Assembly (NCBI GenBank): GCA_001769655.1
Contig: MEPC01000042.1
Coordinates: 93,125 to 157,124 of the forward strand
Source of the DNA: Bacteroidetes bacterium RIFCSPLOWO2_12_FULL_37_12
Lineage (GTDB): Bacteria > Bacteroidota > Bacteroidia > 2-12-FULL-37-12
Reading direction: 5' to 3'
Length of the DNA: 64,000 bases
In this document: in pieces, positions 1-64,000 of the stretch
How the letters are laid out: the number at the start of each line of letters is the position of its first letter
Numbering within the stretch: position 1 is the first letter of the stretch
Program-made: the position numbers and the translations under genes
Notes under the pieces: model-generated
What the model was told of the DNA's origin: nothing
Database searches by the model: none
What the model saw: only the letters and a program-made list of their open reading frames with translations

Positions 1-3000
1 CCTGTTTTTTCTTCAATTCAAAAAGATGATTTTCCTGCCGTAAAAGCTCGTTTTCTTTTTCTTTTTTATCGGTCTCATATCGTGTTTGCATGTCGGCTAT
101 TTGCTTGTTGGATTCTTCGTTAAAGATGTTGTCTTTTACCTGTGCGTATAATTTGTGATAGGTGTAGGCGGATTTCCAGTTGGAGAGGGTGCTGTCTAAG
201 TGAGATAAACCCTCGTAAACGAGCATTAGTACTTCTTTCGCTCCGGTTTCTTTTGAGAATTGTAGCCCTTTATTTAGGCATTGTCTTGATTCTTTATACT
301 TTTTCTGTTCCGTATTTATTTGCCCAATATTGTAATAAGAACCAGCCATGCCATTTTTATTGCCAAGCTCTTCACTGATTGATAAATCTTTGAAATAAAA
401 TTCTATCGCCTTGTCGTAGTCCCTTTTATCAGCATAAATATTACCTATGTTACTGTACGTTTCAGACATTCCTTTTTTATCTCCGAGTTTTTCTCTTATA
501 GATAATGATTTGCCATAAAACTCCATTGCCATATCATAATCGTGGCTTGCTTTTACACTATCTCCAATTTGACGAGATTTATCTCCTTTATTTTTGTGAA
601 TGATACCGATGTTGTTGTAAGACATAGCTATTCCACGTTTAGCCCCAAGTTCTTTAAAAATAGATAACGCCTTGAAATAAAGCGTAAGTGCTTTATCGTA
701 TTCGTTTTGGCTTTTATAAATAATACCTATATTGATATAAGCACTAGAAATTCCTTTTTTATCTCCGAGTTCTTCATATATCGTTAATGCTTTGTATAAA
801 AACTTTAGTGCCATGTCGTAGTCGCCTTTATTTTTGTAAATTGAGCCAATGTTATTGTAAGAAGCAGCCATTCCATTTTTATCTCCAAGCCCTTTATTTA
901 TATAAAGTGATTTGAAATGATACTCCAGCGCAATGTTGTAATCACTTTTATGATTGTAAACATTGCCAATGTTGTTGTAAGAATCAGCTATTCCCCTTTT
1001 ATCTACGAGTTCTTCTTTTACTGATAATGCTTTGAAATAAAACTTCAACGCTTTATCGTATTCTCCTTTATCAGAAAGAATAAGTCCTATGGAAAGATAA
1101 GAATTAGATATTCCCTTTTTATCGTTTAGTATTTCTTTTATATTCAAAGATTTTAAAAAAAATTCTATCCCCTTTTCATAGTTGCCTCTTTCAGCATGAA
1201 TAACTCCAATGTTTTGGTAAGACATTGAAATTCCCTGTTTATCTCCGAGTTCTTTATATATAGTTAATGATTTAAAAAAAAAATCTATTGCCATTTTGTA
1301 TTCTCCTTTATATTTATGAATAATGCCGATTTTATTGTAAACAGTGGCTTTTTTATTATTGATGATGTATGATTGATTATTTTTTACCGAAAGAAGTTTG
1401 TCGCAAAGGATTAACGCTTCATTTGCATATTCCAGTGCCTGTTCGTAATTACCGGTGTTGGTTAATTCGGAGGTGAGCTGGTTGAGGAGATTAATCCGGG
1501 CAGTGTCACCGGAGATGCCATTTAGAGCGTCTGTGCGTGCCAGAAGGGATTTGAGGGAGTCGGCTTTGGAAGAGCCAATTTTAATGTCACCCTGTTGAGG
1601 TGTACGGCGATTGCTACGAGTAGTGTCACCAGAGAATGATGCAAGGATTAATGAAAGAAAAATAAAAAACAAGAAGGATCCTGTTTTACTTTCGGTAGAA
1701 ATAAGGGACGGTGATAATTTTTTTTCAAGCAAATTGTGTAATGGAAAAATAACCCCCGCAAGCAAGACGTTGAAAAACAATTTCAACAAAGGTTCACCGC
1801 CGGTAAATTTCTCCAGATTGGGATCTAATAAAACCAAGATGAATTCGAAAAATATAAGAAACGAAATAAAAAGAGATGCCTCCGTAATTTTTATGTAGGT
1901 TAGATTTTTACTATGTTCCATTGATTTACCAAACCTTCTGGCAAACAGGAAAATTCCTATAAACAACACAAATAATGTCAAGCCAATGCCGGAGTATTGC
2001 AGCATATTCCGCCTTTGGATTTTTTCCAGTTCCTCGCGTTCTTTTTCTGTTTTTTGCTTTTCTTCCAATACACGGATATTTTTTTTCTGTCTCAAGAGTT
2101 TGTTTTCTCTTTCTTTCTTATCCGCTTCATACCGGGTTTGCATATCGGTTATTTGCTTGCTGGATTCTTCGTTGAATATGCTGTCTTTGACTTGAGTGTA
2201 TAATTTGTGGTAAGTGTAGGCGGAATTCCAGTTGCCGAGGGTGCTGTCTAAGTCCGATAACCCGATATAAGCGTTCATAAGAAATGCTTTCATTCCATTC
2301 TCTTTGGAGAGTAGGACGCATTTGTTTAACCAATGCCTTGATTCTTTATATCTTTTTAATTCGGTATTTATTTGTCCGATATTATTGCAGGAAGCAGTCA
2401 TCCCTTTTTTATCCCCTAATTCTTCTTGCATAGACATTGCTTTGAAATAATATTTTAATGCCTTGTTGAGGTTGCCTTTATAAGCATGAACATTAGCTAT
2501 GTTGTTATAAGAATTTGACATACCATTTTTATCCCGGAGTATTTCATTAATGGATAACGCTTTGAAATAACATTCTAATGTCTTGTTGAATTCGTTTTTA
2601 TACGCGTGAATACTTCCTATATTGTTGTAAGAAGCGGCAATTCCTTTTTTATTATCTACTTCTTTATAAATGGATAATGCTTTTAAATAATATTCCAGTG
2701 CTTTGTTGTAGTCACTTTTATACGTATGAATATTAGCAATATTGTTATAAGAATCTGATACCCCGTTTTTATTTCCAAGTTTTTCGTAAACTAAAAGGGC
2801 TTTTAAATAAAACTTCAATGCCTTGTCGTAGTCGCTTTTATCAGAATAAATCATGCCCATATTATTATAAGCCGTGGCTTTATTAATATTAATAATTGCC
2901 GATAAATTATTTTTTGTAGAAAATAATTTTTCACAGAGAATTACCGCTTCATCTGCATATATCATAGCTTGCCCGTATTCGCCGGCGTTAATTAATTCAG

Positions 3001-3229
3001 CAGTGAGCAGGTTGAGGAGATTAATCCGGGTAGTGTCACCGGAGATGCCCTTTGGAGCGTCTGTACGTGCCAGAAGGGATTTGAGGGAGTCGGCTTTGGT
3101 AGAGCTAATTTTAGTGTCACTCGTCTGAGGCGCACGACTGCTGAGGCGGGAAGTGTCACCGGAGAATGATAAAGGTGCAAATGAAATGGAAACAAGAAAA
3201 AAGAGGATGGTACAGGAGAAATTTTTCAT
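1..3229 (-). CDS. Large TPR-repeat membrane protein, 3' end beyond the window start. It contains two tandem modules, each with a hydrophobic leader, an SGDT-rich segment, TPR repeats, a charged coiled coil and TM helices.
   Basis: I reverse-complemented and translated by hand from the ATG at 3229-3227 down to position 1 and found no stop. The second module (about 1650 to below 1) repeats the first (3229 to about 1650) at 80-90% nucleotide identity. The ORF track omits it because it runs off the window edge. Confidence 0.6.
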   Translation of the reverse strand, partial: MKNFSCTILFFLVSISFAPLSFSGDTSRLSSRAPQTSDTKISSTKADSLKSLLARTDAPKGISGDTTRINLLNLLTAELINAGEYGQAMIYADEAVILCEKLFSTKNNLSAIININKATAYNNMGMIYSDKSDYDKALKFYLKALLVYEKLGNKNGVSDSYNNIANIHTYKSDYNKALEYYLKALSIYKEVDNKKGIAASYNNIGSIHAYKNEFNKTLECYFKALSINEILRDKNGMSNSYNNIANVHAYKGNLNKALKYYFKAMSMQEELGDKKGMTASCNNIGQINTELKRYKESRHWLNKCVLLSKENGMKAFLMNAYIGLSDLDSTLGNWNSAYTYHKLYTQVKDSIFNEESSKQITDMQTRYEADKKERENKLLRQKKNIRVLEEKQKTEKEREELEKIQRRNMLQYSGIGLTLFVLFIGIFLFARRFGKSMEHSKNLTYIKITEASLFISFLIFFEFILVLLDPNLEKFTGGEPLLKLFFNVLLAGVIFPLHNLLEKKLSPSLISTESKTGSFLFFIFLSLILASFSGDTTRSNRRTPQQGDIKIGSSKADSLKSLLARTDALNGISGDTARINLLNQLTSELTNTGNYEQALEYANEALILCDKLLSVKNNQSYIINNKKATVYNKIGIIHKYKGEYKMAIDFFFKSLTIYKELGDKQGISMSYQNIGVIHAERGNYEKGIEFFLKSLNIKEILNDKKGISNSYLSIGLILSDKGEYDKALKFYFKALSVKEELVDKRGIADSYNNIGNVYNHKSDYNIALEYHFKSLYINKGLGDKNGMAASYNNIGSIYKNKGDYDMALKFLYKALTIYEELGDKKGISSAYINIGIIYKSQNEYDKALTLYFKALSIFKELGAKRGIAMSYNNIGIIHKNKGDKSRQIGDSVKASHDYDMAMEFYGKSLSIREKLGDKKGMSETYSNIGNIYADKRDYDKAIEFYFKDLSISEELGNKNGMAGSYYNIGQINTEQKKYKESRQCLNKGLQFSKETGAKEVLMLVYEGLSHLDSTLSNWKSAYTYHKLYAQVKDNIFNEESNKQIADMQTRYETDKKEKENELLRQENHLFELKKKQ

Positions 3230-3299
3230 ATCGTCAAAAAATATAAAATCAAATATCTAATATCCAAACGTGAACGAGTCACAACCAAACAAGAAAAAA

Positions 3300-3395
3300 A
3301 TAAATAACATATAACATATAACACAAAATGAATAATAAAAAGTGAGGGGAAACCTTTAACATTATTCATTTTTTGTTATATGTTATATGTTTTTA
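3300..3395. repeat. Intergenic palindromic element, copy A: 31-bp inverted arms AACATATAACATATAACAcAAAATGAATAAT with a 24-nt loop.
   Basis: Arms at 3306-3336 and 3361-3391 are reverse complements with one mismatch. Related copies lie at 4775-4868 and 55890-56045. Confidence 0.6.
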
Positions 3396-3454
3396 ATAAT
3401 AATTTGAAACAATAATATTTTGCCATAATTGGTTGAAATATTTTTGATAAGATG

Positions 3455-4741
3455 CTAACACCCCATTTCCCCAACATCCCTCCCAATATCCCTCCTATAA
3501 TACCTCCCCTCCCATTGAATTTTTTCTGCAGAAGCAAAAGATTTTTTTAGCGCTTCTTCTCCGGTCTTTCCCAAGGAAGATAAGGCAAGCACCCTTCCAC
3601 CGTTTGTAAAAAAGTTACCGTTTTCTAAGCGGGTTCCTGAATGAAATACGAGGGTATCTTTCACTTCTTCCAAACCCGAAATTTTTTTATTTTTTTCATA
3701 CTCACCCGGATAACCTCCGGAGGCAAGAACAACGGTTGCAATAGAATTTGTTGATATTTTTAAATCACAGGTATTTAATTTTTTTTCTGCACAGCAATGA
3801 AAAAGTTCCAGCAAATCAGTTTCTATTCTCGGTAACACCGCTTCTGTTTCGGGGTCACCCATTCTTACATTGTATTCCAAAACGTAGGGTTCATCTTTGC
3901 AAATCATCAATCCTATAAAAAGAAAACCGGTGTATGGAATAGCATCTTTCTGCAATCCCCGGATGCTCGGTATTATAATCTTTTCTTCAATTTTTTTCAT
4001 TAAGCCGGTTGTCACAAAAGGTACCGGTGAAATAGCGCCCATGCCTCCTGTATTCATTCCGGTATCTCCTTCTCCTATGCGTTTGTAGTCCTTGGCACAG
4101 GGCAATATTTTATAGGTTTTTCCATCGGTCAAAACAAATACCGAAACCTCAATGCCTTCCAGGTACTGTTCAATAACCACTTGTATCCCCGCGGAACCGA
4201 ATTTTTCCTTGAGCAAGATTTCTTCAAGGAAATATTCTGCTTCTTCCGAGTTTTTGCAGATGAGCACTCCTTTTCCTGCGGCTAATCCATCTGCTTTGAG
4301 CACTAATGGAAATGAATTTGATCTGATAAAATTAATCCCTTCTTTGAATGTTTTGGGTGTAAATGTTTTATAATTAGCAGTAGGTATGTTATGTTTTATC
4401 AGGAATTGCTTGGCGAAATCCTTGCTACCTTCCAATAAGGCGCCGGATTTGGAAGGTCCGATAATTTTTAATGATTCGAATGATTTAATCGGCTTCAAAT
4501 AATCAACTACCCCCTTCACGAGGGGTTCTTCGGGTCCTACCACAAGCATTTCAATTTTTTCATCCTTAATAAACTCTGAAATGGCAGAAAAATCATTTAC
4601 ACCGATTGAAATGTTTGTGCCACAGGAAGTAGTGCCACCATTTCCCGGAGCAAAAAATAATTTATTGCAGTGTGGGCTTTGTTTTATTTTCCATCCGAAG
4701 GCATGCTCTCTGCCGCCGGAACCGAGGATGAGGGTGTTCAT
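3455..4741 (-). CDS. purD: Phosphoribosylamine--glycine ligase
   Basis: MNTLILGSGGREHAFGWK..FAPGNGGT is the hallmark PurD N-terminus. The track ORF begins at 4810 but the conserved start is the internal Met at 4741. Confidence 0.85.
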   Translation of the reverse strand: MNTLILGSGGREHAFGWKIKQSPHCNKLFFAPGNGGTTSCGTNISIGVNDFSAISEFIKDEKIEMLVVGPEEPLVKGVVDYLKPIKSFESLKIIGPSKSGALLEGSKDFAKQFLIKHNIPTANYKTFTPKTFKEGINFIRSNSFPLVLKADGLAAGKGVLICKNSEEAEYFLEEILLKEKFGSAGIQVVIEQYLEGIEVSVFVLTDGKTYKILPCAKDYKRIGEGDTGMNTGGMGAISPVPFVTTGLMKKIEEKIIIPSIRGLQKDAIPYTGFLFIGLMICKDEPYVLEYNVRMGDPETEAVLPRIETDLLELFHCCAEKKLNTCDLKISTNSIATVVLASGGYPGEYEKNKKISGLEEVKDTLVFHSGTRLENGNFFTNGGRVLALSSLGKTGEEALKKSFASAEKIQWEGRYYRRDIGRDVGEMGC

Positions 4742-4774
4742 GGTTATACTCAAAGTAATCAGGTTTAAAAAAAC

Positions 4775-4868
4775 AATAAATAACACATAACAAAAAATAA
4801 TTAATGTCAAAGGCGGTGAGTACTTAATAATTATTCATTTCTTGTTTTATGTTATATGTTATTTATTT
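4775..4868. repeat. Intergenic palindromic element, copy B (same family as 3300-3395)
   Basis: AATAAATAACAcATAACAAAAAATAAT ... TTATTCATTTCTTGTTTTATGTTATATGTTATTTATT: imperfect inverted arms that share the TGTTATATGTTAT core with copy A. Confidence 0.5.
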
Positions 4869-5686
4869 TAAAACTTGATTTGTTTTGGTAAAGTTCTCCT
4901 AAAATAGTCACAAAAAACCGCTGTAGCCGTTGCCACATTCAGGGATTCCGCTTTCCCAAAACGGGGAATGGTAAGTGGCACTGTTATATATTTTAAAAGG
5001 GTATCTGATATTCCATGGGCTTCGTTTCCTATCAGTAAGATACCATTTTTGTTTAGTTTCGTTGTATGCAGGTTTTTTCCGTTCAGTACCGCACCATAAA
5101 TTTCGGTTTTGTTTTTGTATTTTTCAAAATAATCCTCAAGATGAATATAGAATGCATTTACTCTTGACCATGAACCCATGGTTGCATGCAGTACTTTTGG
5201 ATTAAAAAAATCAACTGTATTTTTGGAACAAAGAATATCTGTGAAACCATACCAATCGGCTACACGGATTAAAGCACCAAAATTACCGGGGTCGCTTATA
5301 TGAGCAAATACCAGCACAAGTTTTGAAGTAGGGTCTGGGAGAAGTGTTTTATGAGTTGCCGGTATTTCTAAAAGAGCGATAGAGGAATTATTAGTTTCGA
5401 GCGTTCCTGCACGTTGAAGTTCATTAGGACTTGTAGCGTTGAAAATACTCATAAAAGGTTCTAATTCCTTTTTATTTGAGTCAAAAAATTGTTTGCTTCC
5501 ATAAATTACCTTTATTTTGTATGACGTCTTAAGACATTCCAGAACATTGGTTGCTCCTTCTACAAAGAAAGTGTTGTTTTTTTCCCTATACTTTTTTTGA
5601 TGAAGTGAATGGAGGTGTTTTATTTCAGCGTTGGTCATTGGGCACTGGTTTATCGCTTTCGTTTGTGTCCTCACAAACGAAGTCAT
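4868..5686 (-). CDS. SpoU/TrmH-family RNA 2'-O-methyltransferase
   Basis: Carries the FVEGATNVLE, GNFGALIRVADWYG, LIGNEAHGIS and SLNVATATAV motifs of SpoU methylases. The true start may be the Met at 5638. Confidence 0.7.
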   Translation of the reverse strand: MTSFVRTQTKAINQCPMTNAEIKHLHSLHQKKYREKNNTFFVEGATNVLECLKTSYKIKVIYGSKQFFDSNKKELEPFMSIFNATSPNELQRAGTLETNNSSIALLEIPATHKTLLPDPTSKLVLVFAHISDPGNFGALIRVADWYGFTDILCSKNTVDFFNPKVLHATMGSWSRVNAFYIHLEDYFEKYKNKTEIYGAVLNGKNLHTTKLNKNGILLIGNEAHGISDTLLKYITVPLTIPRFGKAESLNVATATAVFCDYFRRTLPKQIKF

Positions 5687-5699
5687 TGAATTTTAAAAA

Positions 5700-7979
5700 A
5701 TGAAAATTCTGCGAAACATAAGAATAATTTTATTACCGGTAATAATAGTATGCATTAACGGATGTACGGCTACACATTTTCTCAAAGATAATGAAATTCT
5801 GCTTAATAAAATAAAAATCAAGGGTGGGAAAAATGTTAAAACCGATAATATTAAATATTTGCTATCACGCCAAAAACCAAACCGGAGAATAATCGGTACA
5901 CGACCCTATCTTGCGTTATATAATTTAGGAAGCTATTTTAAAAATCCGGATAACATTTTCCGGAGAACGTTGGGTGAACCCCCCGTTTTATTTGATTCTA
6001 CGCTTGCCGAAAACATTCGGAAAGATATTTTGCGCCTTTATCAAAGCAAAGGGTATTTGCATGCTGAAATAGGACTAAAAATTAAACTTAAAAACCGCCA
6101 GGCAAAACTTGAATATCTTATTGTTGAAAAAAAACCCTTTTATATTTCCAATGTTACCTATAACTATGAAAACAAGGAAATGGAAGCCCTGTTTTCATAC
6201 GAAAACAATGAGGATCGCATGTTGAAACCCGGAATTATCTTTGATGAGGATGTCTTGGGAAAAGAAAGAGTCAGAATGGAACAAAAATTAAGAAATCAGG
6301 GGTATTATTATTTTAATAAAGAGTATATATATTTTGAAATTGACACCTCTAACCATAAAAGAGATGCTAAAGTACATTTAATTCTTAAAAATCCATCTTC
6401 CGATAGTGCTCATAACATTTATTATATAAAGGATGTTTTTGTTATGACAGATGCAACTGCTTCTGAGAGCGAAAAAAACCGTGACACCAGCAATTATGAA
6501 GGTGTATTTTTTTTAAACTACCGGAAAAAATATTCTGAAAAAGTTCTGTACCGGAAAATCAGAATCCGTCCCACGAGCTTATTCAGAGCAGGTAATATAA
6601 TGGCGACTCAGAATCTATTAAGTGACATGGGTATTTTTAAGTTTATCACTATAAAGAATGAACATCTCCGTGACACAACGGGCAGGTTTCTCAGAACGTT
6701 CATAAATCTAACCCCAATGGAAAAGTACAGTTACAGTTTTCAGTTTGATGTCACGTTGAGAGAACTTGAAGGGGTGCAAACACCAGGAATAGCAGGAACC
6801 ATGCTATTTACTGTAAGAAATTTATTTGGAGGCGCTCAGATTTTGAATTCGCGCTTTCACGGGGGGGTTGATTTTCAAGCAGGTTCCTCAAACACAAACG
6901 GAGAAGAAAAACTGTTTACCGGAAACCAGGAATTAGGGGCTGAGTTCTCATTATTATTTCCATTTTTCTGGTATCCTACTCACAGCGGCGAACAATTCAG
7001 ACCTTATAATCCAAAAACAAGGATCACAACCGGTTTTTTTCATGAACAGCGAAAATTATACAAACGCACCAGTTTGAATTTTTCTTATAATTTCGACTGG
7101 AGAAAAAATATTTACTCACGCACTTCATTTGCACCATTCGATATTAGTTTGGTTTTTTCGGACCTGAGTCCGGAGTTTTCTGATTTTTTACAGCTACAGC
7201 AACAGAAAGGGAATTTTTTAATTAATAGCTTTGACCGTGCATTGGTAACGAGTTTAAAGCTGATTCACACCTATAATAATTCATCCCTTATATCTGTAAA
7301 AAAATCCATCTTTTTCAGAGGGTTGCTTGAGGGTGGAGGGTTTGGTATTTATTATCTGCGCCAATTATTAGATCCGACTATTCCCAGCGAAACACATATA
7401 ACAACTCTGAAATTGAGGTTATACAGATATTTAAGAGGCAGTGGTGACTTGAGATACTATTTACCCGTGCGGAACATTTCAGTTTTTGCGAATCGCCTGT
7501 ATGTAGGATTAACAGGTCCGCTTTTAAAATCAACCGTTTTACCTTATGATAAATATTTTTTTACAGGTGGGAGCAACAGCAACCGTGCCTGGCTTGCAAG
7601 ACGATTAGGTCCAGGAACTTTCAGAGCTGAAAATAACATTTTTGAACAGGGAGGCGAAATTGCATTGGAAAGTTCTTCCGAATTACGTTTTAATATTATC
7701 AAATTCATCAACGGCGCTTTTTTTGTAGATGCCGGAAATATATGGACATTCAATGATGATGTAAGCAGACCGGGAAGCAAATTTCACTTTAATAGCTTTT
7801 TCAAAGAACTTGCGATCAGCAGTGGGTTTGGGTTGCGCTTCGATTTCTCATTTCTCGTTGTCAGATTGGATGGTGCTATAAGAATGTACGACCCGTATTA
7901 TTTGAGTATTAATGAAGACCCTTTTGTTGCAGGCAAATTTGAATCGCAGGTGAACGTGGGAATTGGATATCCGTTTTAG
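5700..7979 (+). CDS. Omp85-family (BamA/TamA-like) outer-membrane protein
   Basis: 759 aa with a lipoprotein-like signal (IIVCINGCTA) and a C-terminal beta-barrel ending ...GIGYPF. The FFVDAGNIW motif is typical of the Omp85 'bacterial surface antigen' C-terminus. Confidence 0.55.
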   Translation: MKILRNIRIILLPVIIVCINGCTATHFLKDNEILLNKIKIKGGKNVKTDNIKYLLSRQKPNRRIIGTRPYLALYNLGSYFKNPDNIFRRTLGEPPVLFDSTLAENIRKDILRLYQSKGYLHAEIGLKIKLKNRQAKLEYLIVEKKPFYISNVTYNYENKEMEALFSYENNEDRMLKPGIIFDEDVLGKERVRMEQKLRNQGYYYFNKEYIYFEIDTSNHKRDAKVHLILKNPSSDSAHNIYYIKDVFVMTDATASESEKNRDTSNYEGVFFLNYRKKYSEKVLYRKIRIRPTSLFRAGNIMATQNLLSDMGIFKFITIKNEHLRDTTGRFLRTFINLTPMEKYSYSFQFDVTLRELEGVQTPGIAGTMLFTVRNLFGGAQILNSRFHGGVDFQAGSSNTNGEEKLFTGNQELGAEFSLLFPFFWYPTHSGEQFRPYNPKTRITTGFFHEQRKLYKRTSLNFSYNFDWRKNIYSRTSFAPFDISLVFSDLSPEFSDFLQLQQQKGNFLINSFDRALVTSLKLIHTYNNSSLISVKKSIFFRGLLEGGGFGIYYLRQLLDPTIPSETHITTLKLRLYRYLRGSGDLRYYLPVRNISVFANRLYVGLTGPLLKSTVLPYDKYFFTGGSNSNRAWLARRLGPGTFRAENNIFEQGGEIALESSSELRFNIIKFINGAFFVDAGNIWTFNDDVSRPGSKFHFNSFFKELAISSGFGLRFDFSFLVVRLDGAIRMYDPYYLSINEDPFVAGKFESQVNVGIGYPF

Positions 7980-7980
7980 C

Positions 7981-8092
7981 TGTGGTAATAAAGTAGTAAT
8001 ACAGTTGTAATACGATTGTAATACCATTGTTTTACCACTGTATTACCATTGTATTACTATTGTATTCACATTGTATTACTTTTGCATAACTA
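7981..8092. repeat. Array of about 10 units of GTAATAC/GTATTAC heptamers at 11-bp spacing. The orientation flips mid-array.
   Basis: GTAATAA agta GTAATAC agtt GTAATAC gatt GTAATAC catt GTTTTAC cact GTATTAC catt GTATTAC tatt GTATTCA catt GTATTAC tttt GCATAAC. The last units contain the TACTTTTG -7 box, 18 nt upstream of the lysC ATG at 8103. Confidence 0.7.
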
Positions 8093-8102
8093 TTATAATC
8101 CC

Positions 8103-9377
8103 ATGCCCCCCCTACTCATCTTTAAATTCGGCGGTGTTTCTGTTCAGGATGCCTCCGCAATTAAAAACACTACATCTATTATAAAAAAATTTGCTGTAGC
8201 CAACCGGCTCCTTCTCGTAATCTCTGCTATGGGCAAAATGACAAATGCATTGGAAGAATTGCATAAACAATATTTTACAAAAAAGAATTTCACTGCCGAA
8301 TTTGAAAAGGTTAAAGCATATCATCGTTCTATTGTGAAAGAACTTTTTTCAGAAACAGTGCATCCGGTTTACGATGAGTTAGAAAATCTTTTTGTAGAAA
8401 TGGAGTGGCACCTCGAAGAAGAACCCTCGAACGATTATGATTTGAGTTATGATCAATTAGTGTCATTCGGTGAACTTATTTCTACTAAAATAATTTCTCA
8501 ATACTTAAACAAAACAGCTGTAAATACCAAATGGGTGGATGCGAGAAGTTTTATTCAGACCGACAATACCTACCGGGATGCGCGTGTCAACTGGGCATTA
8601 ACAGAAAAATTAATTGTCCGTGATATTCCGGGTTTTCTCGAAAAACAAGTGGTATTAACGCAAGGATTTATTGGTGGCACTTCCGAAAATTTTACAACTA
8701 CCCTTGGGAGAGAGGGATCCGATTTTACTGCGGCTATTTTTGCCAAATGCCTGAAAGCCGATTCCATCAATATCTGGAAGGATGTCAGAGGAATACTGAA
8801 TGCCGACCCTAAACTATTTCCCGGAACCGTAAAATACGAACATCTTTCTTACCATCAGATGATAGAAATGGCTTATTATGGGGCTTCTGTAATTCACCCG
8901 AAAACTATAAAGCCATTAGTGGATGCACACATACCCCTTCATGTGAAATGTTTTAAAACACCGGATGAAAAAGGGACGATAGTAGATGAAACGCCGGAAG
9001 AATACATAACACCTGCCATCATTTTGAAAAAAAAGCAATGCCTGTTTTCCCTCTCAGCGAAGGATTATTCGTTTATCACCGAAAAAAATCTAAGCCATAT
9101 TTTTGACACCGCTTTTCGATTCAAATTAAAAATTAATCTGATGCAGAATTCAGCAATCTCTTTCTCAGTTTGTGTGGACGGCCAAACCGGCAAACACAAG
9201 GACTTTTATAATTTTCTCCACAAGGACTTTCACGTTTTATTCAACAAGGATTTGGAATTGCTTACGATTATGCACTACCATGATGATTTGATAAACAAAC
9301 ATACTCATGGAAAAGAAATTTTACTGGTGCAAAAAACGAGGCATACGTTTCAGGCGGTGACGAAGGTGGGGGTATAA
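8103..9377 (+). CDS. lysC: Aspartate kinase
   Basis: LLIFKFGGVSV..LLVISAMGKMTNAL is the amino-acid kinase N-terminus, and C-terminal ACT-like regions follow. The conserved start is the Met at 8103 rather than the track start at 8049. Confidence 0.8.
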   Translation: MPPLLIFKFGGVSVQDASAIKNTTSIIKKFAVANRLLLVISAMGKMTNALEELHKQYFTKKNFTAEFEKVKAYHRSIVKELFSETVHPVYDELENLFVEMEWHLEEEPSNDYDLSYDQLVSFGELISTKIISQYLNKTAVNTKWVDARSFIQTDNTYRDARVNWALTEKLIVRDIPGFLEKQVVLTQGFIGGTSENFTTTLGREGSDFTAAIFAKCLKADSINIWKDVRGILNADPKLFPGTVKYEHLSYHQMIEMAYYGASVIHPKTIKPLVDAHIPLHVKCFKTPDEKGTIVDETPEEYITPAIILKKKQCLFSLSAKDYSFITEKNLSHIFDTAFRFKLKINLMQNSAISFSVCVDGQTGKHKDFYNFLHKDFHVLFNKDLELLTIMHYHDDLINKHTHGKEILLVQKTRHTFQAVTKVGV

Positions 9378-9484
9378 GGTATAGGGATATAGGGATATAG
9401 GGTATAAAGGTATAAAGGTATAAAGGTATAAAGGTATAAAGGTATAGGACGCTCTTTTATACCCTATACCCCTATACCCTTTTA
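9371..9484. terminator. Bidirectional hairpin terminator built from (GGTATAAA)5 and GGTATAGGG tandem units, lying exactly between convergent stop codons
   Basis: ggtatagggatatagggatataggg(tataaagg)5tatagg-acgctctt-ttataccctatacccctataccc. The arms are reverse-complementary. The lysC stop is at 9375-9377 and the GNAT stop at 9482-9484. Confidence 0.55.
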
Positions 9485-9928
9485 ACTTTCAACTTCAAAC
9501 ATAATATAATGGGAACATTCCATTCCTGTTTTTTCATAAACCTTCTGCGCCTTAATGTTATTTTTCTCTACATATAACCGGATGCCACATACATTCTTTT
9601 CTTTTTTTGCCAACCGTTTTACTTCCCTGTATAATTTCCGGTAGATGCCCTTTTTACGAAATTCCGGCAATACATAAACACTTTGTATCCACCAAAAAGT
9701 ACTATTTCTCCAGTCAGACCATTCGTTTGTAATCATTAAACTTCCGGCGACAGTGCCATTTATTTCAGCTATCAGATAAAATCCTTTTTCAGGAAATTTC
9801 AATACGGCGCTGACTCCTTTCTGCAAAATAATTTTATTTAAACGCTTTCCTTCGGTTTCATAAGCCATGCGCAGATTATTTTCTACGAGTGACACACTAT
9901 CTTTAATTTGAGCTTTTCGTATGGTCAT
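9482..9928 (-). CDS. GNAT-family N-acetyltransferase
   Basis: 148 aa with an acetyl-CoA-binding-like VLPEFRKKGIYRKL motif. Confidence 0.65.
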   Translation of the reverse strand: MTIRKAQIKDSVSLVENNLRMAYETEGKRLNKIILQKGVSAVLKFPEKGFYLIAEINGTVAGSLMITNEWSDWRNSTFWWIQSVYVLPEFRKKGIYRKLYREVKRLAKKEKNVCGIRLYVEKNNIKAQKVYEKTGMECSHYIMFEVES

Positions 9929-9960
9929 TGGCTATTGGTCATTCGGCATTGGGTATTGAT

Positions 9961-10734
9961 TCACCTCCCTTTAAATTCCGGCTTTCTTTTCCCGATAAAC
10001 GCCTTCATCCCTTCTTTCTGGTCTTCACTGGAAAACGTTAAATAGAAATTTTTTCGTTCAAACTGCAACCCTTCTTCCAATGAGGTCTCAAACGCTCTCA
10101 GTACCGACTCTTTCGCAAGCCGAATTGCCACCGGTGACATGGAGGCAATTTCAGATGCTACATTCAATGCTTCTTCGAGATATAATTCCACCGGAACAAT
10201 TTTATTAATCAGCCCGGCATCCAATGCCTCTTTTGCGCTTATCATTTTTCCTGTAAGCACCATTTCCATCGCTTTTGCCTTTCCCACCGCTCTTGTCAAT
10301 CGTTGAGTGCCACCCGCTCCGGGCATGACCCCTATTTTTATTTCCGGCTGACCAAATCTGGCGGTTTCAGAGGCAATAATCATATCACATAACATAGTAA
10401 GTTCACAACCGCCACCCAATGCAAACCCCGAAACAGCGGCTATCAGCGGTTTTTTTGTTTTCTTAATCTGGTCCCAGGTACTGAACTGGTCAACTTTCAA
10501 CATGTCAATGGCATTTTTATCCGCCATTTCTTTTATATCGGCGCCTGCCGCAAATGCTTTTTCGTTTCCTGTAATAACTATTACTTTTACTGCATCATCT
10601 CCGTCAAGATCTTTCAAGGTATCACGCAGTTCACCCATCAATTGAAGATTCAGCGCATTGAGTTCGTTGGGGCGATTTAAGCGGATGAGCGCTATGAAAG
10701 GACGGGCAGATTTTTCAATGATGAGGTGCTCCAT
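9961..10734 (-). CDS. Enoyl-CoA hydratase/isomerase (crotonase family)
   Basis: Contains GADIKEMAD and AAVSGFALGGGCELTMLCDMIIAS..FGQPEIKIGVMPGAGGTQRL. Confidence 0.8.
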   Translation of the reverse strand: MEHLIIEKSARPFIALIRLNRPNELNALNLQLMGELRDTLKDLDGDDAVKVIVITGNEKAFAAGADIKEMADKNAIDMLKVDQFSTWDQIKKTKKPLIAAVSGFALGGGCELTMLCDMIIASETARFGQPEIKIGVMPGAGGTQRLTRAVGKAKAMEMVLTGKMISAKEALDAGLINKIVPVELYLEEALNVASEIASMSPVAIRLAKESVLRAFETSLEEGLQFERKNFYLTFSSEDQKEGMKAFIGKRKPEFKGR

Positions 10735-10837
10735 GTTATTTTAAGGTGTTTACAAAGGTAAAAAAAAACAATTAACATCATATTTAATTGCCAGAAATTG
10801 TAAATTATATGTTTTTCAATTTTGCAGTAAAAAAATG

Positions 10838-10845
10838 TATCTTTG
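10838..10845 (+). promoter_or_regulatory. Bacteroidota-type -7 promoter box TATCTTTG upstream of pyrG
   Basis: Matches the TAnnTTTG consensus and sits 10 nt before the ATG at 10856, with TTTG at 10821-10824 upstream. Confidence 0.4.
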
Positions 10846-10855
10846 CCCTTTTTAA

Positions 10856-12469
<1,614 letters not shown>

Positions 12470-12503
12470 AGATTGGAAATTTAAAAAAACAATTATAAAT
12501 TAA

Positions 12504-14351
12504 ATGGACAAAAAACAACTCCAGGGCTTATTGGTTATATGTCTGATTCTCATTGTTTATTCATGGTGGTTTATGCCAAAACCCCCGGAAGAACAGAAAA
12601 ACAAAAATCTACCAGAAAACTTTGATTCCTTAAGAAGTGACACTTCTGCGAATACTATCGTTTCAAATAAAAATACTCAAATTATCACAGAAAATACAGA
12701 GCCGGTTTTTTCCGATACTTCAAAATCTATTCGGGAAAAATACGGAGAATGGTTACCCGGTTTGAAGGGAGAAGAAAAAGTGATTTTGTTGGAAAATAAA
12801 GATATTAAAATTTCACTCAACACAAAAGGAGGAAGAATACAGGAAGTGGCATTGAAAAACTACAAAACCTGGGAAAAGAAACCGTTGATACTATTTGATA
12901 GTAATTCCTGTACCATGAACTGGAAGTTCACAACGGGTAACCGGATATTCGATTTGGTGGAATTTTATTACATAAGCCATGAACGGAATGTTTTTGCCAG
13001 AGAAAATGACACTGCAGAAGTGTCACTGCTTCTTTTACTTTCTGATGGAAAAAAAGTTGAAATCAACTATTCTCTTGCGGGAGAAGGGTTTGATTTATTT
13101 TGTGACATTATTTGCACAGGTTTCAAAGAGGATCTTGCCTCAAGCAACAACCCGCTTGAATTTACATGGACAGACCGGCTCATTCGCTTGGAAAGGGACT
13201 TGAAGTACAATCGTCAGCATGCCACTATAAATTTTCAATATGCCAACGGTGATTTTGAAAATTTATCAGAAACAAAAAATGAATATCAGCAGGAATCAAT
13301 GCCAACTCCTGTAAGATGGGTTTCTTTTAAAGATAAATTTTTCTCATCAGCCATAATTTCGGATGCCACTTTTGAAGGCGGATTGGTGAAAAGCGAAGTG
13401 AATGAAGCCGACACCCTTCACGTAAAAAATTTCTCAATGCAAATGTATTTTCCGTGGGATAAGGTCTTATCAGGCGAAGGCAAATTTCATTTTTATTTCG
13501 GACCCAACAACTATCTCAGGTTAAAAAAAGTATCGGCTGGTTTTGAAAAAAATATTTACTTAGGATGGGGAATTTTTGGATGGGTGAACCGTTACGTTAT
13601 CATACCCGTTTTTAACTGGCTTGAAAAATATTTTACGAATTATGGGTTGATTATTTTTCTTCTGGTCTTCATCATCAAATTAGGGCTATTTCCGTTGACG
13701 TATAAGTCATATTTATCCATGGCAAAAACGAAAGTGTTAAAGCCCGAGTTAGACGAGTTGAAGAAAAAGCACGGTGACGACATGACCCGTTTTCAACAGG
13801 AGTCCATGAAACTTTACAAAAGCGCCGGTGTGAATCCTCTGGGTGGCTGTATTCCTCAGTTGTTACAGATTCCCATTTTATTTGCCATGTTTACATTTTT
13901 TCCTTCTTCCATTGAGCTCCGGCAAAAAGCTTTTTTATGGGCGCCTGATTTATCTACGTATGATTCCATTCTCGACCTTCCCTTTACGATTCCATTTTAC
14001 GGAAGTCATATCAGTTTATTTACAATCCTGATGACTGCTTCCACGTTGATTTATACTTGGATGAATCAGCAAATGACAGCGGCGGCAACCGGACAAATGA
14101 AATTTCTCAGTTACGCCATGCCTGTTATTTTTATGTTTGTGCTAAATAGTTTTCCTGCCGCTTTAACGTATTATTATTTTCTATCCAACATTATTACATT
14201 TGGTCAGATGGCGCTTATCCGTTCGTTTGTGGATGAAAATAAAATCCGTCAGGAGATAGAACAAAACAAACTAAAACCACCCAAGCAGAAATCTGCCTTT
14301 CAACGGCGGTTGGAGGAAGCGGCGAAAGCAAGGGGCGTGAAGGTGAAATAA
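12504..14351 (+). CDS. yidC: Membrane protein insertase YidC
   Basis: 615 aa with a large periplasmic domain followed by the conserved YidC/Oxa1 core (LFPLTYKSYLSMAKTKVLKPELDELKKK, NPLGGCIP). Confidence 0.85.
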   Translation: MDKKQLQGLLVICLILIVYSWWFMPKPPEEQKNKNLPENFDSLRSDTSANTIVSNKNTQIITENTEPVFSDTSKSIREKYGEWLPGLKGEEKVILLENKDIKISLNTKGGRIQEVALKNYKTWEKKPLILFDSNSCTMNWKFTTGNRIFDLVEFYYISHERNVFARENDTAEVSLLLLLSDGKKVEINYSLAGEGFDLFCDIICTGFKEDLASSNNPLEFTWTDRLIRLERDLKYNRQHATINFQYANGDFENLSETKNEYQQESMPTPVRWVSFKDKFFSSAIISDATFEGGLVKSEVNEADTLHVKNFSMQMYFPWDKVLSGEGKFHFYFGPNNYLRLKKVSAGFEKNIYLGWGIFGWVNRYVIIPVFNWLEKYFTNYGLIIFLLVFIIKLGLFPLTYKSYLSMAKTKVLKPELDELKKKHGDDMTRFQQESMKLYKSAGVNPLGGCIPQLLQIPILFAMFTFFPSSIELRQKAFLWAPDLSTYDSILDLPFTIPFYGSHISLFTILMTASTLIYTWMNQQMTAAATGQMKFLSYAMPVIFMFVLNSFPAALTYYYFLSNIITFGQMALIRSFVDENKIRQEIEQNKLKPPKQKSAFQRRLEEAAKARGVKVK

Positions 14352-14715
14352 CTTTATTCTATGTTTCCCCCCCCAAAAAAAACTTTAACAAAAATTTGGA
14401 ATTTAAAAAAATAGTATTATCTTTGTCGTGGGTTTCATAAAATAACCTCGAAAACCCAGGTTAATCGCCACCAAATAGTTCTTTTTAAATTACATCCTTA
14501 TAAGTTCTCTTTTAATACGCCCTTTAGGGTAATAATCTATATAATATAATTATAGTGTTGAAAGCCATAGTAGCCGATATTATTAACTAATCCGTGATTT
14601 TATTGTTAATAGCTTCACCAAGGTGTCCCCGCTTCCTTTTATTTTCTTAATGTAATGAGGGTAGTTTTTTATTTTGGGATTCTCTCCTTGCTTAAATTGG
14701 AAGAAGGAATTTTGA

Positions 14716-14800
14716 CTATATATTCCAACATTCCATTTTTCCAACATTCCATTATTCCAATATTTTAACTTTTAATTTTATTTCACAACAAACCCAAGTA
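14716..14800 (+). promoter_or_regulatory. G-less, C-containing leader segment with a (TTCCAACATTCCAT)2 tandem immediately upstream of rho. I read it as a candidate rut-like autoregulatory site.
   Basis: About 85 nt with essentially no G, ending at the rho start, inside an unusually long 450-nt intergenic region after yidC. Confidence 0.35.
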
Positions 14801-14802
14801 AC

Positions 14803-16023
14803 ATGGAAAAATCAGAAACAACCTTTGAATCTACCAATTATTCAGACAACCCAACGAAAGATGAAAGACACGCAGAAAACCATTCCGGGCTTGAAGGATT
14901 CTCGGAACTCGATGGGGTGGTTTCCAACGATGGTGTTCTGGAGATGATGCCCGAAGGTTTCGGATTCCTCCGTTCTTCCGATTATAATTATTTATCCAGT
15001 CCCGATGACGTTTATGTTTCTCATTCTCAAATCAAATTATTTGGGTTAAAAACAGGAGACACCGTCAGGGGGCAAATCAGACCTCCCAGAGAAGGTGAGA
15101 AATTTTTTGCGCTTCTCAGAGTGGAATCCATCAATGGAAGAACCACCGATGAAATAAGAGATCGTATCCAGTTTGACCATCTTACCCCACTATTTCCAAA
15201 CGAAAGGTTCAAATTATCAACAACTCCGGATGAATATTCCACACGGATAATGGATTTATTTTCTCCGATTGGGAAAGGACAAAGGGGGATGATTGTTTCT
15301 CAGCCAAAATCCGGTAAGACAGTTCTTTTGCAACAAATCGCAAATGCTATTGCCAAAAATCACCCGGAAGCATACCTGATGATACTTCTTGTGGATGAAC
15401 GTCCTGAAGAAGTGACCGATATGGAGCGAAGTGTGAAAGCAGAAGTAATTGCTTCTACTTTTGATGAGCCGGCTGAAAAACACGTAAGAGTGGCGGCTAT
15501 GGTTCTTGAAAAAGCAAAGCGAATGGTAGAATGTGGACATGATGTTGTGGTTTTATTGGATTCTATTACCCGTCTTGCCCGTGCACATAATACCGTTACT
15601 CCGGCTTCAGGAAAAATATTATCAGGGGGTGTTGATGCCAATGCACTGCATAAACCAAAACGTTTTTTTGGCGCGGCAAGAAAAGTGGAAGGTGGCGGCT
15701 CTCTTACCATTATTGCTACTGCATTAATTGATACCGGCTCAAAAATGGACGAGGTGATTTTTGAAGAATTTAAAGGAACCGGCAACATGGAACTCCAACT
15801 CGACCGTAAATTATCCAACAAAAGAATTTATCCCGCCATTGATGTTCCCGCTTCCGGTACCCGCCGTGAAGAATTGCTGATGGACCATGAAGAATTAAAC
15901 CGTGTCTGGATTTTACGCAAACACATGTCGGATATGAATTCCGGCGAAGCCATTGAATTCCTATTATCTAACATGAAAGGAACGAAAAACAATGATGAAT
16001 TTCTGGTTTCTATGAACCGATAG
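14803..16023 (+). CDS. rho: Transcription termination factor Rho (short N-terminus)
   Basis: Has the OB-fold/CSD motif [15 protein letters not shown], Walker A SQPKSGKT and the Q/R loops ([28 protein letters not shown]). The first about 40 aa are low-complexity and do not resemble the canonical N-terminal helix bundle. Confidence 0.85.
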
Positions 16024-16088
16024 TACGGATTCAATAATAATTCCAACTATTTCATAACTTTACGGCTGATTTTCTCAAAAACTGCATA

Positions 16089-19000
16089 ATGAAAAAGGGC
16101 TTAAAGTATTTTTTTATCTTACTTGGAATTTTATTCCTCTTACTGTTGATTACCCCCATCCTCTTTAAAGGTAAAATTAAAGAGAAATTAGACCAGGAAA
16201 TAACAAAAAACATTAACGCATCTGTTTATTATCCTGAAATTTCACTATCTGTTTTTTCAAATTTTCCTGACATTACATTACAGCTTGATAATTTCGGAAT
16301 CGTGGGAAAAGATGAGTTCGCAAACGACACCCTGGCTGATGTAAAGAGTTTGCAGGTTACATTGGGAATCTGGAGTGTCATCGGCAATTCAAAAATTTCT
16401 ATTAAAAAAATACTGCTCGAACAACCTAGAATAGTTGCAAAAGTGATGAAAAACGGAAAGGCAAATTGGGACATTATGATTCCTTCCGAAGACACTACTA
16501 CCGGCGAAACCGGATCTTCTTCCTTTTCAATCAACCTGAATAAATGGATGCTCGAAAAAGGAAATATCCGTTACATTGATGAAACACTGCCTGTTTCCCT
16601 TCGCATAGAAAATTTATATCACAGTGGTTCCGGTGATTTCAGCGGCGACTATACTTCCATGAATATCGAAATTGAAACGCCCGCAGTGACACTTGATTAC
16701 GATGGCGTAAAATATCTTAATGGGAATTCATTGAATGTTTCCGCCGGTCTTGATTTGGATCTGAAAAATCAAAAATATGTTTTTCGCAAAAATTCTGTGG
16801 GAATTAATGATTTAACGCTTTCGCTAGATGGCAACCTTGAAATGCCAGGAGAGGATATCAAAATGGACCTGAAATTCGGGACGGGTAAAACAGAGTTTAA
16901 AAGTTTGCTCTCTCTTGTTCCCGGTGTATTTACAGGAGAATTTGACAAAATTAAAACCTCCGGAAGTTTTACACTTGATGGAACTGCGAAAGGAATTTTC
17001 AACAGCGCCACAAACACACTCCCTGCATACACGTTGAATCTTGCGGTTGAAAACGGATTTTTTCAGTATCCCGATTTACCCCAACCCGTTAAAAATTTAA
17101 CCATTAAATTGAATATTGAAAATCAGGATGGGCTTTCTGAAAACACATCCCTTTCCATTTCACAATTCCATGCTGAATTGGGAAATAACCCGATTGATTT
17201 AAAATTTTCCATGAAAGGACTTGAAACGATGAATCTCGATGGAGAAATTAAAGGAAAAATTAATCTTTCCGATATAGTGAAATCGTTGCCGATTTCAAAT
17301 TTAGAGATGAGAGGTCAGCTTGCAATGGATGCATCTGCAAAAGGTATTTACAATGTAAAAAATAAATCAATGCCTTCTGTAATGGCGTCAGTGACACTTG
17401 AAAACGGATATTTTAAAAGCCCGCAGTTTCCTTCTGTAATTGATAAAACAACTTTCGCTCTCGATGCCTCCAGTGCCACCGGAAAACCCGAAGATACGTA
17501 TCTTGATTTAAAATCATTTCATGCGGAGATTGATAATCAACCGTTGGATGCTGTCTTGCAAATCAAAAACATAGACGACCCTGCTTATAATCTGAATCTG
17601 AATGGAAAAATTGATCTTGAAAAAATCATGAAAATTTTTCCACAGGAAAACCTGACGCTTTCCGGTTTAATGGATATCTCCCTTAAAACAGCAGGCAGAA
17701 AATCTTACGTCGAATCAGGAAAATATATGCAACTGCCTACTTCCGGGAGCATAAAAATTTCTAATCTTGAATTTAAGGGCGATTCATTTCCCCAGGGTTT
17801 GAAAATAAGTTCAGCCACACTCGCATTTTCACCACAGCAACTAAAACTTGACCCGTGCAAAGGTTTTGCAGGAAAATCAGATTTTAGTGTCACTGGAAAT
17901 CTGACTAATTACCTGGCATTTATTTTACTCAAAAATGAAAAGTTGAAAGGAACCCTTTCACTTACTTGCAATAAGTTTGACGTAAATGAATGGCTGAGTG
18001 AGCAAGCGGCTGACCCAAAAACTTCAGAAGCAACAACACTACCGCCTGCTGATACATCACAAGCAGTAGAAATTCCGACTACTATTGACTTTGAAATGAA
18101 TGTTGGAATTAACACTTTGTTATTTCAAAATCTCACATTAAACGATTTCAAGGGAGGTATCATTATCCGTGATAAAAAATTAACATTAAGCAAGACCTCA
18201 TTTACAACGTTAGATGGAAATGTTTCCATGGATGGCACTTTTGATACACAGAATAAAGTAGAACCAAAGATGAATTTTATGTTGAATCTGAATCAGATTG
18301 ATATTTCAAAAGCGTATGAAACATTCAATACCGTTCGTTCCATGGCGCCGGTAGCGAGGTATTCCAAAGGGAAGGTATCCACTAAATTTATAATAGCCGG
18401 AAAAATGGATGCGGCATTATCTCCCCAGTTAAACACCTTTGAAGGGAATGGTAAAATCAATCTGAGCAAGTTGGAAGTTACTAATTTTCCGGCTCTCAAT
18501 TCCATTGCAGAATTTACACATATTAATGATTTCAAATCCATGCAATTTAAAGACATGTTGCTCGAAGTTGAAATAAAGGAAGGCAGAGTGCACGTAAAAC
18601 CCTTTGATGTACAGAGCGGAAACATGAAAGCAAACATAGCCGGAAGCAATGGCATTGACAAAACTATGGATTACCTGATGAAATTAGATGTCCCCTCAGG
18701 TGCGGCAGGTCAGTTGGCGAATGCCGCTTTTTCTGCATTGACAGGGCAAAAAAATCTGATTGGGGAAAGAGTGAAAATTAATCTTAACATTGGTGGCACT
18801 GTGGATGATCCCAAGGTTACCGGAGGGAGCATTGAAAACAGCAGTGACACTAAAAACGCGGTGGATGATAAAGTCAGAAAGGAAACGGAACGGTTGAAGA
18901 AAGAGGCGGAAGACAAGGTGAGAGCCGAAGCTGACAGAGTGAAAAGGGAAGCAGAAGCGAGAACAAAAGCGGAAGCGGACCGGATAAAAGCAGAAGCGGA

Positions 19001-19118
19001 AAAAAAGAAGCGGGAAGCGGAAGAAAAGGTAAGACAGGAGGCAGACCGACTTAAAAAAGAAGCCGAGCAAAAAGCGAAAGATGCATTGAAGGGGAAAGTA
19101 CCGTTGAAGTTTCCGTGA
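16089..19118 (+). CDS. AsmA-family outer-membrane biogenesis protein with a charged C-terminal coiled-coil tail
   Basis: 1009 aa with an N-terminal TM anchor followed by a long beta-rich region typical of AsmA/TamB-like proteins. The C-terminus carries AEADR[VI]K[RA]EAE repeats. Confidence 0.5.
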   Translation: MKKGLKYFFILLGILFLLLLITPILFKGKIKEKLDQEITKNINASVYYPEISLSVFSNFPDITLQLDNFGIVGKDEFANDTLADVKSLQVTLGIWSVIGNSKISIKKILLEQPRIVAKVMKNGKANWDIMIPSEDTTTGETGSSSFSINLNKWMLEKGNIRYIDETLPVSLRIENLYHSGSGDFSGDYTSMNIEIETPAVTLDYDGVKYLNGNSLNVSAGLDLDLKNQKYVFRKNSVGINDLTLSLDGNLEMPGEDIKMDLKFGTGKTEFKSLLSLVPGVFTGEFDKIKTSGSFTLDGTAKGIFNSATNTLPAYTLNLAVENGFFQYPDLPQPVKNLTIKLNIENQDGLSENTSLSISQFHAELGNNPIDLKFSMKGLETMNLDGEIKGKINLSDIVKSLPISNLEMRGQLAMDASAKGIYNVKNKSMPSVMASVTLENGYFKSPQFPSVIDKTTFALDASSATGKPEDTYLDLKSFHAEIDNQPLDAVLQIKNIDDPAYNLNLNGKIDLEKIMKIFPQENLTLSGLMDISLKTAGRKSYVESGKYMQLPTSGSIKISNLEFKGDSFPQGLKISSATLAFSPQQLKLDPCKGFAGKSDFSVTGNLTNYLAFILLKNEKLKGTLSLTCNKFDVNEWLSEQAADPKTSEATTLPPADTSQAVEIPTTIDFEMNVGINTLLFQNLTLNDFKGGIIIRDKKLTLSKTSFTTLDGNVSMDGTFDTQNKVEPKMNFMLNLNQIDISKAYETFNTVRSMAPVARYSKGKVSTKFIIAGKMDAALSPQLNTFEGNGKINLSKLEVTNFPALNSIAEFTHINDFKSMQFKDMLLEVEIKEGRVHVKPFDVQSGNMKANIAGSNGIDKTMDYLMKLDVPSGAAGQLANAAFSALTGQKNLIGERVKINLNIGGTVDDPKVTGGSIENSSDTKNAVDDKVRKETERLKKEAEDKVRAEADRVKREAEARTKAEADRIKAEAEKKKREAEEKVRQEADRLKKEAEQKAKDALKGKVPLKFP

Positions 19119-19124
19119 TAATTA

Positions 19125-19190
19125 GAAATTAGGCATTAGTCATTGGTCATTAGAAATTACAACCAATGACTAATGACTAATGACCAATTT
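19125..19190. terminator. Hairpin built from CATTAGT/CATTGGT heptamer repeats, downstream of the AsmA-family gene
   Basis: aggcattagtcattggtcatta-gaaattacaa-ccaatgactaatgactaatgacca, followed by attttg. Confidence 0.45.
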
Positions 19191-19492
19191 TGAAAATCTT
19201 TGAAAAAATTACTGTAACCATTCCTTATGAAAAGGAAGAGTTTTTCTTTACTCAGTTGATTACGGTAAGAAGAAAATTTTACAGCAAAGTTTGCGAATCC
19301 TACCATATTGTGAAGGACCTGGTAGCATCAAACAATAAATCCGTATATATACACTTCTTGTTATTTTTCCGTTCCATGGATATGTATCGTCTTTACCTTG
19401 ATATTCCTGAAAGGAAAATATTGGCGGAGGAATTAAACCGGTTTTGCGGACCCGTAGGAGAAAAAGTGGTAGTTTATAAAGTGGAGAACTGA
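19190..19492 (+). CDS. Hypothetical small protein (TTG start). Coding status uncertain.
   Basis: 100-aa ORF with no recognisable motifs, convergent with manC. Confidence 0.2.
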   Translation: MKIFEKITVTIPYEKEEFFFTQLITVRRKFYSKVCESYHIVKDLVASNNKSVYIHFLLFFRSMDMYRLYLDIPERKILAEELNRFCGPVGEKVVVYKVEN

Positions 19493-19496
19493 TTTT

Positions 19497-20573
19497 TCAG
19501 ATATACTTATTCCATTTCTCTAATCGTAACGCCGCCACGAAATCTTTTATTCGTTGCTCCTGTCCACGGTGACAAATAAGCAAAATACCATCGGCTTCCG
19601 CCACAATGTAATCCTTTAGCCCTTGTATGACGGCTAACTTTTCTCCACCCAGTTTTATAATGCTATTGGATGTCTCAAATAAAAGCATGTTTCCATCCAC
19701 CGCATTTCCTTGTTCATCCTGGTGATGCAATTCATACAAGGCATTCCAGGTTCCTACATCCGACCAGTCAAAATCGCCCGGAATTACATACGTATTAGTG
19801 GCTTTTTCCATAATCCCGATATCTATGGAAACGTTTTTACAAAGAGAATAGGTTTTTGTGATAAAATCATTTTCTTTTTTAGTGTGGTAAAATTCGTTTC
19901 CTTCTGCAAAAATTTCAGCCATCTGCGGTAAATGTTTTTCAAATGCCTCAATGATTGTTTTTACCGACCATATAAACATACCGGAGTTCCATAAAAAATC
20001 CCCGCTTTTAAAGAATGTTTCTGCGATTTCTTTTACCGGTTTTTCTGTAAAAGTTTTTACCTTTCTTATTGTTTTCCGTTTGTCTTTATCCATAAACTGA
20101 ATATAACCATATCCGGTATCGGGTCTGCGGGGTTTTATTCCGAGTGTCACTAATGCCGGTTCTTTATGGGCGGAAAGAACTGCCTGATTAATTACTGCAC
20201 GGAATTCTTCTTCTTTTTGTATAATATGATCAGAGGGGGTAACCACAGTAACGGCGCCGGGATCTAATTTGGCAATCTTATAGCTGGCATAAGCAATGCA
20301 GGGAGCTGTATTTCGTGCCACCGGTTCAGCAAGAATCTGGTTATCGCTTAAATCAGGCAGTTGTTTCTTTACAAGCTCTACATAAATCTGGTTGGTTACT
20401 ACATAAATATTTTTTGGATTTGTAAGAGGTAAAAACCGTTCGTATGTTTGTTGAATCATGGTTTTTCCCGTTCCTAAAATATCGAGAAATTGCTTGGGGT
20501 GAGGAGTACGACTCAATGGCCAGAATCGGCTACCTACGCCTCCAGCCATGATTATGATATAGGGTTGTTTCAT
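19497..20573 (-). CDS. manC: Mannose-1-phosphate guanylyltransferase
   Basis: IIMAGGVGSRFWPLSRTPHPKQFL is the nucleotidyltransferase N-terminus. Confidence 0.8.
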   Translation of the reverse strand: MKQPYIIIMAGGVGSRFWPLSRTPHPKQFLDILGTGKTMIQQTYERFLPLTNPKNIYVVTNQIYVELVKKQLPDLSDNQILAEPVARNTAPCIAYASYKIAKLDPGAVTVVTPSDHIIQKEEEFRAVINQAVLSAHKEPALVTLGIKPRRPDTGYGYIQFMDKDKRKTIRKVKTFTEKPVKEIAETFFKSGDFLWNSGMFIWSVKTIIEAFEKHLPQMAEIFAEGNEFYHTKKENDFITKTYSLCKNVSIDIGIMEKATNTYVIPGDFDWSDVGTWNALYELHHQDEQGNAVDGNMLLFETSNSIIKLGGEKLAVIQGLKDYIVAEADGILLICHRGQEQRIKDFVAALRLEKWNKYI

Positions 20574-20588
20574 AGTTTTTAAAATTTG

Positions 20589-21557
20589 TTACAATAATCC
20601 CTCTTTAATCAAATCATGAATATGCACCACGCCAAATAATTTTCCATCTTTTAATGCGATCACCTGGGTAATTTTATTTTCTTTAATAACAGGAATTGCC
20701 TCAGCCGCATAAGCAAGGTAATCTATAGTTCTTGGATTTTTACTCATAATGTCAATCGCCTTCATCCTGGAAAAATTTTTATTTTTTTCGAGCATTCTTC
20801 TTAAATCACCGTCTGTGACAATTCCCAACACAGTGCCACTTTTATCAGTTACTACGGCGGCGCCTAATCGTTTTGAAGTAATTTCAAGAATGACATCGTT
20901 CACAGGCGTATCTGAAAATACATTTGGATTTTCATGTTGTGTGCAAATATCTTTTATACGCAGATATATTTTTTTTCCTATTTGTCCGCCCGGATGTAAT
21001 TTTCCGAAATCCTCTACTGTAAACCCACGACATTCGAGCAAACAAACCGCCAATGCATCTCCCATAACCATGGTCGCAGTAGTACTGTTTGTAGGCAACA
21101 TATTTTCAAGTCCTGATTCATTTTTTACTTTCACATTCAATAGATTAGTTACATTTTCTCCAAGATAAGAATTCTTATTTCCTGTAATTCCAATGGTCTT
21201 GCATCCTGTTTTTTTTATCTGTGGCAACAACGCTTTTATTTCAGGTGTATTTCCGCTATAAGAAATACAAATAACTATATCTTCTTTCTGAATAATTCCC
21301 ATGTCGCCGTGAATGGCATCAGCCGCATGCATAAAAACAGAAGGGGTTCCTGTGGAATTAAATGTAGAAACAATTTTATTTCCCACAATAGCGCTTTTTC
21401 CAATGCCTGTTACAATCACCCGCCCCTTGCATTTCAGAATTTCTTTTACACAATTAATAAAATCAGCGTTTATGGAATGAACCAGCGAACGAATGGATTC
21501 TGCCTCCGATAATATTGTCTGGATGGCTTTATTCTTAATATTTTTCGTATCTTTCAA
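20589..21557 (-). CDS. kdsD: KpsF/GutQ-family arabinose-5-phosphate isomerase (SIS plus tandem CBS domains)
   Basis: SIS motifs VTGIGKSAIVGNKI and ISYSGNTPE, followed by a C-terminal CBS pair. Confidence 0.8.
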   Translation of the reverse strand: MKDTKNIKNKAIQTILSEAESIRSLVHSINADFINCVKEILKCKGRVIVTGIGKSAIVGNKIVSTFNSTGTPSVFMHAADAIHGDMGIIQKEDIVICISYSGNTPEIKALLPQIKKTGCKTIGITGNKNSYLGENVTNLLNVKVKNESGLENMLPTNSTTATMVMGDALAVCLLECRGFTVEDFGKLHPGGQIGKKIYLRIKDICTQHENPNVFSDTPVNDVILEITSKRLGAAVVTDKSGTVLGIVTDGDLRRMLEKNKNFSRMKAIDIMSKNPRTIDYLAYAAEAIPVIKENKITQVIALKDGKLFGVVHIHDLIKEGLL

Positions 21558-21700
21558 GGGTTATTAATCTTTTTAGCTGAAAATCAATTAGTTAGGTAAT
21601 TAGCCGGCTTTTATAATAAATAACAAATTTAGTTAAATTAATTTGAATAATATTTTTTTTTTGTAAATTCGTATTCCTTTTTGCCAATTAGTGTAAACAG

Positions 21701-23878
21701 ATGGATGTCAAAAACAAGTTTTTAAAACAAAATCTTACTGAGTTATTCGGATATAAAGATTTCCGTGGAAACCAACAGGCAATCATTGAAGCCATCCTGG
21801 ATGGTAAAAATGTATTTGTCATTATGCCAACCGGAGCCGGGAAATCGCTATGCTATCAATTACCGGCTATCATGGGACCCGGAATAGCGATTGTTGTTTC
21901 CCCACTGATAGCGCTTATGAAAAATCAGGTTGACCAATTAAGGTCGTATGGTTTCACTGCACATTTTTTAAATTCCTCTCTTTCCCGTTCGGAAATTCAA
22001 CGGGTAAAAAAAGAATCTCTTCAGGATAAAGTGAAGTTGTTATATGTGGCGCCTGAATCATTGGCTAAAGGAGAAAATGTTGAATTTCTCAAACAATTAA
22101 AGTTGGCATTTGTCGCCGTAGATGAAGCGCATTGTATTTCAGAATGGGGACATGACTTCAGACCCGAATACCGCAAAATACGAAGTGTGGTTGACTCTAT
22201 CGGAAATTTACCGCTTATTGCATTAACTGCAACAGCTACCCCCAAGGTGCAACTCGATATTCAGAAAAATCTGGGAATGGCGGATGCAGTAGTTTTCAAA
22301 TCTTCGTTTAACCGACCTAATTTATTTTATGAAGTACGACCTAAAAGAGATGTTGATAAAAACATAATCAAATTCATTAAAGGTCATCCTAAAAAATCAG
22401 GAATTATTTATTGCCTTAGCAGAAAAAAAGTGGAAGAAGTGGCTGAACTTTTAAAAGTAAATGGCATTAAAGCGTTACCTTACCATGCCGGACTTGAACA
22501 ACCCGTGCGTATGAAAAATCAGGATGATTTCCTCAATGAAAATGTGGACATTATTGTAGCCACTATTGCGTTTGGTATGGGAATAGACAAACCCGATGTA
22601 CGGTTTGTAATTCATTACGATGTTCCTAAAAGCATAGAAGGATATTACCAGGAAACCGGAAGATCCGGAAGGGATGGGCTGGAAGGAAATTGCATCATGT
22701 TTTACAGTTACAACGATATTATCCGGCTTGAAAAATTCATGAAAGATAAGACGGTGATGGAGAGAGAAACCGGTAAATATCTTTTGGATCAGATGGCTTC
22801 TTACTCCGAATCATCCGTTTGCAGAAGAAAACAACTGTTGCATTACTTCGGGGAAATCTATGATCTTGACAACTGCGGACGTTGTGACAACTGCCTACAT
22901 CCCAAACCAAAATTTGAAGCAAAAGATGAGGTTTTATTGTTATTAAATACGGTACGGTTAACCGAGGAACGGTTCGGCGCCATACATCTTGTAAATGTAA
23001 TACGTGGTGTTGTAAACCCGCATGTCGTTAGCTATCTGCATGACCGGCTTGAAGTATTTGGCAAAGGGTCTAATGAAGATGTGCATTTCTGGAATTCCAT
23101 TCTTCATCATACCCTGATGAGTAACTTAATGTACAAGGATATTCAGGATTTTGGAGTATTTAAATTGACAGAGGAAGGAAGAGCGTACATTAAAAAACCA
23201 CGGTCCATTGAATTTACAAAAGATCATGATTATGATAAACTTGCCAGTGAAGAGCCCGATATTCCCATGGAAGATTTTTGCACCTACGATCAGATATTGC
23301 TCGATAAGTTAAAAGCACTGCGAAAAAAAATTGCCAAAGAGAAGAATGTGCCGCCTTTTGTAATCTTTCAGGACCCATCCCTGGAGGAAATGGCTACCAA
23401 ATTTCCTATTACCAAAGACCAATTGGGAAAAATGACCGGAGTAGGAATGGGTAAAGTGATGAAATACGGCGATCCATTTTTAAATCTTATCAACAGTTAT
23501 GTGGAAGAAAACGAAATTGAAGTTATGCCGGATATTGTGGTTAAATCAGCAATTAAAAAATCACAAATTAAGGTTCTCATTATTCAGCAGGTAGATAAGA
23601 AGGTAGGACTCAATGAGATTGCTGATTCAAAAAACCTTGAAATGACCGAACTTATGCATGAAATCGAACAAATTGTAAATTCCGGCACCAAACTGAATCT
23701 TGATTATTATATTGACAGCGCCATAGACGAAGATCGCCAGGAACTCGCGTACGAATATTTTATGAAAGCTGAAACCGATGATATTCAAACTGCTGTAAAC
23801 GAGTTAGAAAAAGATGGTTTTACGGAGGAAGAAATACGGTTGATGCGCATTAAATTCATGTGTGAGATGGCGCAGTGA
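21701..23878 (+). CDS. recQ: ATP-dependent DNA helicase RecQ
   Basis: Has MPTGAGKSLCYQLPA, VDEAHCISEWGHDFRPEY, the RQC zinc motif CRRKQLLHYFGE..CGRCDNC and an HRDC tail. Confidence 0.9.
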   Translation: MDVKNKFLKQNLTELFGYKDFRGNQQAIIEAILDGKNVFVIMPTGAGKSLCYQLPAIMGPGIAIVVSPLIALMKNQVDQLRSYGFTAHFLNSSLSRSEIQRVKKESLQDKVKLLYVAPESLAKGENVEFLKQLKLAFVAVDEAHCISEWGHDFRPEYRKIRSVVDSIGNLPLIALTATATPKVQLDIQKNLGMADAVVFKSSFNRPNLFYEVRPKRDVDKNIIKFIKGHPKKSGIIYCLSRKKVEEVAELLKVNGIKALPYHAGLEQPVRMKNQDDFLNENVDIIVATIAFGMGIDKPDVRFVIHYDVPKSIEGYYQETGRSGRDGLEGNCIMFYSYNDIIRLEKFMKDKTVMERETGKYLLDQMASYSESSVCRRKQLLHYFGEIYDLDNCGRCDNCLHPKPKFEAKDEVLLLLNTVRLTEERFGAIHLVNVIRGVVNPHVVSYLHDRLEVFGKGSNEDVHFWNSILHHTLMSNLMYKDIQDFGVFKLTEEGRAYIKKPRSIEFTKDHDYDKLASEEPDIPMEDFCTYDQILLDKLKALRKKIAKEKNVPPFVIFQDPSLEEMATKFPITKDQLGKMTGVGMGKVMKYGDPFLNLINSYVEENEIEVMPDIVVKSAIKKSQIKVLIIQQVDKKVGLNEIADSKNLEMTELMHEIEQIVNSGTKLNLDYYIDSAIDEDRQELAYEYFMKAETDDIQTAVNELEKDGFTEEEIRLMRIKFMCEMAQ

Positions 23879-23884
23879 AAATGT

Positions 23885-24292
23885 CTACCAAACCCATTTG
23901 TTCAAATATCTTTTCTCAATCCCCTTGTAAAAAAACCCAGCCATCGCACATCCAAATGCGTTTGCAATAAAATCAGAAAATTCCGCCGTTCTTCCCGAAA
24001 AAAATGTCCCTTGCATGAGTTCAAGCGCACCTCCATAAAAGACACTTATATAAAAGGAAGTAACCAGACAATAATTACGAAGATGTGAAAATTTCTGTTG
24101 AAGGGAAAATCCCCGTGTCATTAAGATGACGAGAATAAAAAATAAACCCGCATGAACTAATTTGTCAAAAGATAATAATTCCAACCACCAAACAGAAGGG
24201 ATGTATTTTCCTGGGAACAGGCAGAGGACGAAAATCAGAAAAGCCCAGAGGAGAGAATATTTTGTATAACGGAGGAACATTTGGATACCCAA
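23885..24292 (-). CDS. VanZ-family membrane protein
   Basis: 135 aa with 4 TM helices and the KLVHAGLFFIL motif. Confidence 0.5.
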   Translation of the reverse strand: MGIQMFLRYTKYSLLWAFLIFVLCLFPGKYIPSVWWLELLSFDKLVHAGLFFILVILMTRGFSLQQKFSHLRNYCLVTSFYISVFYGGALELMQGTFFSGRTAEFSDFIANAFGCAMAGFFYKGIEKRYLNKWVW

Positions 24293-24293
24293 A

Positions 24294-27200
24294 TCACGAA
24301 CATCCCATACTTGCCCCGCAGTTCAAACATTTATAGCAAACACCGGAGCGTACGGTAATATGTCCGCACTCATGGCAAGCCGGAGCATCGCCGCTCATGT
24401 TGCTTAAATATTCCTGAGTAGAAACAGCTACCGTCTGAGTTGCCGGTTGAAGAGTAGTTTGCGCTTTTAGCTTTTTAGATGGATTGGCATTACCATTTGT
24501 ACCATTTTCGGGTGTATTTTCAAAATTCTCTTCTAAGAAATTTTCAATCTCATCGTTTGTAGCTGTAGGGCTATCGGCAATCTGCTGTGCCATTTCCTGT
24601 GGTGGCACTTGTACCAGATCCGTGCGGTTCAAGTACTCAAAGGCGAGTAACCGGAATACATAATCAACTACGGATGTAGCTGATTTAATATTGGGATGCT
24701 CCACCATTCCGCATGGTTCAAAACGGGTGAAAGTGAATCGTGACACAAATTCTTCCAGAGGAACTCCGTATTGTAATCCTAATGACACAGCAATCGCAAA
24801 ACAATTCAGTATCGAACGGAAGGAAGCCCCTTCTTTGTGCATATCAATAAAAATTTCACCTAAGGTTCCGTCTTTATATTCACCGGTACGCACAAAAAGT
24901 GTCTGCCCTGCAATTTTCGCTTTTTGTGTAAACCCTCTTCGTTTAGAAGGCAATACCTGACGGATACTTGATAATTGATGATGAAAATCTGTATTGGATG
25001 TTTCTTTAATAAATTTCTTAGCCGCTTCCAATACTAATTCAGGAGTTAAATCGTTTACGCTGACTTCATATTTTTCCGCTTTACCGTTTTCACTTTCCTT
25101 TTTATCCGATTTGTTGGATAAGGGTTGAGAAAGTTTGCAACCATCACGATACAATGCGTTGGCTTTTAATCCTAATTTCCATGAAAGTTCATAACAACTT
25201 CTTATATCATCAACGGTGGCTTCGTTGGGAAGATTTATAGTTTTAGAAATAGCACCCGAAATAAACGGTTGCACTGCCGCCATCATGCGTATGTGAGCAT
25301 GGGGTTCTATAAATCGCTTTCCAATCTTACCGCATTTATTAGCACAATCAAAAATAGGATAATGTTCTTCTTTCAAGTGAGGCGCTCCTTCTACAGTCAT
25401 GGTTCCGCAAACGTAATTATTTGCCTGCTCAATCTGATAGTCACTGAAACCAAGTTGTTTTAACAAATCAAAATCAGGATTCTGATATTGTTCGGGTTTG
25501 AAACCAAGACGCTTCAGACAATCTTCTCCTAAAGTCCAAACGTTAAAAGCAAATTGAATTTCGAAAGCGGAAGGTAAATTTTTCTCCGCTTTTTCAATGT
25601 CTTCACGGGCGAATCCTTTGGCTTTAAGCGATTCATGATTGATATGTGTGCTACCGGCAAGAGTCCCTTTTCCTACCACATATTTAATGATGTCATCAAT
25701 TTCGTATGATTTATAGCCGATAGTTTTTAATGCCTTTGGAATGGATTGATTTATTATTTTAAAATAACCGCCTCCGGCAAGTTTTTTAAATTTCACCAGC
25801 GCAAAATCCGGTTCCACTCCGGTGGTATCACAATCCATAGCCAGTCCAATGGTGCCGGTAGGAGCAATGACGGTGGTCTGTGCATTCCTGTATCCGTACT
25901 TTTCGCCCAACTGAACGGCTTTGTCCCAGGCGTTGGTAGCGGCTTTTAACAAATAATCCGGACAGTATTTAGGGTTAATCCCAACTGCCGGAATAGACAA
26001 TCCTTCGTAAGCATCCGTGGCGTTATATGCCGCAAAGCGGTGATTTCTCATCACCCTCATCATGTGGTCTTTATTCTTTACAAAACCTTTGAAAGTTCCG
26101 ATTGAGTGCGCCAATTCCGCACTGGTTGCATACGCTGTTCCGGTCATAATTGCAGAAACGGCTCCCGCAATGGCAAATGCCTTGTCACTGTCATAAGGAA
26201 TACCTGAAACCATAAGCACGGTTCCCAGGTTGGCAAACCCTAATCCTAAGGTTCTGAATTGATAGGATAATCTGGCGATTTCTTTAGAGGGGAAGTGAGC
26301 CATCAGCACTGAAATTTCAAGAACTGTTGTCCAGATTCTGCAGGCGTATTCAAAACCATTTACATCAAAGGTTAATTTTTCCTCATCAAAGAATTTCATC
26401 AGGTTCATGGAAGCCAGATTGCATGCAGTGTTGTCAAGGAACATATATTCGCTACATGGGTTCGATGCTTTGATTTTACCATCTTCCGGGCACGTATGCC
26501 ACTCCTGAATGGTTGTATCATATTGCACACCTGGGTCGGCACATGCCCAGGCGGCATTACAGATTTGATTCCAAAGTTCTTTAGCCGGAATTTTGCTCAT
26601 CACATGCCCATCGGTACGTGAAGTTGTTTCCCAGTCACCATTTTCTTCCAACAGTTTGAAAAATGAATGAGGTACGCGAACAGAATTATTTGAATTCTGA
26701 CCGGAAACCGTGATGTATGCCTCTCCTTCGTAATCGGATGGATAACCTGCATTAATAAGTGCGCCAACTTTTTTCTCTTCATTTACTTTCCAGTTAACAA
26801 AGCTGAGAATTTCTGGATGGTCTAAATCAAGGCAAACCATTTTTGCCGCTCTGCGGGTGGTTCCACCGGATTTTATAGCGCCTGCGGCTCTGTCCCCTAT
26901 TTTCAAAAAAGACATAAGCCCCGAAGAAGTACCACCGCCGGAAAGAATTTCGCCGGACCCTCTGATACTTGAAAAATTTGTCCCGACTCCGGAACCATAT
27001 TTGAAAATTCTGGCTTCACGAACCCACAAGTCCATGATACCCCCTTCGTTGACGAGGTCGTCATTGACAGATAGGATAAAACATGCATGGGGTTGTGGTC
27101 TCTCATACGCAGAAGTTGATATTTTCAATTCTTCGGTTTTAGGATCTACATAATAGTGTCCTTGTGGGGTACCCTTTATATTATAGGTGTCATACAAACC

Positions 27201-27626
27201 GGTATTAAACCATTGTGGGGAATTTGGAGCGGCACATTGACCCAAAATCATATATACCAACTCATCGTAAAATATTTTTGCATCTTTTTCGGTTGCAAAG
27301 TAATTATAGCGTTTACCCCAACTCATCCAGCAATTAGCCAGACGATGGGCTACCTGTTTGAGGGAATTTTCGGAACCGGTTTTACCATTCGGTTGAGGTA
27401 CACCGGCTTTACGGAAATATTTTTGAGCCAGAATATCGGTAGCCACTTGTGACCATCCTTTGGGTACTTCAACATTATTCATTTCAAATACGGTATCTCC
27501 CGCAGGATTGCGGATGATGGAGGAACGATACTCATATTCAAATTGGTCGAATGGGCTTTTACCTTCCTGTGTAAAATACCTGTCGAAGCTCAGTCCCTTG
27601 CTTTCGGTTTTTGTTTTCTTAGCCAT
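24294..27626 (-). CDS. nrdJ: Adenosylcobalamin-dependent (class II) ribonucleotide reductase
   Basis: 1110 aa with the RNR barrel motifs (ACNLASMNL, NPCSEYMFLD) and a C-terminal Zn-ribbon (CHECGH..CYKCLNCG). Confidence 0.85.
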   Translation of the reverse strand: MAKKTKTESKGLSFDRYFTQEGKSPFDQFEYEYRSSIIRNPAGDTVFEMNNVEVPKGWSQVATDILAQKYFRKAGVPQPNGKTGSENSLKQVAHRLANCWMSWGKRYNYFATEKDAKIFYDELVYMILGQCAAPNSPQWFNTGLYDTYNIKGTPQGHYYVDPKTEELKISTSAYERPQPHACFILSVNDDLVNEGGIMDLWVREARIFKYGSGVGTNFSSIRGSGEILSGGGTSSGLMSFLKIGDRAAGAIKSGGTTRRAAKMVCLDLDHPEILSFVNWKVNEEKKVGALINAGYPSDYEGEAYITVSGQNSNNSVRVPHSFFKLLEENGDWETTSRTDGHVMSKIPAKELWNQICNAAWACADPGVQYDTTIQEWHTCPEDGKIKASNPCSEYMFLDNTACNLASMNLMKFFDEEKLTFDVNGFEYACRIWTTVLEISVLMAHFPSKEIARLSYQFRTLGLGFANLGTVLMVSGIPYDSDKAFAIAGAVSAIMTGTAYATSAELAHSIGTFKGFVKNKDHMMRVMRNHRFAAYNATDAYEGLSIPAVGINPKYCPDYLLKAATNAWDKAVQLGEKYGYRNAQTTVIAPTGTIGLAMDCDTTGVEPDFALVKFKKLAGGGYFKIINQSIPKALKTIGYKSYEIDDIIKYVVGKGTLAGSTHINHESLKAKGFAREDIEKAEKNLPSAFEIQFAFNVWTLGEDCLKRLGFKPEQYQNPDFDLLKQLGFSDYQIEQANNYVCGTMTVEGAPHLKEEHYPIFDCANKCGKIGKRFIEPHAHIRMMAAVQPFISGAISKTINLPNEATVDDIRSCYELSWKLGLKANALYRDGCKLSQPLSNKSDKKESENGKAEKYEVSVNDLTPELVLEAAKKFIKETSNTDFHHQLSSIRQVLPSKRRGFTQKAKIAGQTLFVRTGEYKDGTLGEIFIDMHKEGASFRSILNCFAIAVSLGLQYGVPLEEFVSRFTFTRFEPCGMVEHPNIKSATSVVDYVFRLLAFEYLNRTDLVQVPPQEMAQQIADSPTATNDEIENFLEENFENTPENGTNGNANPSKKLKAQTTLQPATQTVAVSTQEYLSNMSGDAPACHECGHITVRSGVCYKCLNCGASMGCS

Positions 27627-27906
27627 TTTAGATGTTTGTTTAGTCCGGGTTAAATTGTATTATTATAAACTAATGATATAGTTGTTTACGTTAGTTTTTT
27701 CGACATTCCAGATTTATTTTCATTTTTTAGTGAAAGAATCCCCCAAAACCCGATTAGAAGGGTCTCCAACGCACTTTTTAATGTAAGGGAATTCGTGGAT
27801 AAAATTATTTGGTGGTAAGGTAATAAGCAAGTGTATTTTTTCCACAAATTGTGGACATTGTTTAAAAAGTTATTAATGTTGTATAGTTTAAAGGAATTAT
27901 TCCAAC

Positions 27907-28848
27907 ATGAAAGATTTCATAAAACGACTTAAAGATAAATTCTTCCGGTTGATTTTACATTATCAAACAAAATTAATCATTTCACTTTTAATCATTGAAT
28001 TTTTTTCAAATGAGAAACCGGGATATTCCCAGGTAGATGATAGTACAAAAAAAATTCAACATCAAAAAATTTTTTTTCTAACCACTCTTGGAACCGGTTA
28101 TACAGGCGGATTATTTTTTCTTAACCATGTATGGTATGCGAATCAGAAATCCAGCCAATTTCATTTTTTTAACGATGGTCGTGAATGGTATTATATGGAT
28201 AAAACCGGTCATCTGTTCTTTACATACCAGATAAGCCGTGCCGGAAATCGTTGGTTTCGCCAAGCGGGCTTCAGTGAAAAAAATTGTCTATGGTGGGGAG
28301 GACTCCTGGGAGCAATTCTACTTACGCCTATTGAACTATTTGATGGTTATTCTTCAGGGTATGGGGCTTCCGGATGGGATGCGTTGTCTAATTTGGGAGG
28401 ATCTGCCTGGTTCATTTCTCAAGAGATGCTATTTTCAAAACAAATTCTTGAAATAAAATTCTCCTATAGAAATTCTCCTTATGCGTCCATTCGCCCGGAG
28501 GTATTAGGTAGAACGGTTGCACAAAGAATTATTAAGGACTACAATGGGCAAACCTATTGGTTTTGTTCAAACGCAGGAAACCTTTCTGGAAACAATAAGG
28601 AAAACTTGCTAAAGGTGTTTGGAATTGCTTTAGGATACGGTGCTGAAGGGTTGATTTATGGAAATAATGAATTGAACGTTTTGTCTTTTAAGGAAATATA
28701 TATAGCCCCGGATATTGACCTAACCAAGTTGCCGGTAAAAAACGTTCTTTTGAAAAAAATATTTTTTTATTTGAATTTTTATCATTTACCACTACCGGCG
28801 CTGGGATATAATACTAAGGATGGTTGGCTATGGAGTTGGATGTATTAG
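27907..28848 (+). CDS. Hypothetical secreted or membrane protein
   Basis: 313 aa, rich in Gly, Tyr and Trp, with an N-terminal hydrophobic segment. I cannot assign a family. Confidence 0.35.
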   Translation: MKDFIKRLKDKFFRLILHYQTKLIISLLIIEFFSNEKPGYSQVDDSTKKIQHQKIFFLTTLGTGYTGGLFFLNHVWYANQKSSQFHFFNDGREWYYMDKTGHLFFTYQISRAGNRWFRQAGFSEKNCLWWGGLLGAILLTPIELFDGYSSGYGASGWDALSNLGGSAWFISQEMLFSKQILEIKFSYRNSPYASIRPEVLGRTVAQRIIKDYNGQTYWFCSNAGNLSGNNKENLLKVFGIALGYGAEGLIYGNNELNVLSFKEIYIAPDIDLTKLPVKNVLLKKIFFYLNFYHLPLPALGYNTKDGWLWSWMY

Positions 28849-28946
28849 ATTAGGGACAATAGATAGTTTTTAGAGATGCCCTTAAATTATTTAGTTCACC
28901 CTAAAAATTATTTTCATATATCCAAAAAATTGTATATCTTTGTCCC

Positions 28947-30176
28947 ATGGTTTATTTCCGGACAATAAACGCATGGGTGGGGCTTGCTTTACTATTAGCC
29001 CTTTCCTCATGCGAAAAATTCCTCCCTCCAGACCCTGGAGGAGAAAATGTACTTGAAGGTCCTCTGGATGGACTTACTCCATCACAAAACAACCAATTCC
29101 TTAAAGGTGATGCCTTATTTTCAAAAATCTATACTCCACAAGAAGGACTCGGTCCTATCTTCATTCAGAATTCATGCGTGGGTTGCCATACAGTCGGTGG
29201 AAAAGGGATTCCTGCAAATTTAGTTACGCGGTTTGCTTTTAAAAATGGGAATAATTACGATTATCTGTTGGAAGAAGGAGGTCCCCAGCACCAAACCAAT
29301 GCCATTTCAAATTATTCAACGGAACTTATCCCTGAGAAAGCAAATGTTTTTACGAAACGATTGCCTCCTGCCGTAACCGGTTTTGGCTACATTGCCGCCA
29401 TTCATGATTCACTAATTCTATCATGGGAGGACTCCAGTGACACTAACAGCGATGGTATTTCAGGCAGAGCATCCTACGTAATACCCCGAAATAATTTTAC
29501 TCCGCAGTTGATACATATAGAACGTGACGGAAAATATCTTGCCCGGTTTGGTAAAAAAGCAAGTAAGATACGATTGATTGACCAGGTTGCTTTTGCGCTT
29601 AAGGAAGATATTGGGATAACCAATGATTTTGAACCGTATGATCTTTACAATTATAAAACCGGAGTCCAAAGCGTGGATGCTATCGCAGATCCCGAAGTAA
29701 CCTCTGCTGTTTTACAAAATCTTGTTTTTTATCTGCGAACATTAAAAAGCCCGCCTCGCAGAAATGAAAATGACCCGGATGTTTTAGCAGGAGAGCAACT
29801 ATTTTCCGCTATAGGATGTATTTCGTGTCACCGTCCTTCATTTAAAACAGCCAAAAGTGATATAGAACAACTTAGCGAAAAAGAATTTGCTCCTTATTCC
29901 GATTTTCTATTACACGACATGGGTGCTGGCTTGGATGATGGATTCACAGAAGGTGCGGCAACAAGTTTTGAATGGAGAACGGCTCCTCTGTGGGGCATTG
30001 GATTAGCGTCTTCCTCACAAGGTGGAAAAAAATATTTTCTTCATGATGGCAGGGCTTCTTCTATTGAAGAGGCAGTCAGCTATCATGGAGGGGAAGCCGC
30101 AAGCCGTAAAAATGCATTTTTAAAGTTATCGCCGGAAGATAAAGAGAAAGTGGTGAAGTTTGTTGAATCGCTATAA
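28947..30176 (+). CDS. Di-heme cytochrome c peroxidase-like (DUF1111-type) lipoprotein
   Basis: Two CxxCH heme motifs (CVGCH, CISCH) and a lipoprotein signal LALSSC. A TATCTTTG box sits 4 nt upstream of the ATG. Confidence 0.55.
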   Translation: MVYFRTINAWVGLALLLALSSCEKFLPPDPGGENVLEGPLDGLTPSQNNQFLKGDALFSKIYTPQEGLGPIFIQNSCVGCHTVGGKGIPANLVTRFAFKNGNNYDYLLEEGGPQHQTNAISNYSTELIPEKANVFTKRLPPAVTGFGYIAAIHDSLILSWEDSSDTNSDGISGRASYVIPRNNFTPQLIHIERDGKYLARFGKKASKIRLIDQVAFALKEDIGITNDFEPYDLYNYKTGVQSVDAIADPEVTSAVLQNLVFYLRTLKSPPRRNENDPDVLAGEQLFSAIGCISCHRPSFKTAKSDIEQLSEKEFAPYSDFLLHDMGAGLDDGFTEGAATSFEWRTAPLWGIGLASSSQGGKKYFLHDGRASSIEEAVSYHGGEAASRKNAFLKLSPEDKEKVVKFVESL

Positions 30177-30184
30177 AAAATAGT

Positions 30185-30613
30185 ATGTTTTCCTTAGACC
30201 GTAATAAATTCCTGAAATTCAGTGGCACGTTGATGTCACTGCCTCTGTTGGGGCCTCTTGCAACATTTTTATCCGGTTGCGCGGGTATCAACTACATTCA
30301 GGGTGTTGATTTTAAAAATAAAACCGGAATCACACTAAATGAATTTAAAATTCAGAGTTTTGTGGTGCTGGAAAACGCACATTTCAGAAAACCCGTTTTG
30401 ATTTATAAAAAAAGTGACGCAGAATTTACAAGTGTTTCTTTACGATGCACTCATAAGGGATGCGAGTTAGATCCTTCAGGGAATAAATTGGTTTGTCCCT
30501 GTCATGGTAGTGAATTTTCTTTTGAAGGAAAGGTTTTGAATCCACCTGCAAAAGATGATTTACAAAAATTTCAAACCAGTTTCGATTCGGAATATGTGTA
30601 TGTGCATTATTAA
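30185..30613 (+). CDS. Rieske [2Fe-2S] domain lipoprotein
   Basis: Rieske boxes CTHKGC and CPCHGS, with the lipobox LSGCAG. Confidence 0.7.
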   Translation: MFSLDRNKFLKFSGTLMSLPLLGPLATFLSGCAGINYIQGVDFKNKTGITLNEFKIQSFVVLENAHFRKPVLIYKKSDAEFTSVSLRCTHKGCELDPSGNKLVCPCHGSEFSFEGKVLNPPAKDDLQKFQTSFDSEYVYVHY

Positions 30614-30692
30614 TACAATGGTAATACAATGATAAACAACCGTATTACAACTGCATTACAACCGTATTACAACTGTTTTACAACGTAATAAT
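30611..30692. repeat. Second 11-bp-phased GTAATAC/GTATTAC heptamer array (8 units), running from the Rieske stop codon to 7 nt before the next ATG
   Basis: TAATAC aatg GTAATAC aatg ATAAACA acc GTATTAC aact GCATTAC aacc GTATTAC aact GTTTTAC aac GTAATAA. Same family as 7981-8092. Confidence 0.7.
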
Positions 30693-30698
30693 TTCACC

Positions 30699-31868
30699 AT
30701 GCTATATCTTCTTTTATTAATTATTTATTCCTCCTCTGTATTCGCGCAGGGTGACACTTCAATCGCCCGGGAAGCTATTTACAATCGCCCTTTTATTGGC
30801 GGAAATACCGGAAACATGGCGTCCGGCGGATATGCAGAAGGCAATACAAATTATTTCGCAACCGATGGTGTCAGCGAAGGTTTTTCCATGGAACTCAGGA
30901 GATTCAATCTTTTTCTTTATTCACCGGTGACCTCTCATATCAAATTTCTTTCTGAACTGGAATTTGAGCATGGAACTGAGGAAATAAATATCGAAACGGC
31001 AATGATTGATTTCAGGATATTTCCTGATTTCTCTTTTCGCGGAGGAATATTATTGACTCCCGTAGGTGATTTTAATATTAATCATGACAGTCCTAAGTGG
31101 GATATGATAAACAGACCCTTGGCGGCGACCGATATAGTTCCCTCTACTTTATCGGAAGTAGGGTTTGGCATTTTTGGAAATTTATTTCCGTGGAATGCAC
31201 GAATAACTTATTATTTATACCTATTGAATGGATTGGGCGAAAACGTCATTCACAATGAAGAAGGGAAGACGTTATTAAGAGCAGGAAAATCCGGAGAAAT
31301 GTTAGGAGAAGATAACAACGGCGTTCCTATGGGAAATGCGAGAATCAGCATAAATTTTCCATTATTGGGGGAATTGGGTATTTCCTGGTATGGTGGCGCT
31401 TACAATACGTTTAAAAAAGATGGATTGGATATAGATAAAAAAAGAAATTTGCATTTGGGATCTCTTTATTATCAGCGGGAATTTTTTCAACGGGTGACAC
31501 TCAATGGGGAAGTGTCACGGGTTTGGATTGATGTGCCTGCGGAAGCCGGAGAAAATTACGGTAACCGTCAATGGGGATATTTTTTAGACATGATATTTGC
31601 AGTGAAAAAAGGTAAAATGGGACGGCTTGAAAATGCCCGTCTAAATATTTTCATGCGTTCGGAATTTGTGGATTTTAACGAAGGTAAATTTATTTTATCC
31701 CGTGAACACAAATTCGATGAATTATATGCACTCAGCGGAGGCATTTCATTTTTTCCAATACCAGGGACCGTATTGCGTATGAACTACCGGTGGCACTGGG
31801 AATACGATTTACCGGGGAATCTCAGCCGTACCGGAGGGTTTCAGGTGGGATTGGCGAGTTATTTCTGA
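30699..31868 (+). CDS. Hypothetical outer-membrane beta-barrel protein
   Basis: Signal peptide present, an alternating hydrophobic pattern throughout, and a C-terminus ending ...GLASYF. Confidence 0.4.
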   Translation: MLYLLLLIIYSSSVFAQGDTSIAREAIYNRPFIGGNTGNMASGGYAEGNTNYFATDGVSEGFSMELRRFNLFLYSPVTSHIKFLSELEFEHGTEEINIETAMIDFRIFPDFSFRGGILLTPVGDFNINHDSPKWDMINRPLAATDIVPSTLSEVGFGIFGNLFPWNARITYYLYLLNGLGENVIHNEEGKTLLRAGKSGEMLGEDNNGVPMGNARISINFPLLGELGISWYGGAYNTFKKDGLDIDKKRNLHLGSLYYQREFFQRVTLNGEVSRVWIDVPAEAGENYGNRQWGYFLDMIFAVKKGKMGRLENARLNIFMRSEFVDFNEGKFILSREHKFDELYALSGGISFFPIPGTVLRMNYRWHWEYDLPGNLSRTGGFQVGLASYF

Positions 31869-32228
31869 GTTAGCCCATTTCCTATGCACATCAAAAATAA
31901 ATTAACCCTATATTTGAAAAATTTATATAACTTTCAGGTTTTAGCTTATTAGCTCTGAAAGGCATACACGTCAACTGTTACTGCTCAGCTGTATGTTTAA
32001 TTCAGAAAAATAAAAGAAATTAAAAAATGTTCAGTGCCAAACGAACAACTAACAATATTCACGTAATCATCCCTTTAAGGTCAAACTTTCTTTTTTCGTT
32101 TGTCATTTTTTCTTTTTATTACTTGTTCATTGTAAATTGAACATTTGAAATTGTTCATTTTTTCTCTAATTTTCTGCTGTGTAGTTAAGAACTTTTTTCT
32201 CACTAATCAATAATCTCCGAATTCCCCC

Positions 32229-33731
32229 ATGCCCTCCCCCCGCGACCCCCAACTCGAAATTGCTCTCGGAAAAAGCGCCTTGCTCAAATCAAAAGTGCTG
32301 GCAATTTTTTTTGGAATTGTTTGGAGTGCTCAACTAACCATATTAATCGTTTTTACATTTATCTATAAAACGTGGTTCTCTCAGGTCACTTCTGAAATCT
32401 TAATACCCGTTGTATCTTTATTCGGATTAACTTTCTTCGCTGAATTATATTCTTTCTTTTATTTTAAAAAAGTTGTACGGGAAGGCAGAGCGTACGCTAT
32501 TAAAAAAGCATATCCGGTAGTTTTTCTGGAAGTCACTTTCCCTTCACTGATAATGTTTTTCCTGTTGATTCATTTTCCGCAAGGTATCCCTTTTACTAAA
32601 ATGGATTTAATGAACGGTCCACCGGTTTTTTTGTATTTATTTTTTATCATACTATCTGCGCTTTATTTGGACATGAAAATTTCCGTTTTTATTGGAATTA
32701 CCGCCGGAGTTGAATATGCATTATTATTGATTTTCTGGGGACAAGATGTAATTGCAGAAACTTTCGCCCCCTTGCTCTTTTTTAAATCTGTCATTTTTGT
32801 CGTTTGCAGTGTCATTTCCGGCATGGTTTCCATGAAAATAAGGGAAGCCGTTTTATCAGCCATGCGAACTAAAAATGAAATGATTCAAACATTAGATGAA
32901 AAAGTAAATGAAAAAACAAAAGAAATTCTCCTGAAAAAAGAAGAGATTGAAGAGAAAAACAAAAACATCACCGATAGCATTGAATATGCCTCGCGGATTC
33001 AACAGGCAATTCTTCCTGATTCAGGAAAAATAAAACAATTTGTCTCGCAGTCATTTATTCTATATGAACCCAAAGATGTGGTAAGCGGAGATTTTTACTG
33101 GTTTAAAGAATTGCCCGAAAAAGGAAAAGAATGTTTCATCATTGGAGTAGGTGATTGTACCGGACATGGAGTACCCGGTGCCTTGATGGCTATGATCGGA
33201 AACTCTTTATTGCACCAGATTGTAAACGAAAAAAAAGAAATCAGCCCCGCTAAAATTTTGAATCTGATGCACGAGGGAATAAGGAATATTTTGCGACAAT
33301 CGGAGGAAGACACAAGCACAAGAGATGGAATGGATATGGTTTTATGTACCGTAAATTTATCAGAGAAAAAAGTAATATATGCCGGCGCCAACCGTCCTTT
33401 GTTTTACTTCACACAAAATACCTTTCATGAAATTTCTCCGGATAAGTCACCAATAGGCGGATTTCAATGGGAAGAAAAAAGGAATTTTAATGAAACAATA
33501 ATCCCTTTGAATTCCGGTGACACAATTTATCTTGCATCAGATGGCTATCAGGACCAATTCGGTGGCACTCATAATAAAAAGTTTGTAAAAAGAAATTTTA
33601 TTGAATTGCTGGGAAATATTCAAAAACTATCTATGGAAGATCAGCAGAAAACATTATACAAAAATTACAAGGAATGGAAAGGTACGCGGGAGCAGACGGA
33701 TGATGTGTTGGTAGTTGGAATTAAAGCGTGA
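32229..33731 (+). CDS. Membrane-anchored PP2C/SpoIIE-family serine phosphatase (RsbU-like)
   Basis: About 6-7 N-terminal TM helices and a coiled coil, followed by PP2C motifs (SGDFYWF, GDCTGHGVPGALM, DGYQDQFGG). Confidence 0.7.
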   Translation: MPSPRDPQLEIALGKSALLKSKVLAIFFGIVWSAQLTILIVFTFIYKTWFSQVTSEILIPVVSLFGLTFFAELYSFFYFKKVVREGRAYAIKKAYPVVFLEVTFPSLIMFFLLIHFPQGIPFTKMDLMNGPPVFLYLFFIILSALYLDMKISVFIGITAGVEYALLLIFWGQDVIAETFAPLLFFKSVIFVVCSVISGMVSMKIREAVLSAMRTKNEMIQTLDEKVNEKTKEILLKKEEIEEKNKNITDSIEYASRIQQAILPDSGKIKQFVSQSFILYEPKDVVSGDFYWFKELPEKGKECFIIGVGDCTGHGVPGALMAMIGNSLLHQIVNEKKEISPAKILNLMHEGIRNILRQSEEDTSTRDGMDMVLCTVNLSEKKVIYAGANRPLFYFTQNTFHEISPDKSPIGGFQWEEKRNFNETIIPLNSGDTIYLASDGYQDQFGGTHNKKFVKRNFIELLGNIQKLSMEDQQKTLYKNYKEWKGTREQTDDVLVVGIKA

Positions 33732-33736
33732 TTTCA

Positions 33737-36736
33737 CTACTCCATGCTTCTGTAAATTACATCCATTATTTTTGTTCTTACATCCATTGTAATGAGTTTT
33801 TTATTTCCCACATCCGGATGCACCCGGTTTGATAGAAAAATGTAAACCAGCTCTTTATCGGGGTCAACCCAAACGCAGGTACCCGTGAATCCTGAATGTC
33901 CGAATGTATTGGTTGATGCAAGTTCAGAAGTGGGACCATTCCCTTTGGGTTCTTTTTTATCCCAGCCCAATGAACGCCTGCTTACCGGGGTCTTGTAAGA
34001 GTAAAATTCTTTTACTATTCCTTTATTAAAATATCTTCTTCCGCCATAATAACCGTCCTGCAAATTCATCTGCATTAAGACGGCTAAATCATGGATGTTA
34101 GAAAAAAGACCGGCATGACCGGCAATTCCTCCCTGCATCGCGGCACCAGGATCGTGAACAGTGCCACGAATCAATTCTCTGCGGAATACAGTATCCATCT
34201 CTGTTGGCGCCATTCTGTCAAGTGGAAATTTTTTCAACGGATTGTAACCAAGGGTGGATAATCCCAATGGATTATAAAAAGTTCTGGTTAGAAAATTTTC
34301 CATTGGTTCGTAGAGAATATTTTCAACGGCTTTCTTCATGATTTGAAAACCAATGTCACTATAAACATATTCTTTCTTTCCGGTAACGGGAGAATTGATT
34401 GTCCATTTCCAAACGGAATCAGGTAATGAAGGAATCCCTTTCAAAGAGGAAGAAACAGAAATGCCGGAATTTATAGTGTCACCGGAAGGAAAATAAAAAA
34501 CGGGAGATATTTTTCCGGTTTTTTTATCGAGTGTATTTTTCCAATATTCCAGGTAGGCGGGCAACCCGGACTGATGGGTGAGAATATCCACAATTTTCAA
34601 GGTATCTTTATTCGTCCTCTTTAATTCGGGAATATAATAGGAAACGGGTTTGTTCAGATCAATTTTATCTTCGCTTTTCAGATACATAATTGCCTGCAGT
34701 GTGCCTGCCACTTTTGATACAGATGCTATATCATATAACGTGTTTGGTGTCACCTTTTCGAGCGAATCATACGCAGTATATCCAAAACATTTTTCAAAGA
34801 CCACCAACCCTTTTCGTGCCACAAGAACCTGAGCGCCGGGTGTGGCTTTGTTTTTTATGGCATCGTTTGCAATACTATCAATTTTATTAAGACACACTGA
34901 GGACATTCCCACTTCTTCAGGATATCCAACCCGTAATCGTAAATTACTGTTTGTTTTAATTCCCGTTCCATACGAAAATTGCGGAGAGGCAGTAACCGGA
35001 AGCGTTCCCTTTACACCCATAGCGCCAAATAATATCTGAGGAGCTATCTGCCGGGTGTAGTCATTATCCTCATAAGAAAGTAAAAGCCAATGAAAATTTT
35101 CGAGTAGGGTCAAGGCGTAAGGAGTTCCAAACAATACTATGATGACGCGGGTTTTTTGATTCAATTCCTCAAGCATGCTCAATAAACGTTTATCCATTCC
35201 AAAATCCCTGCTTTGAATTTTACCAATCCTGTGTAATCCTACGACCACTACATCAAAATCATCAAGCATGTGCTTCAACGAATCATACGCTATATCAGCA
35301 TCATTTTTCTTCAGTGTAAAATGTGAAAATGGTGCATAATGAGTGAGGGTTTGCTGAAATAAATTTCCTTCCGGAGCGCCTGCAGAAAGAGAGGCGAAAC
35401 GAAAGGTCTCTGGAGATTGAACCGGAAGGAAATCTTTTTCATTTCTGACAAGGGTTTGTGCATCTTCATATAACTGGCTCGCAAATATTTTAGCAGTGGC
35501 ATTATTAAGATTATTAAAAAGATTAGTATCGGGAATGGTTTGTTTTCGTTTTAACCCACACCAATATTTGAAATACAATATTTTTCTGACACTATTGTCT
35601 ATATCCTCACGAAGTAGTGTTCCGTCAGCAACGGCATTACAAATTTCTTTTATGGCAAGAGGGATATTCTCCGGATAAAGCAATACATCGTTGCCTGCCT
35701 GTAATGCTTTTACTTCTAATTTTCCAGGTTCAAAATATTTACTGACTGCTTTCATGTTCAGGGCATCGGTAAAAATCAAACCCTGAAATCTCAATTTATC
35801 TTTTAACAATTCACAAACCACGTTTTCGGAGAGCGTAGTAGAGGAAAACGCAGTAGAATCCATGGTGGGAATATGAAGGTGTGCCACCATCATGCTCATA
35901 AGTCCGTGGTTTATTAATTTCCGAAAAGGAAATAATTCTAAGGAATCAAGACGTTTTACATCATGATTAAGCAGAGGAAGTTCAACATGGGAATCAGCGC
36001 CCGTGTCACCGTGTCCTGGAAAATGTTTTCCATTCGCAATAATGCCATTTTGCTGAAGACCTTCCATATAGGCATACGCTTTATCAAAGACCTCCTCGCG
36101 GGATTCGCCGAAGGAGCGGTCACCAATCACCGGGTTCAGCGGATTACTGTTTATATCAGCAACGGGAGCAAAATTTACATGAATGCCAAGCATTTTGCAC
36201 TGGGATGCAATTTCTTTTCCCATTTCAAAAATTTTACGATTATCATTGATGGCACCCAGTGTCATTTGTCTGGGAAAACTGAGTGTGCTGTCGAGGCGCA
36301 TCCCCAAACCCCATTCTCCATCAATGGAAATAAGCAAAGGAACATTGGAAATTGCCTGCCAACGATTTGTCAATTTTACCTGACGCACAGGTCCCCCCTG
36401 AAAAAAAATCAATCCCCCGATTTTATAATCCCTTATCAGCGAATCAATTTTGAGATTAAATTTTTCGTCTCGGTTAGAATACGCCGCAACCATAAATAAT
36501 TGCCCTATTTTTTCTTCCTCACTCAACGTATTAAAAACACTGTCCACCCAAGGGTGATTTAATTGGGGTTTGAAAAGATTTTTCAGAGTGGATGTATCAG
36601 CGGAATAAGGCATTTGTTCCCATGAAATAATATCCCTGCGTTTTGGTTGGTGAGTTATTTTTTTGGGTACCTTGCAATGAATGAGCAGAAACGTAAAAAA
36701 TAGCAATAAGAAATATTTTGTCTTCTTAAAATTCAT
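33737..36736 (-). CDS. GH3 (NagZ-like beta-N-acetylhexosaminidase) fused to a class C beta-lactamase/PBP-like serine hydrolase; lipoprotein
   Basis: GH3 motif KHFPGHGDTGADSHV in the N-terminal half and the beta-lactamase SxxK motif (ASVSKVAGTL) in the C-terminal half. The probable start is the Met at 36736 (MNFKKTKYFLLLF..IHC); the track's 36802 start is a TTG inside a hairpin. Confidence 0.7.
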   Translation of the reverse strand: MNFKKTKYFLLLFFTFLLIHCKVPKKITHQPKRRDIISWEQMPYSADTSTLKNLFKPQLNHPWVDSVFNTLSEEEKIGQLFMVAAYSNRDEKFNLKIDSLIRDYKIGGLIFFQGGPVRQVKLTNRWQAISNVPLLISIDGEWGLGMRLDSTLSFPRQMTLGAINDNRKIFEMGKEIASQCKMLGIHVNFAPVADINSNPLNPVIGDRSFGESREEVFDKAYAYMEGLQQNGIIANGKHFPGHGDTGADSHVELPLLNHDVKRLDSLELFPFRKLINHGLMSMMVAHLHIPTMDSTAFSSTTLSENVVCELLKDKLRFQGLIFTDALNMKAVSKYFEPGKLEVKALQAGNDVLLYPENIPLAIKEICNAVADGTLLREDIDNSVRKILYFKYWCGLKRKQTIPDTNLFNNLNNATAKIFASQLYEDAQTLVRNEKDFLPVQSPETFRFASLSAGAPEGNLFQQTLTHYAPFSHFTLKKNDADIAYDSLKHMLDDFDVVVVGLHRIGKIQSRDFGMDKRLLSMLEELNQKTRVIIVLFGTPYALTLLENFHWLLLSYEDNDYTRQIAPQILFGAMGVKGTLPVTASPQFSYGTGIKTNSNLRLRVGYPEEVGMSSVCLNKIDSIANDAIKNKATPGAQVLVARKGLVVFEKCFGYTAYDSLEKVTPNTLYDIASVSKVAGTLQAIMYLKSEDKIDLNKPVSYYIPELKRTNKDTLKIVDILTHQSGLPAYLEYWKNTLDKKTGKISPVFYFPSGDTINSGISVSSSLKGIPSLPDSVWKWTINSPVTGKKEYVYSDIGFQIMKKAVENILYEPMENFLTRTFYNPLGLSTLGYNPLKKFPLDRMAPTEMDTVFRRELIRGTVHDPGAAMQGGIAGHAGLFSNIHDLAVLMQMNLQDGYYGGRRYFNKGIVKEFYSYKTPVSRRSLGWDKKEPKGNGPTSELASTNTFGHSGFTGTCVWVDPDKELVYIFLSNRVHPDVGNKKLITMDVRTKIMDVIYRSME

Positions 36737-36780
36737 CGTTGTAAAAGTACTGAATTTTTTCTCCGTTTTCATTAAAAAAA

Positions 36781-36822
36781 ACCTCCCCCAGCCCCTCTCC
36801 AAAAAAATGGAGAGGGGTGAAC
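36781..36822. repeat. GC hairpin element CCCCAGCCCCTCTCC-A7T-GGAGAGGGG, copy 1
   Basis: A 9-bp perfect stem with an A-rich loop. A near-identical copy lies at 37141-37180. Confidence 0.6.
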
Positions 36823-36870
36823 GAACGCCTGGATTTACATCACATTAATCTGTAAATCATAATTTTCATG

Positions 36871-36878
36871 TACATTTG
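36871..36878 (+). promoter_or_regulatory. -7 box TACATTTG within the shared AATTTTCATGTA(A/C)(G/A)TTTG motif
   Basis: The same extended motif is found at 37221-37238 and 58001-58016. Confidence 0.4.
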
Positions 36879-36882
36879 AAGA

Positions 36883-37116
36883 ATGAAACTCCCGTCATTA
36901 TTCCCACTTCCCAAAAACAAGAAATTTGATTATCAGCCCAGATACTTTCAGGAAGAAAAAGATTCTATGACAGAGGAAAAACAAACTATGAGTGGACTTT
37001 TCAGGAAAAGAAGACACCTTTTCAATTTCCGAAAAGAAAAAATCAAAACCTCAGCTATACGAACACTAATTTTTCTGATTTTGCTCATAGGATTGTTTTT
37101 TTACCTGCTGAAATGA
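36883..37116 (+). CDS. Small basic membrane protein. The true start is likely the internal Met at 36967 or 36988.
   Basis: The C-terminus TSAIRTLIFLILLIGLFFYLLK is a predicted TM helix. The ORF is flanked by two copies of the GC hairpin element, and the promoter box sits so close that the first ATG falls at or before the transcription start. Confidence 0.3.
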   Translation: MKLPSLFPLPKNKKFDYQPRYFQEEKDSMTEEKQTMSGLFRKRRHLFNFRKEKIKTSAIRTLIFLILLIGLFFYLLK

Positions 37117-37140
37117 AATTTTTTATTATTAAATCCTACC

Positions 37141-37180
37141 TCACCCCAGCCCCTCTCCAAAAAAAGGAGAGGGGCGAAAA
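37141..37180. repeat. GC hairpin element copy 2, CCCCAGCCCCTCTCC-A7-GGAGAGGGG, followed by an A/T run. Probably the terminator of the small ORF.
   Basis: 37150-37158 pairs with 37166-37174, and cgaaaaatttgttgaatttttt follows. Confidence 0.55.
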
Positions 37181-37230
37181 ATTTGTTGAATTTTTTATAC
37201 AGTTTATGTGAAATTCAAAAAATTTTCATG

Positions 37231-37238
37231 TAAGTTTG
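37231..37238 (+). promoter_or_regulatory. -7 box TAAGTTTG (aspC promoter), part of the conserved AATTTTCATGTAAGTTTGCGTA motif
   Basis: Exact TAnnTTTG match about 23 nt upstream of the TTG at 37261. Confidence 0.45.
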
Positions 37239-37260
37239 CGTATCCAATTAATCCTATTCC

Positions 37261-38479
37261 ATTGAAAACACTCGCACACCCACAAACGCTATCGGACCGG
37301 ATTGAAAACCTTACAGAGTCACAGACGCTTGCCATGTCAAAAAAAGCGCGTGAACTGATTGCAAAAGGAGTTGATGTCATTAATTTAAGTTTGGGGGAGC
37401 CCAATTTTCCTACTCCCGAACCCATTGTAAAAGCCGCGATGGATGCCTTGCAAGCCCGCAAATACACCTATTATACACCCGTTAGCGGATACCTCGATTT
37501 GAGAGAAGCAATTTGTGAAAAATTCAAACGTGATAATGAACTTTCGTTTACGCCGGAACAAATTATTGTTTCTACCGGAGTGAAACAATCAGTAGCAAAC
37601 GTAATTTTAAGCGTGATTAATCCTGGTGATGAAGTGCTGATTCCTTCACCTTACTGGGTGAGCTATAATACGCTCATACAATTAGCAGAAGGGGTTTGTA
37701 AAACGATACCTTCTTCCGTGGATACTCATTTTAAAATAGATCCGCAACAAATTAAAGATGCTATTACACCCAGGACACGCATGCTCATTTTTTCATCTCC
37801 CTGCAATCCATCGGGCACTGTTTTAAGCGAGAAAGAATTAGCCGCCTGGGCTGAGGTTTTAAAAGAACATGAAAACATTGTAATTGTTTCAGATGAAATT
37901 TATGAATATATTAATTTTACCGGCAAACATCATAGTATAGGAAGTTTTCAAGAGTTGCGTGACCGGGTGGTGATTCTGAATGGTCTCTCAAAAAGTTATG
38001 CCATGACGGGATGGAGGTTGGGATACATGGCGGCGCCGTTATGGATTGCGAAAGCGTGTGAGAAAGTGCAGGGGCAGGTGACATCCGCTACATGCTCTAT
38101 TACCCAGCGTGCCGCTATAGTGGCACTGAAATCAAAATTAAGTGAAACCGATGATATGCTGAAGGCATATTTAAGAAGGCGGGATCTCATGGCAGGATTA
38201 TTAAAAAAAATTCCCGGATTAAAATTTGACATTCCACAAGGAGCGTTTTATATTTTTACGGATGTGAGCAGTTACTTTGGAACACATTGGAATGGAAAGA
38301 AAATTTTATCGGCTGAAGACATGAGTTTTTACCTGCTCGAAAAAGCGCATGTGGCATTAGTACCCGGCGAAGCATTCGGGGATCCCAACAGTATCCGGTT
38401 TGTATATGCCGCTGAGGACGAGAAAATCTGCAAAGCAGTGGATCGGATTGAGAAAGCGTTGGGGGAATTGAGGAGATGA
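37261..38479 (+). CDS. aspC: Aspartate/aromatic aminotransferase (class I PLP-dependent)
   Basis: Has LSDRIENLTESQTLAMSKKARELIAKGVDVINLSLGEPNF, NPSGTV and the PLP-lysine motif LSKSYAMTGWRLGY. The track ORF starts at a GTG at 37208, upstream of the promoter box, so I place the start at the TTG at 37261. Confidence 0.8.
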
Positions 38480-38495
38480 TTATCAAGTTTTTTTG

Positions 38496-38849
38496 TTATT
38501 TTGTTTTCAATTTCAAAAAATCTCCGTCCACAATAAATAATTTTACCCCATTAATTGAACGTGTACGGTGCGAACTTAATTCATCCGACACCTGATACGA
38601 CATTCCTTTCATTAATTTAAATACGCTACCGTCAGCAAGTTCTGTGTCCATTTCTCCTTCGATGCAATAAATGATGTGCCCTTTTTCGCACCAATGGTCT
38701 GCCTTGTAATTTTGGGAATATTCAACCATTCTTATTCTCAGTCCTTCGAACTGAAGGGTTTTCCAATAGGCAACTCCGGTTTCTCCTTTGTGTTCAGTGG
38801 TGGGAATTTTGTCCCAATCTGTGAGCTGAAAAGGTATGTTTTGGATCAT
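38496..38849 (-). CDS. Cupin-fold protein
   Basis: 117 aa with an HWCEKGHIIYCIEGEM...G..F metal-binding-like cupin pattern. Confidence 0.45.
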   Translation of the reverse strand: MIQNIPFQLTDWDKIPTTEHKGETGVAYWKTLQFEGLRIRMVEYSQNYKADHWCEKGHIIYCIEGEMDTELADGSVFKLMKGMSYQVSDELSSHRTRSINGVKLFIVDGDFLKLKTK

Positions 38850-38927
38850 GTGGAATGAGGTGTTTAAGGATTCTGATTAACGTTTCTCTTTTGTATTTTG
38901 TGAAACGATGGTTGAGTATCAGTGTCA

Positions 38928-39458
38928 CTATTTATGAATCACCACCTCGGAAGTTCGCACACGGTTGCTGATGTGCTTAGCCAGATCCTGAATTTCCACT
39001 TCAAAAAGAATGGTGTCATTTACGCTTAGGCGGGTATCATTGGCAAAAATGTCAAACACATCTATAAAACCTTCCACTTGCCTTTTTACTCCGGGTTTTG
39101 AAATACCCTCGGGTAATCGGAACTCGTATGGCTCTGCAATAGAGTTGGTGTCGGGAAAGGATCCCGTGTCAATTTTCATTTCAATAAAATTTCCTTTTAC
39201 CTTTCTGAATTTAGTCAGAAAAATATCAGCGTCACCGATTTGGTCGGTTGGATACCCTAAGTCACCATCTCCATCGGTAAAGGATAATGTAACTTTTACC
39301 ACAGATTCAATTCCCTGATTATTCCTAAGCACTTCAATCTTTTCAAACTTCAAAGCGGGAATCACAGAGAAATCGGGCGTTTCGATGCAGGAAGTCGTAA
39401 CTATAAAAATTGTCAGGGAGAGTAGCCACAAATGACCACGGAAATAAAAGGTTTTCAT
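38928..39458 (-). CDS. Hypothetical lipoprotein
   Basis: Signal plus lipobox (IVTTSC) and a DGDGD motif. No family assignment. Confidence 0.4.
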   Translation of the reverse strand: MKTFYFRGHLWLLSLTIFIVTTSCIETPDFSVIPALKFEKIEVLRNNQGIESVVKVTLSFTDGDGDLGYPTDQIGDADIFLTKFRKVKGNFIEMKIDTGSFPDTNSIAEPYEFRLPEGISKPGVKRQVEGFIDVFDIFANDTRLSVNDTILFEVEIQDLAKHISNRVRTSEVVIHK

Positions 39459-39525
39459 GTCTGACAGGGTTGATTGTTTTACAAATTTACGTGAAAATTT
39501 TGTACTTTTGTAAATAAATATAATA

Positions 39526-40017
39526 ATGCGTCCGATTGCAACTTCTAAAAAAAATAAAAAAAGTGTATATGTTGAAACATCCGTAATCAGTTATCTTGTG
39601 GATGAAAGAATAAAAATCAGATCCTTTATTGAAATAACTACACGTTGGTGGAATACCCAGCGCAAATACTATATGACATTTATTTCTCCTGAGGTTATTG
39701 CCGAACTCCAAAAAGGAAATTACCCGAATAAAACAAAGGCAATAGAACATGCTTTGACTATTCAATTAGTTGAACGAAAAAAGGAAATTATTGATATTGC
39801 CTCTATTTATATGAAAAATTTCCTTATGCCAAAAGAATTAATTGGCGATGCAATGCACCTTGCTTATGCTTCCTATTTTAAAATTGATTTTTTATTAACT
39901 TGGAACTGCACTCACTTAGCAAACGCCAATAAAAAAGAACATATCCGTATATTAAATTCAAGATTAAATTTATTTGTCCCGGAAATCATTACCCCTATGG
40001 AATTATTTATTGATTAA
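39526..40017 (+). CDS. PIN-domain protein (VapC-like)
   Basis: The N-terminal VYVETSVISYLVDE and C-terminal DAMHLAYASYFKIDFLLTWNCTHL match the PIN acidic-residue pattern. Confidence 0.45.
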   Translation: MRPIATSKKNKKSVYVETSVISYLVDERIKIRSFIEITTRWWNTQRKYYMTFISPEVIAELQKGNYPNKTKAIEHALTIQLVERKKEIIDIASIYMKNFLMPKELIGDAMHLAYASYFKIDFLLTWNCTHLANANKKEHIRILNSRLNLFVPEIITPMELFID

Positions 40018-40035
40018 ACTTAAATATCTTTATAC

Positions 40036-40195
40036 AATGGAAACAACAATTTTATTAAAAGAAAAGTGGAGGGTTCAAAAAGAATTAGCTGAAAGTGCTG
40101 GTTACAACCTTACAAAATATACTGTTTTAGTAGATAGTATTGTAAAGTATGTAAGACAAAAGTATAAAAAGAAAAACAAAACAGGATTTCAATAA
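40036..40195 (+). CDS. Small ORF (53 aa) immediately downstream of the PIN gene. Possibly a cognate partner.
   Basis: METTILLKEKWRVQKELAESAGYNLTKYTVLVDSIVKYVRQKYKKKNKTGFQ, located 18 nt after the PIN stop. Confidence 0.25.
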
Positions 40196-40335
40196 ACTTC
40201 CTCGTAATACCGTTCAGTTTTCATACCATATACCTTATACCTTCCATCAATGACCGCTTTTAAACAACAACTTGAAAAAGAAAAAGCAGAAAAAGTTGCA
40301 AAAGAAGTCAAACAGCGCAGGATAACCTTGAAGGT

Positions 40336-41373
40336 TTGGATTATTTTAACAACCAGATGATGCACCATCCATTCAATCCCGAAAAATTTTTTAAAAATCT
40401 CCCTTCCACCCATTCCGGCGATTTCGAAAAAAATGCCCTCGCCCTGTTTGAATTTCAATTTGAACATAACAAAGTTTACAGGGAATATTCACAACGAATT
40501 GGAAGGCCACCCGAACAGGTAGATTCATTAATGAAAATCCCTTTTCTGCCAGTTCGTTTTTTTAAAACGCACCCGGTTTTCTGTGGTGACGTACCCTTTA
40601 CAAACTATTTTCTCAGTTCCGGAACAACCGGCACTCAACCTTCAAAGCATTACATCAAAGAGATTTCATCTTATTTAACGAACTGCGTGCGCTGTTACAA
40701 CTATTCCTGGGGCGCATTAGATAATTATAGTATTCTCGCTTTAATTCCATTATTAAAAAATAGAGAAACATCATCCTTAGTCCACATGGTAGAACATTTT
40801 ATTCAACTATCCAACGATAGTGTTTCCGGTTTTTATTATGAGAATGAAGAATGTCTTGCTGACTTATTATCACATCCCACAGGAAAATTCCCTGCTAATA
40901 AAAGAATAATTCTGCTCGGTCTTAGCTACGCTTTGTATGATTTTTTTTATAAGCACCCCATACATTTTCCGGAATTGATTCTTATGGAAACCGGGGGTAT
41001 GAAAGGGAGAAAAAAAGAAATGACACGGATGGAGTTGCATGAATTTTTAACAAATCAAACGGGTGTGCAAAAAGTATATTCTGAATATGGCATGACTGAA
41101 CTTATGTCACAGTCCTATATAGTGCCCCCAAGCTTTTCTTTCTCTCCCCCACCCTGGATGAAAATTCTTATTCGCGATATCCATGACCCCTTCCATTTTC
41201 TATTGGAAGGCAAAAGAGGCGCAGTAAATGTAATTGACCTTGCAAACATACATACCTGTGCTTTTCTCGAATTGGACGATTTAGGGATTATAGACCCGGA
41301 AGGTAACTTTCAGATTCTGGGCAGGATGGACGAATCTGACTGGCGAGGTTGTAATTTGATGATTTTTTCTTAA
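40336..41373 (+). CDS. LuxE-like acyl-protein synthetase/adenylating enzyme
   Basis: Contains FLSSGTTGTQPSKHY and METGGMKGRKKEMTRMELHEF, resembling the LuxE acyl-protein synthetase family. Confidence 0.5.
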   Translation: MDYFNNQMMHHPFNPEKFFKNLPSTHSGDFEKNALALFEFQFEHNKVYREYSQRIGRPPEQVDSLMKIPFLPVRFFKTHPVFCGDVPFTNYFLSSGTTGTQPSKHYIKEISSYLTNCVRCYNYSWGALDNYSILALIPLLKNRETSSLVHMVEHFIQLSNDSVSGFYYENEECLADLLSHPTGKFPANKRIILLGLSYALYDFFYKHPIHFPELILMETGGMKGRKKEMTRMELHEFLTNQTGVQKVYSEYGMTELMSQSYIVPPSFSFSPPPWMKILIRDIHDPFHFLLEGKRGAVNVIDLANIHTCAFLELDDLGIIDPEGNFQILGRMDESDWRGCNLMIFS

Positions 41374-41392
41374 TTTTACCGATTCTTTACCC

Positions 41393-42856
41393 ATGCCATC
41401 AATCCTACCCGAATTTGATTGTGATATTTTTATCAGTTATCAGGCAGATGATTCCGTTTCTGCCGACTGGGTAAAAGTATTTGCTCAGCAATTGGAAATG
41501 GAATTAAAAACATTGATTCCTAATTCCGTTCACATTGAATATTGGAAAAGTCAGGCAAACATTTCCCAATTACCTAAATCACTTTTATTTATTCCAGTCA
41601 TTATTAAATCCTATTGCCAGGAAAATTCACCCTATTGGAATGATGAATTTATGCGCTTTCATGACAGCGCCTGCCATGATAACCTGGGACTAGTCGTTAA
41701 AGTAAATGCGTATTGTTCTTACAATAGAATATTACCGGCAAAAATCAGCTTTCCTGATAAATCACAAATGCTTCTCCTCGAAAAAAGCACAGGGCATCCT
41801 TTCAAGACCTTTGACTTTGTTTATGAAGGACATGACCGCCTTGACCATCCGCTGAAGCCAGAAGATAATTTCAACGACCTTGGTTTACATCAAAAAATGG
41901 CATTCAGAAGTCAATTAAATAAACTGGCATTAGTTATAAGCGACATATTAAAGGCAGTAAAAAACCCAAGTTTAGCTGAAAAAGAAAATTATGGAGTGAT
42001 TTACATTCCTTGGACCTCTGCCGACCTTAAACTAAAACGGGAAGAACTCATACTCATATTGCAAAATTCAGGGATGCTGGTAATTCCTCAATATGACTGC
42101 CCCATTGACGAAGAGAAATTTAAAAATATAGTGAATGAATGTGTTTCCCAGACAGATGCTTCCATACATTTGGTAAGTGACGAGTATGGTAGAAGCTTTG
42201 AAAACGATGAAAAAAAATCTTTTGCCATGTATCAGTTGGAACAGGCAAAATCCGTTTTAGCAAATCATATTAAACCATTTCGTATTTTTATAAACTATTT
42301 TAAAACAGGGGGAGTGGTTTCTCCTTTACAGGAGTCATTTATTCAGCAAATCAGAAACAGCTTGTCTGACGGGATTATGTTTATGAATGCCACTCATCTT
42401 ATGTATCTTGCAGAAGATTTACGGCAAAATATTCTTGATAGTAAACTGACCGCCAGGAAAGAGATTGAATCGGACCTTCTTTTAGTGTATAACTACTTGG
42501 ATATTGACCGTGCCGAAGAAATCAAAAAAGAAATTACACAAGATATGTCTTGCAGGTTTTCAAGCTATATGATGAATGGAAACAAAGACGGAATCAATGA
42601 CATTCAGAAAAATGTACAGGGAAGCCGCCTTACGATTGTTTTCAGCAAAGAAACGTTCAACTGGGCTAAGCCATTTGTTCAGTATCTTTGGAAACTTACC
42701 GGAGGAGTTCACTCGAAAAACCAAATTGCATGGATTGGTGAAATTGATGGGGAAAAGGAACCTGAAACCCTTCGTCTTCCCGGTATTATACATAAATTTG
42801 CAAAGAAAGAGAATATTGTTTCAGAAATAAAAAAGATTTTTAACCCATTTTCATAA
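41393..42856 (+). CDS. TIR-like domain protein, 487 aa. The N-terminal TIR is followed by two further flavodoxin/TIR-like segments.
   Basis: Carries the TIR beta-A motif FDCDIFISYQADD, beta-D plus SxW..E (LLFIPVIIKSYCQENSPYWNDEF) with a conserved Glu, and later GVIYIPWTSADL and LTIVFSKETFNWAKPF. It starts 19 nt after the LuxE-like gene and ends 2 nt before the STAND gene. Confidence 0.5.
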   Translation: MPSILPEFDCDIFISYQADDSVSADWVKVFAQQLEMELKTLIPNSVHIEYWKSQANISQLPKSLLFIPVIIKSYCQENSPYWNDEFMRFHDSACHDNLGLVVKVNAYCSYNRILPAKISFPDKSQMLLLEKSTGHPFKTFDFVYEGHDRLDHPLKPEDNFNDLGLHQKMAFRSQLNKLALVISDILKAVKNPSLAEKENYGVIYIPWTSADLKLKREELILILQNSGMLVIPQYDCPIDEEKFKNIVNECVSQTDASIHLVSDEYGRSFENDEKKSFAMYQLEQAKSVLANHIKPFRIFINYFKTGGVVSPLQESFIQQIRNSLSDGIMFMNATHLMYLAEDLRQNILDSKLTARKEIESDLLLVYNYLDIDRAEEIKKEITQDMSCRFSSYMMNGNKDGINDIQKNVQGSRLTIVFSKETFNWAKPFVQYLWKLTGGVHSKNQIAWIGEIDGEKEPETLRLPGIIHKFAKKENIVSEIKKIFNPFS

Positions 42857-42858
42857 CA

Positions 42859-45800
42859 GTGACACCCTCCGTTTCCACTCATTGCCCCTACATTGGTTTA
42901 CGTCCATACCGTGAAGAAGAATCCCTTTATTTTAAAGGACGCGATTCCCACATCCTGGAAATCCTGGAAATGATTAAGCAGGATAATTTCATCATGATGA
43001 CAGGGGCATCGGGCGACGGGAAAACATCGTTGGTAAAAGCAGGAGTCATTCCTGCATTGAAAGCCGGATTAATCAATACGCAATTCAATAATTGGATCGT
43101 TGCAAGTTTCCGTCCCGAAAGAAATCCGCTGGGTAACTTTGCCAAAAGTTTATCCAACGCTCTCGGATATCAGACCCCTGAGAGCGTGGAATCATTAATG
43201 GGGTATGGTTTTTCCTCCCTTTGCAACCTCTACAAAAATTCGCCTTTCTATGTAGATGAAAAAAGTGATTCATTTCTTTCACTAACTCCCGAAGAAAAAA
43301 AGAAAAAACAACATCAAGCCGCCAATCTGTTGATTTTTACCGACCAGTTTGAAGAGTTTTTTACAAACGTGGAAAATTATACCGAAGGAATTCCATCCGT
43401 AAATTCGCAAACCGTTATAAATCTATTGCTTGAAACCAAAAAACTTGCAAAGGACGAAAAACTTCCCATTTATATTCTGTGTACCATGCGATCCGACTAT
43501 ATGGGATCTTGTGCCGCTTTTCCCGGATTGCCCGAATTAATTCATCGTAATCATTACTTCGTTCCCCGTCTTAAAAGAAACGAATTGATGAAAGCCATTA
43601 AGGAGCCCTGCCTGCTTACCGGTTATTCCATTACCGATCGCTTAGTGGAGCGATTGATTTTTGATTTGAAAGAATGTATAGAAATTCTTCCCGTTTTGCA
43701 ACATGTCTTGTATCAAATCTGGCATATTGCTTCCTTAGAAAACGTACCCATGGACCTGATTCATTATGCCATGGCAGGTGGAATGCCCAAAGTGGAGCTC
43801 CCTCAGGAAGATCAAGTCACTTTTAAAAATTGGTTCGCAAAACTTCCGGAATACAAACGTCTGCTGTTTGAGAATCCATCCATTGGAAATGTGCTGGATG
43901 CCCATGCTTCAGAATTATTTGAAATCGCACATAAAAGAACTTCTACTCAAGCGCCGGTGGGCGAACAACTTTCCAAACATATTATCCGGGTTGCTTTTAC
44001 TTGTCTTACCCGCATGGATAATGGAAAAGCTGTGAGAAACCGTGTGACGATCAAAAATATTGCTGAAATGGTGGATTTGCCGGGGGTTGACCACAGAACC
44101 ATTGGCAGAGTTCTGAATAACTTCAGAGAACAAGGCAACACATTTATTCAGCCATTTATTTATGATTTGGATCAAACCATCGTTGAAGTGTCACTCAAGG
44201 AGGAATTAGTAAAACCGGATATCATACTCGACATCACGCATGAAGCATTAATCAGAAATTGGAGTTTGCTGCGAGATTGGGTGGACAAGGAACAGGAAAG
44301 CGTAAAAATATATATAGACCTTGAAAACCAGCTTGACCGTTGGGTAAAGAACAGTAAAAAGAAAGAATACTTGCTTGGGGAAGGAACATTGGAATATTTT
44401 TATCAATGGTTTCAAAACCAAAACCCTAATGCCGGTTGGATAAAAAGATACATGCTTGAAAGCAGAATAAAACTTTCAAAAGAAAAAGAAAAGTCCGGAG
44501 AAAACACCGAACTCACATCCACTAACGGAAATCATTCAACTCCCGATCTCACTAATACGCTTAACAACAAGGAAGAGCAGGATAGAATGAAATCAAAACT
44601 TGCCCGCTTGCGGTTACAAAACATCCGTGAGTTCCTGAGCCATAGCCGTAAAAATATTTCTTTCAAAAAAAATTTTACCAGGAGCACCATTCTTCTCATT
44701 TCATTTTTGCTGGTACTGTCCATCATTGGATTTATCAATGCCAATAAAGAGAGAACCAATGCCATTGAATCAAATAAAGTTTCAAGATCGAATGAACTTT
44801 CTTACAGGTCTTTTCTTACTGTAAATAATGACCCTACCATGGCGTTCCGTCTGGCAGAAGCCGCATATAACGTATATCCCGGGACGTATGCAAAGCAAGC
44901 TGTCATGGAATCGTTTATGAATCCTCCTTTTTACAAATTAATTTCAGGCCATTCGCATTATGTCACTAGTGGAATGTTTTCTACTGACGGACGATATTTA
45001 GTAACCGCATCCAATGATAAAAGCGTACGCCTTTGGGATATTTTTGGCAAACCTCAGGCGGTTATGATGCATGATGATATTGTAAAATCAGTACAATTTT
45101 CTCCCGATAATAAAAAAGTGCTTTCTTGCTCAGCCGACCGTACCATACGTCTATGGGATTTAAAAGGAAATGAAGTTCAAAAACTGACTGCTCATAACGG
45201 AGTGATTAATTCTGCGCAGTTTTCACCCGCAGGCAATTTTATTATTTCTACTTCTGATGACAGTACTGCCATCATCTGGAATATTATTAAACCCTTACGG
45301 ATACTCAAAGGTCATAAAGGTCCCGTTTTATCTGCATCTTTTTCACCAAATGCCCGGCAAATTGTTACCACTTCTTCTGATAACAATCTTATGCTATGGA
45401 CTTTTGACGGAGTTCTTCTTAAAACCTTAGAAGGACATACTGCGCCGGTATTGGGTGCCACTTTTTCAAACGATGGGAAATATATTTTAAGTTATTCCGT
45501 TGATTTTACAGCTAAATTATGGGGCATGAAAGGAAATCTGGTGGCTGATTTGAAAGGACATACCGCACCCTTAACCGGTGCCATTTTTTCGCCGGATGGA
45601 AGCAAAATTTTTACTTATTCAGATGATTTTTCTGGGATTCTCTGGGATTTTTCGGACAAACCCGGCAATGTATATGTACAATTACTTAATTTTTTTCAGG
45701 GGCATAACGGGAAAATTGTTTCTGCTTCTTTTGCAACCGATGGTGAAACTATTGCCACTGCTTCAGAAGACAATACCTGCCGGATTTGGAGCCAGAACGG

Positions 45801-47025
45801 AAACACGCTACACATATTAAAAGCAAATGACTTGTTCATGCTGGCTTTATTTACTCCCAATAGCCAGCGGGTTCTAACTACACATAACAGCGGCGCAATT
45901 AGAATATGGGATTTAACTCAAAAAGAAACCCGTGTGCTACGTAACCATGTAGAATATGTGTGGGATGTCACTGTATCCCAAAGCGGTAAATACATCGTTA
46001 CCTCTTCGTGGGATAATAATGCATGTTTATGGAATAACGCTGGTGAACTTTTAAAAACACTGGTAGGACACACCGATAAAGTATATTACTCTCTGATAAC
46101 TCCCGATGAACAATTTATCATCACTACTTCTTATGATAAAACCATACGGTTATGGAAAATGGATGGGCAATGCCTTCAGACATTATCCGGTCATACCGGA
46201 AATATTTATCAACCCCATATAACAGATGATGGAAAATTTCTCATCACTCCCAGTGCGGATAAAACAGCCATTGTCTGGCAGTTTATCAAAGAAGGTGACA
46301 CTAAATTATTGAAAAAATATGCCACACTCAGAGGGCACATTGGTAGAATTCGGGTTGCCCGTTTTTCTAATGACGGCCGTTTCATACTTACTGCCAGCGG
46401 CGATAACACTGCCCGCTTATGGGACCGTGACGGAAATCTGGTGCGAAAACTAACTGGTCACACTGCTGAGGTTTATACCTGTTGTTTTTCAAAGGATGGC
46501 GCCTATATTATTACGGGTTCATCGGATGGCACTGCACGAATCTATGATGGAATGGGAAATTTTCTGCAAATTCTTGCCGGTCATTCTGAAGGAATAAGCG
46601 ATGTGGTATTTATGCAGAATCAAAAATACATTGTGACTGTTTCTTCAGACCGCACAGGAATTATCTGGAACTTGCTCGGTAAAGATATTGCTCATTTGAC
46701 AGGTCATACAGATTTAATCAATACGGTGGAAGTGTCACCCGATGGGAAATACTTATTGACTTCCTCTGATGATCTTACAGCCCGTGTCTGGGATTTGGAT
46801 GGAAATGAAATCAATGTATTGAAAGGGCACAACGGACAGGTGCAGGAAGCCCATTTTTTCCCCGATGGAAAATCTGTCATCACTTGCTCAAAGGATGGCA
46901 CAGCACGCATCTGGCCTGTTTTTATAGAGGATGTATTCCGGAAAATCAATGATGAAAAATTCAGAGGTGATGTATGGAGTCCTAATCGTGCAGAAAGGAA
47001 GATATTTGGAATGGGGGTGAATTGA
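42859..47025 (+). CDS. STAND-class P-loop NTPase (NACHT/nSTAND-like) with one predicted internal TM helix and at least 14 C-terminal WD40 repeats
   Basis: N-terminal CPYIGLRPYREEESLYFKGRD, Walker A GASGDGKTS and Walker B IFTDQFEEFF. A TM segment STILLISFLLVLSIIGFI lies near aa 620. Repeats of the form GH..V....FSPDG..I.T.S.D.T.R.WD follow. Confidence 0.8.
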   Translation: MTPSVSTHCPYIGLRPYREEESLYFKGRDSHILEILEMIKQDNFIMMTGASGDGKTSLVKAGVIPALKAGLINTQFNNWIVASFRPERNPLGNFAKSLSNALGYQTPESVESLMGYGFSSLCNLYKNSPFYVDEKSDSFLSLTPEEKKKKQHQAANLLIFTDQFEEFFTNVENYTEGIPSVNSQTVINLLLETKKLAKDEKLPIYILCTMRSDYMGSCAAFPGLPELIHRNHYFVPRLKRNELMKAIKEPCLLTGYSITDRLVERLIFDLKECIEILPVLQHVLYQIWHIASLENVPMDLIHYAMAGGMPKVELPQEDQVTFKNWFAKLPEYKRLLFENPSIGNVLDAHASELFEIAHKRTSTQAPVGEQLSKHIIRVAFTCLTRMDNGKAVRNRVTIKNIAEMVDLPGVDHRTIGRVLNNFREQGNTFIQPFIYDLDQTIVEVSLKEELVKPDIILDITHEALIRNWSLLRDWVDKEQESVKIYIDLENQLDRWVKNSKKKEYLLGEGTLEYFYQWFQNQNPNAGWIKRYMLESRIKLSKEKEKSGENTELTSTNGNHSTPDLTNTLNNKEEQDRMKSKLARLRLQNIREFLSHSRKNISFKKNFTRSTILLISFLLVLSIIGFINANKERTNAIESNKVSRSNELSYRSFLTVNNDPTMAFRLAEAAYNVYPGTYAKQAVMESFMNPPFYKLISGHSHYVTSGMFSTDGRYLVTASNDKSVRLWDIFGKPQAVMMHDDIVKSVQFSPDNKKVLSCSADRTIRLWDLKGNEVQKLTAHNGVINSAQFSPAGNFIISTSDDSTAIIWNIIKPLRILKGHKGPVLSASFSPNARQIVTTSSDNNLMLWTFDGVLLKTLEGHTAPVLGATFSNDGKYILSYSVDFTAKLWGMKGNLVADLKGHTAPLTGAIFSPDGSKIFTYSDDFSGILWDFSDKPGNVYVQLLNFFQGHNGKIVSASFATDGETIATASEDNTCRIWSQNGNTLHILKANDLFMLALFTPNSQRVLTTHNSGAIRIWDLTQKETRVLRNHVEYVWDVTVSQSGKYIVTSSWDNNACLWNNAGELLKTLVGHTDKVYYSLITPDEQFIITTSYDKTIRLWKMDGQCLQTLSGHTGNIYQPHITDDGKFLITPSADKTAIVWQFIKEGDTKLLKKYATLRGHIGRIRVARFSNDGRFILTASGDNTARLWDRDGNLVRKLTGHTAEVYTCCFSKDGAYIITGSSDGTARIYDGMGNFLQILAGHSEGISDVVFMQNQKYIVTVSSDRTGIIWNLLGKDIAHLTGHTDLINTVEVSPDGKYLLTSSDDLTARVWDLDGNEINVLKGHNGQVQEAHFFPDGKSVITCSKDGTARIWPVFIEDVFRKINDEKFRGDVWSPNRAERKIFGMGVN

Positions 47026-47222
47026 TAATTAATAATTATACTGTAAACGGAACAAATTTCAGCAAATGTCTATATTGGCATATAGTTCTATTGTTTTATT
47101 GTTTCATTGTTAATTGACTCCATGATTTCAGCACAACAATGAAACTATGTAGCAATGGAACAATGAACAGAGTTACAAGAAAATTTATACCGATTGCAGT
47201 ATAATAATTAATAATTCCTATA
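47026..47222. repeat. A ~190-bp imperfect palindrome with 19-bp terminal inverted repeats (ATAATTAATAATTATACTG / CAGTATAATAATTAATAAT) and nested inner inverted repeats
   Basis: Fills the whole gap between the WD40 gene and serS. The inner arms are ttctattgttttattgtttcattgtt and aacaatgaaactatg..caatggaacaatgaa. Confidence 0.55.
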
Positions 47223-47225
47223 CCC

Positions 47226-48497
47226 ATGCTCGAAATTTCAACACTCCGCCTACACTCCGAAGAAATCACCCAGAAACTTCTAATAAAAAACTTTCCGGCA
47301 GAAAATATAATTAAAGAAGTGCTTAGCGCCGATCAACAAAAACGGGAACTCCAGACCGAATTGGATACTATCAATGCCTCCGGAAACCGTTCCGCCAAAG
47401 AAATAGGGCGCCTTATGACTACCGGACAAAATGCAGAAGCAGAAAAACTTAAAATTGAAGCCACCGGGTTCCGCGAAAAAGCAAAAGAATTAGAACAGAA
47501 AATCAGAGAGGCAGAAACAGCACTTGAAGAACTACTTGTCCGGATTCCTAATACTCCCTCCGAAAAAGTTCCGGCAGGCAAAACCGCCGCTGATAACAAA
47601 CCTGTCTATGAAAATGATTGCAAGCCAACGGCAACCGGCACCTTGTTTCCGCATTGGGACATTATTAAAAAATACGATATCATTGATTTTGAGACCGGCA
47701 TTAAAATTTCCGGTCCCGGATTTCCCGTTTACAAGGGAAAAGGCGCTCGTTTATTACGGGCTTTGATTAATTATTGCCTTGATGAGGCATGTAAAGCCGG
47801 CTACAAAGAAATGATTCCTCCCGTATTTGTGAACTCAGCAAGTGCGTATGCCACAGGACAGCTTCCCGATAAAGACGGAATGATGTATGAAATGAAAGAA
47901 GATAAATTATATGCTATTCCCACCGCTGAAGTGCCACTAACCAACATTTACCGTGATGTCATTCTGAAAGAAGAAGACCTACCGGTAAAAATTACGGGCT
48001 ACACTCCTTGTTTTCGCAGGGAAGCCGGTTCCTGGGGTGCAGACGTGAGAGGATTAAACCGTCTTCATCAATTTGATAAAGTTGAGATAGTGCAAATTTG
48101 CAAACCGGAAAATTCCTACCTGACACTCGAAGAAATGCGAAACTTTGTGCAGAATCTGATTATTTCCCTCGGACTTCATTCCCGTACCTTGCTTCTTTGT
48201 GGCGGTGACATGAGTTTCACTTCCGCAATGACTTACGACCTGGAGGTTTTTGCCGCCGGACAAAAAAAATGGTTGGAAGTGAGTTCGGTCTCAAACTTTG
48301 AAACCTTTCAGGCAAACCGTTTGCGACTCCGTTTCAAAGATGCCAATAAAAAAACACAGCTTGCACACACCTTAAACGGCAGTGCGTTAGGATTAGCGCG
48401 GATACTTGCGGCGATTATTGAAAATTATCAGACACCGGATGGCATAATTGTACCGGAAGTGCTGAGAGCATATACGGGGTTCGAGAAAATTTTTTAG
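47226..48497 (+). CDS. serS: Serine--tRNA ligase
   Basis: N-terminal coiled-coil arm followed by class II aaRS motifs (FRREAGSWGADVRGLNRLHQFDKVE, GSALGLARILAAIIE). Confidence 0.9.
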   Translation: MLEISTLRLHSEEITQKLLIKNFPAENIIKEVLSADQQKRELQTELDTINASGNRSAKEIGRLMTTGQNAEAEKLKIEATGFREKAKELEQKIREAETALEELLVRIPNTPSEKVPAGKTAADNKPVYENDCKPTATGTLFPHWDIIKKYDIIDFETGIKISGPGFPVYKGKGARLLRALINYCLDEACKAGYKEMIPPVFVNSASAYATGQLPDKDGMMYEMKEDKLYAIPTAEVPLTNIYRDVILKEEDLPVKITGYTPCFRREAGSWGADVRGLNRLHQFDKVEIVQICKPENSYLTLEEMRNFVQNLIISLGLHSRTLLLCGGDMSFTSAMTYDLEVFAAGQKKWLEVSSVSNFETFQANRLRLRFKDANKKTQLAHTLNGSALGLARILAAIIENYQTPDGIIVPEVLRAYTGFEKIF

Positions 48498-48511
48498 ATT
48501 CATAACACACC

Positions 48512-50179
48512 ATGTGCGGCATAATCGGTGTATTCACTTCCAATGGCACTGCCAGAGATTTAAGGTCTCAGGTTCTTGAACTGTCCAAAAAAATCCGTCA
48601 CAGGGGTCCCGACTGGTCGGGAATTTATTGTGACACTCACGTAATTCTTACCCATGAACGATTGGCTATTGTGGACCCGCAATCGGGCAGGCAACCTCTT
48701 TACAGCAAAGACCAGAATCTGATTCTTGCAGTAAATGGTGAAATATACAATCATCAGGAATTACGAAAAGAACTAACGGAATACGGGTTTATGACACACT
48801 CCGATTGTGAAGTGATTTTAGCTCTTTACAAAAAAAAGGGGATTCACTTCCTGGATGAATTGAACGGAATATTTGCTTTTGCTTTGTATGATAAAACAGC
48901 AAATAATTATTTTATTGCCAGAGACCCTATTGGCATTATTCCTCTCTATATGGGCTGGGATAAATCCGGTAATTTTTATGTTGCTTCCGAATTAAAAGCG
49001 CTGGAAGGAGTTTGCAATAAAATTCTGGAGTTTCCTCCCGGTCATTATTTATTCAGTGCTGAAAGCGCTGAACCAAAATGCTGGTATCAACGGGATTGGT
49101 CGGAATATGAAAATGTGAAAAATAATGTTTCCAATTCTGTTTTGTTACGAAAAACGCTGGAAGATGCCGTACACAGGCAATTAATGTCGGATGTACCTTA
49201 CGGAGTGCTCCTTTCAGGAGGATTGGATTCATCAATAATTTCTGCCATCACTAAGAAGTTTGCACCTAAACGTATTGAATCCGGCGATATGCAACAAGCG
49301 TGGTATCCGCAATTACATTCCTTTGCTATTGGATTACTGGGTTCTCCGGATTTGGCGGCGGCTAAACAAGTGGCACTGCATATTGGCTCCGTTCACCATG
49401 AAATAAATTTTACCATTCAGGAAGGGTTAGATGCCATCCGGGATGTCATTTATCATTTGGAAACGTATGATGTCACTACGGTAAGAGCGGCTACTCCCAT
49501 GTATTTGTTGGCAAGAGTCATTAAATCCATGGGCATCAAAATGGTATTATCAGGAGAAGGCGCTGATGAAATTTTTGGCGGTTATTTGTATTTTCATAAG
49601 GCGCCTGATCCTAAAGAATTTCACAAAGAAACTGTACGGAAACTTTCGAAATTGCATTTGTACGATTGTTTGCGTGCCAATAAATCGCTGGCGGCATGGG
49701 GAGTAGAAGGGCGTGTTCCGTTTTTAGATAAAGAGGTTCTGGATGTTTCCATGCGTTTAAATCCGGCGGATAAAATGGCTGGAAACGGAAAAATCGAAAA
49801 ATGGATCTTGCGAAAATCTTTTGAGGATTATTTGCCGGAAAGTATTGTGTGGAGGCAGAAAGAACAATTTTCCGATGGAGTTGGCTATAGCTGGATTGAC
49901 ACTCTTAAGGCGGTGGCTGAAAAAGAAGTAAGCGATGAACAAATTAAAAATGCTAAATTTCGTTTTCCCATAAATACTCCTATGTCCAAAGAAGAATACC
50001 GTTACCGTTCCATTTTCAGCGAATTATTTCCATCCGATTCAGCGGCATCCTGTGTGCCATCCGTTAAATCGGTTGCTTGCAGTTCCGCAGAAGCATTGGC
50101 ATGGGATGCGTCTTTTCAAAATTTGAACGACCCCTCGGGGAGGGCGGTAAAAACGGTGCATAAGGAGGGGTATAAATAA
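48512..50179 (+). CDS. asnB: Asparagine synthase (glutamine-hydrolysing)
   Basis: MCGIIGVF Ntn-amidotransferase N-terminus and the SGGLDSS PP-loop. Confidence 0.9.
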   Translation: MCGIIGVFTSNGTARDLRSQVLELSKKIRHRGPDWSGIYCDTHVILTHERLAIVDPQSGRQPLYSKDQNLILAVNGEIYNHQELRKELTEYGFMTHSDCEVILALYKKKGIHFLDELNGIFAFALYDKTANNYFIARDPIGIIPLYMGWDKSGNFYVASELKALEGVCNKILEFPPGHYLFSAESAEPKCWYQRDWSEYENVKNNVSNSVLLRKTLEDAVHRQLMSDVPYGVLLSGGLDSSIISAITKKFAPKRIESGDMQQAWYPQLHSFAIGLLGSPDLAAAKQVALHIGSVHHEINFTIQEGLDAIRDVIYHLETYDVTTVRAATPMYLLARVIKSMGIKMVLSGEGADEIFGGYLYFHKAPDPKEFHKETVRKLSKLHLYDCLRANKSLAAWGVEGRVPFLDKEVLDVSMRLNPADKMAGNGKIEKWILRKSFEDYLPESIVWRQKEQFSDGVGYSWIDTLKAVAEKEVSDEQIKNAKFRFPINTPMSKEEYRYRSIFSELFPSDSAASCVPSVKSVACSSAEALAWDASFQNLNDPSGRAVKTVHKEGYK

Positions 50180-50188
50180 ATTTGAGGT

Positions 50189-51286
50189 TTACCGTATTTT
50201 TTTTCTAATCAAAGGCGCTCCAACACCAAATATCACCAAACATACTAAAATCAGTATAATCCTTTTTTCATTTCTCAACCAGAACCGAAATGCCGGTATT
50301 TTCTTTTCAAATTGGTTTGCCATCTTATTATACTTTGGTAATTGATCCTGTACTAAATCAGGAAATGTTTTTACTAAATCGTCCTCAAGCAATTTAAGCA
50401 TGTTCCATAAACGGTTTCTTGTGTTGGTGTCACTCACCGTAAACACCTTTTCATTGATTTCAAATTCCACTTCTGCAAAGTGCGCCTTGATTCCCCATTT
50501 TTTGGAATTCACAAGATCAAGCGTTAAGGTAATAAAAGTAGTGTCATTTCTTAAAATATAAACCCGTTTCCGTAATTGTTCCAGATCAAGTTTCCGTCTT
50601 AATTTCATAGGATCCGTTTTAAGCAAGGTTGCCTTCTCCAGAAAATCCTTCTGTTCTTTTTTCTTAACCATTTTATATACATATTCATCGGGTTCTCTTT
50701 GCTTTTTTTCCTCTTCCGGCTGAGGAGCACTATCGTTTTTTTTCTTTTTTGATTTAACCGGAAACTTAAATTCCCCGCGTACCAGCGTATCGGATGGATT
50801 TTCAGAGTTAAATTTGATTTGCACTAATTCTTTATCGGGTGACATCTTGCCGGGTTCTTTTTCATAAAATCTTCGCCGGTAACGCACTCCCGCTTTGGCA
50901 TCTAATACATGCAGATTCCTCGTATCATAATACGTGTCTAAAAAAAGTTCTTCGGCAAATCTGGAAAGATAGGGTGAACCCTGATTTTTCAAAATGGCAC
51001 CTCTAAAAACTTCCTTTGTGTCCCTCTCTGGAGAGGGTTGGGAGAGGATTAAAGAACTGTTTTTAGAGGTGCCTAATAGTATTTCCGGATTTTTATAACG
51101 TATTAATAAATAATTCCATACCGCTGATTCTTTTTCCGGAGGCACTGCAAAACGAAATTCAGAATCAAAACGCAAGCGGTTGTACCAGGAAGTTTTTTTA
51201 GGAATAGAACCGGAATCAGTGTCCTGAGCGCATGAATCAGGTACAAAGAGTACGGTAATCCAAAGAAGTAAGAAAATATTTTTCAT
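50189..51286 (-). CDS. Hypothetical secreted protein with a C-terminal TM anchor. Possibly CYTH-like.
   Basis: EFRFAV near the N-terminus and EVEFEI near the C-terminus are reminiscent of the CYTH ExExK signature. This is a weak call. Confidence 0.3.
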   Translation of the reverse strand: MKNIFLLLWITVLFVPDSCAQDTDSGSIPKKTSWYNRLRFDSEFRFAVPPEKESAVWNYLLIRYKNPEILLGTSKNSSLILSQPSPERDTKEVFRGAILKNQGSPYLSRFAEELFLDTYYDTRNLHVLDAKAGVRYRRRFYEKEPGKMSPDKELVQIKFNSENPSDTLVRGEFKFPVKSKKKKNDSAPQPEEEKKQREPDEYVYKMVKKKEQKDFLEKATLLKTDPMKLRRKLDLEQLRKRVYILRNDTTFITLTLDLVNSKKWGIKAHFAEVEFEINEKVFTVSDTNTRNRLWNMLKLLEDDLVKTFPDLVQDQLPKYNKMANQFEKKIPAFRFWLRNEKRIILILVCLVIFGVGAPLIRKKIR

Positions 51287-51361
51287 TTATTTATAATAGA
51301 ACTCTTGCGTAAGATATAAAAATTAAGACACAAAGAAACTAAGAAATACTAAGAAAAAACT

Positions 51362-53491
51362 TCAATCAAAAAATCTCCAATTCACTCCGAGTTGCATCGT
51401 TCTCGGATACGCCGGGTACCAGGGGGATGCAAAATATCCCTTAGTTACAATGCCCTGATTTAGATGGGTAATTTTAAAAAATACGAGCGCATCTCCTATG
51501 CGGAAATTTAAAAAGAAATCTACAGACGTATATGCCCGCATGGGAAATTTATTTTGCAGGTAAAACTGTTGTATCACAGGGTTATAGGAATAAGCATTCC
51601 ATGAATCCGTAGTCCGTAAATCAAATCCGGTTTGCATAGGCATCTTTCTTCCGAAAACAGTATTTTCATAATACAACCGGTTGAAAATGTAAAAACCGGG
51701 GAGACGGATTAATCCGGTGTCACTTAAAAAGTTCTGCTGAAAATAATTCTCAAAACCGAAATGTGAAGGATAAAAATTGAACCGCAAATTAAAATAAAAA
51801 AATGAATGAGTGGAAAGCGTTTGAATGGGTTTACTTTGGGTGTCGTAATAAATCAGGTTTTCAATCATGATTTTTCCAATCACAGGATAAATTTTCCATG
51901 CCTTGTTCTTTGGGATCCACTGATATCCTGCCTCTAATTGCCGGGTGGTCATGGAATTAAAAATATTTTTCCATTGTATAAAATCCCCCTGATACTCTTT
52001 TTGCAATTCATTTCCAAAATTTTTATTTTGTATAAATCGAAAAAGGAAATCGTGCAAACCGGCTGATGTTTTAATATAATTTTTCCCTTCATCATAACTT
52101 TTCAAAAAATGCCACCCATCTATCGTAAACTTCCAATTTCTTGTATTTAGAATGGAATAAAATCCGGTTACCAGCGATGACGTTGGAGAAGTTAAAGTGC
52201 CATTCTCATTGCTGGAATTATATTGCTGTGATTTTAAATAGAAATCAGCATGAAAACAGTGGTTGGAATCCGTTTTATTATTGCCGGGTAATGCAAACCC
52301 AACGGTTTGTTCTAAAAAATTCCAACGGATATTTTCATACAAAGCGAAAGAAAATAATGAATCCGTGAACGCTGAGTAAAAAGCCGGCTCGGGCGCATCG
52401 TCTGTAAATTTATACGTGCGTTGATTTCCTTTAAACCGATTATAAAAACGGAATTTTTTGGGTCTTAACCGTTCACGGTTACTTTTAACAAAGTGGAGTG
52501 AATCTGAAAAATATTTCTTATATATTTTACAAATACTGTCTTTTTTTTCAGGAGTATTATAGGTGGCTGAATCTTTTAACCATTTCCGGTTTGAATAAAA
52601 ATCAATAGTGTTTCTATCATCAACTTCCCAATCCGACAACGTGTCACTTGTTCTTCTTCCAAAATCGTAAAATTGATAAATCTGCCATTCCCTTCTGTAA
52701 TGATGGGTTTGTGCTGTGTATAAATTTACTCCCTCAATATCTCCGTCAAAAAATTCATCCTTGGAAATGGTTGTATCCTGAAATACCCCGCCGGTCTCTT
52801 TTATTTTATGGTCGGTATATGAAAATAATACAAGCAAGTGATAGCGGTACCCGGGACTATGAAACCAGGAAAATAAATCCAGCCCTTTAAAATCCAACTG
52901 ATTATCGTGTAGCGCAGTTGAACCAATCTTTTTATCCGATGCCATTCGCTTGTACTCAGCGCCCATGTTCCATGTACGGGTTATATTGCGTGCGAAAGTA
53001 GCAGAAAAAATCTGTTCATCTTTAGTGCCAATCATGTAAAATAAATCCGCGTAAGGGGACTTCGAATCAAAATATTTTCTTTTTTTGGGATTTGTATAAT
53101 ATGCATTAAAATTATTAAATCCCGCATCGGGGGTTGATGAAGAGTCAATCGAGAAATACAATGGATAATAAGCCGTTCCAAGATTGCCAAGATGCTGGGA
53201 AGTCATTTCTGCTTTCTGCACAAAATTGTAATCGTGAATACCCTGTAAGCTGGTATCTGCCGGATGTTTAGTGCTAATACCGTAACGCAAATCCTCTTCG
53301 GTTATGTATTGCGTTGTTTTAGTACCAAAAATATTTTTAGTGGAATCGTCAACGACCTGCGCTGTACCGGTAAAATAGTGCAGAGGGCAATTTATAACAA
53401 GAAGTATTAAGAAAGTTCTTACGATAAGAAATCTCCCTTGTAAAACCAATAAAGGAATCCGGATTTGCTGGAAAGCCAAGTGTTTGCTCAT
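51362..53491 (-). CDS. Bacteroidota 'putative porin'-family outer-membrane protein
   Basis: About 710 aa, rich in Tyr, Phe and Asn with beta-strand periodicity. The Met at 53491 follows a TTG at 53497. Confidence 0.45.
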   Translation of the reverse strand: MSKHLAFQQIRIPLLVLQGRFLIVRTFLILLVINCPLHYFTGTAQVVDDSTKNIFGTKTTQYITEEDLRYGISTKHPADTSLQGIHDYNFVQKAEMTSQHLGNLGTAYYPLYFSIDSSSTPDAGFNNFNAYYTNPKKRKYFDSKSPYADLFYMIGTKDEQIFSATFARNITRTWNMGAEYKRMASDKKIGSTALHDNQLDFKGLDLFSWFHSPGYRYHLLVLFSYTDHKIKETGGVFQDTTISKDEFFDGDIEGVNLYTAQTHHYRREWQIYQFYDFGRRTSDTLSDWEVDDRNTIDFYSNRKWLKDSATYNTPEKKDSICKIYKKYFSDSLHFVKSNRERLRPKKFRFYNRFKGNQRTYKFTDDAPEPAFYSAFTDSLFSFALYENIRWNFLEQTVGFALPGNNKTDSNHCFHADFYLKSQQYNSSNENGTLTSPTSSLVTGFYSILNTRNWKFTIDGWHFLKSYDEGKNYIKTSAGLHDFLFRFIQNKNFGNELQKEYQGDFIQWKNIFNSMTTRQLEAGYQWIPKNKAWKIYPVIGKIMIENLIYYDTQSKPIQTLSTHSFFYFNLRFNFYPSHFGFENYFQQNFLSDTGLIRLPGFYIFNRLYYENTVFGRKMPMQTGFDLRTTDSWNAYSYNPVIQQFYLQNKFPMRAYTSVDFFLNFRIGDALVFFKITHLNQGIVTKGYFASPWYPAYPRTMQLGVNWRFFD

Positions 53492-53578
53492 TTTCAACTT
53501 TAACTCAAAAACATATTAGTATTTTTTCGTAAATATATTATAGCTACTCCGGTGTGTATTATTTCTCGCAAATATTAT

Positions 53579-53680
53579 GTCACGCAAAGACGCAAAGTAC
53601 GCAGAGTATTAAGTACGCAGAGTAAAAAAATCATAAATGATTTTTTCTTTGCCTCTTTGCCTCTTTGCGGCTTTGCGTGA
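53579..53680. repeat. Complex hairpin built from (CGCAAAG)2 and (CTTTGCCT)2 tandem arms around a central perfect palindrome AAAAAAATCAT-AA-ATGATTTTTTT
   Basis: The outer 18-bp arms tcacgcaaagacgcaaag and ctttgcggctttgcgtga are reverse-complementary, and the + strand is followed by gaacttttttt. Confidence 0.5.
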
Positions 53681-53775
53681 GAACTTTTTTTATGCTGAAT
53701 AGTTACAATATTTTCAAATTTCTTCTTTTTCCTTTCTTCTTTCTTCTCTCTTCTTTCTCCTTTTTCCTTTCTCCT

Positions 53776-53912
53776 TTTTCCTTTTTCCTTTTTCCTTTTT
53801 CCTTTTTCCTTTTTCCTTTTTCCTTTTTCCTTTTTCCTTTTTCCTTTTTCCTTTTTCCTTTTTCCTTTTTCCTTTTTCCTTTTTCCTTTTTCCTTTTTCC
53901 TTTTTCCTTTTT
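53776..53912. repeat. Heptanucleotide microsatellite (CCTTTTT)n, about 19 perfect copies, flanked by degenerate CT-rich repeats spanning 53700-53960
   Basis: The tandem is directly visible. It produces the spurious 'KGKRKKE' and 'FLFPFSF' ORFs on the two strands. It lies between the 3' end of gene 53948-55606 and the promoter region of the porin-like gene. Confidence 0.9.
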
Positions 53913-53947
53913 CCCTTTCTCTCCTTCCCCCTTTTCCCATTCTCCCC

Positions 53948-55606
53948 CTACTCCACATTCACCTCAATATTCTCAATCTCCCAATTCGCTTTCAGTGGCA
54001 TAATATTTTTATAATAAAATATTTTTTCAGGTAAAATGTTTTTGAAAATATCACCCCTGTCCCACCTTTCGTTATTGTTCCTGTCTTCCAGCAAACGAAA
54101 TACGTACTTACCGGGTTTTAGCCATTCAAAACGGAATGTGTGATTATTTTTTAATTGACGCAGGACTCTCCCTTTATCGTCGAGCAGGTCCAGTGTGAAA
54201 TTTTTCCAGATGGTATTTACAGTGCCACTTAATGCTCCGTAACCGGCATCGTTATCTTTGTAATATATAAAAGGTTCTTTCCGGTTTTTCAAACCGTAAA
54301 CATCCGAAAACATACTATCCGGAATACTAATCCGCAGATTTTTAGTAAAGGGTATATTCCTCTTAATGCTTAATTCGTTTCCGTATTTATTCCAGGCATA
54401 CTCATCTTCTTTATTTAACAGAATAGTTTTTACAGAATCCACCATAAATTCCAACAATGGAATTGTTTTTCCAATTACCGGTACCCGAAATAAAAATTTT
54501 ATCTGGTTGGAATTCATGATTAGAGTGCCATTGGAAGGAAAAACCGAAATAACAAAAGGGACAGAGTCCTTTTTAGCATCCGGTTTTACGCCTATGAATA
54601 ATGTGTCCTGCATTTTGTTGTATGAGGAATCAATGGCTGTAACGTGTAATGAAACACTATCCTTCTCAATAGTTGGAAATGCCACAAGATTTTTTCCGTC
54701 ATACAGCGGGATAAAAGGAACAGGAGATGAAGCGCTGTCATTCAACTGAAAAAGAGAAATTGAATCAACTCCCTCACTGAACTGCAAGGTGATTTTATTT
54801 TTTTCATCCGCTTGCGATTTCAAAATATAGGGAGGAAGGTGGTCTTCTTTGTATAAATGAAGATTCAATTTTATAGTATCCTGTCTAATGGAAATCAACG
54901 AATCGGTGAATGCCACCCGTTCAGAACTAATATCACAGGTATAATTTTTATTTTTATCATCAAACGCTATTACATTAAATTGCCCTTGTGGCAGGTTTTT
55001 TAACTGAAATTCTCCGGTTTTAGTACTTCGGGTAAGAAAAAGAGGAGTTTTTTTAACGAAATGAACAGTGTCACTGTCCTTCGCAGGAATGAGTCCTACT
55101 GTAATTCCATGCACCGGATTTCCGCTAAGAACCTCTGAAATCATTCCCTTTACAATGCCGGTATCAATAATTTCCCCGGTGCTGAAAGTGAGGGTTAACT
55201 CATCGGGAGGATTTTTTTCGGTATTGTCCACAATCGAATTTTCAAATTGAAAACGGTACGTAGTGTTTGAAAGTAGTGTATCCTTCAGCGTAATAAAAAA
55301 TTTTTTCTTTTTAACTTTGGTTTCCACCGGATATTTTAAAGGAGGGGATACTATCCAATTCGTGCTTAAATTATTGGTGTTCACATATTCATCAAATTCA
55401 AGTTCGAGAGTGTTATCTCTATAATTTCGCTGTTCATCGGTTGGCTTTGAGTGAACTAACTTAGGTGGAGTTTCATCTTTGGGACCTCCGGTCGGTGGTA
55501 CGATATTGGCGCAGGATGTGAGAAGGAATAAAAGGAGATAGATTAGGCGATTGGCTGAATGGTTAAATGGTTGAATGGTTATATGGTTAAATGGAAAAAT
55601 CATCAC
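53948..55606 (-). CDS. Hypothetical lipoprotein, probably Ig-like/beta-sandwich-rich
   Basis: 552 aa with the lipobox LLTSCAN. No catalytic motifs recognised. Confidence 0.4.
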   Translation of the reverse strand: MMIFPFNHITIQPFNHSANRLIYLLLFLLTSCANIVPPTGGPKDETPPKLVHSKPTDEQRNYRDNTLELEFDEYVNTNNLSTNWIVSPPLKYPVETKVKKKKFFITLKDTLLSNTTYRFQFENSIVDNTEKNPPDELTLTFSTGEIIDTGIVKGMISEVLSGNPVHGITVGLIPAKDSDTVHFVKKTPLFLTRSTKTGEFQLKNLPQGQFNVIAFDDKNKNYTCDISSERVAFTDSLISIRQDTIKLNLHLYKEDHLPPYILKSQADEKNKITLQFSEGVDSISLFQLNDSASSPVPFIPLYDGKNLVAFPTIEKDSVSLHVTAIDSSYNKMQDTLFIGVKPDAKKDSVPFVISVFPSNGTLIMNSNQIKFLFRVPVIGKTIPLLEFMVDSVKTILLNKEDEYAWNKYGNELSIKRNIPFTKNLRISIPDSMFSDVYGLKNRKEPFIYYKDNDAGYGALSGTVNTIWKNFTLDLLDDKGRVLRQLKNNHTFRFEWLKPGKYVFRLLEDRNNNERWDRGDIFKNILPEKIFYYKNIMPLKANWEIENIEVNVE

Positions 55607-55857
55607 TTGCTCCTCGTATAAAAAAGAAAATAACTCCCCGCGGTTATAATCAATATAGCGCCTAACGCACCAAGAGTTTGTTTCGTTTTTGTTTGTTTGA
55701 CCTGTTTTTTATTTTGAACGGAAAGGGCTATAGAGTCACCCGGAAACTGATTTAATCCCTGAGTCAATGATAATTTATTTTTAGTGGAATCAAGTGATTG
55801 CGGGATGGATGCATTCATTGCAAAAAGATAAAAGAACACTATTAATCCTATGCGCAT
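55603..55857 (-). CDS. Small membrane protein
   Basis: 84 aa with N- and C-terminal hydrophobic helices. It overlaps the downstream gene by 4 nt, which suggests an operon. Confidence 0.3.
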   Translation of the reverse strand: MRIGLIVFFYLFAMNASIPQSLDSTKNKLSLTQGLNQFPGDSIALSVQNKKQVKQTKTKQTLGALGAILIITAGSYFLFYTRSK

Positions 55858-55889
55858 AATAATTTTTTTTAGTTAATGCAATAGTAAAA

Positions 55890-56045
55890 CAACTCAGGTT
55901 TAAAAAAAAACATAAAACACTAAATAAAAAAAATAAAAAATGAATAAGTATGACCACTTTACAAAAAACAATTACAAAAAATTGAATAGTGACCCCACTT
56001 AGTCATTTATTGTTATGTGTTAAATGTTATTTATTATTTTTTATA
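55890..56045. repeat. Intergenic palindromic element, copy C (same family as 3300-3395 and 4775-4868)
   Basis: AAAACATAAAACAC..AAAAATGAATAAG ... TCATTTATTGTTATGTGTTAAATGTTATTTATT, with a loop containing gtgacccc that is comparable to gtgagggg in copy A. Confidence 0.45.
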
Positions 56046-56084
56046 AAACTAGTTTACTTCTGTTATTTGTATTGATTGGCAACC

Positions 56085-57116
56085 CTACCCCCCCACCCAC
56101 TGCCGCAAAAATCTTAAATCATTCTCCTGAAACAATCTCAAATCATTAATCTGATATTTCAACATGGCAATCCGTTCTATTCCCATCCCAAAAGCAAAAC
56201 CTGTAAATTTTTCAGAATCTATTTTCCCGTTTTCCAATACGGCTGGATCTACCATGCCTGCTCCCATTATTTCTACCCACCCGGAATGTTTGCATACATT
56301 ACACCCTTTACTTTTACAGATAAGGCAGGTTATGTCCACCTCCGCACTGGGTTCGGTAAATGGAAAATAGGAAGCACGAAGCCGCATGGAAATTTCTTTG
56401 CCAAACATTTCGTGCACAAAATATTGCAATGTTTGTTTTAAATCGGAAAAGCTGACTCCTTCATCAATGTACAAGCCCTCTACCTGATGAAACATGCAAT
56501 GCGCTCTGGCTGAAATAGCTTCATTGCGAAACGTCCTTCCCGGTGACAGTGTCCGTATGGGGGGTTTTTGATTTTCCATGACACGGATTTGCACGTTGGA
56601 AGTATGTGTGCGCAATAAAATATCGGGATTCTTCTGAATAAAAAACGTATCCTGCATGTCGCGGGCAGGGTGATTTTCTCCCATGTTCAACGCCGTGAAA
56701 TTATGCCAGTCGTCTTCTATTTCCGGACCATACGAAACGGTAAAACCTATATGGGAAAAAATTTCAATGATCCGGTTCCGGATGAGTGTCACAGGATGAA
56801 TGGATCCCAGCGGCATTTCGGGTCCGGGCAAACTCAAATCTAATAAAGTGTCACTGGCAACGGATTGCTTATTGATAATTTCTTCACCGGCAGTTTTAAA
56901 CTTTGATTCGGCAAGCGTTTTTAATTTATTAACCGACTCCCCGTAGTCACGCCGGTTTTCCGGTGCGATATTTTTAATTTCAGATAAGAGGGATGGGATA
57001 ATTCCTTTCTTCACAAGAAATTTCAAACGGAAGTTTTCTAAGTCATCCGGTGAACTAATGGAAAATTTTTCAATTTCTGAATAAAGTAAAGCGATATCTC
57101 CGGTGGAAGTATTCAT
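56085..57116 (-). CDS. pheS: Phenylalanine--tRNA ligase alpha subunit
   Basis: FRNEAISARAHCMFHQVEGL and GWVEIMGAGMVDP..GFAFGMGIERIAMLKY. Confidence 0.9.
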   Translation of the reverse strand: MNTSTGDIALLYSEIEKFSISSPDDLENFRLKFLVKKGIIPSLLSEIKNIAPENRRDYGESVNKLKTLAESKFKTAGEEIINKQSVASDTLLDLSLPGPEMPLGSIHPVTLIRNRIIEIFSHIGFTVSYGPEIEDDWHNFTALNMGENHPARDMQDTFFIQKNPDILLRTHTSNVQIRVMENQKPPIRTLSPGRTFRNEAISARAHCMFHQVEGLYIDEGVSFSDLKQTLQYFVHEMFGKEISMRLRASYFPFTEPSAEVDITCLICKSKGCNVCKHSGWVEIMGAGMVDPAVLENGKIDSEKFTGFAFGMGIERIAMLKYQINDLRLFQENDLRFLRQWVGG

Positions 57117-57199
57117 ACCTGCTGATTTGCAAAATTATCCAAAGGTATTTAAAATTCACCAAAATTTTCTACCTTTGTCCCTTCTAATTCCATTTACCT

Positions 57200-57892
57200 A
57201 TGCTCAAATCTGCTCTTCGGGATTTCATCTCGCTTATTTATCCGCACACCTGTTTTGCCTGCAAGCGCCTGTTGGTGCGAGGCGAAAAATTTATCTGTAC
57301 GCATTGTCATTATAAACTTCCGGTAACCGATTACCATCAGAATCCGGACAATGAACTTCAGCGCCGTTTCTGGGGAAAAGTACCATTGAAATATACGTTT
57401 GCCTATTTGCATTTTGTCAGAGGCGGAAGGGTGCAAAAACTACTGCATAATCTGAAATATGGAAATGCGCCTGGGATTTCTGAATTTCTGGGAAATAATT
57501 ACGGTAGAATGTTGATGAAATCCGGATACAAAGGGCTTTTTGACTTAGTGACGGCCGTTCCTTTACACCCTGCTAAACTTAGAAAAAGGGGATATAATCA
57601 GAGCGAAGGTTTTGCTAAAGGAATTTCTGTCAATTTAGGAGCGGCATTTTCAACCTCAGTATTACGAAGGACTGTTGCCACATCCACTCAAACAAAAAAG
57701 AACCGCATGGCGAGATGGAAAAATGTAGAAACCGTTTTCGCTCCCTGCAAAGGAATTGATTTGAAAGAACAGAGGGTTTTGATTATTGATGATGTACTGA
57801 CAACCGGTTCAACTTTGGAGGCATGTGCGAATGTTTTGTTGGCAAATGGATGTAAAGAAGTAAGTATCGCGGTGATTGCGGCGGCGGCTTAG
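57200..57892 (+). CDS. comF: ComF/GntX-family phosphoribosyltransferase-domain protein
   Basis: N-terminal Zn-finger CFACKRLL..CTHCHYKLP and the PRTase motif LIIDDVLTTGSTL. A TACCTTTG box lies about 25 nt upstream. Confidence 0.75.
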   Translation: MLKSALRDFISLIYPHTCFACKRLLVRGEKFICTHCHYKLPVTDYHQNPDNELQRRFWGKVPLKYTFAYLHFVRGGRVQKLLHNLKYGNAPGISEFLGNNYGRMLMKSGYKGLFDLVTAVPLHPAKLRKRGYNQSEGFAKGISVNLGAAFSTSVLRRTVATSTQTKKNRMARWKNVETVFAPCKGIDLKEQRVLIIDDVLTTGSTLEACANVLLANGCKEVSIAVIAAAA

Positions 57893-58008
57893 TTTAAAAA
57901 TGGCATCTCTGATGCGGATTTACACTACTTTTTCGCATAATGATTGCCATATTAATTCCCTTGCAAGAGTGAAATCAGGAAAATCATGAATAATTGAAAA
58001 TTTTCGTG

Positions 58009-58016
58009 TAAGTTTG
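58009..58016 (+). promoter_or_regulatory. -7 box TAAGTTTG within GAAAATTTTCGTGTAAGTTTGCATA, the promoter of the acyl-CoA synthetase gene
   Basis: Third occurrence of the extended AATTTTC(A/G)TGTAAGTTTGC motif, about 30 nt upstream of the ATG at 58047. Confidence 0.45.
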
Positions 58017-58046
58017 CATAAAATGTAATTCAATCCACCCCCCCCT

Positions 58047-59810
58047 ATGCATCCCACCAGAATCTTTGACTTCCTTACCCAACAGGTAACTCAGTATCCT
58101 AAATCGGATGCCCTTGCTTGTAAATCAGATGGCAATTGGAAAAAATATTCCTCTCAGGAATTTTTAGATCATGCTGATTTTATGGCACTGGGTCTTTCTT
58201 CAATGGGTGTCACTAAGGGCACTGCCATTGCCACTGTTTCCAATAACCGCCCAGAATGGAATTTTACCGACATGGGCATACTTAGCATGGGTGCTGTTCA
58301 AGTAGCCATGTATCCAAATCTGAATCCTTCCGATTACGTTTTTATCCTCAATGACTGTAACGCACAATATATTTTTGTTTCTGACCAGGCACTGTACGAA
58401 AAAATTTCTGCTATAAAACCACAAGTCCCCTCGTTAAAAGAAATATTCAGCTTTAATCAAATCAAGGGTTGCAGACATTGGACTGAAATTCTTGAATCAG
58501 GAAAAAAACAGGACAAAAACAAAATAAACACCTTGCGTGAGAGTGTGAAACCGGAAGACCTCGCAACACTAATATATACATCCGGCACTACAGGCACTCC
58601 CAAAGGAGTCATGCTCTCACATCATAACTTAGTCAGTAATTCCATTATCGGCGCTGAAATTGGTGATATTCGTTCCAACGAAAAGGCATTAAGTTTTTTA
58701 CCTCTGTGCCACGTTTTTGAAAGAATGATTACCTATATGTACATGAGCAAAGGTACTTCCATCTATTATGCAGAAAACATGGAAACGATTGGCGACAATT
58801 TGAAGGAAGTTCAACCGCATATTTTTACTACCGTTCCGCGCTTTCTTGAAAAGGTTTACGATAAAATACTTGCCAAAGCAAATGCATTAACCGGTATTAA
58901 ACGCTCACTGTTTTTCTGGGCGTTGGAATTAGCAAAAAAATTTGATTTCGAACATACGCATGGGTTTATTTATAATTTACAATTAGCGTTGGCTAATAAG
59001 CTTATATTTTCTAAATGGAGAGCGGCGTTGGGAGGAAATGTCACCCGTATTGTTTCGGGAGGTGCGGCTTTGCAACCTCGTCTGGCAAGGGTTTTCAATG
59101 CCGCAAAAATTTCAGTGCTCGAAGGATATGGTCTTACTGAAACATCTCCGGTAGTTGCCGTTAACCTTGTCTCTAAACCCGGATGTATAAAAATAGGAAC
59201 TGTAGGACCGGTTATCAGAGATGTAGAAGTAAAAATTGCGGAAGACGGAGAAATTCTTGTAAAAGGACCCAATGTGATGATGGGATACTATAAACGCCCG
59301 GATCTTACAGCGGAAGCCATTGACAAAAACGGTTTTTTTCATACTGGAGATATCGGTTGTTTTGAGGGAATGTTTCTTAAAATAACTGACCGTAAGAAAG
59401 AAATGTTCAAGACCTCAGGCGGGAAATTCATTGCTCCGCAGTTGATTGAAAATAAAATGAAGGAATCCCCGTTTATAGAACAGATAATGGTCATCGGAGA
59501 TGGAAAGAAATTTCCTGCGGCGTTGATTATTCCTGCTTTTGCATTATTGAAAGAAAAATTTGCTAAAGAAAATGTCCGGTTTAATTCCAACGATGAAATT
59601 ATAAAAAATCCAGCAGTGACACAACTTATTCATTCGGATATTGACCGCCTGAATGAGAATTTTTCCCCATTCGAGAGAATTAAAAAATTCAGATTATTGC
59701 CCTCCGAATGGACTATTGAAAGCAACGAATTAACGCCAACGCTGAAATGCAAAAGAAAAAACATAATGGCAAAAAATGAAACGTTGGTGGAAGAGATATA
59801 CAAAGAATAA
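58047..59810 (+). CDS. Long-chain fatty acid--CoA ligase (AMP-dependent synthetase)
   Basis: The AMP-binding motif IYTSGTTGTPKGV, plus GYGLTETS and the C-terminal TPTLKCKR. Confidence 0.85.
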   Translation: MHPTRIFDFLTQQVTQYPKSDALACKSDGNWKKYSSQEFLDHADFMALGLSSMGVTKGTAIATVSNNRPEWNFTDMGILSMGAVQVAMYPNLNPSDYVFILNDCNAQYIFVSDQALYEKISAIKPQVPSLKEIFSFNQIKGCRHWTEILESGKKQDKNKINTLRESVKPEDLATLIYTSGTTGTPKGVMLSHHNLVSNSIIGAEIGDIRSNEKALSFLPLCHVFERMITYMYMSKGTSIYYAENMETIGDNLKEVQPHIFTTVPRFLEKVYDKILAKANALTGIKRSLFFWALELAKKFDFEHTHGFIYNLQLALANKLIFSKWRAALGGNVTRIVSGGAALQPRLARVFNAAKISVLEGYGLTETSPVVAVNLVSKPGCIKIGTVGPVIRDVEVKIAEDGEILVKGPNVMMGYYKRPDLTAEAIDKNGFFHTGDIGCFEGMFLKITDRKKEMFKTSGGKFIAPQLIENKMKESPFIEQIMVIGDGKKFPAALIIPAFALLKEKFAKENVRFNSNDEIIKNPAVTQLIHSDIDRLNENFSPFERIKKFRLLPSEWTIESNELTPTLKCKRKNIMAKNETLVEEIYKE

Positions 59811-59814
59811 AATC

Positions 59815-60882
59815 ATGAAAAAAATTTTCATAACCGGTTTTTGCATCGCTTCCTTGTTTTTCCTGTCTTCCATTAACTCTGCCCGGAAAGAGAGAAGCCA
59901 TTCCCTCGATGATATTCCTTTCACTCTCTATAATCTCGATGTTTCAAAATGCACTGGATTTCAGCATCACACGGGCTCAAAAGTATTTATTCCTCAGGAA
60001 GCACTCCTATTCAAAAATAATAAACCCTGCAATACAAAAATAACTTTTTCATACAGGGAGTTACGCACACCTTCTGAAATAATTACTGCGGATATTACTA
60101 TGAAATATTTTGAAGGAAAGTTGAGGAAGGATTTAGTGACATCAGGTATGTTTGAAGTATATGCTATCTGCGAAAAAGAAACGTTGGCTCTGAAACCAGG
60201 CAAAACTATAAACGTATTTTTTGCAGTTGAAAACGTGGAAACCAAAACCATCGCCTACCGCTACGACTTTACAAACAGTGTCTGGAATAATTATAACTCA
60301 CCGGTGGCAGATTTATCTGCCACTTCTATGTATAGTGACAGCGTAAACCAACTCTGGGGTTCTTCACCTGTTCCATCTTTAAATGACTCATCACAAATAA
60401 GGGGTGAAGATGGTGAAGAATATGACATCGAAAGCGGAAGACGATGGGAATACGAAAATGCTCTTAAAAATAATGCTTTTAAAAGTTTGGAAATTGACTC
60501 TTTTGGTTTGTATAATTACGATTACATTCTTGATAAAGAAAATTACGTTCCCATTGTTGCTGATTTCAAAATTCTGAATCAGAAAGCCCCTTTAACGAGA
60601 ATGGTTTACGTAGTGTATCCCCATATCAATTCCGTTTTGTATTTTTCACCTTACGAATGGAAAACAGGGTTCAGCATTCTTCCTGTAGAAGGCGTGAAAA
60701 TTTTTTCCATTATGGATAATGGTAATGTCGCCATGCTTCCTTCCACTGATTTGACCGAACAATCGGTGAAATCATGGAAAATGAAGTCGCATACTTTTTT
60801 GCTTGTTGAAAATATAACTCTTGTTCAAAATTCCAGGCAACTGGCATCAGTGACTGGAATTGACCAAATAGTTAAAAAATGA
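59815..60882 (+). CDS. Hypothetical secreted protein
   Basis: Signal peptide MKKIFITGFCIASLFFLSS. It starts 4 nt after the upstream stop; the track start at 59776 is an in-gene artefact. Confidence 0.4.
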   Translation: MKKIFITGFCIASLFFLSSINSARKERSHSLDDIPFTLYNLDVSKCTGFQHHTGSKVFIPQEALLFKNNKPCNTKITFSYRELRTPSEIITADITMKYFEGKLRKDLVTSGMFEVYAICEKETLALKPGKTINVFFAVENVETKTIAYRYDFTNSVWNNYNSPVADLSATSMYSDSVNQLWGSSPVPSLNDSSQIRGEDGEEYDIESGRRWEYENALKNNAFKSLEIDSFGLYNYDYILDKENYVPIVADFKILNQKAPLTRMVYVVYPHINSVLYFSPYEWKTGFSILPVEGVKIFSIMDNGNVAMLPSTDLTEQSVKSWKMKSHTFLLVENITLVQNSRQLASVTGIDQIVKK

Positions 60883-60886
60883 ATTT

Positions 60887-61603
60887 ATGAAAATTTTTGT
60901 TTGTCTTTTCTTTTTTCTGATTGGTTTAATGCCTGGCAACGTGACCGGACAAGTGTCACTCCCCAAAAAGCATATTGCGTATTTAGGAAATTATCTCCTG
61001 CATCGTCTTGATTTCCGTAAGAAAAATAATCAATACCTGAAAGAACTTCCCCGTGTAATTCTTCGTGCCTACTGTGAAGGAAAACTGAATGCATATTTCC
61101 CAGGTGCACCCGATAAACCGGTTGCCTATTCAGAATTTCTGGCTCATTTTGGTATGCCTGAACTGGCTTTATCTCAACTTGAGAAGTTCGAATCATTTGA
61201 ATGTACAGGTAATCTCTGTCTTGAAACTGATCCCTGGATTCTGAATTGTTTTTCCATTTATGCAGATATTCTCGAAGTACAACGGTTCGATAAAAATCGT
61301 TCCCAATATTCCTACGATATTAAATACATCAATCTTGTTTTTTCTTCAGAATGTACCGGCAATGGTTTGGATTACATGGGTCCGGTTTTTAAATTTGATG
61401 ACCTTGTGAAAGTAAGCGGTCTATATACTGTCAAAAACCCACTCAACGATGCCGATGAAATTTCATTAGCTAGGATTTTTCTTGAACGGAAATTTCAAAC
61501 AGATATCATAGAACAAAACGGCGAACCCATTAAAAACGCAAAAGAGGCGCAAAAAATTAAAGAGAAAAGAGAGAAAAAAGACGAGGCGAGCTGGGAATAT
61601 TAG
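60887..61603 (+). CDS. Hypothetical secreted protein
   Basis: Signal peptide MKIFVCLFFFLIGLMPGNVTG and a Lys/Glu-rich tail. Located 4 nt after the previous gene. Confidence 0.4.
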   Translation: MKIFVCLFFFLIGLMPGNVTGQVSLPKKHIAYLGNYLLHRLDFRKKNNQYLKELPRVILRAYCEGKLNAYFPGAPDKPVAYSEFLAHFGMPELALSQLEKFESFECTGNLCLETDPWILNCFSIYADILEVQRFDKNRSQYSYDIKYINLVFSSECTGNGLDYMGPVFKFDDLVKVSGLYTVKNPLNDADEISLARIFLERKFQTDIIEQNGEPIKNAKEAQKIKEKREKKDEASWEY

Positions 61604-61613
61604 CAGATGGGTG

Positions 61614-61641
61614 TAGAAACACGGTGCGCCGTGTTTCTACT
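61614..61641 (+). terminator. Perfect 12-bp stem-loop GTAGAAACACGG-tgcg-CCGTGTTTCTAC, 10 nt after the stop
   Basis: The perfect inverted repeat is read directly from the sequence. Confidence 0.5.
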
Positions 61642-61744
61642 TAAACCAGATTTGCCATTGTCCGCTAATGTAACAAAGTAGTAATAGCAAGTATTAATAA
61701 AAATCAAAAAAATTCACGTAAATTTGCTCTTTTAAATATAACCC

Positions 61745-62344
61745 ATGAATTCAATTCTCTCAATCCTTCTCACCCTATTCCCCATGTTCACCGACGGTTC
61801 CTATTCCATCGGAGAAAAAGTCCAGGACTTTACCCTCCACAATGCCACTGATAAAAAGAATGTGACACTAAGCGATTATAAAAAAAATAAATTAGTGGTC
61901 GTGGTATTTACCTGCAATCATTGCCCGTATGCCAAATTGTACGAAGACCGTCTCATACTGGCTTCAAAAGAATTTTCACAAAATGGAGTTGCTTTCATTG
62001 CCATAAATCCTAATGATCCTACGCGGTATTCTGAGGACTCTGAAGAAAACATGTTACAAAAGGCAAAAGCAAAAAATTATCCCTTTCCTTATTTGGTAAA
62101 CAGCGACCAAACGGTCAGCGACCGCTTCGGCGCCACTAAAACACCGGAGGTTTTTGTATTACAAAATACCGATGGGAATTTTGTGCTTCGCTATAAAGGC
62201 GCTATTGATGATAATCCACAAAATGCGGCGGATGTTCAGGAACACTACCTGCGAGATGCCCTTAAGGCATTGCTGGAAAATAAAGAACCTCTCAAGACCA
62301 TTGTGAAAGCAACCGGTTGTTCTATTAAAAGGAAAGGTGGATGA
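61745..62344 (+). CDS. Thioredoxin-fold redoxin (TlpA/AhpC-TSA-like), secreted
   Basis: The CxxC motif VVVFTCNHCPYAK. A TAAATTTG box lies about 17 nt upstream. Confidence 0.65.
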   Translation: MNSILSILLTLFPMFTDGSYSIGEKVQDFTLHNATDKKNVTLSDYKKNKLVVVVFTCNHCPYAKLYEDRLILASKEFSQNGVAFIAINPNDPTRYSEDSEENMLQKAKAKNYPFPYLVNSDQTVSDRFGATKTPEVFVLQNTDGNFVLRYKGAIDDNPQNAADVQEHYLRDALKALLENKEPLKTIVKATGCSIKRKGG

Positions 62345-62386
62345 ATACGATGCGTTCAAATTATTCCGGAACTTAAAACTTGAAAC

Positions 62387-63232
62387 TCAACTATACTTCC
62401 ACTTCCTATGCGACCAAAGCCATAAATCAGGATATTGGCGTACCACTTTCTCTAACCGCTCTACATACAAATCAATAATTTCGTTGTTATTGCCCATGTA
62501 TGGCGGCTCCGCTAATTTTTCAATGACCATTTCATAATACCCACGTTTTATTCTTTTCATATACCCAAAAATGACTGGGAGTTTTGTAAACTCAGCTAAT
62601 TTCTGAGTACCATTATAAAATGGAGTTTTTCTACCAAAAAAATTTCCCCAATAATTGATTTCATCTTTAGGTGGGGTTTGGTCACCGGCTATGGCTATCA
62701 TACGTAATATTTCTTTACGTTTTAAAAATTCTTTCGTGGTTTCTTTCATAGGAATCAAATAATTTCCAAATCGTTTCCGTGTTTCTCTTAAAAGTGCATC
62801 CACTGCTTTGTTTCTTAGAGGTCTGTATATTGTGTCAACGGGATATCCCCAATGAATTCCGCCTGCAATTCCCATCCATTCATGATTTCCTACGTGTCCT
62901 ACCAATGCTATTACCGATGTTTTTGACAGTAAATAACTTATCATGATTTCTGAGTTTTTAATGCTTACTCTTTCTTTAAAATCAGATGGATCCATGGATT
63001 GTACTTTAATAGTTTCCATAATTAAATCACAAAGATTATGATAGAATTTTTTCATGATTGCCTGTTTTTCCAACTTATTTAATTCAGGAAATGCAATATT
63101 CAGATTTTCAAATGCCACTTTTTTCCTATACCGGATTACATAAAAAGATATATAATAAAGCACATCCGATAAAAAATAAATAGCAAAAAAAGGAAGATGA
63201 CCGGTGATTTTTAAAAGGTAGTAGAGAATCAT
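62387..63232 (-). CDS. LpxL/HtrB-family lipid A (Kdo2-lipid IVA) late acyltransferase
   Basis: 281 aa with an N-terminal TM helix, the HxxxxD-type motif ALVGHVGNHEWMG and C-terminal WLWSHRKWK. Confidence 0.65.
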   Translation of the reverse strand: MILYYLLKITGHLPFFAIYFLSDVLYYISFYVIRYRKKVAFENLNIAFPELNKLEKQAIMKKFYHNLCDLIMETIKVQSMDPSDFKERVSIKNSEIMISYLLSKTSVIALVGHVGNHEWMGIAGGIHWGYPVDTIYRPLRNKAVDALLRETRKRFGNYLIPMKETTKEFLKRKEILRMIAIAGDQTPPKDEINYWGNFFGRKTPFYNGTQKLAEFTKLPVIFGYMKRIKRGYYEMVIEKLAEPPYMGNNNEIIDLYVERLEKVVRQYPDLWLWSHRKWKYS

Positions 63233-63236
63233 TAAT

Positions 63237-63307
63237 GATTTACGATTTTTGATTTACGATTTACGATTTTCTATTTTCTATTTTCTATCTTCTATTTTCT
63301 ATCTTTC
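63237..63307. repeat. Tandem heptamers (GATTTAC)3-4 then (TATTTTC/TATCTTC)6 then C9, abutting the LpxL-like start codon
   Basis: gatttacgatttttgatttacgatttacgattttctattttctattttctatcttctattttctatctttccccccccc. It begins 4 nt from the ATG at 63232. Confidence 0.8.
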
Positions 63308-63313
63308 CCCCCC

Positions 63314-63982
63314 CTACCTATCCCCCTTGTAAATCTCCTTATCCCCTTCCCTATCCTTAACTTGCGGATTCCAATATTGTTCACCGGCAATTTCTTTTTT
63401 CCACTGATAATTAGTAATCTCCCCCTTTACATCCGAATGAATCAGCACAAAATCACTCCCGATATTTCGTTGAAAAAATACAAAAATCCGGTTGGTTTCA
63501 TTTCCTGCCTTGTAATAATGCCAGATTTCGTAAGGTTGCATGTAGGTTCCATGAACTCTCTCCATGTCGTTTTCATTGGTGACAATCCGCACCGGCGCTT
63601 TGTATTTGAGAAAAATTCTGCCGCGGTCTGTCTCATAGCCCTGCAAAGGGGGACTTTTGTATTTGCTATTGACATAATTTACACTTAATAAATAATCATT
63701 CCACTCCACCTCGGGTTTAAGCGGTTCTCTTTTTTTCCAGAAGGAAAGAAAAAACTTTTGTTTGTCAGTAAATGAGCCGCGTCTCAATAAATCTGATGCC
63801 CTGGTTACTTCTTTTTCCTCGGAAACAGGTCTTAAAAATTTCATATATTCATTCAATTCCTGTTCATTGTATTGCAACACAAAAGTCCCGGAAATATCCG
63901 TCAGTGCATTCTTTTCTTTGGTTTCAAGAATTTCATCGAGGGCTTTGTTACTACGTTGAAAGAATAAATTTTTATTCAACAA
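63314..63982 (-). CDS. GWxTD-domain protein. The N-terminus may extend beyond the window.
   Basis: Contains GYETDRGRIFLKYKAPVRI and YEIWHYY (GWxTD-like). The first in-window Met at 63982 lies only 18 nt from the window end. Confidence 0.45.
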   Translation of the reverse strand: MLNKNLFFQRSNKALDEILETKEKNALTDISGTFVLQYNEQELNEYMKFLRPVSEEKEVTRASDLLRRGSFTDKQKFFLSFWKKREPLKPEVEWNDYLLSVNYVNSKYKSPPLQGYETDRGRIFLKYKAPVRIVTNENDMERVHGTYMQPYEIWHYYKAGNETNRIFVFFQRNIGSDFVLIHSDVKGEITNYQWKKEIAGEQYWNPQVKDREGDKEIYKGDR

Positions 63983-64000
63983 GGTGCGATTATTTTTATC

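What the first reader, a model, noticed from the sequence alone, without database searches (positions are those of the whole stretch)
1..3229. TPR gene of over 1000 codons formed by an in-frame tandem duplication of a TPR, coiled-coil and TM module
My hand translation of the minus strand from the ATG at 3229 is open all the way to position 1. Module 2 (about 1650 to below 1) repeats module 1 (3229 to about 1650) at 80-90% nucleotide identity. It includes a second signal-peptide-like segment (GSFLFFIFLSLILASFSGDTT) where module 1 has MKNFSCTILFFLVSISFAPLSFSGDTS. The two modules carry different numbers of TPR units, about 5 in the first and about 9 in the second. This is either a read-through fusion of two paralogues in which the second has lost its ATG (a TTG remains available), or a genuine duplicated-module protein.
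Basis: seen in the sequence. Interest (0 to 1): 0.55.

Follow-up and report, generated by a model that had tools for sequence, protein, structure and literature searches.

The report
Double-module TPR membrane protein gene
This is a real, uninterrupted gene for a 1187-residue Bacteroidota membrane protein made of two complete copies of a TPR sensor-like module joined head to tail, a layout that recurs in many relatives, so it is neither an assembly error nor a decaying fusion, and its function is still unknown.

Summary
The minus-strand frame from the ATG at 3229 stays open to position 1 (1076 codons). It contains two copies of one module: a signal-peptide-like segment, TPRs, a long helix and membrane helices.

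The two modules are 74% identical in nucleotides and 63% in amino acids.

Public assemblies carry the same gene as one 1187-codon ORF with a single stop. It occurs as three alleles with an identical junction. The 111 codons lying off the window encode only the second module's own membrane tail, and no extra output domain.

Module 1 is a complete member of an unnamed family. Single-module members end 10-20 residues after the same tail and often sit in tight tandem arrays. Among the best 156 relatives, 30 carry two tails and one carries three. The source MAG (Bacteroidetes bacterium RIFCSPLOWO2_12_FULL_37_12) alone has at least 8 double-module paralogues.

Both tails keep nearly all of the family's conserved tail residues, and dN/dS between the modules is 0.24. 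The fusion is therefore old, selected and recurrent.

I infer an inner-membrane protein with two periplasmic TPR domains, in which the second signal peptide re-exports module 2. The biochemical role is unknown. Interest is modest.

The parts
1..3229 (-). The part of the gene inside the window: codons 1-1076 of a 1187-codon ORF. The remaining 111 codons lie beyond position 1.
   Evidence: Open frame. Full length comes from the identical protein P0158/OFY68774.1 and from loci L010-L012.
3161..3229 (-). N-terminal signal-peptide-like segment of module 1 (aa 1-23, MKNFSCTILFFLVSISFAPLSFS).
   Evidence: Hydropathy peak 1.97. Relatives have classical signal peptides at this position, one with a lipobox and many with a small-x-small-Q site.
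2876..3160 (-). N-terminal helical cap of module 1 (aa 24-118), containing the conserved DSLK motif.
   Evidence: D47/S48 are nearly invariant in the family. Helices 44-105 in the AF2 model.
2276..2875 (-). TPR array 1: five 40-residue units (aa 119-318).
   Evidence: Pfam TPR_12 E=1.2e-103 and TPR_1 E=2.7e-80 for the whole protein. Unit register. pLDDT >90.
1997..2275 (-). Capping helices and stalk helix of module 1 (aa 319-411), with the KDSIFNEE motif and a charged coiled-coil-like stretch.
   Evidence: One continuous helix from aa 354 to 439 in the AF2 model. D349, K358 and E368 are nearly invariant.
1682..1996 (-). Membrane tail 1 (aa 412-516): TM2 followed by a two-helix hairpin. Family-invariant residues are Y412 S413 F454 F461 E462 L465 V466 D469 P470 P480 K483 L484 N487 F495 P496 H498.
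   Evidence: Tail HMM hit of 121 bits. 834 relative clusters. Invariant columns. No Pfam or PDB relative.
1718..1725 (-). A8 run in codons 502-504, just upstream of the junction. One extra A would end the frame at a TAA after 14 more codons.
   Evidence: Read. The run is identical in L010, L011 and L012.
1628..1681 (-). The junction: an internal signal-peptide-like or TM segment (aa 517-534, GSFLFFIFLSLILASFSG), the former N-terminus of module 2. Codons 514-515 (AGT AAA, window 1690-1685) align with the ATG AAA of module 1.
   Evidence: Internal linkers of the multi-module relatives listed carry one such segment after a K/R-rich stretch; five fall below the hydropathy threshold and were judged by eye.
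1346..1627 (-). N-terminal helical cap of module 2 (aa 535-628).
   Evidence: 68% identical to the module 1 cap, against 30-38% to the caps of paralogue P0160.
224..1345 (-). TPR array 2: nine 40-residue units, one with a 14-residue insertion (aa 629-1002).
   Evidence: Helical hairpins 619-1014 in the full-length model.
2..223 (-). Start of the module 2 stalk helix (aa 1003-1076). The rest of the stalk and tail 2 (aa 1077-1187) lie off the window.
   Evidence: Alignment to the module 1 stalk. P0158 sequence, with tail 2 at aa 1086-1181 scoring 108.7 bits.

Best explanation
SHOWN. The region is the first 1076 codons of one genuine 1187-codon gene (GenBank OFY68774.1, annotated as a hypothetical protein). 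It comes from an uncultured groundwater member of the Bacteroidota. The protein is two complete, diverged copies of one module joined head to tail in frame.

Each module has these parts in order: a signal-peptide-like segment, a helical cap, a TPR solenoid (5 units in module 1, 9 in module 2), a helix of about 85 residues that runs straight into a transmembrane helix, and a conserved two-helix membrane hairpin. I call the last part the tail. It carries family-invariant Glu, Asp-Pro, Asn and His residues and matches no Pfam or PDB entry.

Single-module proteins of this family are the common form and often lie in tightly packed tandem arrays. Two-module and three-module chains have arisen repeatedly, and this genome has at least eight of them.

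INFERRED: ORIGIN. Two neighbouring paralogues were joined by loss of the stop codon and the start codon at a very short A-rich junction. This happened before the gene was itself duplicated. The periplasmic N-terminal parts of the two modules were later partly homogenised.

INFERRED: HOW IT WORKS. Each module starts and ends on the cytoplasmic side, because it has four membrane passages. Modules can therefore be concatenated without breaking the topology. After tail 1 ends in the cytoplasm, the former signal peptide of module 2 acts as an internal export or anchor segment and puts the second TPR domain back into the periplasm.

The result is one inner-membrane polypeptide with two different periplasmic TPR ligand- or peptide-binding domains in fixed 1:1 stoichiometry. 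By analogy with FimS and with the TPR-SpoIIE paralogues, which use the same input module, the TPR domains would be sensors. The signal would pass down the stalk helix into the membrane tail, which presumably acts through a membrane partner rather than through a cytoplasmic enzyme domain.
For: Real ORF. No stop in 1076 codons. Loci L010, L011 and L012 differ by 1 nt in 3229, share the same junction and A8 run, and have a single stop at codon 1188. Three alleles of the 1187-residue protein exist (P0158, which equals the window; P0008; P0159).

Module 1 is a complete family member. P0003, P0001 and P0002 end 10-20 residues after PLHxF(L/F)ExKL.

Tandem separate genes in relatives. L006 has five or more tail-type paralogues plus a SpoIIE-type one, with an ATGA overlap or a 1-nt spacer between genes. 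In L009 a stop is followed 182 nt later by a new signal peptide.

Recurrent architecture. The tail query finds 834 clusters. In the top 156 proteins, 30 have two tails and one has three. They come from Cytophagales, Flavobacteriales, Bacteroidia, a record labelled 'Candidatus Amoebophilus asiaticus', and bacterium AH-315-C07. This MAG has at least 8 double-module genes.

Old fusion. Tail 1 is 60% identical to tail 1 of paralogue P0160, and tail 2 is 61% identical to its tail 2. Cross comparisons give 41-45%.

Independent fusions elsewhere. The two tails within one protein are each other's nearest neighbours in P0009 (93%), P0031 (93%) and P0017 (85%).

Selection on both modules. dN/dS is 0.24. 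Both tails keep nearly all of the conserved tail residues (P87 of the profile is Tyr in tail 2).

Homogenisation. The N-terminal caps are 68% identical within the protein against 30-38% between paralogues. dS is 0.46 there against 1.2-1.8 elsewhere.

Topology. There are eight hydrophobic segments. Internal linkers of the relatives carry a K/R-rich stretch followed by one hydrophobic segment. The hairpin loops are net acidic or neutral, and the presumed cytoplasmic loops are K/R-rich.

Structure. AF2 on module 1 gives pLDDT 86, with a TPR solenoid, a continuous stalk-TM2 helix and a hairpin. The TPR domain resembles the peptide-binding TPR domains of LGN/Pins and KLC.

Sensor analogy. FimS has TM1, eight periplasmic TPRs, TM2 and a kinase domain (PMC11053733). 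The NCBIfam FimS model hits at E=2.8e-92.
Against: No experiment bears on topology, expression or function. The periplasmic location of the TPR domains rests on signal-peptide-like features and on the FimS analogy.

The conserved RRN motif places positive charges on the presumed periplasmic side of TM2, so the positive-inside rule is not clean.

The full-length AF2 model has pTM 0.51 and low confidence in the linker (aa 507-553). It says nothing about how the two modules relate in space.

The tail has no relative of known function, so a role as a signalling output is a guess. The nearby SpoIIE genes are on the opposite strand or several kb away.

All near-identical copies come from one aquifer population. 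No syntenic orthologue from another species was found.
Confidence: 0.8

Rival explanations
1. Polyprotein. The fused gene is translated as one chain, but signal peptidase I cleaves after the internal signal-like segment (...LILASFS|GDTT). This would release two separate membrane proteins in equal amounts, so the fusion would be a device for co-expression rather than a two-domain protein.
For: The internal segment keeps the same c-region as the N-terminal one (SFS|GDT in both). Its uncharged run is of signal-peptide length, median 19 residues, the same as the N-terminal ones. Some relatives keep a small-x-small-Q site internally, for example P0027, P0044, P0135 and P0064, which matches the Bacteroidetes Q-rule for signal peptidase I substrates (PMC5837995). 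AF2 treats both segments as low-confidence, unpacked stretches.
Against: Many doubles have a different conserved ending, LNSGF, that does not look like a signal peptidase I site. The Q motif is rarer internally (4 of 47) than at N-termini (39 of 137). From my own knowledge, cleavage of internal signal peptides is rare in bacteria. There are no protein-level data.
Confidence: 0.12
2. Two genes after all. Module 2 is also, or mainly, expressed on its own from an internal start such as the TTG at codon 520, so the open frame between the modules is incidental.
For: An in-frame TTG lies at window 1672-1670, at the start of the hydrophobic segment. Some relatives retain Met-Lys or Met-Asn at the start of the internal segment (P0025, P0038), which are relics of start codons.
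Against: There is no stop before the TTG, so ribosomes translating module 1 must read through into module 2 regardless. A start at TTG 520 would give a signal peptide with no charged n-region. There is no sigma-70-like site and no Bacteroidetes TAnnTTTG motif near the junction or anywhere in the ORF. The K/R-rich linker and the junction are conserved as coding sequence in about 30 other multi-module clusters.
Confidence: 0.05
3. Artefact or pseudogene. A sequencing or assembly error, for example in the A8 run, or a recent stop-loss mutation joined two genes. The product would then be non-functional or not real.
For: An A8 homopolymer lies 25 codons upstream of the junction. One extra A would end the frame at a TAA, giving ...EKKIITVPYFYRK*. 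The family normally consists of separate genes.
Against: The frame as read gives EKKLSP after the tail, as in paralogue P0161 (HNLLERKLSP), and EKKLSG in P0160. The shifted frame gives a sequence without relatives. The junction is identical in the window and in three other public records of this gene; at least one of them, the MEGAHIT contig behind L012, is a separate assembly. The modules are only 74% identical, too diverged for repeat collapse. dN/dS is 0.24, and nearly all conserved tail residues are kept in both tails. The tails show positional orthology with a second double-module gene.
Confidence: 0.03

Closest known systems
Single-module TPR-stalk-tail proteins of Bacteroidota (unnamed family; e.g. 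P0003, 475 aa, and the L006 tandem array)
   Same: The order of parts is the same: signal peptide, DSLK cap, TPR_12-type repeats, KDSIFNEE stalk, RRNxLQYS transmembrane helix, and the FEFxLVxxDP / GGxP..KL..N...A..IFPxH...E hairpin. Tail identity to these proteins is 45-69%.
   Different: They carry one module of 450-600 aa and stop 10-20 residues after the tail. Here two modules are read as one chain of 1187 aa.
FimS sensor histidine kinase of Porphyromonas gingivalis (NCBIfam NF053520)
   Same: FimS has an N-terminal membrane segment, a periplasmic array of about 8 TPRs, then a second transmembrane helix (PMC11053733). The NCBIfam model hits at E=2.8e-92 through the TPR region.
   Different: The score of 310 bits is below the 600-bit cut-off. 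No HisKA or HATPase domain is present anywhere in the 1187 aa. The output here is a membrane hairpin, and the whole unit is doubled.
TPR-stalk-TM-SpoIIE (PP2C phosphatase) membrane proteins of Bacteroidota (P0004, P0005, P0007; the 699-aa gene in L006)
   Same: They share the signal peptide, the TPR array, the KDSIFNEE stalk motif and a single transmembrane helix. In L006 one of them sits inside an array of tail-type genes.
   Different: They end in a cytoplasmic SpoIIE phosphatase domain instead of the hairpin tail. No double-module form of this type was seen here.
LGN/Pins and kinesin light chain TPR domains (PDB 4wnd, 3ro2, 3nf1)
   Same: The TPR solenoid has the same fold (Foldseek E about 1e-12 to 1e-7, TM-score to target 0.5-0.8). 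These domains bind extended peptides in the inner groove.
   Different: They are eukaryotic cytosolic scaffolds with 16-24% identity, no membrane parts and no stalk. The resemblance says only that the domain is likely a peptide or protein binder.

Membership tests
TPR repeat proteins (Pfam TPR_12 / TPR_1 clan) | Tandem helix-turn-helix repeats of 34-42 residues that score above the Pfam gathering threshold | tested here: met
   TPR_12 scores 339.8 bits (cut-off 30.1) in 10 stretches. TPR_1 scores 261.6 bits. AF2 gives a helical hairpin solenoid with pLDDT >90.
Unnamed TPR-stalk-tail family (defined here from the tail profile) | A C-terminal membrane tail: RRNxLQYS transmembrane helix plus a hairpin with invariant F..FEF.LV..DP and P..KL..N...A..FP.H...E | tested here: met
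   Tail 1 scores 121 bits and tail 2 scores 108.7 bits against the tail HMM. All 16 invariant residues are present in tail 1. Tail 2 keeps E, DP, G.P, N, H and E but has Tyr in place of the Pro of FP.
Unnamed TPR-stalk-tail family | N-terminal signal peptide, then a DSL(K) cap, TPRs and a KDSxFNEE stalk ahead of the tail | tested here: met
   Both modules carry all of these parts in the same order.
FimS-type TPR sensor histidine kinase (NF053520) | Score at or above the curated cut-off of the equivalog model | tested here: not met
   310 bits against a cut-off of 600. The best stretch covers only profile positions 139-258, which is the TPR region.
FimS-type TPR sensor histidine kinase (NF053520) | Cytoplasmic HisKA and HATPase_c domains after TM2 | tested here: not met
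   No kinase domain was found in aa 1-1076 or in the off-window C-terminus, aa 1085-1187 (protein 2).
FimS-type TPR sensor histidine kinase (NF053520) | TPR array located in the periplasm between two membrane segments | not testable with these tools
   The arrangement of hydrophobic segments fits, but location needs reporter fusions or protease accessibility assays.
TPR-SpoIIE (PP2C) membrane sensors | C-terminal SpoIIE / PP2C phosphatase domain (PF07228) | tested here: not met
   There is no SpoIIE hit in the protein. SpoIIE domains occur only in neighbouring genes.
BT3442 family (NF053779) | Score at or above the curated cut-off | tested here: not met
   76.3 bits against a cut-off of 940.

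The most novel reading that the evidence does not exclude
The most novel reading not excluded is this. Chains of two or three modules are made as polyproteins or as covalent heterodimers. The internal signal peptide re-exports each following TPR domain. It is then either cleaved by signal peptidase I, giving equimolar separate sensors, or kept, locking two different sensors into one signalling unit. In either case the uncharacterised tail, with its invariant membrane-embedded Glu, Asp, Asn and His, would be a new kind of intramembrane output domain. That would make this a previously undescribed way for bacteria to build combinatorial periplasmic sensors from tandem gene arrays.
Probability: 0.15. 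Interest if true: 0.6.

Novelty: new variant of a known kind. Interest (0 to 1): 0.3.

Why it matters
The result settles the gene model. This is one 1187-codon gene and should not be split or flagged as a frameshift.

It also points to a large family in Bacteroidota with no name of its own: 834 clusters at the 50% identity level. The family pairs a FimS-like periplasmic TPR input module with a conserved membrane tail that has no Pfam or PDB relative. Its genes repeatedly fuse head to tail into chains of two or three modules.

The fusion is tolerated for a simple reason, which is inferred and not shown. Each module begins and ends in the cytoplasm, and the downstream signal peptide can serve as an internal export segment.

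If the tail proves to be a signalling or enzymatic unit, or if the internal signal peptides are cleaved, the family would be a useful model for how membrane sensors diversify from tandem arrays. As things stand, it is a tidy architectural observation about hypothetical proteins from uncultured bacteria, with no phenotype attached.

Tried and rejected
1. The word-indexed protein search with the 280-residue junction returned only 7 distant hits and missed the identical protein. The exhaustive representative search with the tail found it.

2. The scan of GTDB species representatives for the junction peptide found only distant relatives (30-38% identity), with no source genome and no syntenic orthologue. 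Whether the closest other species has one gene or two therefore could not be tested.

3. Pfam and PDB sequence searches of the tail and stalk gave nothing significant. The best hits were DUF2208 at E=0.0096, Sigma_reg_N at E=0.041, HlyIII at E=0.027 and a proteasome subunit at E=0.05. NCBIfam was run on the whole protein only and hit nothing in the tail. I reject all of these as chance matches.

4. Foldseek with the module 1 model returned only generic TPR solenoids. No hit explained the tail.

5. I ran AF2 on the full-length protein to test whether the two stalks and tails pack as an intramolecular pseudo-dimer. The result (pTM 0.51, low-confidence linker) is inconclusive, and the tool gives no contact information.

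6. Promoter and terminator scans found counts equal to the shuffled expectation. No TAnnTTTG motif occurs upstream of the ATG or inside the ORF. This is uninformative for Bacteroidota, apart from giving no support to an internal transcription unit.

7. I considered an A8 homopolymer frameshift and rejected it (see the rival explanations).

8. Literature searches found no paper on this MAG, and none combining tetratricopeptide, SpoIIE, Bacteroidetes and transmembrane; the internal-signal-peptide search returned two unrelated papers. No search targeted the tail family or multi-module TPR proteins as such.

9. The positive-inside rule does not give clean support for the topology, because the conserved RRN motif lies on the stalk side of TM2.
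Full report
**1. The observation**

Translating the minus strand from the ATG at 3229 gives 1076 codons without a stop, down to position 2. The nearest in-frame stop upstream is TAG at 3259-3257. No ATG, GTG or TTG lies between it and the ATG.

The protein falls into two parts that align with each other: aa 11-392 against aa 521-1076. The 120-nt direct-repeat families in the DNA are the 40-residue TPR units. Using the ..Y.N(I/M)G.. anchor, there are five units in the first part and nine in the second. One unit in the second part carries a 14-residue insertion.

The in-frame TTG is codon 520.

One figure is too high. The modules are 74% identical in nucleotides and 63% in amino acids over 382 aligned codons. 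They reach 82-93% only in two patches of about 150 nt.

**2. What lies beyond the window**

I searched a library of 1.84 billion representative proteins with the non-TPR membrane part of module 1 (aa 399-516). The search returned 834 clusters. The top hit, P0008, is a 1187-residue protein that matches the window ORF apart from one residue.

An exact-sequence look-up shows that its cluster mate P0158 is identical to the window ORF. P0158 is GenBank OFY68774.1, a 'hypothetical protein' of Bacteroidetes bacterium RIFCSPLOWO2_12_FULL_37_12, on a 318-kb contig. A third allele, P0159, also exists.

Three loci from other assemblies (L010, L011, L012) differ from the window by 1 nt in 3229. They have the same junction, including the A8 run, and a single stop at codon 1188.

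The 111 residues off the window are the rest of module 2's stalk helix and its own membrane tail (tail HMM 108.7 bits). No further output domain is present.

**3. Anatomy of a module**

The AlphaFold2 model of module 1 used 64 single-module relatives as its alignment. It has mean pLDDT 86 and pTM 0.66. It shows these features:

- a disordered N-terminus;
- a TPR solenoid (aa 44-351);
- one continuous helix from aa 354 to 439 that runs from the solenoid through the first membrane helix;
- a two-helix hairpin (aa 443-476 and 480-513).

The solenoid resembles the peptide-binding TPR domains of LGN/Pins and kinesin light chain.

Across the family the tail carries invariant or near-invariant residues: RRN.LQYS at the membrane entry, then F..FL..FEF.LV..DP and G.P..KL..N...A..IFP.H...E. 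It has no Pfam or PDB relative; NCBIfam, run on the whole protein, also hit nothing there.

**4. Module 1 is a complete family member**

The single-module relatives P0003, P0001 and P0002 end 10-20 residues after the PLHxF(L/F)ExKL motif. That is exactly where module 1 runs into the second hydrophobic segment.

In a 192-kb metagenome contig (L006), at least five such genes and one TPR-SpoIIE paralogue lie head to tail. Neighbouring genes share an ATGA stop/start overlap or are separated by a single base.

In L009 the closest single-module tail (69% identical) ends with a stop. A separate gene follows 182 nt later and begins with a new signal peptide and the DSLK cap.

So the ancestral state is separate tandem genes, and very small changes at A-rich junctions could join them. 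In the window, AGT AAA at codons 514-515 aligns with the ATG AAA of module 1. This fits a lost start codon (inference).

**5. The fused form is conserved and recurrent**

Among the 156 proteins retrieved, 30 have two tails and one (P0009, 1451 aa, partial) has three. Several more are double modules cut off by contig ends.

Named sources include a Cytophagales MAG, a Flavobacteriales MAG, Bacteroidia MAGs, a record labelled 'Candidatus Amoebophilus asiaticus', Bacteroidales bacterium AH-315-I05 and bacterium AH-315-C07.

The source MAG alone encodes at least eight double-module genes on several contigs: OFY68774, OFY71394, OFY70419, OFY71320, OFY72245, OFY69184, OFY71139 and OFY69838.

In some proteins the two or three tails are each other's closest relatives: P0009 at 93%, P0031 at 93% and P0017 at 85%. 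That points to separate, recent fusions or to concerted evolution.

In the protein studied here the tails are only 45-48% identical to each other. Tail 1 is 60% identical to tail 1 of the paralogue P0160, and tail 2 is 61% identical to its tail 2. The fusion therefore predates the duplication that produced these two genes.

The N-terminal caps show the opposite pattern: 68% identity within the protein against 30-38% between paralogues. Synonymous divergence is 0.46 there against 1.2-1.8 elsewhere. I read this as later gene conversion between the two modules (inference).

Overall dN/dS between the modules is 0.24, and both tails keep nearly all of the conserved tail residues; in tail 2 the Pro of the IFP motif is Tyr. 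Both halves are under purifying selection.

**6. Why concatenation works (inference)**

The full protein has eight hydrophobic segments.

N-terminal segments across the family look like classical Sec signal peptides. They have a Lys-rich start and an uncharged run of median length 19. In 39 of 137 cases they carry a small-x-small-Q site, which fits the Bacteroidetes Q-rule (PMC5837995). One has a lipobox.

With the N-terminus in the cytoplasm, the path of the chain is as follows:

- the TPR domain and stalk are periplasmic, as in FimS (PMC11053733);
- the next membrane helix returns the chain to the cytoplasm;
- the hairpin goes out and comes back;
- the module ends in the cytoplasm.

The internal linkers of the multi-module relatives follow one pattern: a K/R-rich stretch, then one hydrophobic segment, then the DSLK cap. 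In five linkers the segment falls below the hydropathy threshold and I identified it by eye. That is exactly what is needed to export the next TPR domain.

This explains why head-to-tail fusion is tolerated. It predicts one polypeptide displaying two different periplasmic TPR domains in a 1:1 ratio.

Two caveats apply. The conserved RRN motif puts positive charge on the presumed periplasmic side of TM2. The full-length AlphaFold2 model (pLDDT 75.8, pTM 0.51, linker below 50) does not show how the modules sit relative to each other.

**7. Function**

The same input module (signal peptide, TPRs, KDSIFNEE stalk, membrane helix) is joined to other outputs in related proteins. P0004, P0005, P0007 and a gene in L006 carry a SpoIIE/PP2C phosphatase. 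FimS-like proteins carry a histidine kinase.

I therefore take the module to be a transmembrane signal-input device. The tail would be an output that acts within the membrane, probably on a partner protein.

Three SpoIIE membrane or sensor proteins lie within 7 kb downstream of this gene. They are on the opposite strand or separated by unrelated genes, so the link is weak. The upstream neighbour is purD.

Function remains inferred, and no ligand or partner is known.

**8. Rivals**

- Homopolymer error. An error in the A8 run would give a shifted tail without relatives. The frame as read gives EKKLSP, shared with paralogue P0161, and the junction is identical across assemblies. I reject this.
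- Assembler collapse. It is implausible at 74% identity.
- Separate expression of module 2 from the TTG at codon 520. It cannot be excluded, but it would not prevent read-through, and no promoter motif supports it.
- Cleavage at the internal signal peptide. It remains open. The c-region SFS|GDT is the same in both modules. However, many relatives have a non-canonical LNSGF ending, and the Q motif is rarer internally.

**9. Novelty and verdict**

The gene is already in GenBank as a hypothetical protein. Its TPR part is ordinary and FimS-like.

Three things appear to be undescribed in the literature I could search:

- the conserved tail domain;
- the size of the family;
- the repeated head-to-tail concatenation into chains of two or three modules, with retained internal signal peptides.

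I class it as a new variant of a known kind, of modest interest. The inter-module identity and the expected extra C-terminal domain need correcting.

Noticed in passing
window 42859-47025 (+): A 1388-aa ORF combines an nSTAND1 NTPase domain (E=9e-65) with about 12 WD40 repeats forming two or more beta-propellers. This is a STAND-type signalling or possibly defence-related protein.
   Followed up: no
window 33737-36802 (-): A 1021-aa ORF fuses a glycoside hydrolase family 3 N-terminal domain with a beta-lactamase-fold (serine hydrolase) domain. It may be a cell-wall recycling enzyme fusion.
   Followed up: no
window 24294-27626 (-): A class II (B12-dependent) ribonucleotide reductase of 1110 aa has a C-terminal TSCPD domain.
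   Followed up: no
L010 11593-13932 (-), 16554-18047 (+), 18222-19564 (+); off the window, downstream of the TPR gene: Three SpoIIE/PP2C phosphatase sensor proteins cluster within 7 kb. One is a 779-aa membrane protein with a large unannotated N-terminal domain, convergent with the TPR gene. The others are a GAF-SpoIIE and a 7TMR-DISM-SpoIIE. The link to the TPR family is possible but unproven; L006 also mixes tail-type and SpoIIE-type TPR genes.
   Followed up: partly
L006 731-2107 (+): Four tandem 88-aa GIY-YIG domain genes repeat at a 370-nt period, just upstream of the TPR gene array in a relative's contig.
   Followed up: no
P0010, P0011, P0012, P0014, P0015, P0023, P0031 and P0046 internal linkers: A subgroup of double-module proteins shares a conserved ending of the internal hydrophobic segment, L(N/I)(S/T/Y)GF followed by (D/E)xK.DSL. 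This differs from typical signal-peptidase sites and suggests a dedicated linker helix in that subgroup.
   Followed up: partly
window 3230-3454: The 225-nt intergenic region between purD and the TPR gene is very AT-rich. It contains two copies of CATATAACATATAAC on opposite strands, i.e. an inverted repeat (seen). No sigma-70-like site on the gene's strand and no TAnnTTTG motif was found in it.
   Followed up: no

Follow-up and report, generated by a model that had tools for sequence, protein, structure and literature searches.

An 11-bp GTAWTAC array upstream of lysC belongs to a dispersed family of intergenic tandem repeats in a Bacteroidetes bacterium

Analysis of the 64-kb stretch of DNA studied here (the window) revealed that the phased heptamer array upstream of lysC belongs to a dispersed family of 11-bp tandem repeats with two unit types, RRTTGTAATAC (A-type) and CAYTGTATTAC (T-type). 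The array is very unlikely to be a lysC-specific operator and is predicted not to be intrinsically bent. Tentatively, and with somewhat less than even confidence, it is read as a slippage-prone dispersed repeat of the long simple sequence repeat (LSSR) or STRR kind, which at this locus would supply a 3′ stem-loop to the upstream gene and whose decayed end would have been recruited as the −7 box of lysC.

The array (array 1) occupies the spacer between a POTRA/Omp85-like gene and lysC. Units 1–6, read from 7981, are TGTG-GTAATAA, AGTA-GTAATAC, AGTT-GTAATAC, GATT-GTAATAC, CATT-GTTTTAC and CACT-GTATTAC, and units 7–11 are CATT-GTATTAC, TATT-GTATTCA, CATT-GTATTAC, TTTT-GCATAAC and TATT-ATAATCC, followed by C and the lysC ATG at 8103. 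The match to GTAWTAC is exact in six of the heptamers and degenerate in the other five, and two variable bases follow the conserved core TTGTAWTAC. The phasing at 11 bp that had originally been predicted, with a GTAATAC half followed by a GTATTAC half, was borne out, with 11 units in register and a degenerate centre. The two halves are near reverse complements, 10 of 11 positions being pairable as RNA when G·U pairs are allowed. The boundaries first proposed are also correct, in that the array begins 1 nt past the upstream stop codon (TAG, 7977–7979) and position 8092 lies 11 nt before the lysC ATG. TRF detected a period of 11 (6.8 copies, score 94) together with a 22-bp super-period, the latter being shown by both GTAWTAC arrays of the window. 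Exact heptamer pairs occur three times at 11 bp and four times at 22 bp, where 300 dinucleotide shuffles gave means of 0.007 and 0, respectively, and GTAWTAC itself occurs 14 times in the 64-kb window, compared with 4.8 expected, with 9 of the 14 inside the two arrays. With these figures the pattern is not at random frequency: it is real and far beyond chance. The POTRA gene was called in six same-species contigs, and Bacteroidetes bacterium RIFCSPLOWO2_02_FULL_36_8 has an identical LysC protein, which bears the name aspartate kinase.

Table 1. Coordinates of array 1 and its flanking genes, of the related arrays and of other tandem arrays in the window
Feature	Sequence	Positions	Strand	Description
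Upstream gene, 759-aa POTRA-domain (Omp85/BamA-like) outer-membrane protein	Window	5700–7979	+	From the ORF list; Pfam POTRA
Whole array 1	Window	7981–8101	+	11 head-to-tail units, each exactly 11 bp, zero indels (read in register; TRF; shuffles)
A-half	Window	7981–8024	+	Four units RRTT-GTAATAC; unit 1 degenerate (GTAATAA)
Predicted long imperfect RNA hairpin	Window	7984–8080	+	A-half with T-half; MFE −33.8 kcal/mol, z −4.0
Centre unit	Window	8025–8035	+	Degenerate, CATT-GTTTTAC; loop region of the predicted hairpin
T-half	Window	8036–8079	+	Four units CAYT-GTATTAC; one degenerate (GTATTCA)
−7 box of lysC, TACTTTTG	Window	8077–8084	+	TAnnTTTG, Bacteroidetes type; last intact heptamer plus first decayed unit
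Two decayed terminal units, TTTTGCATAAC and TATTATAATCC	Window	8080–8101	+	From the position of the −7 box, likely lysC transcription start region and short 5′ leader
lysC, aspartate kinase, 424 aa	Window	8103–9377	+	Pfam AA_kinase
GGTATAAA/TATACCC array	Window	9378–9481		lysC/GNAT convergent spacer; RNA z −2.9/−4.6
CATTAGT/ACTAATG array	Window	19119–19190		Downstream of gene; RNA z −6.5
Array 2, same composite element, inverted	Window	30610–30691	−	A-type units, degenerate centre, T-type units, reading the − strand
TTGTTCA/TGAACA array	Window	32123–32160		Downstream of gene; tandem plus inverted run
ATTGTTT/AACAATG array	Window	about 47080–47180		Downstream of gene; RNA z −7.7 (47026–47225)
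CGCAAAG/CTTTGCG array	Window	about 53557–53680		Downstream of gene; tandem plus inverted run
coaE/SWIB array	Metagenome contig L155	1465–1662		Starts inside the coaE stop; coaE/SWIB spacer
SWIB/E2 array	Metagenome contig L155	2213–2327		Single unit type; SWIB/E2 spacer, from a canonical terminator to the TAccTTTG promoter of the E2 acyltransferase gene
zapA/rny array	Metagenome contig L235	6839–7014		zapA/rny spacer

A diverged second copy had been placed at 30611–30692. A copy does exist there (array 2, 30610–30691), but rather than being merely diverged it is the whole composite in reverse complement, with a local alignment score against array 1 of 83 in that orientation, compared with 50 for the direct strand and 15.5 ± 2.6 for shuffles. 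Array 2, which includes one 10-bp unit, separates a Rieske-protein gene from a 389-aa gene without known function; the TAA stop of the Rieske-protein gene falls within the first unit. Further copies were obtained from a metagenome scan for two T-type units, a query into which the recurrence of YATT in the spacer is partly built. The matches listed included many chance ones and two contigs, L155 and L235, with much longer arrays that contain both unit types of array 1 in the same A-then-T polarity, one L155 array excepted. Exact protein look-up found the proteins of both contigs to be identical to those of the RIFCSPLOWO2_02_FULL_36_8 MAG, and because the protein sequences are identical, L155, L235 and the window can be assigned to one organism. 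The family comprises at least five arrays of about 7 to 18 units at unrelated loci, two in the window, two on L155 and one on L235. The A-run precedes the T-run at four of the five loci, complementary halves are present in four of the five arrays, and a degenerate centre unit lies between the halves in array 2 and in L155 too. Relative to the downstream gene, one array (that at lysC) is forward and four are reversed. No conserved ends or shared flanks were found among the five arrays, and a MITE/REP-like element with defined ends was rejected, as the flanks share no sequence. The 9 kb beyond the window end contain no further GTAWTAC array.

Across the 57 units of the five arrays, variability at the core positions is about one-tenth of that at the first two positions of the spacer. 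The minor-allele fractions of A-type units are 0–0.05 at the heptamer positions and 0.28–0.41 at spacer positions 1 and 2, which toggle between A and G, and the conserved flank of the heptamer is one-sided, with TT at the 5′ side only. This uneven variability suggests constraint on the 9-bp core TTGTAWTAC, for which a protein site, pairing within a stem or a need for homology during slippage could each account.

The suggestion that the array is a regulator site for lysC did not withstand comparison of the copies. Because they sit in the coaE/SWIB, SWIB/E2 and zapA/rny spacers and, inverted, before another, unrelated gene, a lysC-specific operator is very unlikely. A broader form of the idea is that a dimeric protein, either a ribbon-helix-helix (RHH) protein of the ParR/ParG/omega kind or a nucleoid-associated one, binds each GTAWTAC, forms a polymer on one face of the helix, and marks or insulates the boundaries of genes throughout the genome. 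The exact 11-bp phasing and the palindromic, conserved core with its variable spacers would fit such binding, as would the phased GTAWTAC arrays from many phyla among the matches listed from a reference-genome scan (three GTAWTAC at 11 bp, in genomes other than the source genome). One Firmicutes sequence in that scan (L062) carries two arrays, each with six GTAWTAC heptamers spaced at 11 bp in mixed orientation (4557–4618 and 5437–5498), which flank parA and precede a gene matching Pfam ParG; L073 is identical, and L059 and L111 have this arrangement also. An array that flanks parA and precedes a ParG-family gene is the classic RHH operator/centromere layout of type Ib partition systems. The L062 par sequence is found in MAGs assigned to Acutalibacteraceae and Agathobacter, so the L062/L073 element is probably a mobile one that carries a type Ib partition site; a search of a plasmid database with the L062 par cassette gave no match.

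By analogy with these systems, a dimeric binder would be a mechanism of a real and known kind, the contextual hallmarks of which are absent at the five arrays. No DNA-binding, parA, parG or other regulator gene adjoins any of them, the neighbours being genes for the POTRA protein, LysC, GNAT, the Rieske protein, CoaE, SWIB, E2, ZapA and Rny, and a tblastn search of 83 kb of this organism, a weak test, found no ParG-like sequence. Moreover, a symmetric dimer would not tell A from T centres, yet the two forms are segregated, and the one-sided 5′ TT flank also argues against it. Finally, window arrays of unrelated units share the same layout (see below), which is beyond what one protein explains and points to structure or a mutational process rather than to one sequence-specific protein. 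A protein-binding array is unlikely on this evidence. Its furthest extension would have the GTAWTAC 11-bp arrays as recognition arrays for a chromosomal protein (ParG/RHH-like or nucleoid-associated) that coats gene-boundary spacers, possibly in other phyla too, with the A-run/T-run polarity setting the direction of a nucleoprotein filament and the plasmid parA-parG arrays being the mobile counterpart of chromosomal boundary-marking; drawn by analogy, this is decidedly improbable.

Other phased arrays of this heptamer were also seen. The Bacteroidales MAG RGIG4772 (JAFURZ01) holds at least 25 intergenic copies of a ~110-bp perfect palindrome (L012, L017, L020, L026, L027 and ~20 more), CCTCCGCCATTTTAAC(GGTAGTATTAC)x3...(GTAATACTACC)x3GTTAAAATGGCGGAGG, with the same heptamer and 11-bp period; with its true inverted halves and conserved ends it looks to be of REP/MITE type. 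Near-identical units (CATT, TATT or AACT plus GTATTAC) form 11-bp arrays in a Saccharibacteria MAG (L010), in Patescibacteria (L136), in a Methanosarcina barkeri MAG (L076/L171) and in Bacteroidales MAGs (L033/L038/L086/L069). The arrays in distant lineages could be due to chance plus ascertainment, to mis-binning, to transfer or to a shared propensity of the unit to expand.

As RNA, the + strand of array 1 is predicted to form a hairpin of ~95 nt, and none of 200 shuffles folds as well. A-form and T-form heptamers pair perfectly in the stem, as do three of the four spacer positions with G·U allowed; the stem begins 5 nt past the upstream stop and is followed by UUUUG at 8080–8084. The − strand RNA gives −27.2 kcal/mol (z −2.9), and the array folded as DNA gives −14.4. 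In its modelled form the lysC hairpin is similar to a 3′ stem-loop of the REP type or to a terminator of atypical form. A simple scan for intrinsic terminators makes no call on array 1, whose stem is A/U-rich and has only UUUU after it; canonical GC-rich terminators are present in this organism. The family as a whole cannot be maintained by RNA folding: in four of the five members the transcribed strand folds less well than the other one, and the L155 array in the SWIB/E2 spacer, with its one unit type, forms no long hairpin. The RNA of the + strand of array 2, which is its transcribed strand, is predicted to be unstructured (z about 0). An RNA hairpin as a family-wide function is weakened as a candidate by the usually poorer folding of the transcribed strand; at lysC, the predicted fold may matter.

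Intrinsic curvature had been offered as an alternative to regulator binding, and intrinsically curved DNA or an UP-element-like promoter enhancer would be in keeping with an AT-rich array whose 11-bp period is near the helical repeat and which lies directly upstream of a promoter. In a dinucleotide wedge model, a moderate test with Bolshoy/Trifonov parameters, array 1 is nevertheless predicted to be straight, with an end-to-end/contour ratio of 0.966 (57th percentile of the window), compared with 0.40 for a phased A-tract control; pure array units gave 0.98–0.995. The array unit contains no A-tracts, and the inverted and non-promoter copies oppose a promoter-specific role, which leaves this the least credible of the readings considered. 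Periods of 7 and 8 in sister arrays of the window show that a period of 11 bp need not be due to the helical repeat.

A −7 box had also been predicted in the final units of the array, and TACTTTTG was found there, its end 18 nt from the lysC ATG, a distance like that of other TAnnTTTG boxes in the window (these include 18, 18, 15, 22 and 23 nt). TAnnTTTG is present 4–30 nt before the start in 10 of the 40 window genes, the background density being 0.65 per kb per strand, and because the motif is enriched at this position the promoter type is in use by the organism. On the sequence, lysC very probably has its own promoter, made of the last intact heptamer together with the decayed unit next to it; an ordinary unit junction (TAC/CATTG) is a 7/8 match to the TAnnTTTG box. 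No −33 TTTG is found at the expected 19–21 bp from the lysC −7 box, the nearest ATTG being 14 and 25 bp away. A lysine riboswitch (L-box) before lysC was ruled out, there being no match to its covariance model, or to that of any Rfam family, at gathering score in the window; near the array only miRNA-hairpin look-alikes appeared, far below threshold.

The TAnnTTTG boxes ending 4–30 nt before starts imply 5′ leaders that are very short or absent. CCC directly precedes the ATG in 7 of the 40 genes (e.g. 8100–8102, 28944–28946, 32226–32228, 47223–47225 and 61742–61744) and other window genes have ACC or a C-run there, which is far above the expectation from base composition; lysC continues ATGCCCCCCC. 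In this organism, the pre-ATG CCC may signal the start site or initiation.

The intergenic DNA around array 1 is rich in tandem repeats. With thresholds of a period of at least 5 and a TRF score of at least 40, the window contains 20 tandem arrays, compared with 0–4 in shuffles, and tandem repeats make up 14.3% of intergenic and 0.37% of coding bases. Tandem arrays are present in 11 of the 19 spacers with a gene 3′ end and in none of the six divergent (promoter-only) spacers of the window. Arrays of unrelated units are also built as a tandem run and then an inverted run, and the downstream spacers of this build have units of 7–9 bp and RNA z scores down to −7.7. The lysC/GNAT spacer (about 9371–9480) consists of ~8 GGTATAAA/GGGATATA units and then three inverted TATACCC, and is predicted to fold at −41 kcal/mol.

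Among other repeats of the window, CTTTTTC x27.7 (95% matches, 53725–53918) lies in a 450-bp spacer between two minus-strand genes, and the 127-aa ORF listed at this array is probably an artefact of the repeat. The whole 81-bp spacer at 63233–63313, which separates two minus-strand genes, is made of GATTTAC(GA) and ATTTTCT heptamer runs ending in C7 and has no hairpin potential. The repeats of 120-bp period at 750–1071 and 2439–2841 are coding, being inside the gene for a 1187-aa TPR protein, and are unrelated to the lysC array.

Array 1 is identical in seven contigs, which are at least 99.9% identical overall, and array 2 is identical in three other same-species contigs (four in total), again with an overall identity of at least 99.9%. 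The nearest LysC homologues available are 52–56% identical (Sphingobacteriaceae), too distant for a comparison of orthologous loci. Near-identical strains differ by a single indel over 19 kb, one of 16 bp, or two 8-bp units, in the GGTATAAA array just downstream of lysC, where two same-species contigs are without those two units.

One reading of the family is that it is neutral or selfish repeat DNA, in which slippage products are tolerated in spacers, the hairpin and −7 box are by-products of a near-palindromic, TA/TTG-rich unit and the array as such would be functionless. It is in line with the many unrelated intergenic tandem repeats, including the non-palindromic CTTTTTC and GATTTAC/ATTTTCT arrays, with the copy-number difference between strains in the neighbouring GGTATAAA array, with the variable orientation to genes, variable length and lack of conserved ends of the GTAWTAC arrays, and with the one member that is without a second half. 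It is harder to reconcile with a 9-bp core that is nearly invariant at five loci where two spacer positions are free to vary, with two unit types that keep the same polarity at four of the five, and with divergent promoter spacers that contain no arrays. Neutral repeat DNA is therefore a possible but doubtful explanation. A phase-variable promoter, with gain or loss of 11-bp units altering lysC expression, would have a precedent in the simple sequence repeats of Haemophilus or Neisseria promoters and would draw on the overlap of the array with the promoter and on the change of copy number in the GGTATAAA array next to it. Array 1, however, does not differ among the seven contigs, its units precede the −7 box and do not separate promoter elements, lysC has a housekeeping function, and the same array type occupies non-promoter positions elsewhere, all of which makes phase variation highly improbable.

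In the slippage-prone repeat reading favoured here, the arrays would grow and shrink via replication slippage, perhaps aided by the near-palindromic heptamer and 4-nt spacer, which allow pairing between adjacent heptamers and would thus be in keeping with the 22-bp super-period. The A-run is complementary to the T-run, so that the POTRA transcript could fold into the ~95-nt stem-loop ending in UUUU, which would act in the manner of a REP element by attenuating transcription or by protecting the 3′ end of the upstream mRNA. Units at the decayed distal end would have been co-opted as the TACTTTTG box and a short lysC leader. Counted in favour are the alignment of array 2 over the whole composite, the three arrays of the same MAG, the 20 tandem arrays of the window, the GGTATAAA indel, the array 1 fold (z −4.0), the absence of arrays from the six divergent spacers and the TAnnTTTG box 18 nt before the ATG. 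Counted against are the AU-rich stem with only four U, the weaker folding of transcribed strands, the invariant copy number of array 1 among contigs that are at least 99.9% identical overall and the ~ten-fold conservation of the core, which a protein site would also explain. Taken together, the slippage-prone repeat with a role at lysC is the reading to which most weight is given, short of an even chance; the neutral repeat is less probable, and the array-binding protein still less so.

If the slippage-prone repeat reading is true, the locus would be a clean example of a repeat-rich bacterium building its gene spacers from short tandem units, with one array serving as the 3′ stem-loop of one gene and as the promoter box of the next. 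This would be of use for promoter and terminator annotation in uncultivated Bacteroidetes, and carries the caution that a phased repeat beside a gene is not automatically the operator of that gene. Should the core and the A-then-T polarity reflect a binding protein instead, they would offer a means of studying how chromosomes or transcription units are organised in a lineage without cultured relatives.

A literature search for the array unit sequence returned only primers and unrelated matches, and no published description was found. Among known systems, RHH operator and centromere arrays include ParR-parC of plasmid R1 (ten 11-bp repeats), ParG-parH of TP228 and the omega heptads of pSM19035. 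The GTAWTAC family is like these in having short repeats about one helical turn apart, direct and inverted, that overlap a promoter, and binding here would be by analogy. Unlike them, it is chromosomal, lies between housekeeping genes with no par or RHH gene nearby, and has five or more copies. The REP/BIME of enterobacteria are dispersed palindromic elements with known roles in mRNA 3′ protection and attenuation. The likeness to these consists of multiple copies in intergenic positions, mostly at gene 3′ ends, and an imperfect palindrome able to form an mRNA stem-loop, whereas the GTAWTAC family varies in length, lacks conserved ends, consists of units in tandem and includes one member that is not palindromic.

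The TAACTGA heptamer direct repeats are intergenic in Beggiatoaceae, Cyanobacteria and five Bacteroidetes (MacGregor 2015, PMC4679880). These are mostly set in one orientation just before start codons, from which a translational role was suggested, their function being unknown, and the spacers of the Bacteroidetes concerned hold several repeat kinds (PMC4679880). Both they and the GTAWTAC family have one short unit in tandem in many spacers, often adjoining start or stop codons; the GTAWTAC family differs in unit and period, in its mixed orientation and in arrays that begin at the upstream stop codon.

LSSR have units of 5–11 nt (Mrazek et al. 2007, as summarised in PMC4679880). Like the GTAWTAC family, LSSR and the cyanobacterial STRR heptamers are short head-to-tail units, strongly intergenic, at many loci of a repeat-rich genome; a slippage-type change of copy number is seen in the sister GGTATAAA array. 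LSSR and STRR-type intergenic repeats, to which the TAACTGA repeats also belong, are the closest class, their tandem short units, intergenic bias and multi-locus recurrence all being found here. The GTAWTAC family differs from them in its 11-nt unit and in being self-complementary, and to this class it adds a palindromic heptamer core and the polarity of two subtypes, A then T.

Follow-up and report, generated by a model that had tools for sequence, protein, structure and literature searches.

A two-gene TIR-like/nSTAND1-WD40 cassette in a probable mosaic interval upstream of serS in a Bacteroidota genome

The 64-kb stretch of Bacteroidota DNA analysed here, referred to below as the window, contains an interval of 8.7 kb between an aminotransferase gene and serS, whose genes and other features are collected in Table 1. 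Two small genes on the minus strand are followed by five on the plus strand, the last two of which, gene A and gene B, encode a TIR-like protein and a STAND protein. The order and orientation of the five genes from the PIN-like gene onward agree with an earlier note on this DNA, but the short gaps ascribed to them are not found throughout, since the distances measured from the PIN-like gene rightward to the STAND gene are 19, 164, 19 and 2 nt. The 164 nt that separate the 52-aa ORF from the LuxE-like gene place the five genes in at least two transcription units.

Table 1. Genes and features of the interval between the aminotransferase gene and serS (positions in the window).
Feature	Position	Strand	Assignment or remark
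Aminotransferase gene	37208-38479	+	left neighbour of the interval
DHCW-motif cupin, 117 aa	38496-38849	-	NCBIfam NF038084
Lipoprotein-like ORF, 176 aa	38928-39458	-	hydrophobic N-terminus, then Cys (translation)
PIN-like protein, 163 aa	39526-40017	+	Pfam PIN, below cutoff
52-aa ORF	40037-40195	+	gene call; candidate partner of the PIN-like gene
LuxE/PaaK-family acyltransferase, 337 aa	40360-41373	+	Pfam LuxE
Gene A, TIR-like protein, 487 aa	41393-42856	+	Pfam TIR_2 and DUF4062, both below cutoff
Gene A TIR-like head, residues 1-195	41393-41977	+	proposed effector
Gene A constant module, residues 196-487	41978-42856	+	DUF4062-like plus conserved C-terminal domain; proposed adaptor to the NTPase
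Gene B, nSTAND1-WD40 protein, 1388 aa	42859-47025	+	Pfam PF20703 and WD40
Gene B nSTAND1 NTPase module	42859-44364	+	Pfam PF20703, Walker A
Gene B predicted single transmembrane helix, residues ~608-630	44680-44748	+	Kyte-Doolittle
Gene B ~15 WD40 repeats (two beta-propellers)	44932-46920	+	Pfam WD40; proposed sensor
Imperfect palindrome	47026-47222	.	fills the spacer between the STAND gene and serS
serS	47226-48497	+	right neighbour of the interval

The small genes at the left of the interval are of different kinds. The cupin is a clear member of its NCBIfam family (E = 2.3e-51, 172 bits, cutoff 70), has a 78% identical copy in an unrelated Bacteroidota contig, and is not part of the TIR-like/STAND cassette. 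The lipoprotein-like ORF matched nothing in Pfam, NCBIfam, PADLOC or PHROGs. The PIN-like protein scored under the Pfam PIN cutoff (E = 1.5e-3, 19.6 bits, cutoff 23.6), and the 52-aa ORF behind it, which matched no family in Pfam, NCBIfam or PHROGs, was predicted as a gene in each of the six contigs from the same population. These two genes may form a toxin-antitoxin-like pair with the PIN-like protein as the toxin, differing from VapC-like type II systems in that the small ORF follows the PIN-like gene instead of preceding it and has no family assigned.

The LuxE-like protein (Pfam LuxE, E = 1.6e-8) has more than 8000 homologues of 45-50% identity bearing the same name, and in Labilibaculum, Sulfidibacterium and a Cyclobacteriaceae MAG its gene stands alone among unrelated or housekeeping genes. 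It is a resident, ubiquitous, stand-alone gene of Bacteroidota, behind which the cassette sits. The 19-nt gap separating it from gene A is also kept in a relative, and the cassette is probably co-transcribed with it.

Gene A combines two parts, each recognised by a Pfam profile at a score under the curated cutoff. For the head the profile is TIR_2 (E = 1.3e-3, 19.6 bits, cutoff 28), which also matched 8 of 14 head relatives, at best with E = 1.5e-4. Across these 14 sequences D11-I-F-I-S-Y, S79, E85 and F89 are invariant and W82 is nearly so, making E85, by analogy with the S..W..E motif, a candidate catalytic glutamate. AlphaFold modelled the head as a flavodoxin-like fold (pLDDT 80.6), and Foldseek likewise returned flavodoxin-like folds, the TIRs it listed being weak matches and none of them significant; a profile search of the PDB with the head also gave no significant match (E = 0.63 to the TIR of flax L6). 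The full-length model was poor past residue 195 (pLDDT 55).

For the constant module the profile is DUF4062 (PF13271), matched with E = 2.9e-4 at 20.1-21.4 bits, short of the cutoff of 24.7 that three members of the module family (P0334, P0326 and P0324) exceed, and the PDB entries matched by a profile of the module include TIRs (best E = 0.007). In characterised DUF4062/NIR NADases a catalytic glutamate, E97 in KpSwz, E108 in PsAvs2 and E1008 in TEP1, is essential (10.64898/2026.09.04.749371, 10.64898/2026.05.01.722283). Positions 76 and 78 of the PF13271 profile fall on M279 and Q281 of gene A, and Q281 was placed at the catalytic position by a register inferred from profile coordinates, the motif and published residue numbers. 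Here Gln is the consensus residue of the family, Ala takes its place in the plasmid homologue, and none of the aligned family members has Glu. The DUF4062-like domain thus seems to have lost its catalytic Glu naturally and to serve as a constant connector. Gene A matched nothing in PADLOC, PHROGs or NCBIfam, and no homologue of it was found in the phage collection.

In gene B the nSTAND1 profile (PF20703, E = 9.2e-65) starts at residue 10, its C-terminal piece lies at residues 441-502, and the Walker A motif GASGDGKT (residues 49-56) is intact; WD40 repeats were found in 15 stretches (Pfam, E = 8.7e-135), in a region that also matches the TEP1 propeller models of Pfam. Between the NTPase and the repeats lies the predicted helix, with a 19-residue Kyte-Doolittle mean of 2.47 and a flank rich in Lys and Arg on its N-terminal side, and a helix is predicted at the equivalent place in eight further homologues, hence in nine of the nine proteins long enough to show it. 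PADLOC matched gene B at the WD40 level only, to a HEAT-ARM candidate model.

The two genes recur together elsewhere. The module family comprises 91 representative homologues, and an nSTAND1 gene is the next one downstream of the module gene in L173/L174, L175, L176/L177 (two copies) and L178, as well as on the Hymenobacter tibetensis plasmid NZ_CP094670.1; in all, the TIR-like/STAND pair was found in six other contexts, this plasmid included. In two family members, P0339 and P0373, nSTAND1-WD40 carries the module fused to its N-terminus. Most members of 490-710 aa carry the TIR-like head, one of them having an adenylate/guanylate cyclase domain ahead of it. The distribution of the family is patchy and the C-terminal sensors vary. 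The domain content of the two genes, their adjacency, the fusions and the conservation of the predicted helix are direct observations, and the functional unit they point to is the two-gene cassette of gene A and gene B. Stand-alone modules with no obvious effector also occur in the family.

The palindrome at the right end of the interval is real, as the earlier note had it (about 190 bp, imperfect), and folds at -52 kcal/mol, compared with -31.6 ± 3.9 kcal/mol in dinucleotide shuffles (z = -5.2; 0 of 200 as good). An outer AT-rich stem (about 47028-47059 with 47181-47213) encloses an inner hairpin (47082-47164) whose arms consist of (ATTGTTnn)x3-4. Inverted termini are present, but what had been described as 19-bp terminal inverted repeats is AT-rich and matches at only about 17 of 20 positions. 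The suggested MITE-like behaviour was not borne out: neither the 64-kb window nor 2.4 Mb of other Bacteroidota loci yielded a second copy, target-site duplication is absent (the flanks are AATTGA and CCTATA), and no Rfam family matches. Five further repeat-armed hairpins follow gene ends in the window, making the palindrome core one of at least six, and intergenic folds reached z-scores of -10.5, -8.1, -7.8 and -4.5. ERIC, REP/BIME and Correia elements are similar in size (about 100-200 bp), imperfect symmetry and intergenic site by gene ends; however, they are multi-copy families of shared sequence, whereas this palindrome is single in the sequences searched and each of the window's hairpins has a different 7-11-nt repeat unit.

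The palindrome is accordingly an instance of the tandem-repeat hairpins frequent in this genome and not an island border. Its most likely role, set as it is between the STAND gene and serS, is that of a terminator or an insulator, the terminator role being a guess: no T-run stands behind the hairpin, and a consensus terminator scan of 47026-47225 found none, with numbers in the region equal to those of shuffles and a consensus that may not fit Bacteroidota terminators. A sigma-70 promoter scan, whose promoter type is wrong for Bacteroidota, gave no more sites than shuffles. We consider it unlikely that the palindrome is instead a specific element, whether as the cis-regulatory leader of serS or as mobile DNA with copies outside the window. 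It does fill the entire spacer upstream of serS, folds far beyond chance and has outer arms resembling terminal inverted repeats; yet besides the absence of further copies, of target-site duplication and of an Rfam family, its core is built like the unrelated repeat-armed hairpins elsewhere in the window, and it shows no similarity to the 83 nt that precede serS in the one relative whose SerS is 87% identical, which the SerS homologue search found on a 1.4-kb contig with only those 83 nt ahead of the gene. A 551-aa match from the same search (P0084) was set aside as irrelevant, coming from a high-GC organism.

The earlier note had taken the whole 8.7 kb for a single insertion, and this could not be upheld. 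Its own remark that integrase and tRNA are missing was correct: no integrase or recombinase is found among the nine ORFs from the aminotransferase gene to serS (Pfam, NCBIfam) and no tRNA in the 64 kb (ARAGORN), nor is any word of 9 nt or more common to 38440-38560 and 46990-47260. Comparison of composition with the flanks put the LuxE-like, TIR-like and STAND genes, for GC, GC3 and codon bias alike, inside the range of equally long genes of the window, the sole outlier being the PIN gene, whose GC (0.305) and GC3 (0.256) are the lowest among the window's 41 genes. All six same-population contigs shown, out of nine found, carry the block. A synteny scan anchored on serS (185,579 species genomes and JGI metagenomes) returned only SerS relatives of 62% identity or less, with no aspC, LuxE, TIR or STAND gene near their serS, and all SerS relatives other than the 87% one are at most 63% identical and show no synteny. 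One relative (L167) keeps the order LuxE-TIR-STAND, on contigs too short to link it to aspC or serS, with amino-acid identities of 62, 76 and 85%, the last for the N-terminal part of the STAND protein, beside 87% for SerS. An order kept at these identities argues that the block is old and not recently inserted. A candidate junction duplication, the resemblance of the LuxE-TIR spacer to the sequence upstream of serS, was dropped, as many starts here have cccATG as their context and the relative has no such resemblance.

Since the LuxE-like gene is widespread, the cupin belongs to a curated family, the composition is native, and tRNA and direct repeats are absent, we set aside the single-island reading and take the interval to be a mosaic, in which resident genes alternate with small accessory modules. 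What stands of the accessory or defence island is a defence-like block, the TIR-like and STAND genes beside the PIN-like pair, and not one 8.7-kb island with a MITE-like border. Several features would fit one horizontally acquired island with the palindrome as its right border: the two pairs are near neighbours flanked by two housekeeping genes, the palindrome directly follows the STAND stop codon and stops 3 nt short of the serS start, a same-population contig (L086) breaks within it, and the TIR-like/STAND pair is plasmid-borne elsewhere. Against the resident-type LuxE-like and cupin genes, the missing integrase, tRNA and direct repeat, the native composition of all but the PIN gene, the order kept in a relative with SerS only 87% identical, and the single palindrome in 64 kb, we find such an island highly improbable. 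As a genomic island, the finding would be ordinary or wrong.

Taking the locus as a whole, we lean towards a mosaic interval in which a split, NLR-like TIR/STAND cassette is followed by one of the genome's repeat hairpins. The cassette looks like an unrecognised relative of the bacterial NLR-type immune proteins, divided over two genes, and it is probably defensive via NAD+ breakdown, a function that we infer together with the docking and the trigger. A trigger would be bound by the WD40 propellers, outside the cytoplasmic membrane if the helix truly spans it, upon which the nSTAND1 NTPase would oligomerise. The constant module of gene A, which in other genomes is fused to the N-terminus of the NTPase, would dock on it, and the TIR-like heads gathered in this way might degrade NAD+ or make a signal, leading to cell arrest.

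Several observations sit uneasily with this reading. The cassette is unrecognised by PADLOC and PHROGs, the TIR and DUF4062 scores of the window's protein are under the curated cutoffs, the structural matches of the head are flavodoxin-like and not significantly TIR, and stand-alone modules lack an obvious effector; moreover, slow evolution at about the SerS rate, and housekeeping surroundings with no defence neighbours save the PIN-like pair, are unusual for immune genes. The cassette might instead serve housekeeping envelope signalling, the STAND protein sensing an envelope or outside cue and the TIR-like or cyclase heads making a messenger or a scaffold. In its favour are the 85% identity of the N-terminal STAND part next to 87% for SerS in one relative, the native composition, the 19-nt gap, conserved in the relative, across which the cassette is probably co-transcribed with a resident gene, the cyclase head of one family member, the DUF4062-like domain devoid of catalytic Glu, and the closest relatives of the head, which are the N-termini of TIR-TM-TolB-like-TPR membrane proteins. 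However, nSTAND1 takes its definition from predicted counter-invader systems (PMC8195603), and experiments have shown STAND-borne DUF4062/NIR and TIR effectors to act in defence (10.64898/2026.09.04.749371, 10.64898/2026.05.01.722283); the patchy distribution, plasmid copy and variable C-terminal sensors also speak against a housekeeping role, and the invariant Glu of the head suits an enzyme. We therefore regard envelope signalling as a doubtful alternative, albeit one of some weight.

Among known systems, the cassette shares with Avs/NLR-like STAND antiphage proteins such as PsAvs2 (10.64898/2026.09.04.749371) the order of effector-like TIR/DUF4062 domain, STAND NTPase and C-terminal repeats, an order that P0339 and P0373, the fused relatives, reproduce exactly. 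It differs in being split, with an NTPase that starts at residue 10 and an effector-like protein encoded by a separate upstream gene, in the nSTAND1 clade of its NTPase, in the predicted transmembrane helix between NTPase and repeats, in the Gln that replaces the essential Glu of the DUF4062-like domain, and in its extra TIR-like head; the PADLOC models do not match it. The nSTAND1 counter-invader systems (Kaur, Burroughs, Iyer and Aravind 2021, PMC8195603) have the same NTPase family, PF20703, with effectors such as TIR nearby, but there effector and NTPase are coupled via Death-like or EAD adaptor domains, which the NTPase of the cassette lacks, its partner bearing a DUF4062-like module instead. 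The nearest relatives of the head (residues 1-195, 30-36% identity, motif M.S..P.YEYDIFISYR) are the Bacteroidota TIR-TM-TolB-like-TPR proteins (P0002-P0082), which similarly place a cytoplasmic TIR-like domain before a membrane helix and repeats past it, but are single proteins without NTPase or DUF4062-like module. Human TEP1, NWD1 and NWD2 (DUF4062-NACHT-WD40) likewise join a DUF4062-like domain, a STAND NTPase and WD40 propellers, a likeness seen at the domain level; the cassette has nSTAND1 and not NACHT, a split gene, a transmembrane helix and a DUF4062-like domain without catalytic Glu.

Research connecting bacterial immunity with human TEP1 and the NWD proteins currently pays close attention to STAND/NLR-like proteins whose effectors are TIR or DUF4062 (NIR) domains. 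In the literature searched, no paper was found on membrane-spanning bacterial NLR-like WD40 proteins, and the division into two genes that are fused elsewhere, the Glu-less DUF4062-like connector and the conserved membrane helix were not found described. We tentatively raise the possibility of an undescribed membrane-spanning NLR-like family, with a cytoplasmic nSTAND1 NTPase, a WD40 or other sensor outside the cytoplasmic membrane, a catalytically dead DUF4062/NIR-like adaptor and a separate TIR-like effector. Were this so, bacterial immunity or surveillance would here employ a receptor directed at the envelope or exterior and not at cytoplasmic phage proteins, and if the topology is real it offers a testable case of an NLR-like receptor signalling across a membrane. 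The result also amends existing annotation, both genes of the Hymenobacter plasmid copy being listed as 'hypothetical protein' in RefSeq.

The real unit of the region is two genes, the 487-aa TIR-like gene A and the 1,388-aa gene B, which encodes an nSTAND1 NTPase followed by WD40 repeats. An exhaustive homologue search with residues 195-487 of the gene A product, the part that follows its TIR-like head and which we call the module, gave a family of 91 representative homologues. The module occurs as stand-alone proteins of ~290-300 aa, as the C-terminal part of proteins of 490-710 aa, most of which have the same TIR-like head (in one, a further adenylate/guanylate cyclase domain precedes it), and as the N-terminus of P0339 (1605 aa) and P0373 (1444 aa), where nSTAND1 and WD40 repeats directly follow it. 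In every neighbourhood inspected, the next gene after the module gene encodes an nSTAND1 NTPase, with a gap of 20 nt in loci L173 and L174 and of 8 nt in L175, an overlap of 4 nt in L178, whose NTPase is 42% identical to that of the window, and two NTPase genes in L176 and L177. The pair is also present at 737-6651 of the 132-kb Hymenobacter tibetensis plasmid NZ_CP094670.1 (L180), where each gene carries the annotation 'hypothetical protein' and the NTPase has no WD40 in its C-terminal region. Apart from the pair, the contexts of L173-L178 and of the plasmid have nothing in common with the window, and the neighbours of the fused protein are unrelated genes. Conserved adjacency together with fusion is the standard argument for proteins A and B acting together. 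At L176 (6833-12816), two nSTAND1 genes of ~1340 aa each lie one after the other behind the gene with the additional cyclase domain, both with a membrane helix at the same position.

In the gene B product this helix corresponds to a single strongly hydrophobic stretch at residues ~608-630, with a mean Kyte-Doolittle score of 2.47 and a Lys/Arg-rich segment on its N-terminal side. All eight other homologues that are long enough show this feature at the corresponding position, ~560-625 residues after the NTPase start; the plasmid copy and the two fusions are among them. If this is a true transmembrane helix, the NTPase would be cytoplasmic and the repeats would lie beyond the cytoplasmic membrane. 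No description of such an NTPase-helix-repeats arrangement was found in the papers defining nSTAND1 (PMC8195603) or by full-text literature search.

The first ~85 residues of the module match DUF4062, with the gene A product under the cutoff and several relatives over it, and a module profile searched against the PDB matched mostly TIR structures (best E = 0.007). Recent preprints (2026) rename DUF4062 as NIR and show it to be a TIR-like NADase. It is one of the effectors used by Avs, Swarozyc, Evangelion, Vulcan and Vesta, and in human TEP1 it stands in front of NACHT-WD40; an essential glutamate lies ~80 residues into the domain (10.64898/2026.09.04.749371; 10.64898/2026.05.01.722283). Unlike these NADases, the gene A module has M279 and Q281 at the expected positions, in a register taken from profile coordinates rather than a structure, and Gln is the family consensus. 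Because Gln takes the place of the essential Glu, we read the module as a non-catalytic connector and assign the probable enzymatic role to the TIR-like head. The wider module subfamily carries the signature YLAE[TC]...IHL.G..YG...S...Q..LA.

The head (residues 1-195) is 30-36% identical to the N-termini of ~80 Bacteroidota proteins, in most of which a membrane helix comes next; TPR repeats occur in most of the family, and several members are annotated 'TolB-like'. An alignment of 14 sequences shows D11-IFISY, S79, E85 and F89 without variation and W82 almost invariant, as in TIR NADases. By formal criteria the head is no more than a borderline TIR domain: TIR_2 matches 8 of 14 relatives and scores the head itself under the cutoff (19.6 bits), and the best match in a PDB sequence search is a plant TIR at E = 0.63. 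The AlphaFold model of the head (pLDDT 80.6) matched flavodoxin-like folds, with no significant TIR match in the structure comparison.

We mapped the surroundings of the pair from the ORF list, translations and family scans. The gaps from the PIN-like gene through gene B are 19, 164, 19 and 2 nt, so that the short spacing previously described for the whole series holds for three of them and fails at the spacer 5' of the LuxE-like gene. At least six contigs from other samples carry this stretch at 99.8-100% identity. The contig L081, also of a different sample, shows 31 substitutions against the window, which all fall within 89 bp (46684-46772) in the last WD40 blades, where its gene B is called as two pieces, and contigs L083 and L084 stop at the same spot (46730-46733). 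Either the repeats have led to misassembly or the sensor repeats vary between strains.

Genes from the aminotransferase to serS, and other repeat-armed hairpins of the window
Feature	Position	Strand	Basis
Class I/II aminotransferase	37208-38479	+	Family scan
DHCW-motif cupin	38496-38849	-	NCBIfam, E = 2e-51
Lipoprotein-like ORF	38928-39458	-	Translation
PIN-like gene	39526-40017	+	Weak family match
52-aa ORF	40037-40195	+	ORF list
LuxE-like gene	40360-41373	+	Family scan
TIR-like gene A, 487 aa	41393-42856	+	Family scan
Gene B, 1388 aa: nSTAND1 NTPase (E = 9e-65) and ~15 WD40 repeats	42859-47025	+	Family scan
serS	47226-48497	+	Family scan
Repeat-armed hairpin	3304-3391		
Repeat-armed hairpin	4776-4867		
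Repeat-armed hairpin	7985-8080		
Repeat-armed hairpin	9371-9490		
Repeat-armed hairpin	19120-19190		

The evidence gathered speaks against the earlier proposal that the 8.7 kb between the aminotransferase gene and serS are a single island. No integrase, tRNA or border direct repeat was found at the block (and no tRNA in the whole window), and the LuxE, TIR and STAND genes have GC, GC3 and codon bias typical for window genes of equal length, the PIN-like gene alone deviating (GC 0.305, GC3 0.256). The LuxE-like gene has >8000 homologues across Bacteroidota, 45-50% identical, that bear the name 'LuxE/PaaK family acyltransferase'. In Labilibaculum, Sulfidibacterium and a Cyclobacteriaceae MAG the gene stands by itself: its surroundings are unrelated housekeeping genes, and neither a TIR nor a STAND gene is close by. 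Scans anchored on SerS, of species genomes and of metagenomes, returned only relatives of ≤62% identity, none with aspC, LuxE, TIR or STAND genes close to it. A single closer relative, on SRR22387933 contigs, whose SerS is 87% identical to that of the window, retains the order LuxE (62%), TIR (76%), STAND (85%) with a similar 20-nt spacer. We conclude that the block is old and that its rate of evolution is about as low as that of SerS. Separately, locus L095 has a DHCW cupin (16955-17299) 78% identical to that of the window, ~6 kb 3' of a serS whose product is only 58% identical, and thus the cupin is either far better conserved than SerS or transferred.

By analogy with characterised STAND, TIR and NIR systems, the observed parts, their linkage, the fusion and the conserved helix can be arranged into a mechanism: the repeats would bind a trigger, the NTPase would oligomerise, the module would dock onto it, and the TIR-like heads would be drawn together so that NAD+ is consumed or a signal made. 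The main rival to this mechanism is that the pair serves envelope signalling in a non-suicidal role, which is favoured by the slow evolution, native composition and housekeeping surroundings of the genes, as well as by the family member carrying a cyclase. What the analysis yields is a split NLR-like gene pair that is conserved and unannotated, the function of which we still infer.

The palindrome before serS is real: 47026-47222 has a folding energy of -52 kcal/mol, where dinucleotide shuffles give -31.6 +/- 3.9 (z = -5.2). An outer AT-rich stem surrounds an inner hairpin (47082-47164) whose arms are 3-4 tandem ATTGTTnn units. An Rfam scan found no family anywhere in the window. The earlier note had suggested MITE-like behaviour; a second copy was found neither in the window nor in 2.4 Mb of other loci. 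In the relative with the 87% identical SerS, the 83 nt upstream of serS are unrelated in sequence to the palindrome, and this stub opens with a tandem pair of 9-mers (ATCCGTGTC ATCCGTGTT), resembling a single arm of such a hairpin. The window has five or more further intergenic hairpins with arms made of tandem 7-11-nt repeats, with their own unit at each site, so the palindrome is a local case of a feature that recurs genome-wide. Its simplest role would be that of a terminator or insulator; no T-run follows it. Folded as whole spacers, the regions give z-scores down to -10.5, -8.1 and -7.8, the last being that of the STAND-serS spacer. Overall, the first observation is confirmed in part, for the genes and the palindrome, and there is little support for reading the region as an island or the palindrome as a MITE.

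The 19-nt LuxE-TIR spacer (41374-41396; TTTTACCGATTCTTTACCC followed by ATGC) resembles the sequence before serS (47184-47229), which reads TTTATACCGATT, 21 nt, then CCTATACCC followed by ATGC, and TACCGATT has just three occurrences on the two strands of the window together. This likeness may reflect a junction duplication; against it, cccATG is a common start context in the window, and the relative lacks the resemblance.

Intergenic regions of the window are unusually rich in 7-11-nt tandem repeats (also at 30611-30684 and 63237-63307), often as two inverted arrays giving long hairpins just past gene ends, and the two hairpins flanking the gene at 3455-4810 share an ATAACAT unit. The 405-nt spacer (36803-37207) that separates the aminotransferase gene from a divergent glycosidase/beta-lactamase-like gene has strong secondary structure (z = -4.7), with a perfect GC-rich hairpin, CCCCTCTCC-A7-GGAGAGGGG, near 37150-37174 and an additional GGAGAGGGG at ~36809. 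At 53725-53918 there are 27.7 copies of the heptamer CTTTTTC with 95% identity, within a doubtful 127-aa ORF (53575-53958, minus strand) whose GC and AT skews are both strongly negative. Finally, two arrays at the window's left end (750-1071 and 2439-2841) have a period of 120 nt, with 2.7 and 3.4 copies and ~71% matches, and are probably 40-residue protein repeats.

Follow-up and report, generated by a model that had tools for sequence, protein, structure and literature searches.

Introduction

The nSTAND1 clade of STAND NTPases has been defined as a component of conflict systems, in which the NTPase occurs together with TIR, caspase or other effectors, and effectors may be supplied in trans via adaptor domains (Kaur, Burroughs, Iyer and Aravind; eLife 2021, PMC8195603). 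The coupling in these systems is provided by small helical EAD or Death-like adaptors. In the NIR/DUF4062-STAND-repeat NLR-like proteins (PsAvs2, bacterial TEP1-like proteins and eukaryotic NWD1 and TEP1), a DUF4062 domain is placed N-terminal to a STAND NTPase which is followed by C-terminal repeats including WD40, and activation of the head by oligomerisation is the accepted logic. DUF4062 is a TIR-like NADase that requires its catalytic Glu, the activity being lost in E-to-Q mutants (bioRxiv 10.64898/2026.05.01.722283, 10.64898/2026.09.04.749371); this NADase activity was first shown in 2026, and DUF4062/NIR domains are enriched close to defence genes. The DUF4062 NADase defence systems Swarozyc, Vulcan, Vesta and Evangelion depend on this Glu (E97, E98, E103 and E87), lack a STAND partner and are directed at phage proteins in the cytoplasm. 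In Toll-like receptor/MyD88 signalling, an extracytoplasmic repeat sensor and a single TM helix are combined with cytoplasmic TIR-family domains which signal by assembly, and non-catalytic TIR domains serve as adaptors.

In the present study, a pair of genes (ORF1 and ORF2) was analysed in a Bacteroidota contig. The window, i.e. the whole stretch of DNA that was analysed, comprises 64,000 nt. A sequence-only reading had placed a TIR protein next to a STAND NTPase with WD40 repeats and had drawn a parallel with the logic of Avs/bNACHT-type and Thoeris-like systems. Our analysis leads us to propose, tentatively, that the two genes form one operon for a split, membrane-spanning NLR-like (STAND) signalling module. 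No description of the conserved module of ORF1, of the TM-plus-periplasmic layout or of the Bacteroidota operon was found in the literature searched.

Results

The gene pair

Both genes were recovered where the sequence-only reading had put them, with a 2-nt gap in between (Table 1), and the motifs quoted in it were located at residues 11-16 (DIFISY) and 79-86 (SPYWNDEF) of ORF1 and from residues 10 (PYIGLRPY), 49 (GASGDGKTS) and 160 (FTDQFEEFF) of ORF2. The start of ORF2 is the GTG at 42859, and there is no other usable start ahead of the nSTAND1 N-terminal motif. The GC content of the pair equals that of its surroundings.

Table 1. Position of the two genes and of their domains and key residues in the window
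Feature	Coordinates	Strand	Details
ORF1	41393..42856	+	487 aa, three tandem TIR-superfamily-like domains; TAA stop at 42854-42856
Domain 1, TIR-like, putative enzymatic head	41414..41977	+	residues ~8-195
Glu85 codon (WNDEF), candidate catalytic Glu of domain 1	41645..41647	+	alignment to TIR_2 relatives, conservation
Domain 2, DUF4062/NIR-like, Glu-to-Gln variant	41990..42457	+	residues ~200-355
Gln281 codon (SFAMYQ), at DUF4062 catalytic-Glu position	42233..42235	+	alignment to KpSwz
Domain 3, TIR-like fold without Glu	42464..42853	+	residues ~358-487; NxxD ... WA.PF....WK..GG
ORF2	42859..47025	+	1388 aa: nSTAND1 NTPase, TM helix, WD40 propellers
nSTAND1 NTPase module, cytoplasmic (predicted)	42886..44538	+	residues ~10-560; Walker A 49-57, Walker B ~160
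Single TM helix, predicted N-in	44683..44745	+	residues 609-629; Kyte-Doolittle mean 2.47
~15 WD40 repeats, predicted periplasmic	44926..46938	+	Pfam WD40 434 bits, E 9e-135, 15 stretches

Domain structure of ORF1

The AlphaFold2 model of ORF1 (mean pLDDT 92, pTM 0.79) has three alpha/beta domains (residues ~10-195, 202-354 and 360-486), and the two further flavodoxin-like segments noticed earlier behind the TIR domain are therefore real. As modelled, all three domains resemble TIR/deoxyribosyltransferase (TIR/NDT) folds. The top Foldseek ranks for the whole three-domain model, KefC and succinyl-CoA synthetase, are multi-domain artefacts, and a PADLOC bSEFIR match (E 0.021 across 25 residues) was taken as noise. 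Proteins with the exact architecture of ORF1 are rare; the first search gave one close full-length homologue, and ORF1 used as query on GTDB genomes gave no relative.

Domain 1 matched Pfam TIR_2 (STIR clan) with 19.6 bits (E 1.3e-3), below the gathering cut-off of 28, which is exceeded by the same domain in relatives (35.3 bits in P0211 and 31.8 bits in P0206). It is 32-36% identical to the N-termini of ~80 Bacteroidota proteins, the best matches of its family profile are the flax L6/L7 TIR structures, and it has the flavodoxin-like five-stranded parallel beta/alpha fold of solved TIR domains. A PDB search restricted to the N-terminal sequence of ORF1 returned only Argonaute PIWI chains at chance level, and these were discarded. 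In the alignment to TIR_2 relatives, Glu85 is paired with the Glu of their canonical S.WC..E motif, so that by sequence it corresponds to the conserved alpha-C Glu of NADase-type TIRs, and it falls within helix 80-95 of the AlphaFold2 model. The distance from Ser79 to Glu85 is +6, the same as in flax L6 (SKWCLME), and the W-to-E spacing is one residue off that of canonical TIRs. Glu85 is kept in 115/115 relatives (34/34 fused to the module described below and 81/81 others), which is expected of an enzyme and not of a TIR adaptor. Domain 1, which had been claimed as a TIR domain with a Glu at the catalytic position, is thus TIR-like by homology and fold, and its Glu at the catalytic-helix position is invariant. 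To judge from sequence, it is the putative enzymatic head of ORF1 and may cleave NAD+.

Residues 203-283 matched DUF4062 (Pfam PF13271) with 20.1 bits (E 7.7e-4), below the gathering cut-off of 24.7, and relatives of domain 2 exceed this cut-off (29.3 bits in P0214, 27.5 in P0206 and 26.1 in P0204). The family profile of this domain aligns to the KpSwz DUF4062 structure 10wc, where LSFTEKAF of the E97A chain is paired with the family segment slaelQf, so that Gln281 stands in the E97 column. Among 198 relatives this column holds Gln in 149, His in 18 and Glu in 5. With Gln281 in place of the catalytic Glu of DUF4062/NIR domains (KpSwz E97, PsAvs2 E108), domain 2 is probably not an NADase.

Domain 3 is the most conserved part of ORF1 and has a Phe at the catalytic-Glu site; D370, W424, F428, W433, G437 and G438 are invariant across ~184 relatives. 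When modelled alone with AlphaFold2 (pLDDT 88), its best Foldseek matches were the 'cryptic TIR' 5for (E 3e-4), DNPH1 and the TIR domains of MAL, MyD88, BtpA and PdTIR, with TM ~0.6. Domains 2 and 3 together are read as a non-catalytic module with a putative role in docking and assembly.

Domain structure and topology of ORF2

The earlier description of ORF2 as a STAND protein with one internal TM helix and at least 14 WD40 repeats was borne out by a Pfam nSTAND1 match (PF20703; 220.1 bits vs a cut-off of 27.1, E 9.2e-65, residues 10-310), a single hydrophobic helix and 15 WD40 stretches. A P-loop is present, with Walker A at residue 49 and Walker B (LLIFTDQFEE) at ~156-165, and the nSTAND1 module is 40-50% identical to >500 Bacteroidota proteins having the same module. 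NACHT was absent from the best 25 of 57 Pfam families listed. The TM helix is flanked by net charges of +5 (N) and +2 (C), and 57 of 60 full-length relatives have a TM helix at the equivalent place. In paralogues of ORF2, GldM or TonB_C domains of periplasmic type take the WD40 position after the TM helix. A single TM helix after a cytoplasmic NTPase would place the WD40 sensor outside the cytoplasm; in view of this helix and of the GldM/TonB_C paralogues, the WD40 propellers probably face the periplasm. By their number, the ~15 repeats would suffice for two propellers.

Linkage, fusions and variable heads

Domains 2 and 3 form a module of ~290 aa, the linkage of which was counted in 80 GTDB loci, 71 of them testable. 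The module gene lies just upstream of an nSTAND1 gene, with order and strand kept, in 69/71 testable loci; the two genes are adjacent in 59/71, and one gene intervenes in 10 more. The gaps between the module and STAND genes are mostly -36 to +24 nt, reaching up to +129. In loci L001-L011, too, the module gene is directly upstream. A word-indexed search with the module alignment gave 35 matches, mostly from one Bacteroidales clade. In P0219 (1605 aa) and P0253 (1444 aa), module, nSTAND1, TM helix and WD40 repeats are joined in a single chain with the module at the STAND N-terminus. The co-occurrence of the pair, which had been suggested as a check, is thus far beyond chance.

A TIR-like head is present on the module in 22/89 loci and a cyclase plus TIR-like head in P0205, and in ~3/4 of module genes domains 2 and 3 stand alone. 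This variation of heads matches effector swapping, and the core system must work without a head, since ~75% of module genes have none. Hence, the proposal that a TIR protein is the STAND partner holds as far as linkage of the pair is concerned, but the conserved partner is the two C-terminal domains and not the TIR head.

Genomic surroundings

The pair lies in the core chromosome and is surrounded by housekeeping genes throughout the window, where no defence or mobile genes were found; the 'island' suggested earlier is therefore unsupported. No PADLOC system model matched the pair, which agrees with the earlier remark that its layout is outside the canonical described systems, and ORF2 gave only a generic repeat match (HEAT-ARM_XIII). 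A SpoIIE gene (PP2C phosphatase) occurs 8 kb upstream of the pair, and none adjoins ORF2. Among the relatives, the gene immediately after the STAND gene is a SpoIIE gene in L004, L006, L007, L009 and L011, and SpoIIE genes are found within 6 kb in 19/89 loci; SiaC and DUF6272 genes are also present at L011. GldM/GldL-like, FG-GAP+OmpA and OMP beta-barrel genes occur inside or alongside the operons of relatives, and those from Bacteroidales show a core-genome context with conserved synteny near EF-P. A LuxE-like gene 19 nt upstream of the pair was rejected as a part of the system because its conservation is limited to the close relative L001 and does not extend to the remaining 80+ loci. A PIN-like ORF at 39526 was likewise not retained as a partner (weak Pfam match, no linkage elsewhere).

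Discussion

Comparison with described systems

ORF2 belongs to the same NTPase clade as the nSTAND1 conflict systems, whereas the coupling element here is a tandem TIR-like module of 290 aa and no EAD is present. The NIR/DUF4062-STAND-repeat proteins share with this pair the order of a DUF4062-type domain, a STAND NTPase and C-terminal repeats, and the fused relatives P0219 and P0253 reproduce this order exactly. The pair differs from them in having nSTAND1 in place of Avs or NACHT, Gln at the DUF4062 catalytic Glu, a second, Glu-less TIR-like domain after the DUF4062-like one, an additional TIR-like domain in ORF1, a head encoded by a separate gene and a TM helix which is predicted to put the repeats outside the cytoplasm. 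Domain 2 shares its fold family with Swarozyc, Vulcan, Vesta and Evangelion, but the family studied here has Gln where they require Glu. The Toll-like receptor/MyD88 pathway is comparable by analogy only: topology and, as proposed here, the use of non-catalytic TIR domains as adaptors are shared, whereas in the pair the TM helix is separated from the TIR partner by an NTPase switch and the sensor is WD40 in place of LRR, no homology beyond the TIR fold being claimed.

Possible mechanism

In our proposal, ORF2 would be a bitopic inner-membrane protein with its nSTAND1 NTPase in the cytoplasm and two WD40 propellers in the periplasm, and ORF1 its cytoplasmic partner. Domains 2 and 3 would take the N-terminal effector/adaptor place of an NLR, where some relatives have the module fused. 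An envelope cue (phage attack, envelope damage or a foreign molecule) may bind the propellers, leading to nucleotide exchange and oligomerisation of the STAND NTPase, by which docked ORF1 molecules would be brought together. The clustered TIR heads could then cleave NAD+, and the resulting depletion or a signalling nucleotide would cause growth arrest or a downstream response. Such a split inner-membrane NLR-like receptor, clustering a TIR enzyme on an envelope cue, is in our estimate a reading that comes near to, and somewhat short of, an even chance.

A broader proposal, which we regard as doubtful, is that a class of inner-membrane NLR-like receptors not previously described exists in Bacteroidota. 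Its members would combine a periplasm/outer-membrane sensor (WD40, GldM-like or TonB_C-like), a cytoplasmic STAND NTPase and a tandem pseudo-NIR/TIR adaptor with an optional catalytic TIR head, joining Toll-like-receptor topology to NLR mechanics, and the Glu-to-Gln NIR would have been repurposed for assembly or ligand binding.

Alternative explanations

One alternative, which takes up the sequence-only reading, is an anti-phage system of the Avs/bNACHT or Thoeris kind that works in the cytoplasm and belongs to a defence island; its WD40 repeats would recognise an intracellular phage protein, upon which the TIR protein would deplete NAD+. The conserved Glu of the TIR-like head, the STAND NTPase and repeat sensor of the partner, the conservation of the pair and the enrichment of DUF4062/NIR near defence genes are in its favour. 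In Avs/bNACHT proteins, however, effector, NTPase and sensor share one cytoplasmic chain, and here the NTPase and the WD40 repeats lie on either side of a conserved single TM helix, so that at most one of them can be cytoplasmic; in this respect the pair departs from Avs/bNACHT logic. The Thoeris parallel is not supported either, as nothing resembling ThsA was found: PADLOC gave no Thoeris match (ThsB TIR with ThsA carrying SIR2 or TM/Macro and SLOG) for ORF1 or its neighbours, and no SIR2 or SLOG gene is present in the window. The purely housekeeping neighbourhood, the unchanged GC content and the PADLOC result beyond the generic repeat also speak against this reading, which we consider improbable. 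That ORF1 and ORF2 are mere neighbours without functional connection would agree with the rarity of the exact ORF1 architecture, but it is hardly credible given the 2-nt gap, the order and strand kept in nearly all testable loci and two independent fusion proteins.

It is conceivable, though on balance unlikely, that the pair serves non-lethal envelope signalling, in which ORF2 would sense the periplasmic/outer-membrane state and ORF1 would be a structural adaptor, all three TIR-like domains acting as protein-protein or nucleotide-binding scaffolds with output via partner-switching, e.g. PP2C (SpoIIE), instead of NAD+ destruction. The headless state of most module proteins, the missing catalytic Glu of domains 2 and 3, the SpoIIE, SiaC and DUF6272 genes, the envelope genes in or by the operons, the Bacteroidales synteny and the SpoIIE gene upstream in the window are consistent with it. 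Against it stand the invariance of Glu85, the swapping of heads in the manner of effectors (TIR, cyclase+TIR or none), the fact that the other known occurrences of nSTAND1, TIR and DUF4062 are in conflict systems, and a SpoIIE link which is seen in only about one-fifth of loci and does not adjoin ORF2 here. The envelope and PP2C gene links as such fit regulatory envelope signalling as well as immunity.

Significance

To our knowledge, the STAND/NLR immune receptors characterised so far, bacterial as well as eukaryotic, sense their ligands in the cytoplasm. If the split receptor proposed here is real, a conserved family with its sensor across the membrane would widen where a STAND switch can look for danger, and it would offer a tractable bacterial model in which an outside signal is coupled to TIR-domain assembly. 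The natural Glu-to-Gln DUF4062 lineage makes a non-catalytic use of this fold, as adaptor or for ligand sensing, directly testable. For this pair, located among housekeeping genes, phage defence is a putative role. The PP2C and GldM/TonB-like links suggest a possible connection of immune-type switches with envelope physiology in Bacteroidota.

Conservation of the gene pair

ORF1 (the TIR-family protein) and ORF2 (the nSTAND1-TM-WD40 protein) were found exactly as the sequence-only reading had described them, with all of its quoted motifs in place, and are separated by 2 nt. Past the in-frame upstream stop, the GTG at 42859 is the earliest possible start and the next eight codons contain none; as the nSTAND1 profile starts at residue 10, it is the sole usable start of ORF2. 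The GC content of this region (0.36-0.39) is the same as in the remaining window.

Features of the ORF1/ORF2 locus and its surroundings
Feature	Position	Strand	Remarks
SpoIIE/PP2C phosphatase	32229-33731	+	500 aa; E 1e-20; 8 kb upstream of ORF1
Glycoside hydrolase family 3 + beta-lactamase-fold fusion	33737-36802	-	1021 aa; probably cell-wall recycling; unrelated to the ORF1/ORF2 finding
ORF	39526-40017	+	163 aa; weak PIN-domain match (E 1.5e-3); no obvious antitoxin partner
LuxE-like acyl-protein synthetase	40336-41373	+	ends 19 nt upstream of ORF1; likewise upstream in close relative L001
ORF1	41393-42856	+	487 aa; ATG start; TAA stop at 42854-42856
ORF2	42859-47025	+	1388 aa; GTG start

The locus of the closest ORF1 homologue (L001, 76% identity) carries the same gene pair. 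In every locus reached from STAND homologues (L002, L003, L009-L011) or from homologues of the module, i.e. ORF1 domains 2 and 3 (L004-L008), an nSTAND1 gene comes directly after the module gene. When 185,579 species genomes were scanned by pattern, 298 module relatives were found, and 80 loci were retrieved, all with record titles of Bacteroidota lineages except two labelled Ignavibacteriales and Comamonadaceae. The linkage count was restricted to the 71 loci having at least 600 nt downstream of the module gene. The nSTAND1 gene adjoins the module gene in 59 of these, with gaps mostly of -36 to +24 nt and up to +129, and is found one intervening gene downstream in 10 more; the two loci without it have just 1.2-1.7 kb of downstream sequence. 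The pair therefore does travel together, as the sequence-only reading had proposed to check, with nSTAND1 downstream in 69/71 testable loci. The conserved partner of the STAND protein is the module, the TIR-like head being present in 22/89 loci. Full-length STAND ORFs, from which alone the lengths were taken since the others end at contig edges, have about 1350 aa (13 loci), near the length of ORF2, except for 1063 aa at the L010/L078 locus. This co-occurrence, along with two fusion proteins (P0219 and P0253) having the module in one chain with nSTAND1-TM-WD40, establishes the module and STAND protein as a functional unit.

Architecture of ORF2

Residues 10-310 of ORF2 match Pfam nSTAND1 (PF20703; 220 bits, E 9e-65), a name given by Kaur, Burroughs, Iyer and Aravind (PMC8195603) to a STAND clade from predicted counter-invader systems, and 15 stretches match WD40 (E 9e-135). 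Residues 609-628 form the most hydrophobic segment of both proteins (Kyte-Doolittle mean 2.47), with a net charge of +5 in the 15 residues preceding and +2 after it, and a TM-grade helix lies at residues 560-601 in 57 of the 60 full-length relatives retrieved with the loci. More than 500 Bacteroidota proteins match the N-terminal 680 residues at 40-50% identity; the NTPase module is common to all, and WD40 propellers, GldM domains or a TonB C-terminal domain follow beyond the helix. As the NTPase requires cytoplasmic nucleotide and the helix is single, the C-terminal part of ORF2 would be periplasmic, with which the GldM and TonB_C alternatives, being periplasmic-type domains, agree. Two or three nSTAND1 paralogues adjoin each other in some genomes (L002, 768-8756; L010, 3970-10715), indicating local expansion of the family.

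The three domains of ORF1

The Pfam matches of ORF1 are sub-threshold, to TIR_2 at residues 12-91 (19.6 bits, cut-off 28) and to DUF4062 at residues 203-283 (20.1 bits, cut-off 24.7), and PADLOC and NCBIfam gave no meaningful match; domain identity was settled by homology and structure. The earlier description of a TIR-like domain plus two flavodoxin-like segments was correct; each of the three has a fold of the TIR/NDT-like group.

About 80 Bacteroidota proteins have an N-terminal domain with 32-36% identity to residues 1-195; they continue with TPR/'TolB-like' regions, a caspase (P0022) or an FGE-sulfatase domain (P0078). Two proteins sharing this domain (P0211 and P0206) exceed the TIR_2 cut-off, and its profile best matches the flax L6 and L7 TIR structures in the PDB. 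Glu85 (WNDEF) aligns with the Glu of the S.WC..E motif in canonical TIR_2 proteins, and is kept in 34/34 module-fused and 81/81 other relatives. The Ser79-to-Glu85 spacing is +6, which we take to be that of SKWCLME in flax L6, with the Trp shifted by one residue. Among P0002-P0082 (about 80 relatives), the TIR-like domain is followed by a TM helix in all three trimmed sequences inspected, and most of the proteins have 'TolB-like'/TPR regions further on, a TIR-TM-outside-repeat layout that recalls Toll-like receptor topology.

Only 91 relatives of the module (residues 196-487) turned up when 1.84 billion representatives were searched exhaustively. The majority are proteins of about 295 aa that stand alone; some ten carry the N-terminal TIR-like domain of ORF1, preceded in P0205 by an adenylate/guanylate cyclase domain, and two are the fusions P0219 and P0253. 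Several exceed the DUF4062 cut-off across domain 2, and the family profile aligns to the DUF4062 chain of KpSwz (10wc). This structure has E97A in 'LSFTEKAF', where the module consensus has Gln ('slaelQf'); among 198 distinct relatives the column holds Gln in 149, His in 18 and Glu in 5, and in ORF1 it is Gln281. NADase activity of DUF4062/NIR needs the catalytic Glu and E-to-Q mutants are dead (bioRxiv 10.64898/2026.05.01.722283, 10.64898/2026.09.04.749371); domain 2, with Gln at that position, is thus very probably not a NADase. Conservation of the Gln nevertheless implies a continuing role for the domain-2 pocket. Domain 3 is the best-conserved part of ORF1 (D370, W424, F428, W433, G437 and G438 invariant), with an invariant Phe at the usual TIR Glu position. 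Modelled alone (pLDDT 88), it best matches the 'cryptic TIR' 5for, DNPH1 and the TIR domains of MAL, MyD88, BtpA and PdTIR (TM about 0.6).

Genomic context

The window carries genes for PurD, CTP synthase, YidC, Rho, RecQ, class II ribonucleotide reductase, SerRS, asparagine synthase, PheS, GldN and similar proteins. The term 'island' used earlier is unjustified, because the 64 kb contain no integrase, transposase or defence gene; PADLOC found no match in 14 flanking ORFs. A SpoIIE/PP2C phosphatase gene directly follows the STAND gene in L004, L006, L007 and L009, lies two genes on in L011, and occurs within 6 kb in 19/89 loci; that of the window may or may not act in the same pathway as ORF1/ORF2. 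Genes for GldM_1st/GldL_N-like, FG-GAP+OmpA and OMP beta-barrel proteins are found within or beside the operon in other loci. The neighbours in related loci are envelope or regulatory proteins and not classical defence genes. The LuxE-like gene, missing from L002-L011 (the loci whose upstream genes were examined), is probably outside the system.

Several loci have extra genes within or downstream of the module-STAND pair (L030, 1701-2972; L032, 6882-8168; L055, 6858-9290; L039, 7082-7429; L057, 4692-5900), including GldM_1st/GldL_N-like, FG-GAP+OmpA and ParE toxin genes; in L057 a YpsA-SLOG+DUF4231 protein occupies the expected STAND place. In L011, the module/nSTAND1-WD40/SpoIIE cluster is closely preceded by genes for DUF6272 and for SiaC, a partner-switch phosphoprotein (4013-4946).

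Proposed mechanism and significance

From the observed parts list, linkage and residue patterns, the most economical reading of ORF1/ORF2 is a split NLR-like switch across the inner membrane, whose topology, trigger, docking, catalysis and outcome we infer. The periplasmic propellers would sense and the cytoplasmic nSTAND1 NTPase would switch, with ORF1 in the N-terminal effector/adaptor position of NLRs, as the fusions P0219 and P0253 show. The STAND oligomer would serve as a docking platform that organises the two Glu-less TIR-like domains, after which the N-terminal TIR-like domain, whose Glu is invariant, would cluster and be activated for NAD+ cleavage. TIR and NIR enzymes generally need assembly for activity.

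The main rival is a non-lethal envelope signalling device with ORF1 as an adaptor alone. In its favour are the lack of a head in most module genes, the association with PP2C genes and the setting in the core genome; the invariant Glu85 and the effector-like swapping of heads argue against it. A cytoplasmic system on the Avs/Thoeris-like logic of the sequence-only reading, for its part, conflicts with the TM helix of ORF2, the PADLOC result and the genomic context.

The closest known systems to this putative split switch are the NIR/DUF4062-STAND-repeat NLR-like proteins (PsAvs2, bacterial TEP1-like proteins, NWD1 and TEP1) and the nSTAND1 conflict systems with effectors in trans. ORF1/ORF2 departs from these in being split over two genes, in its pseudo-catalytic tandem module, in the extra TIR head, in the TM helix with a predicted extracytoplasmic sensor, and in having envelope and PP2C genes as neighbours. 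The open-access literature searched yielded no account of the module family or of this operon. The ORF1/ORF2 system is real and conserved, and its interest lies in its predicted topology and in a natural Glu-to-Gln NIR domain, more than in being another TIR defence system.
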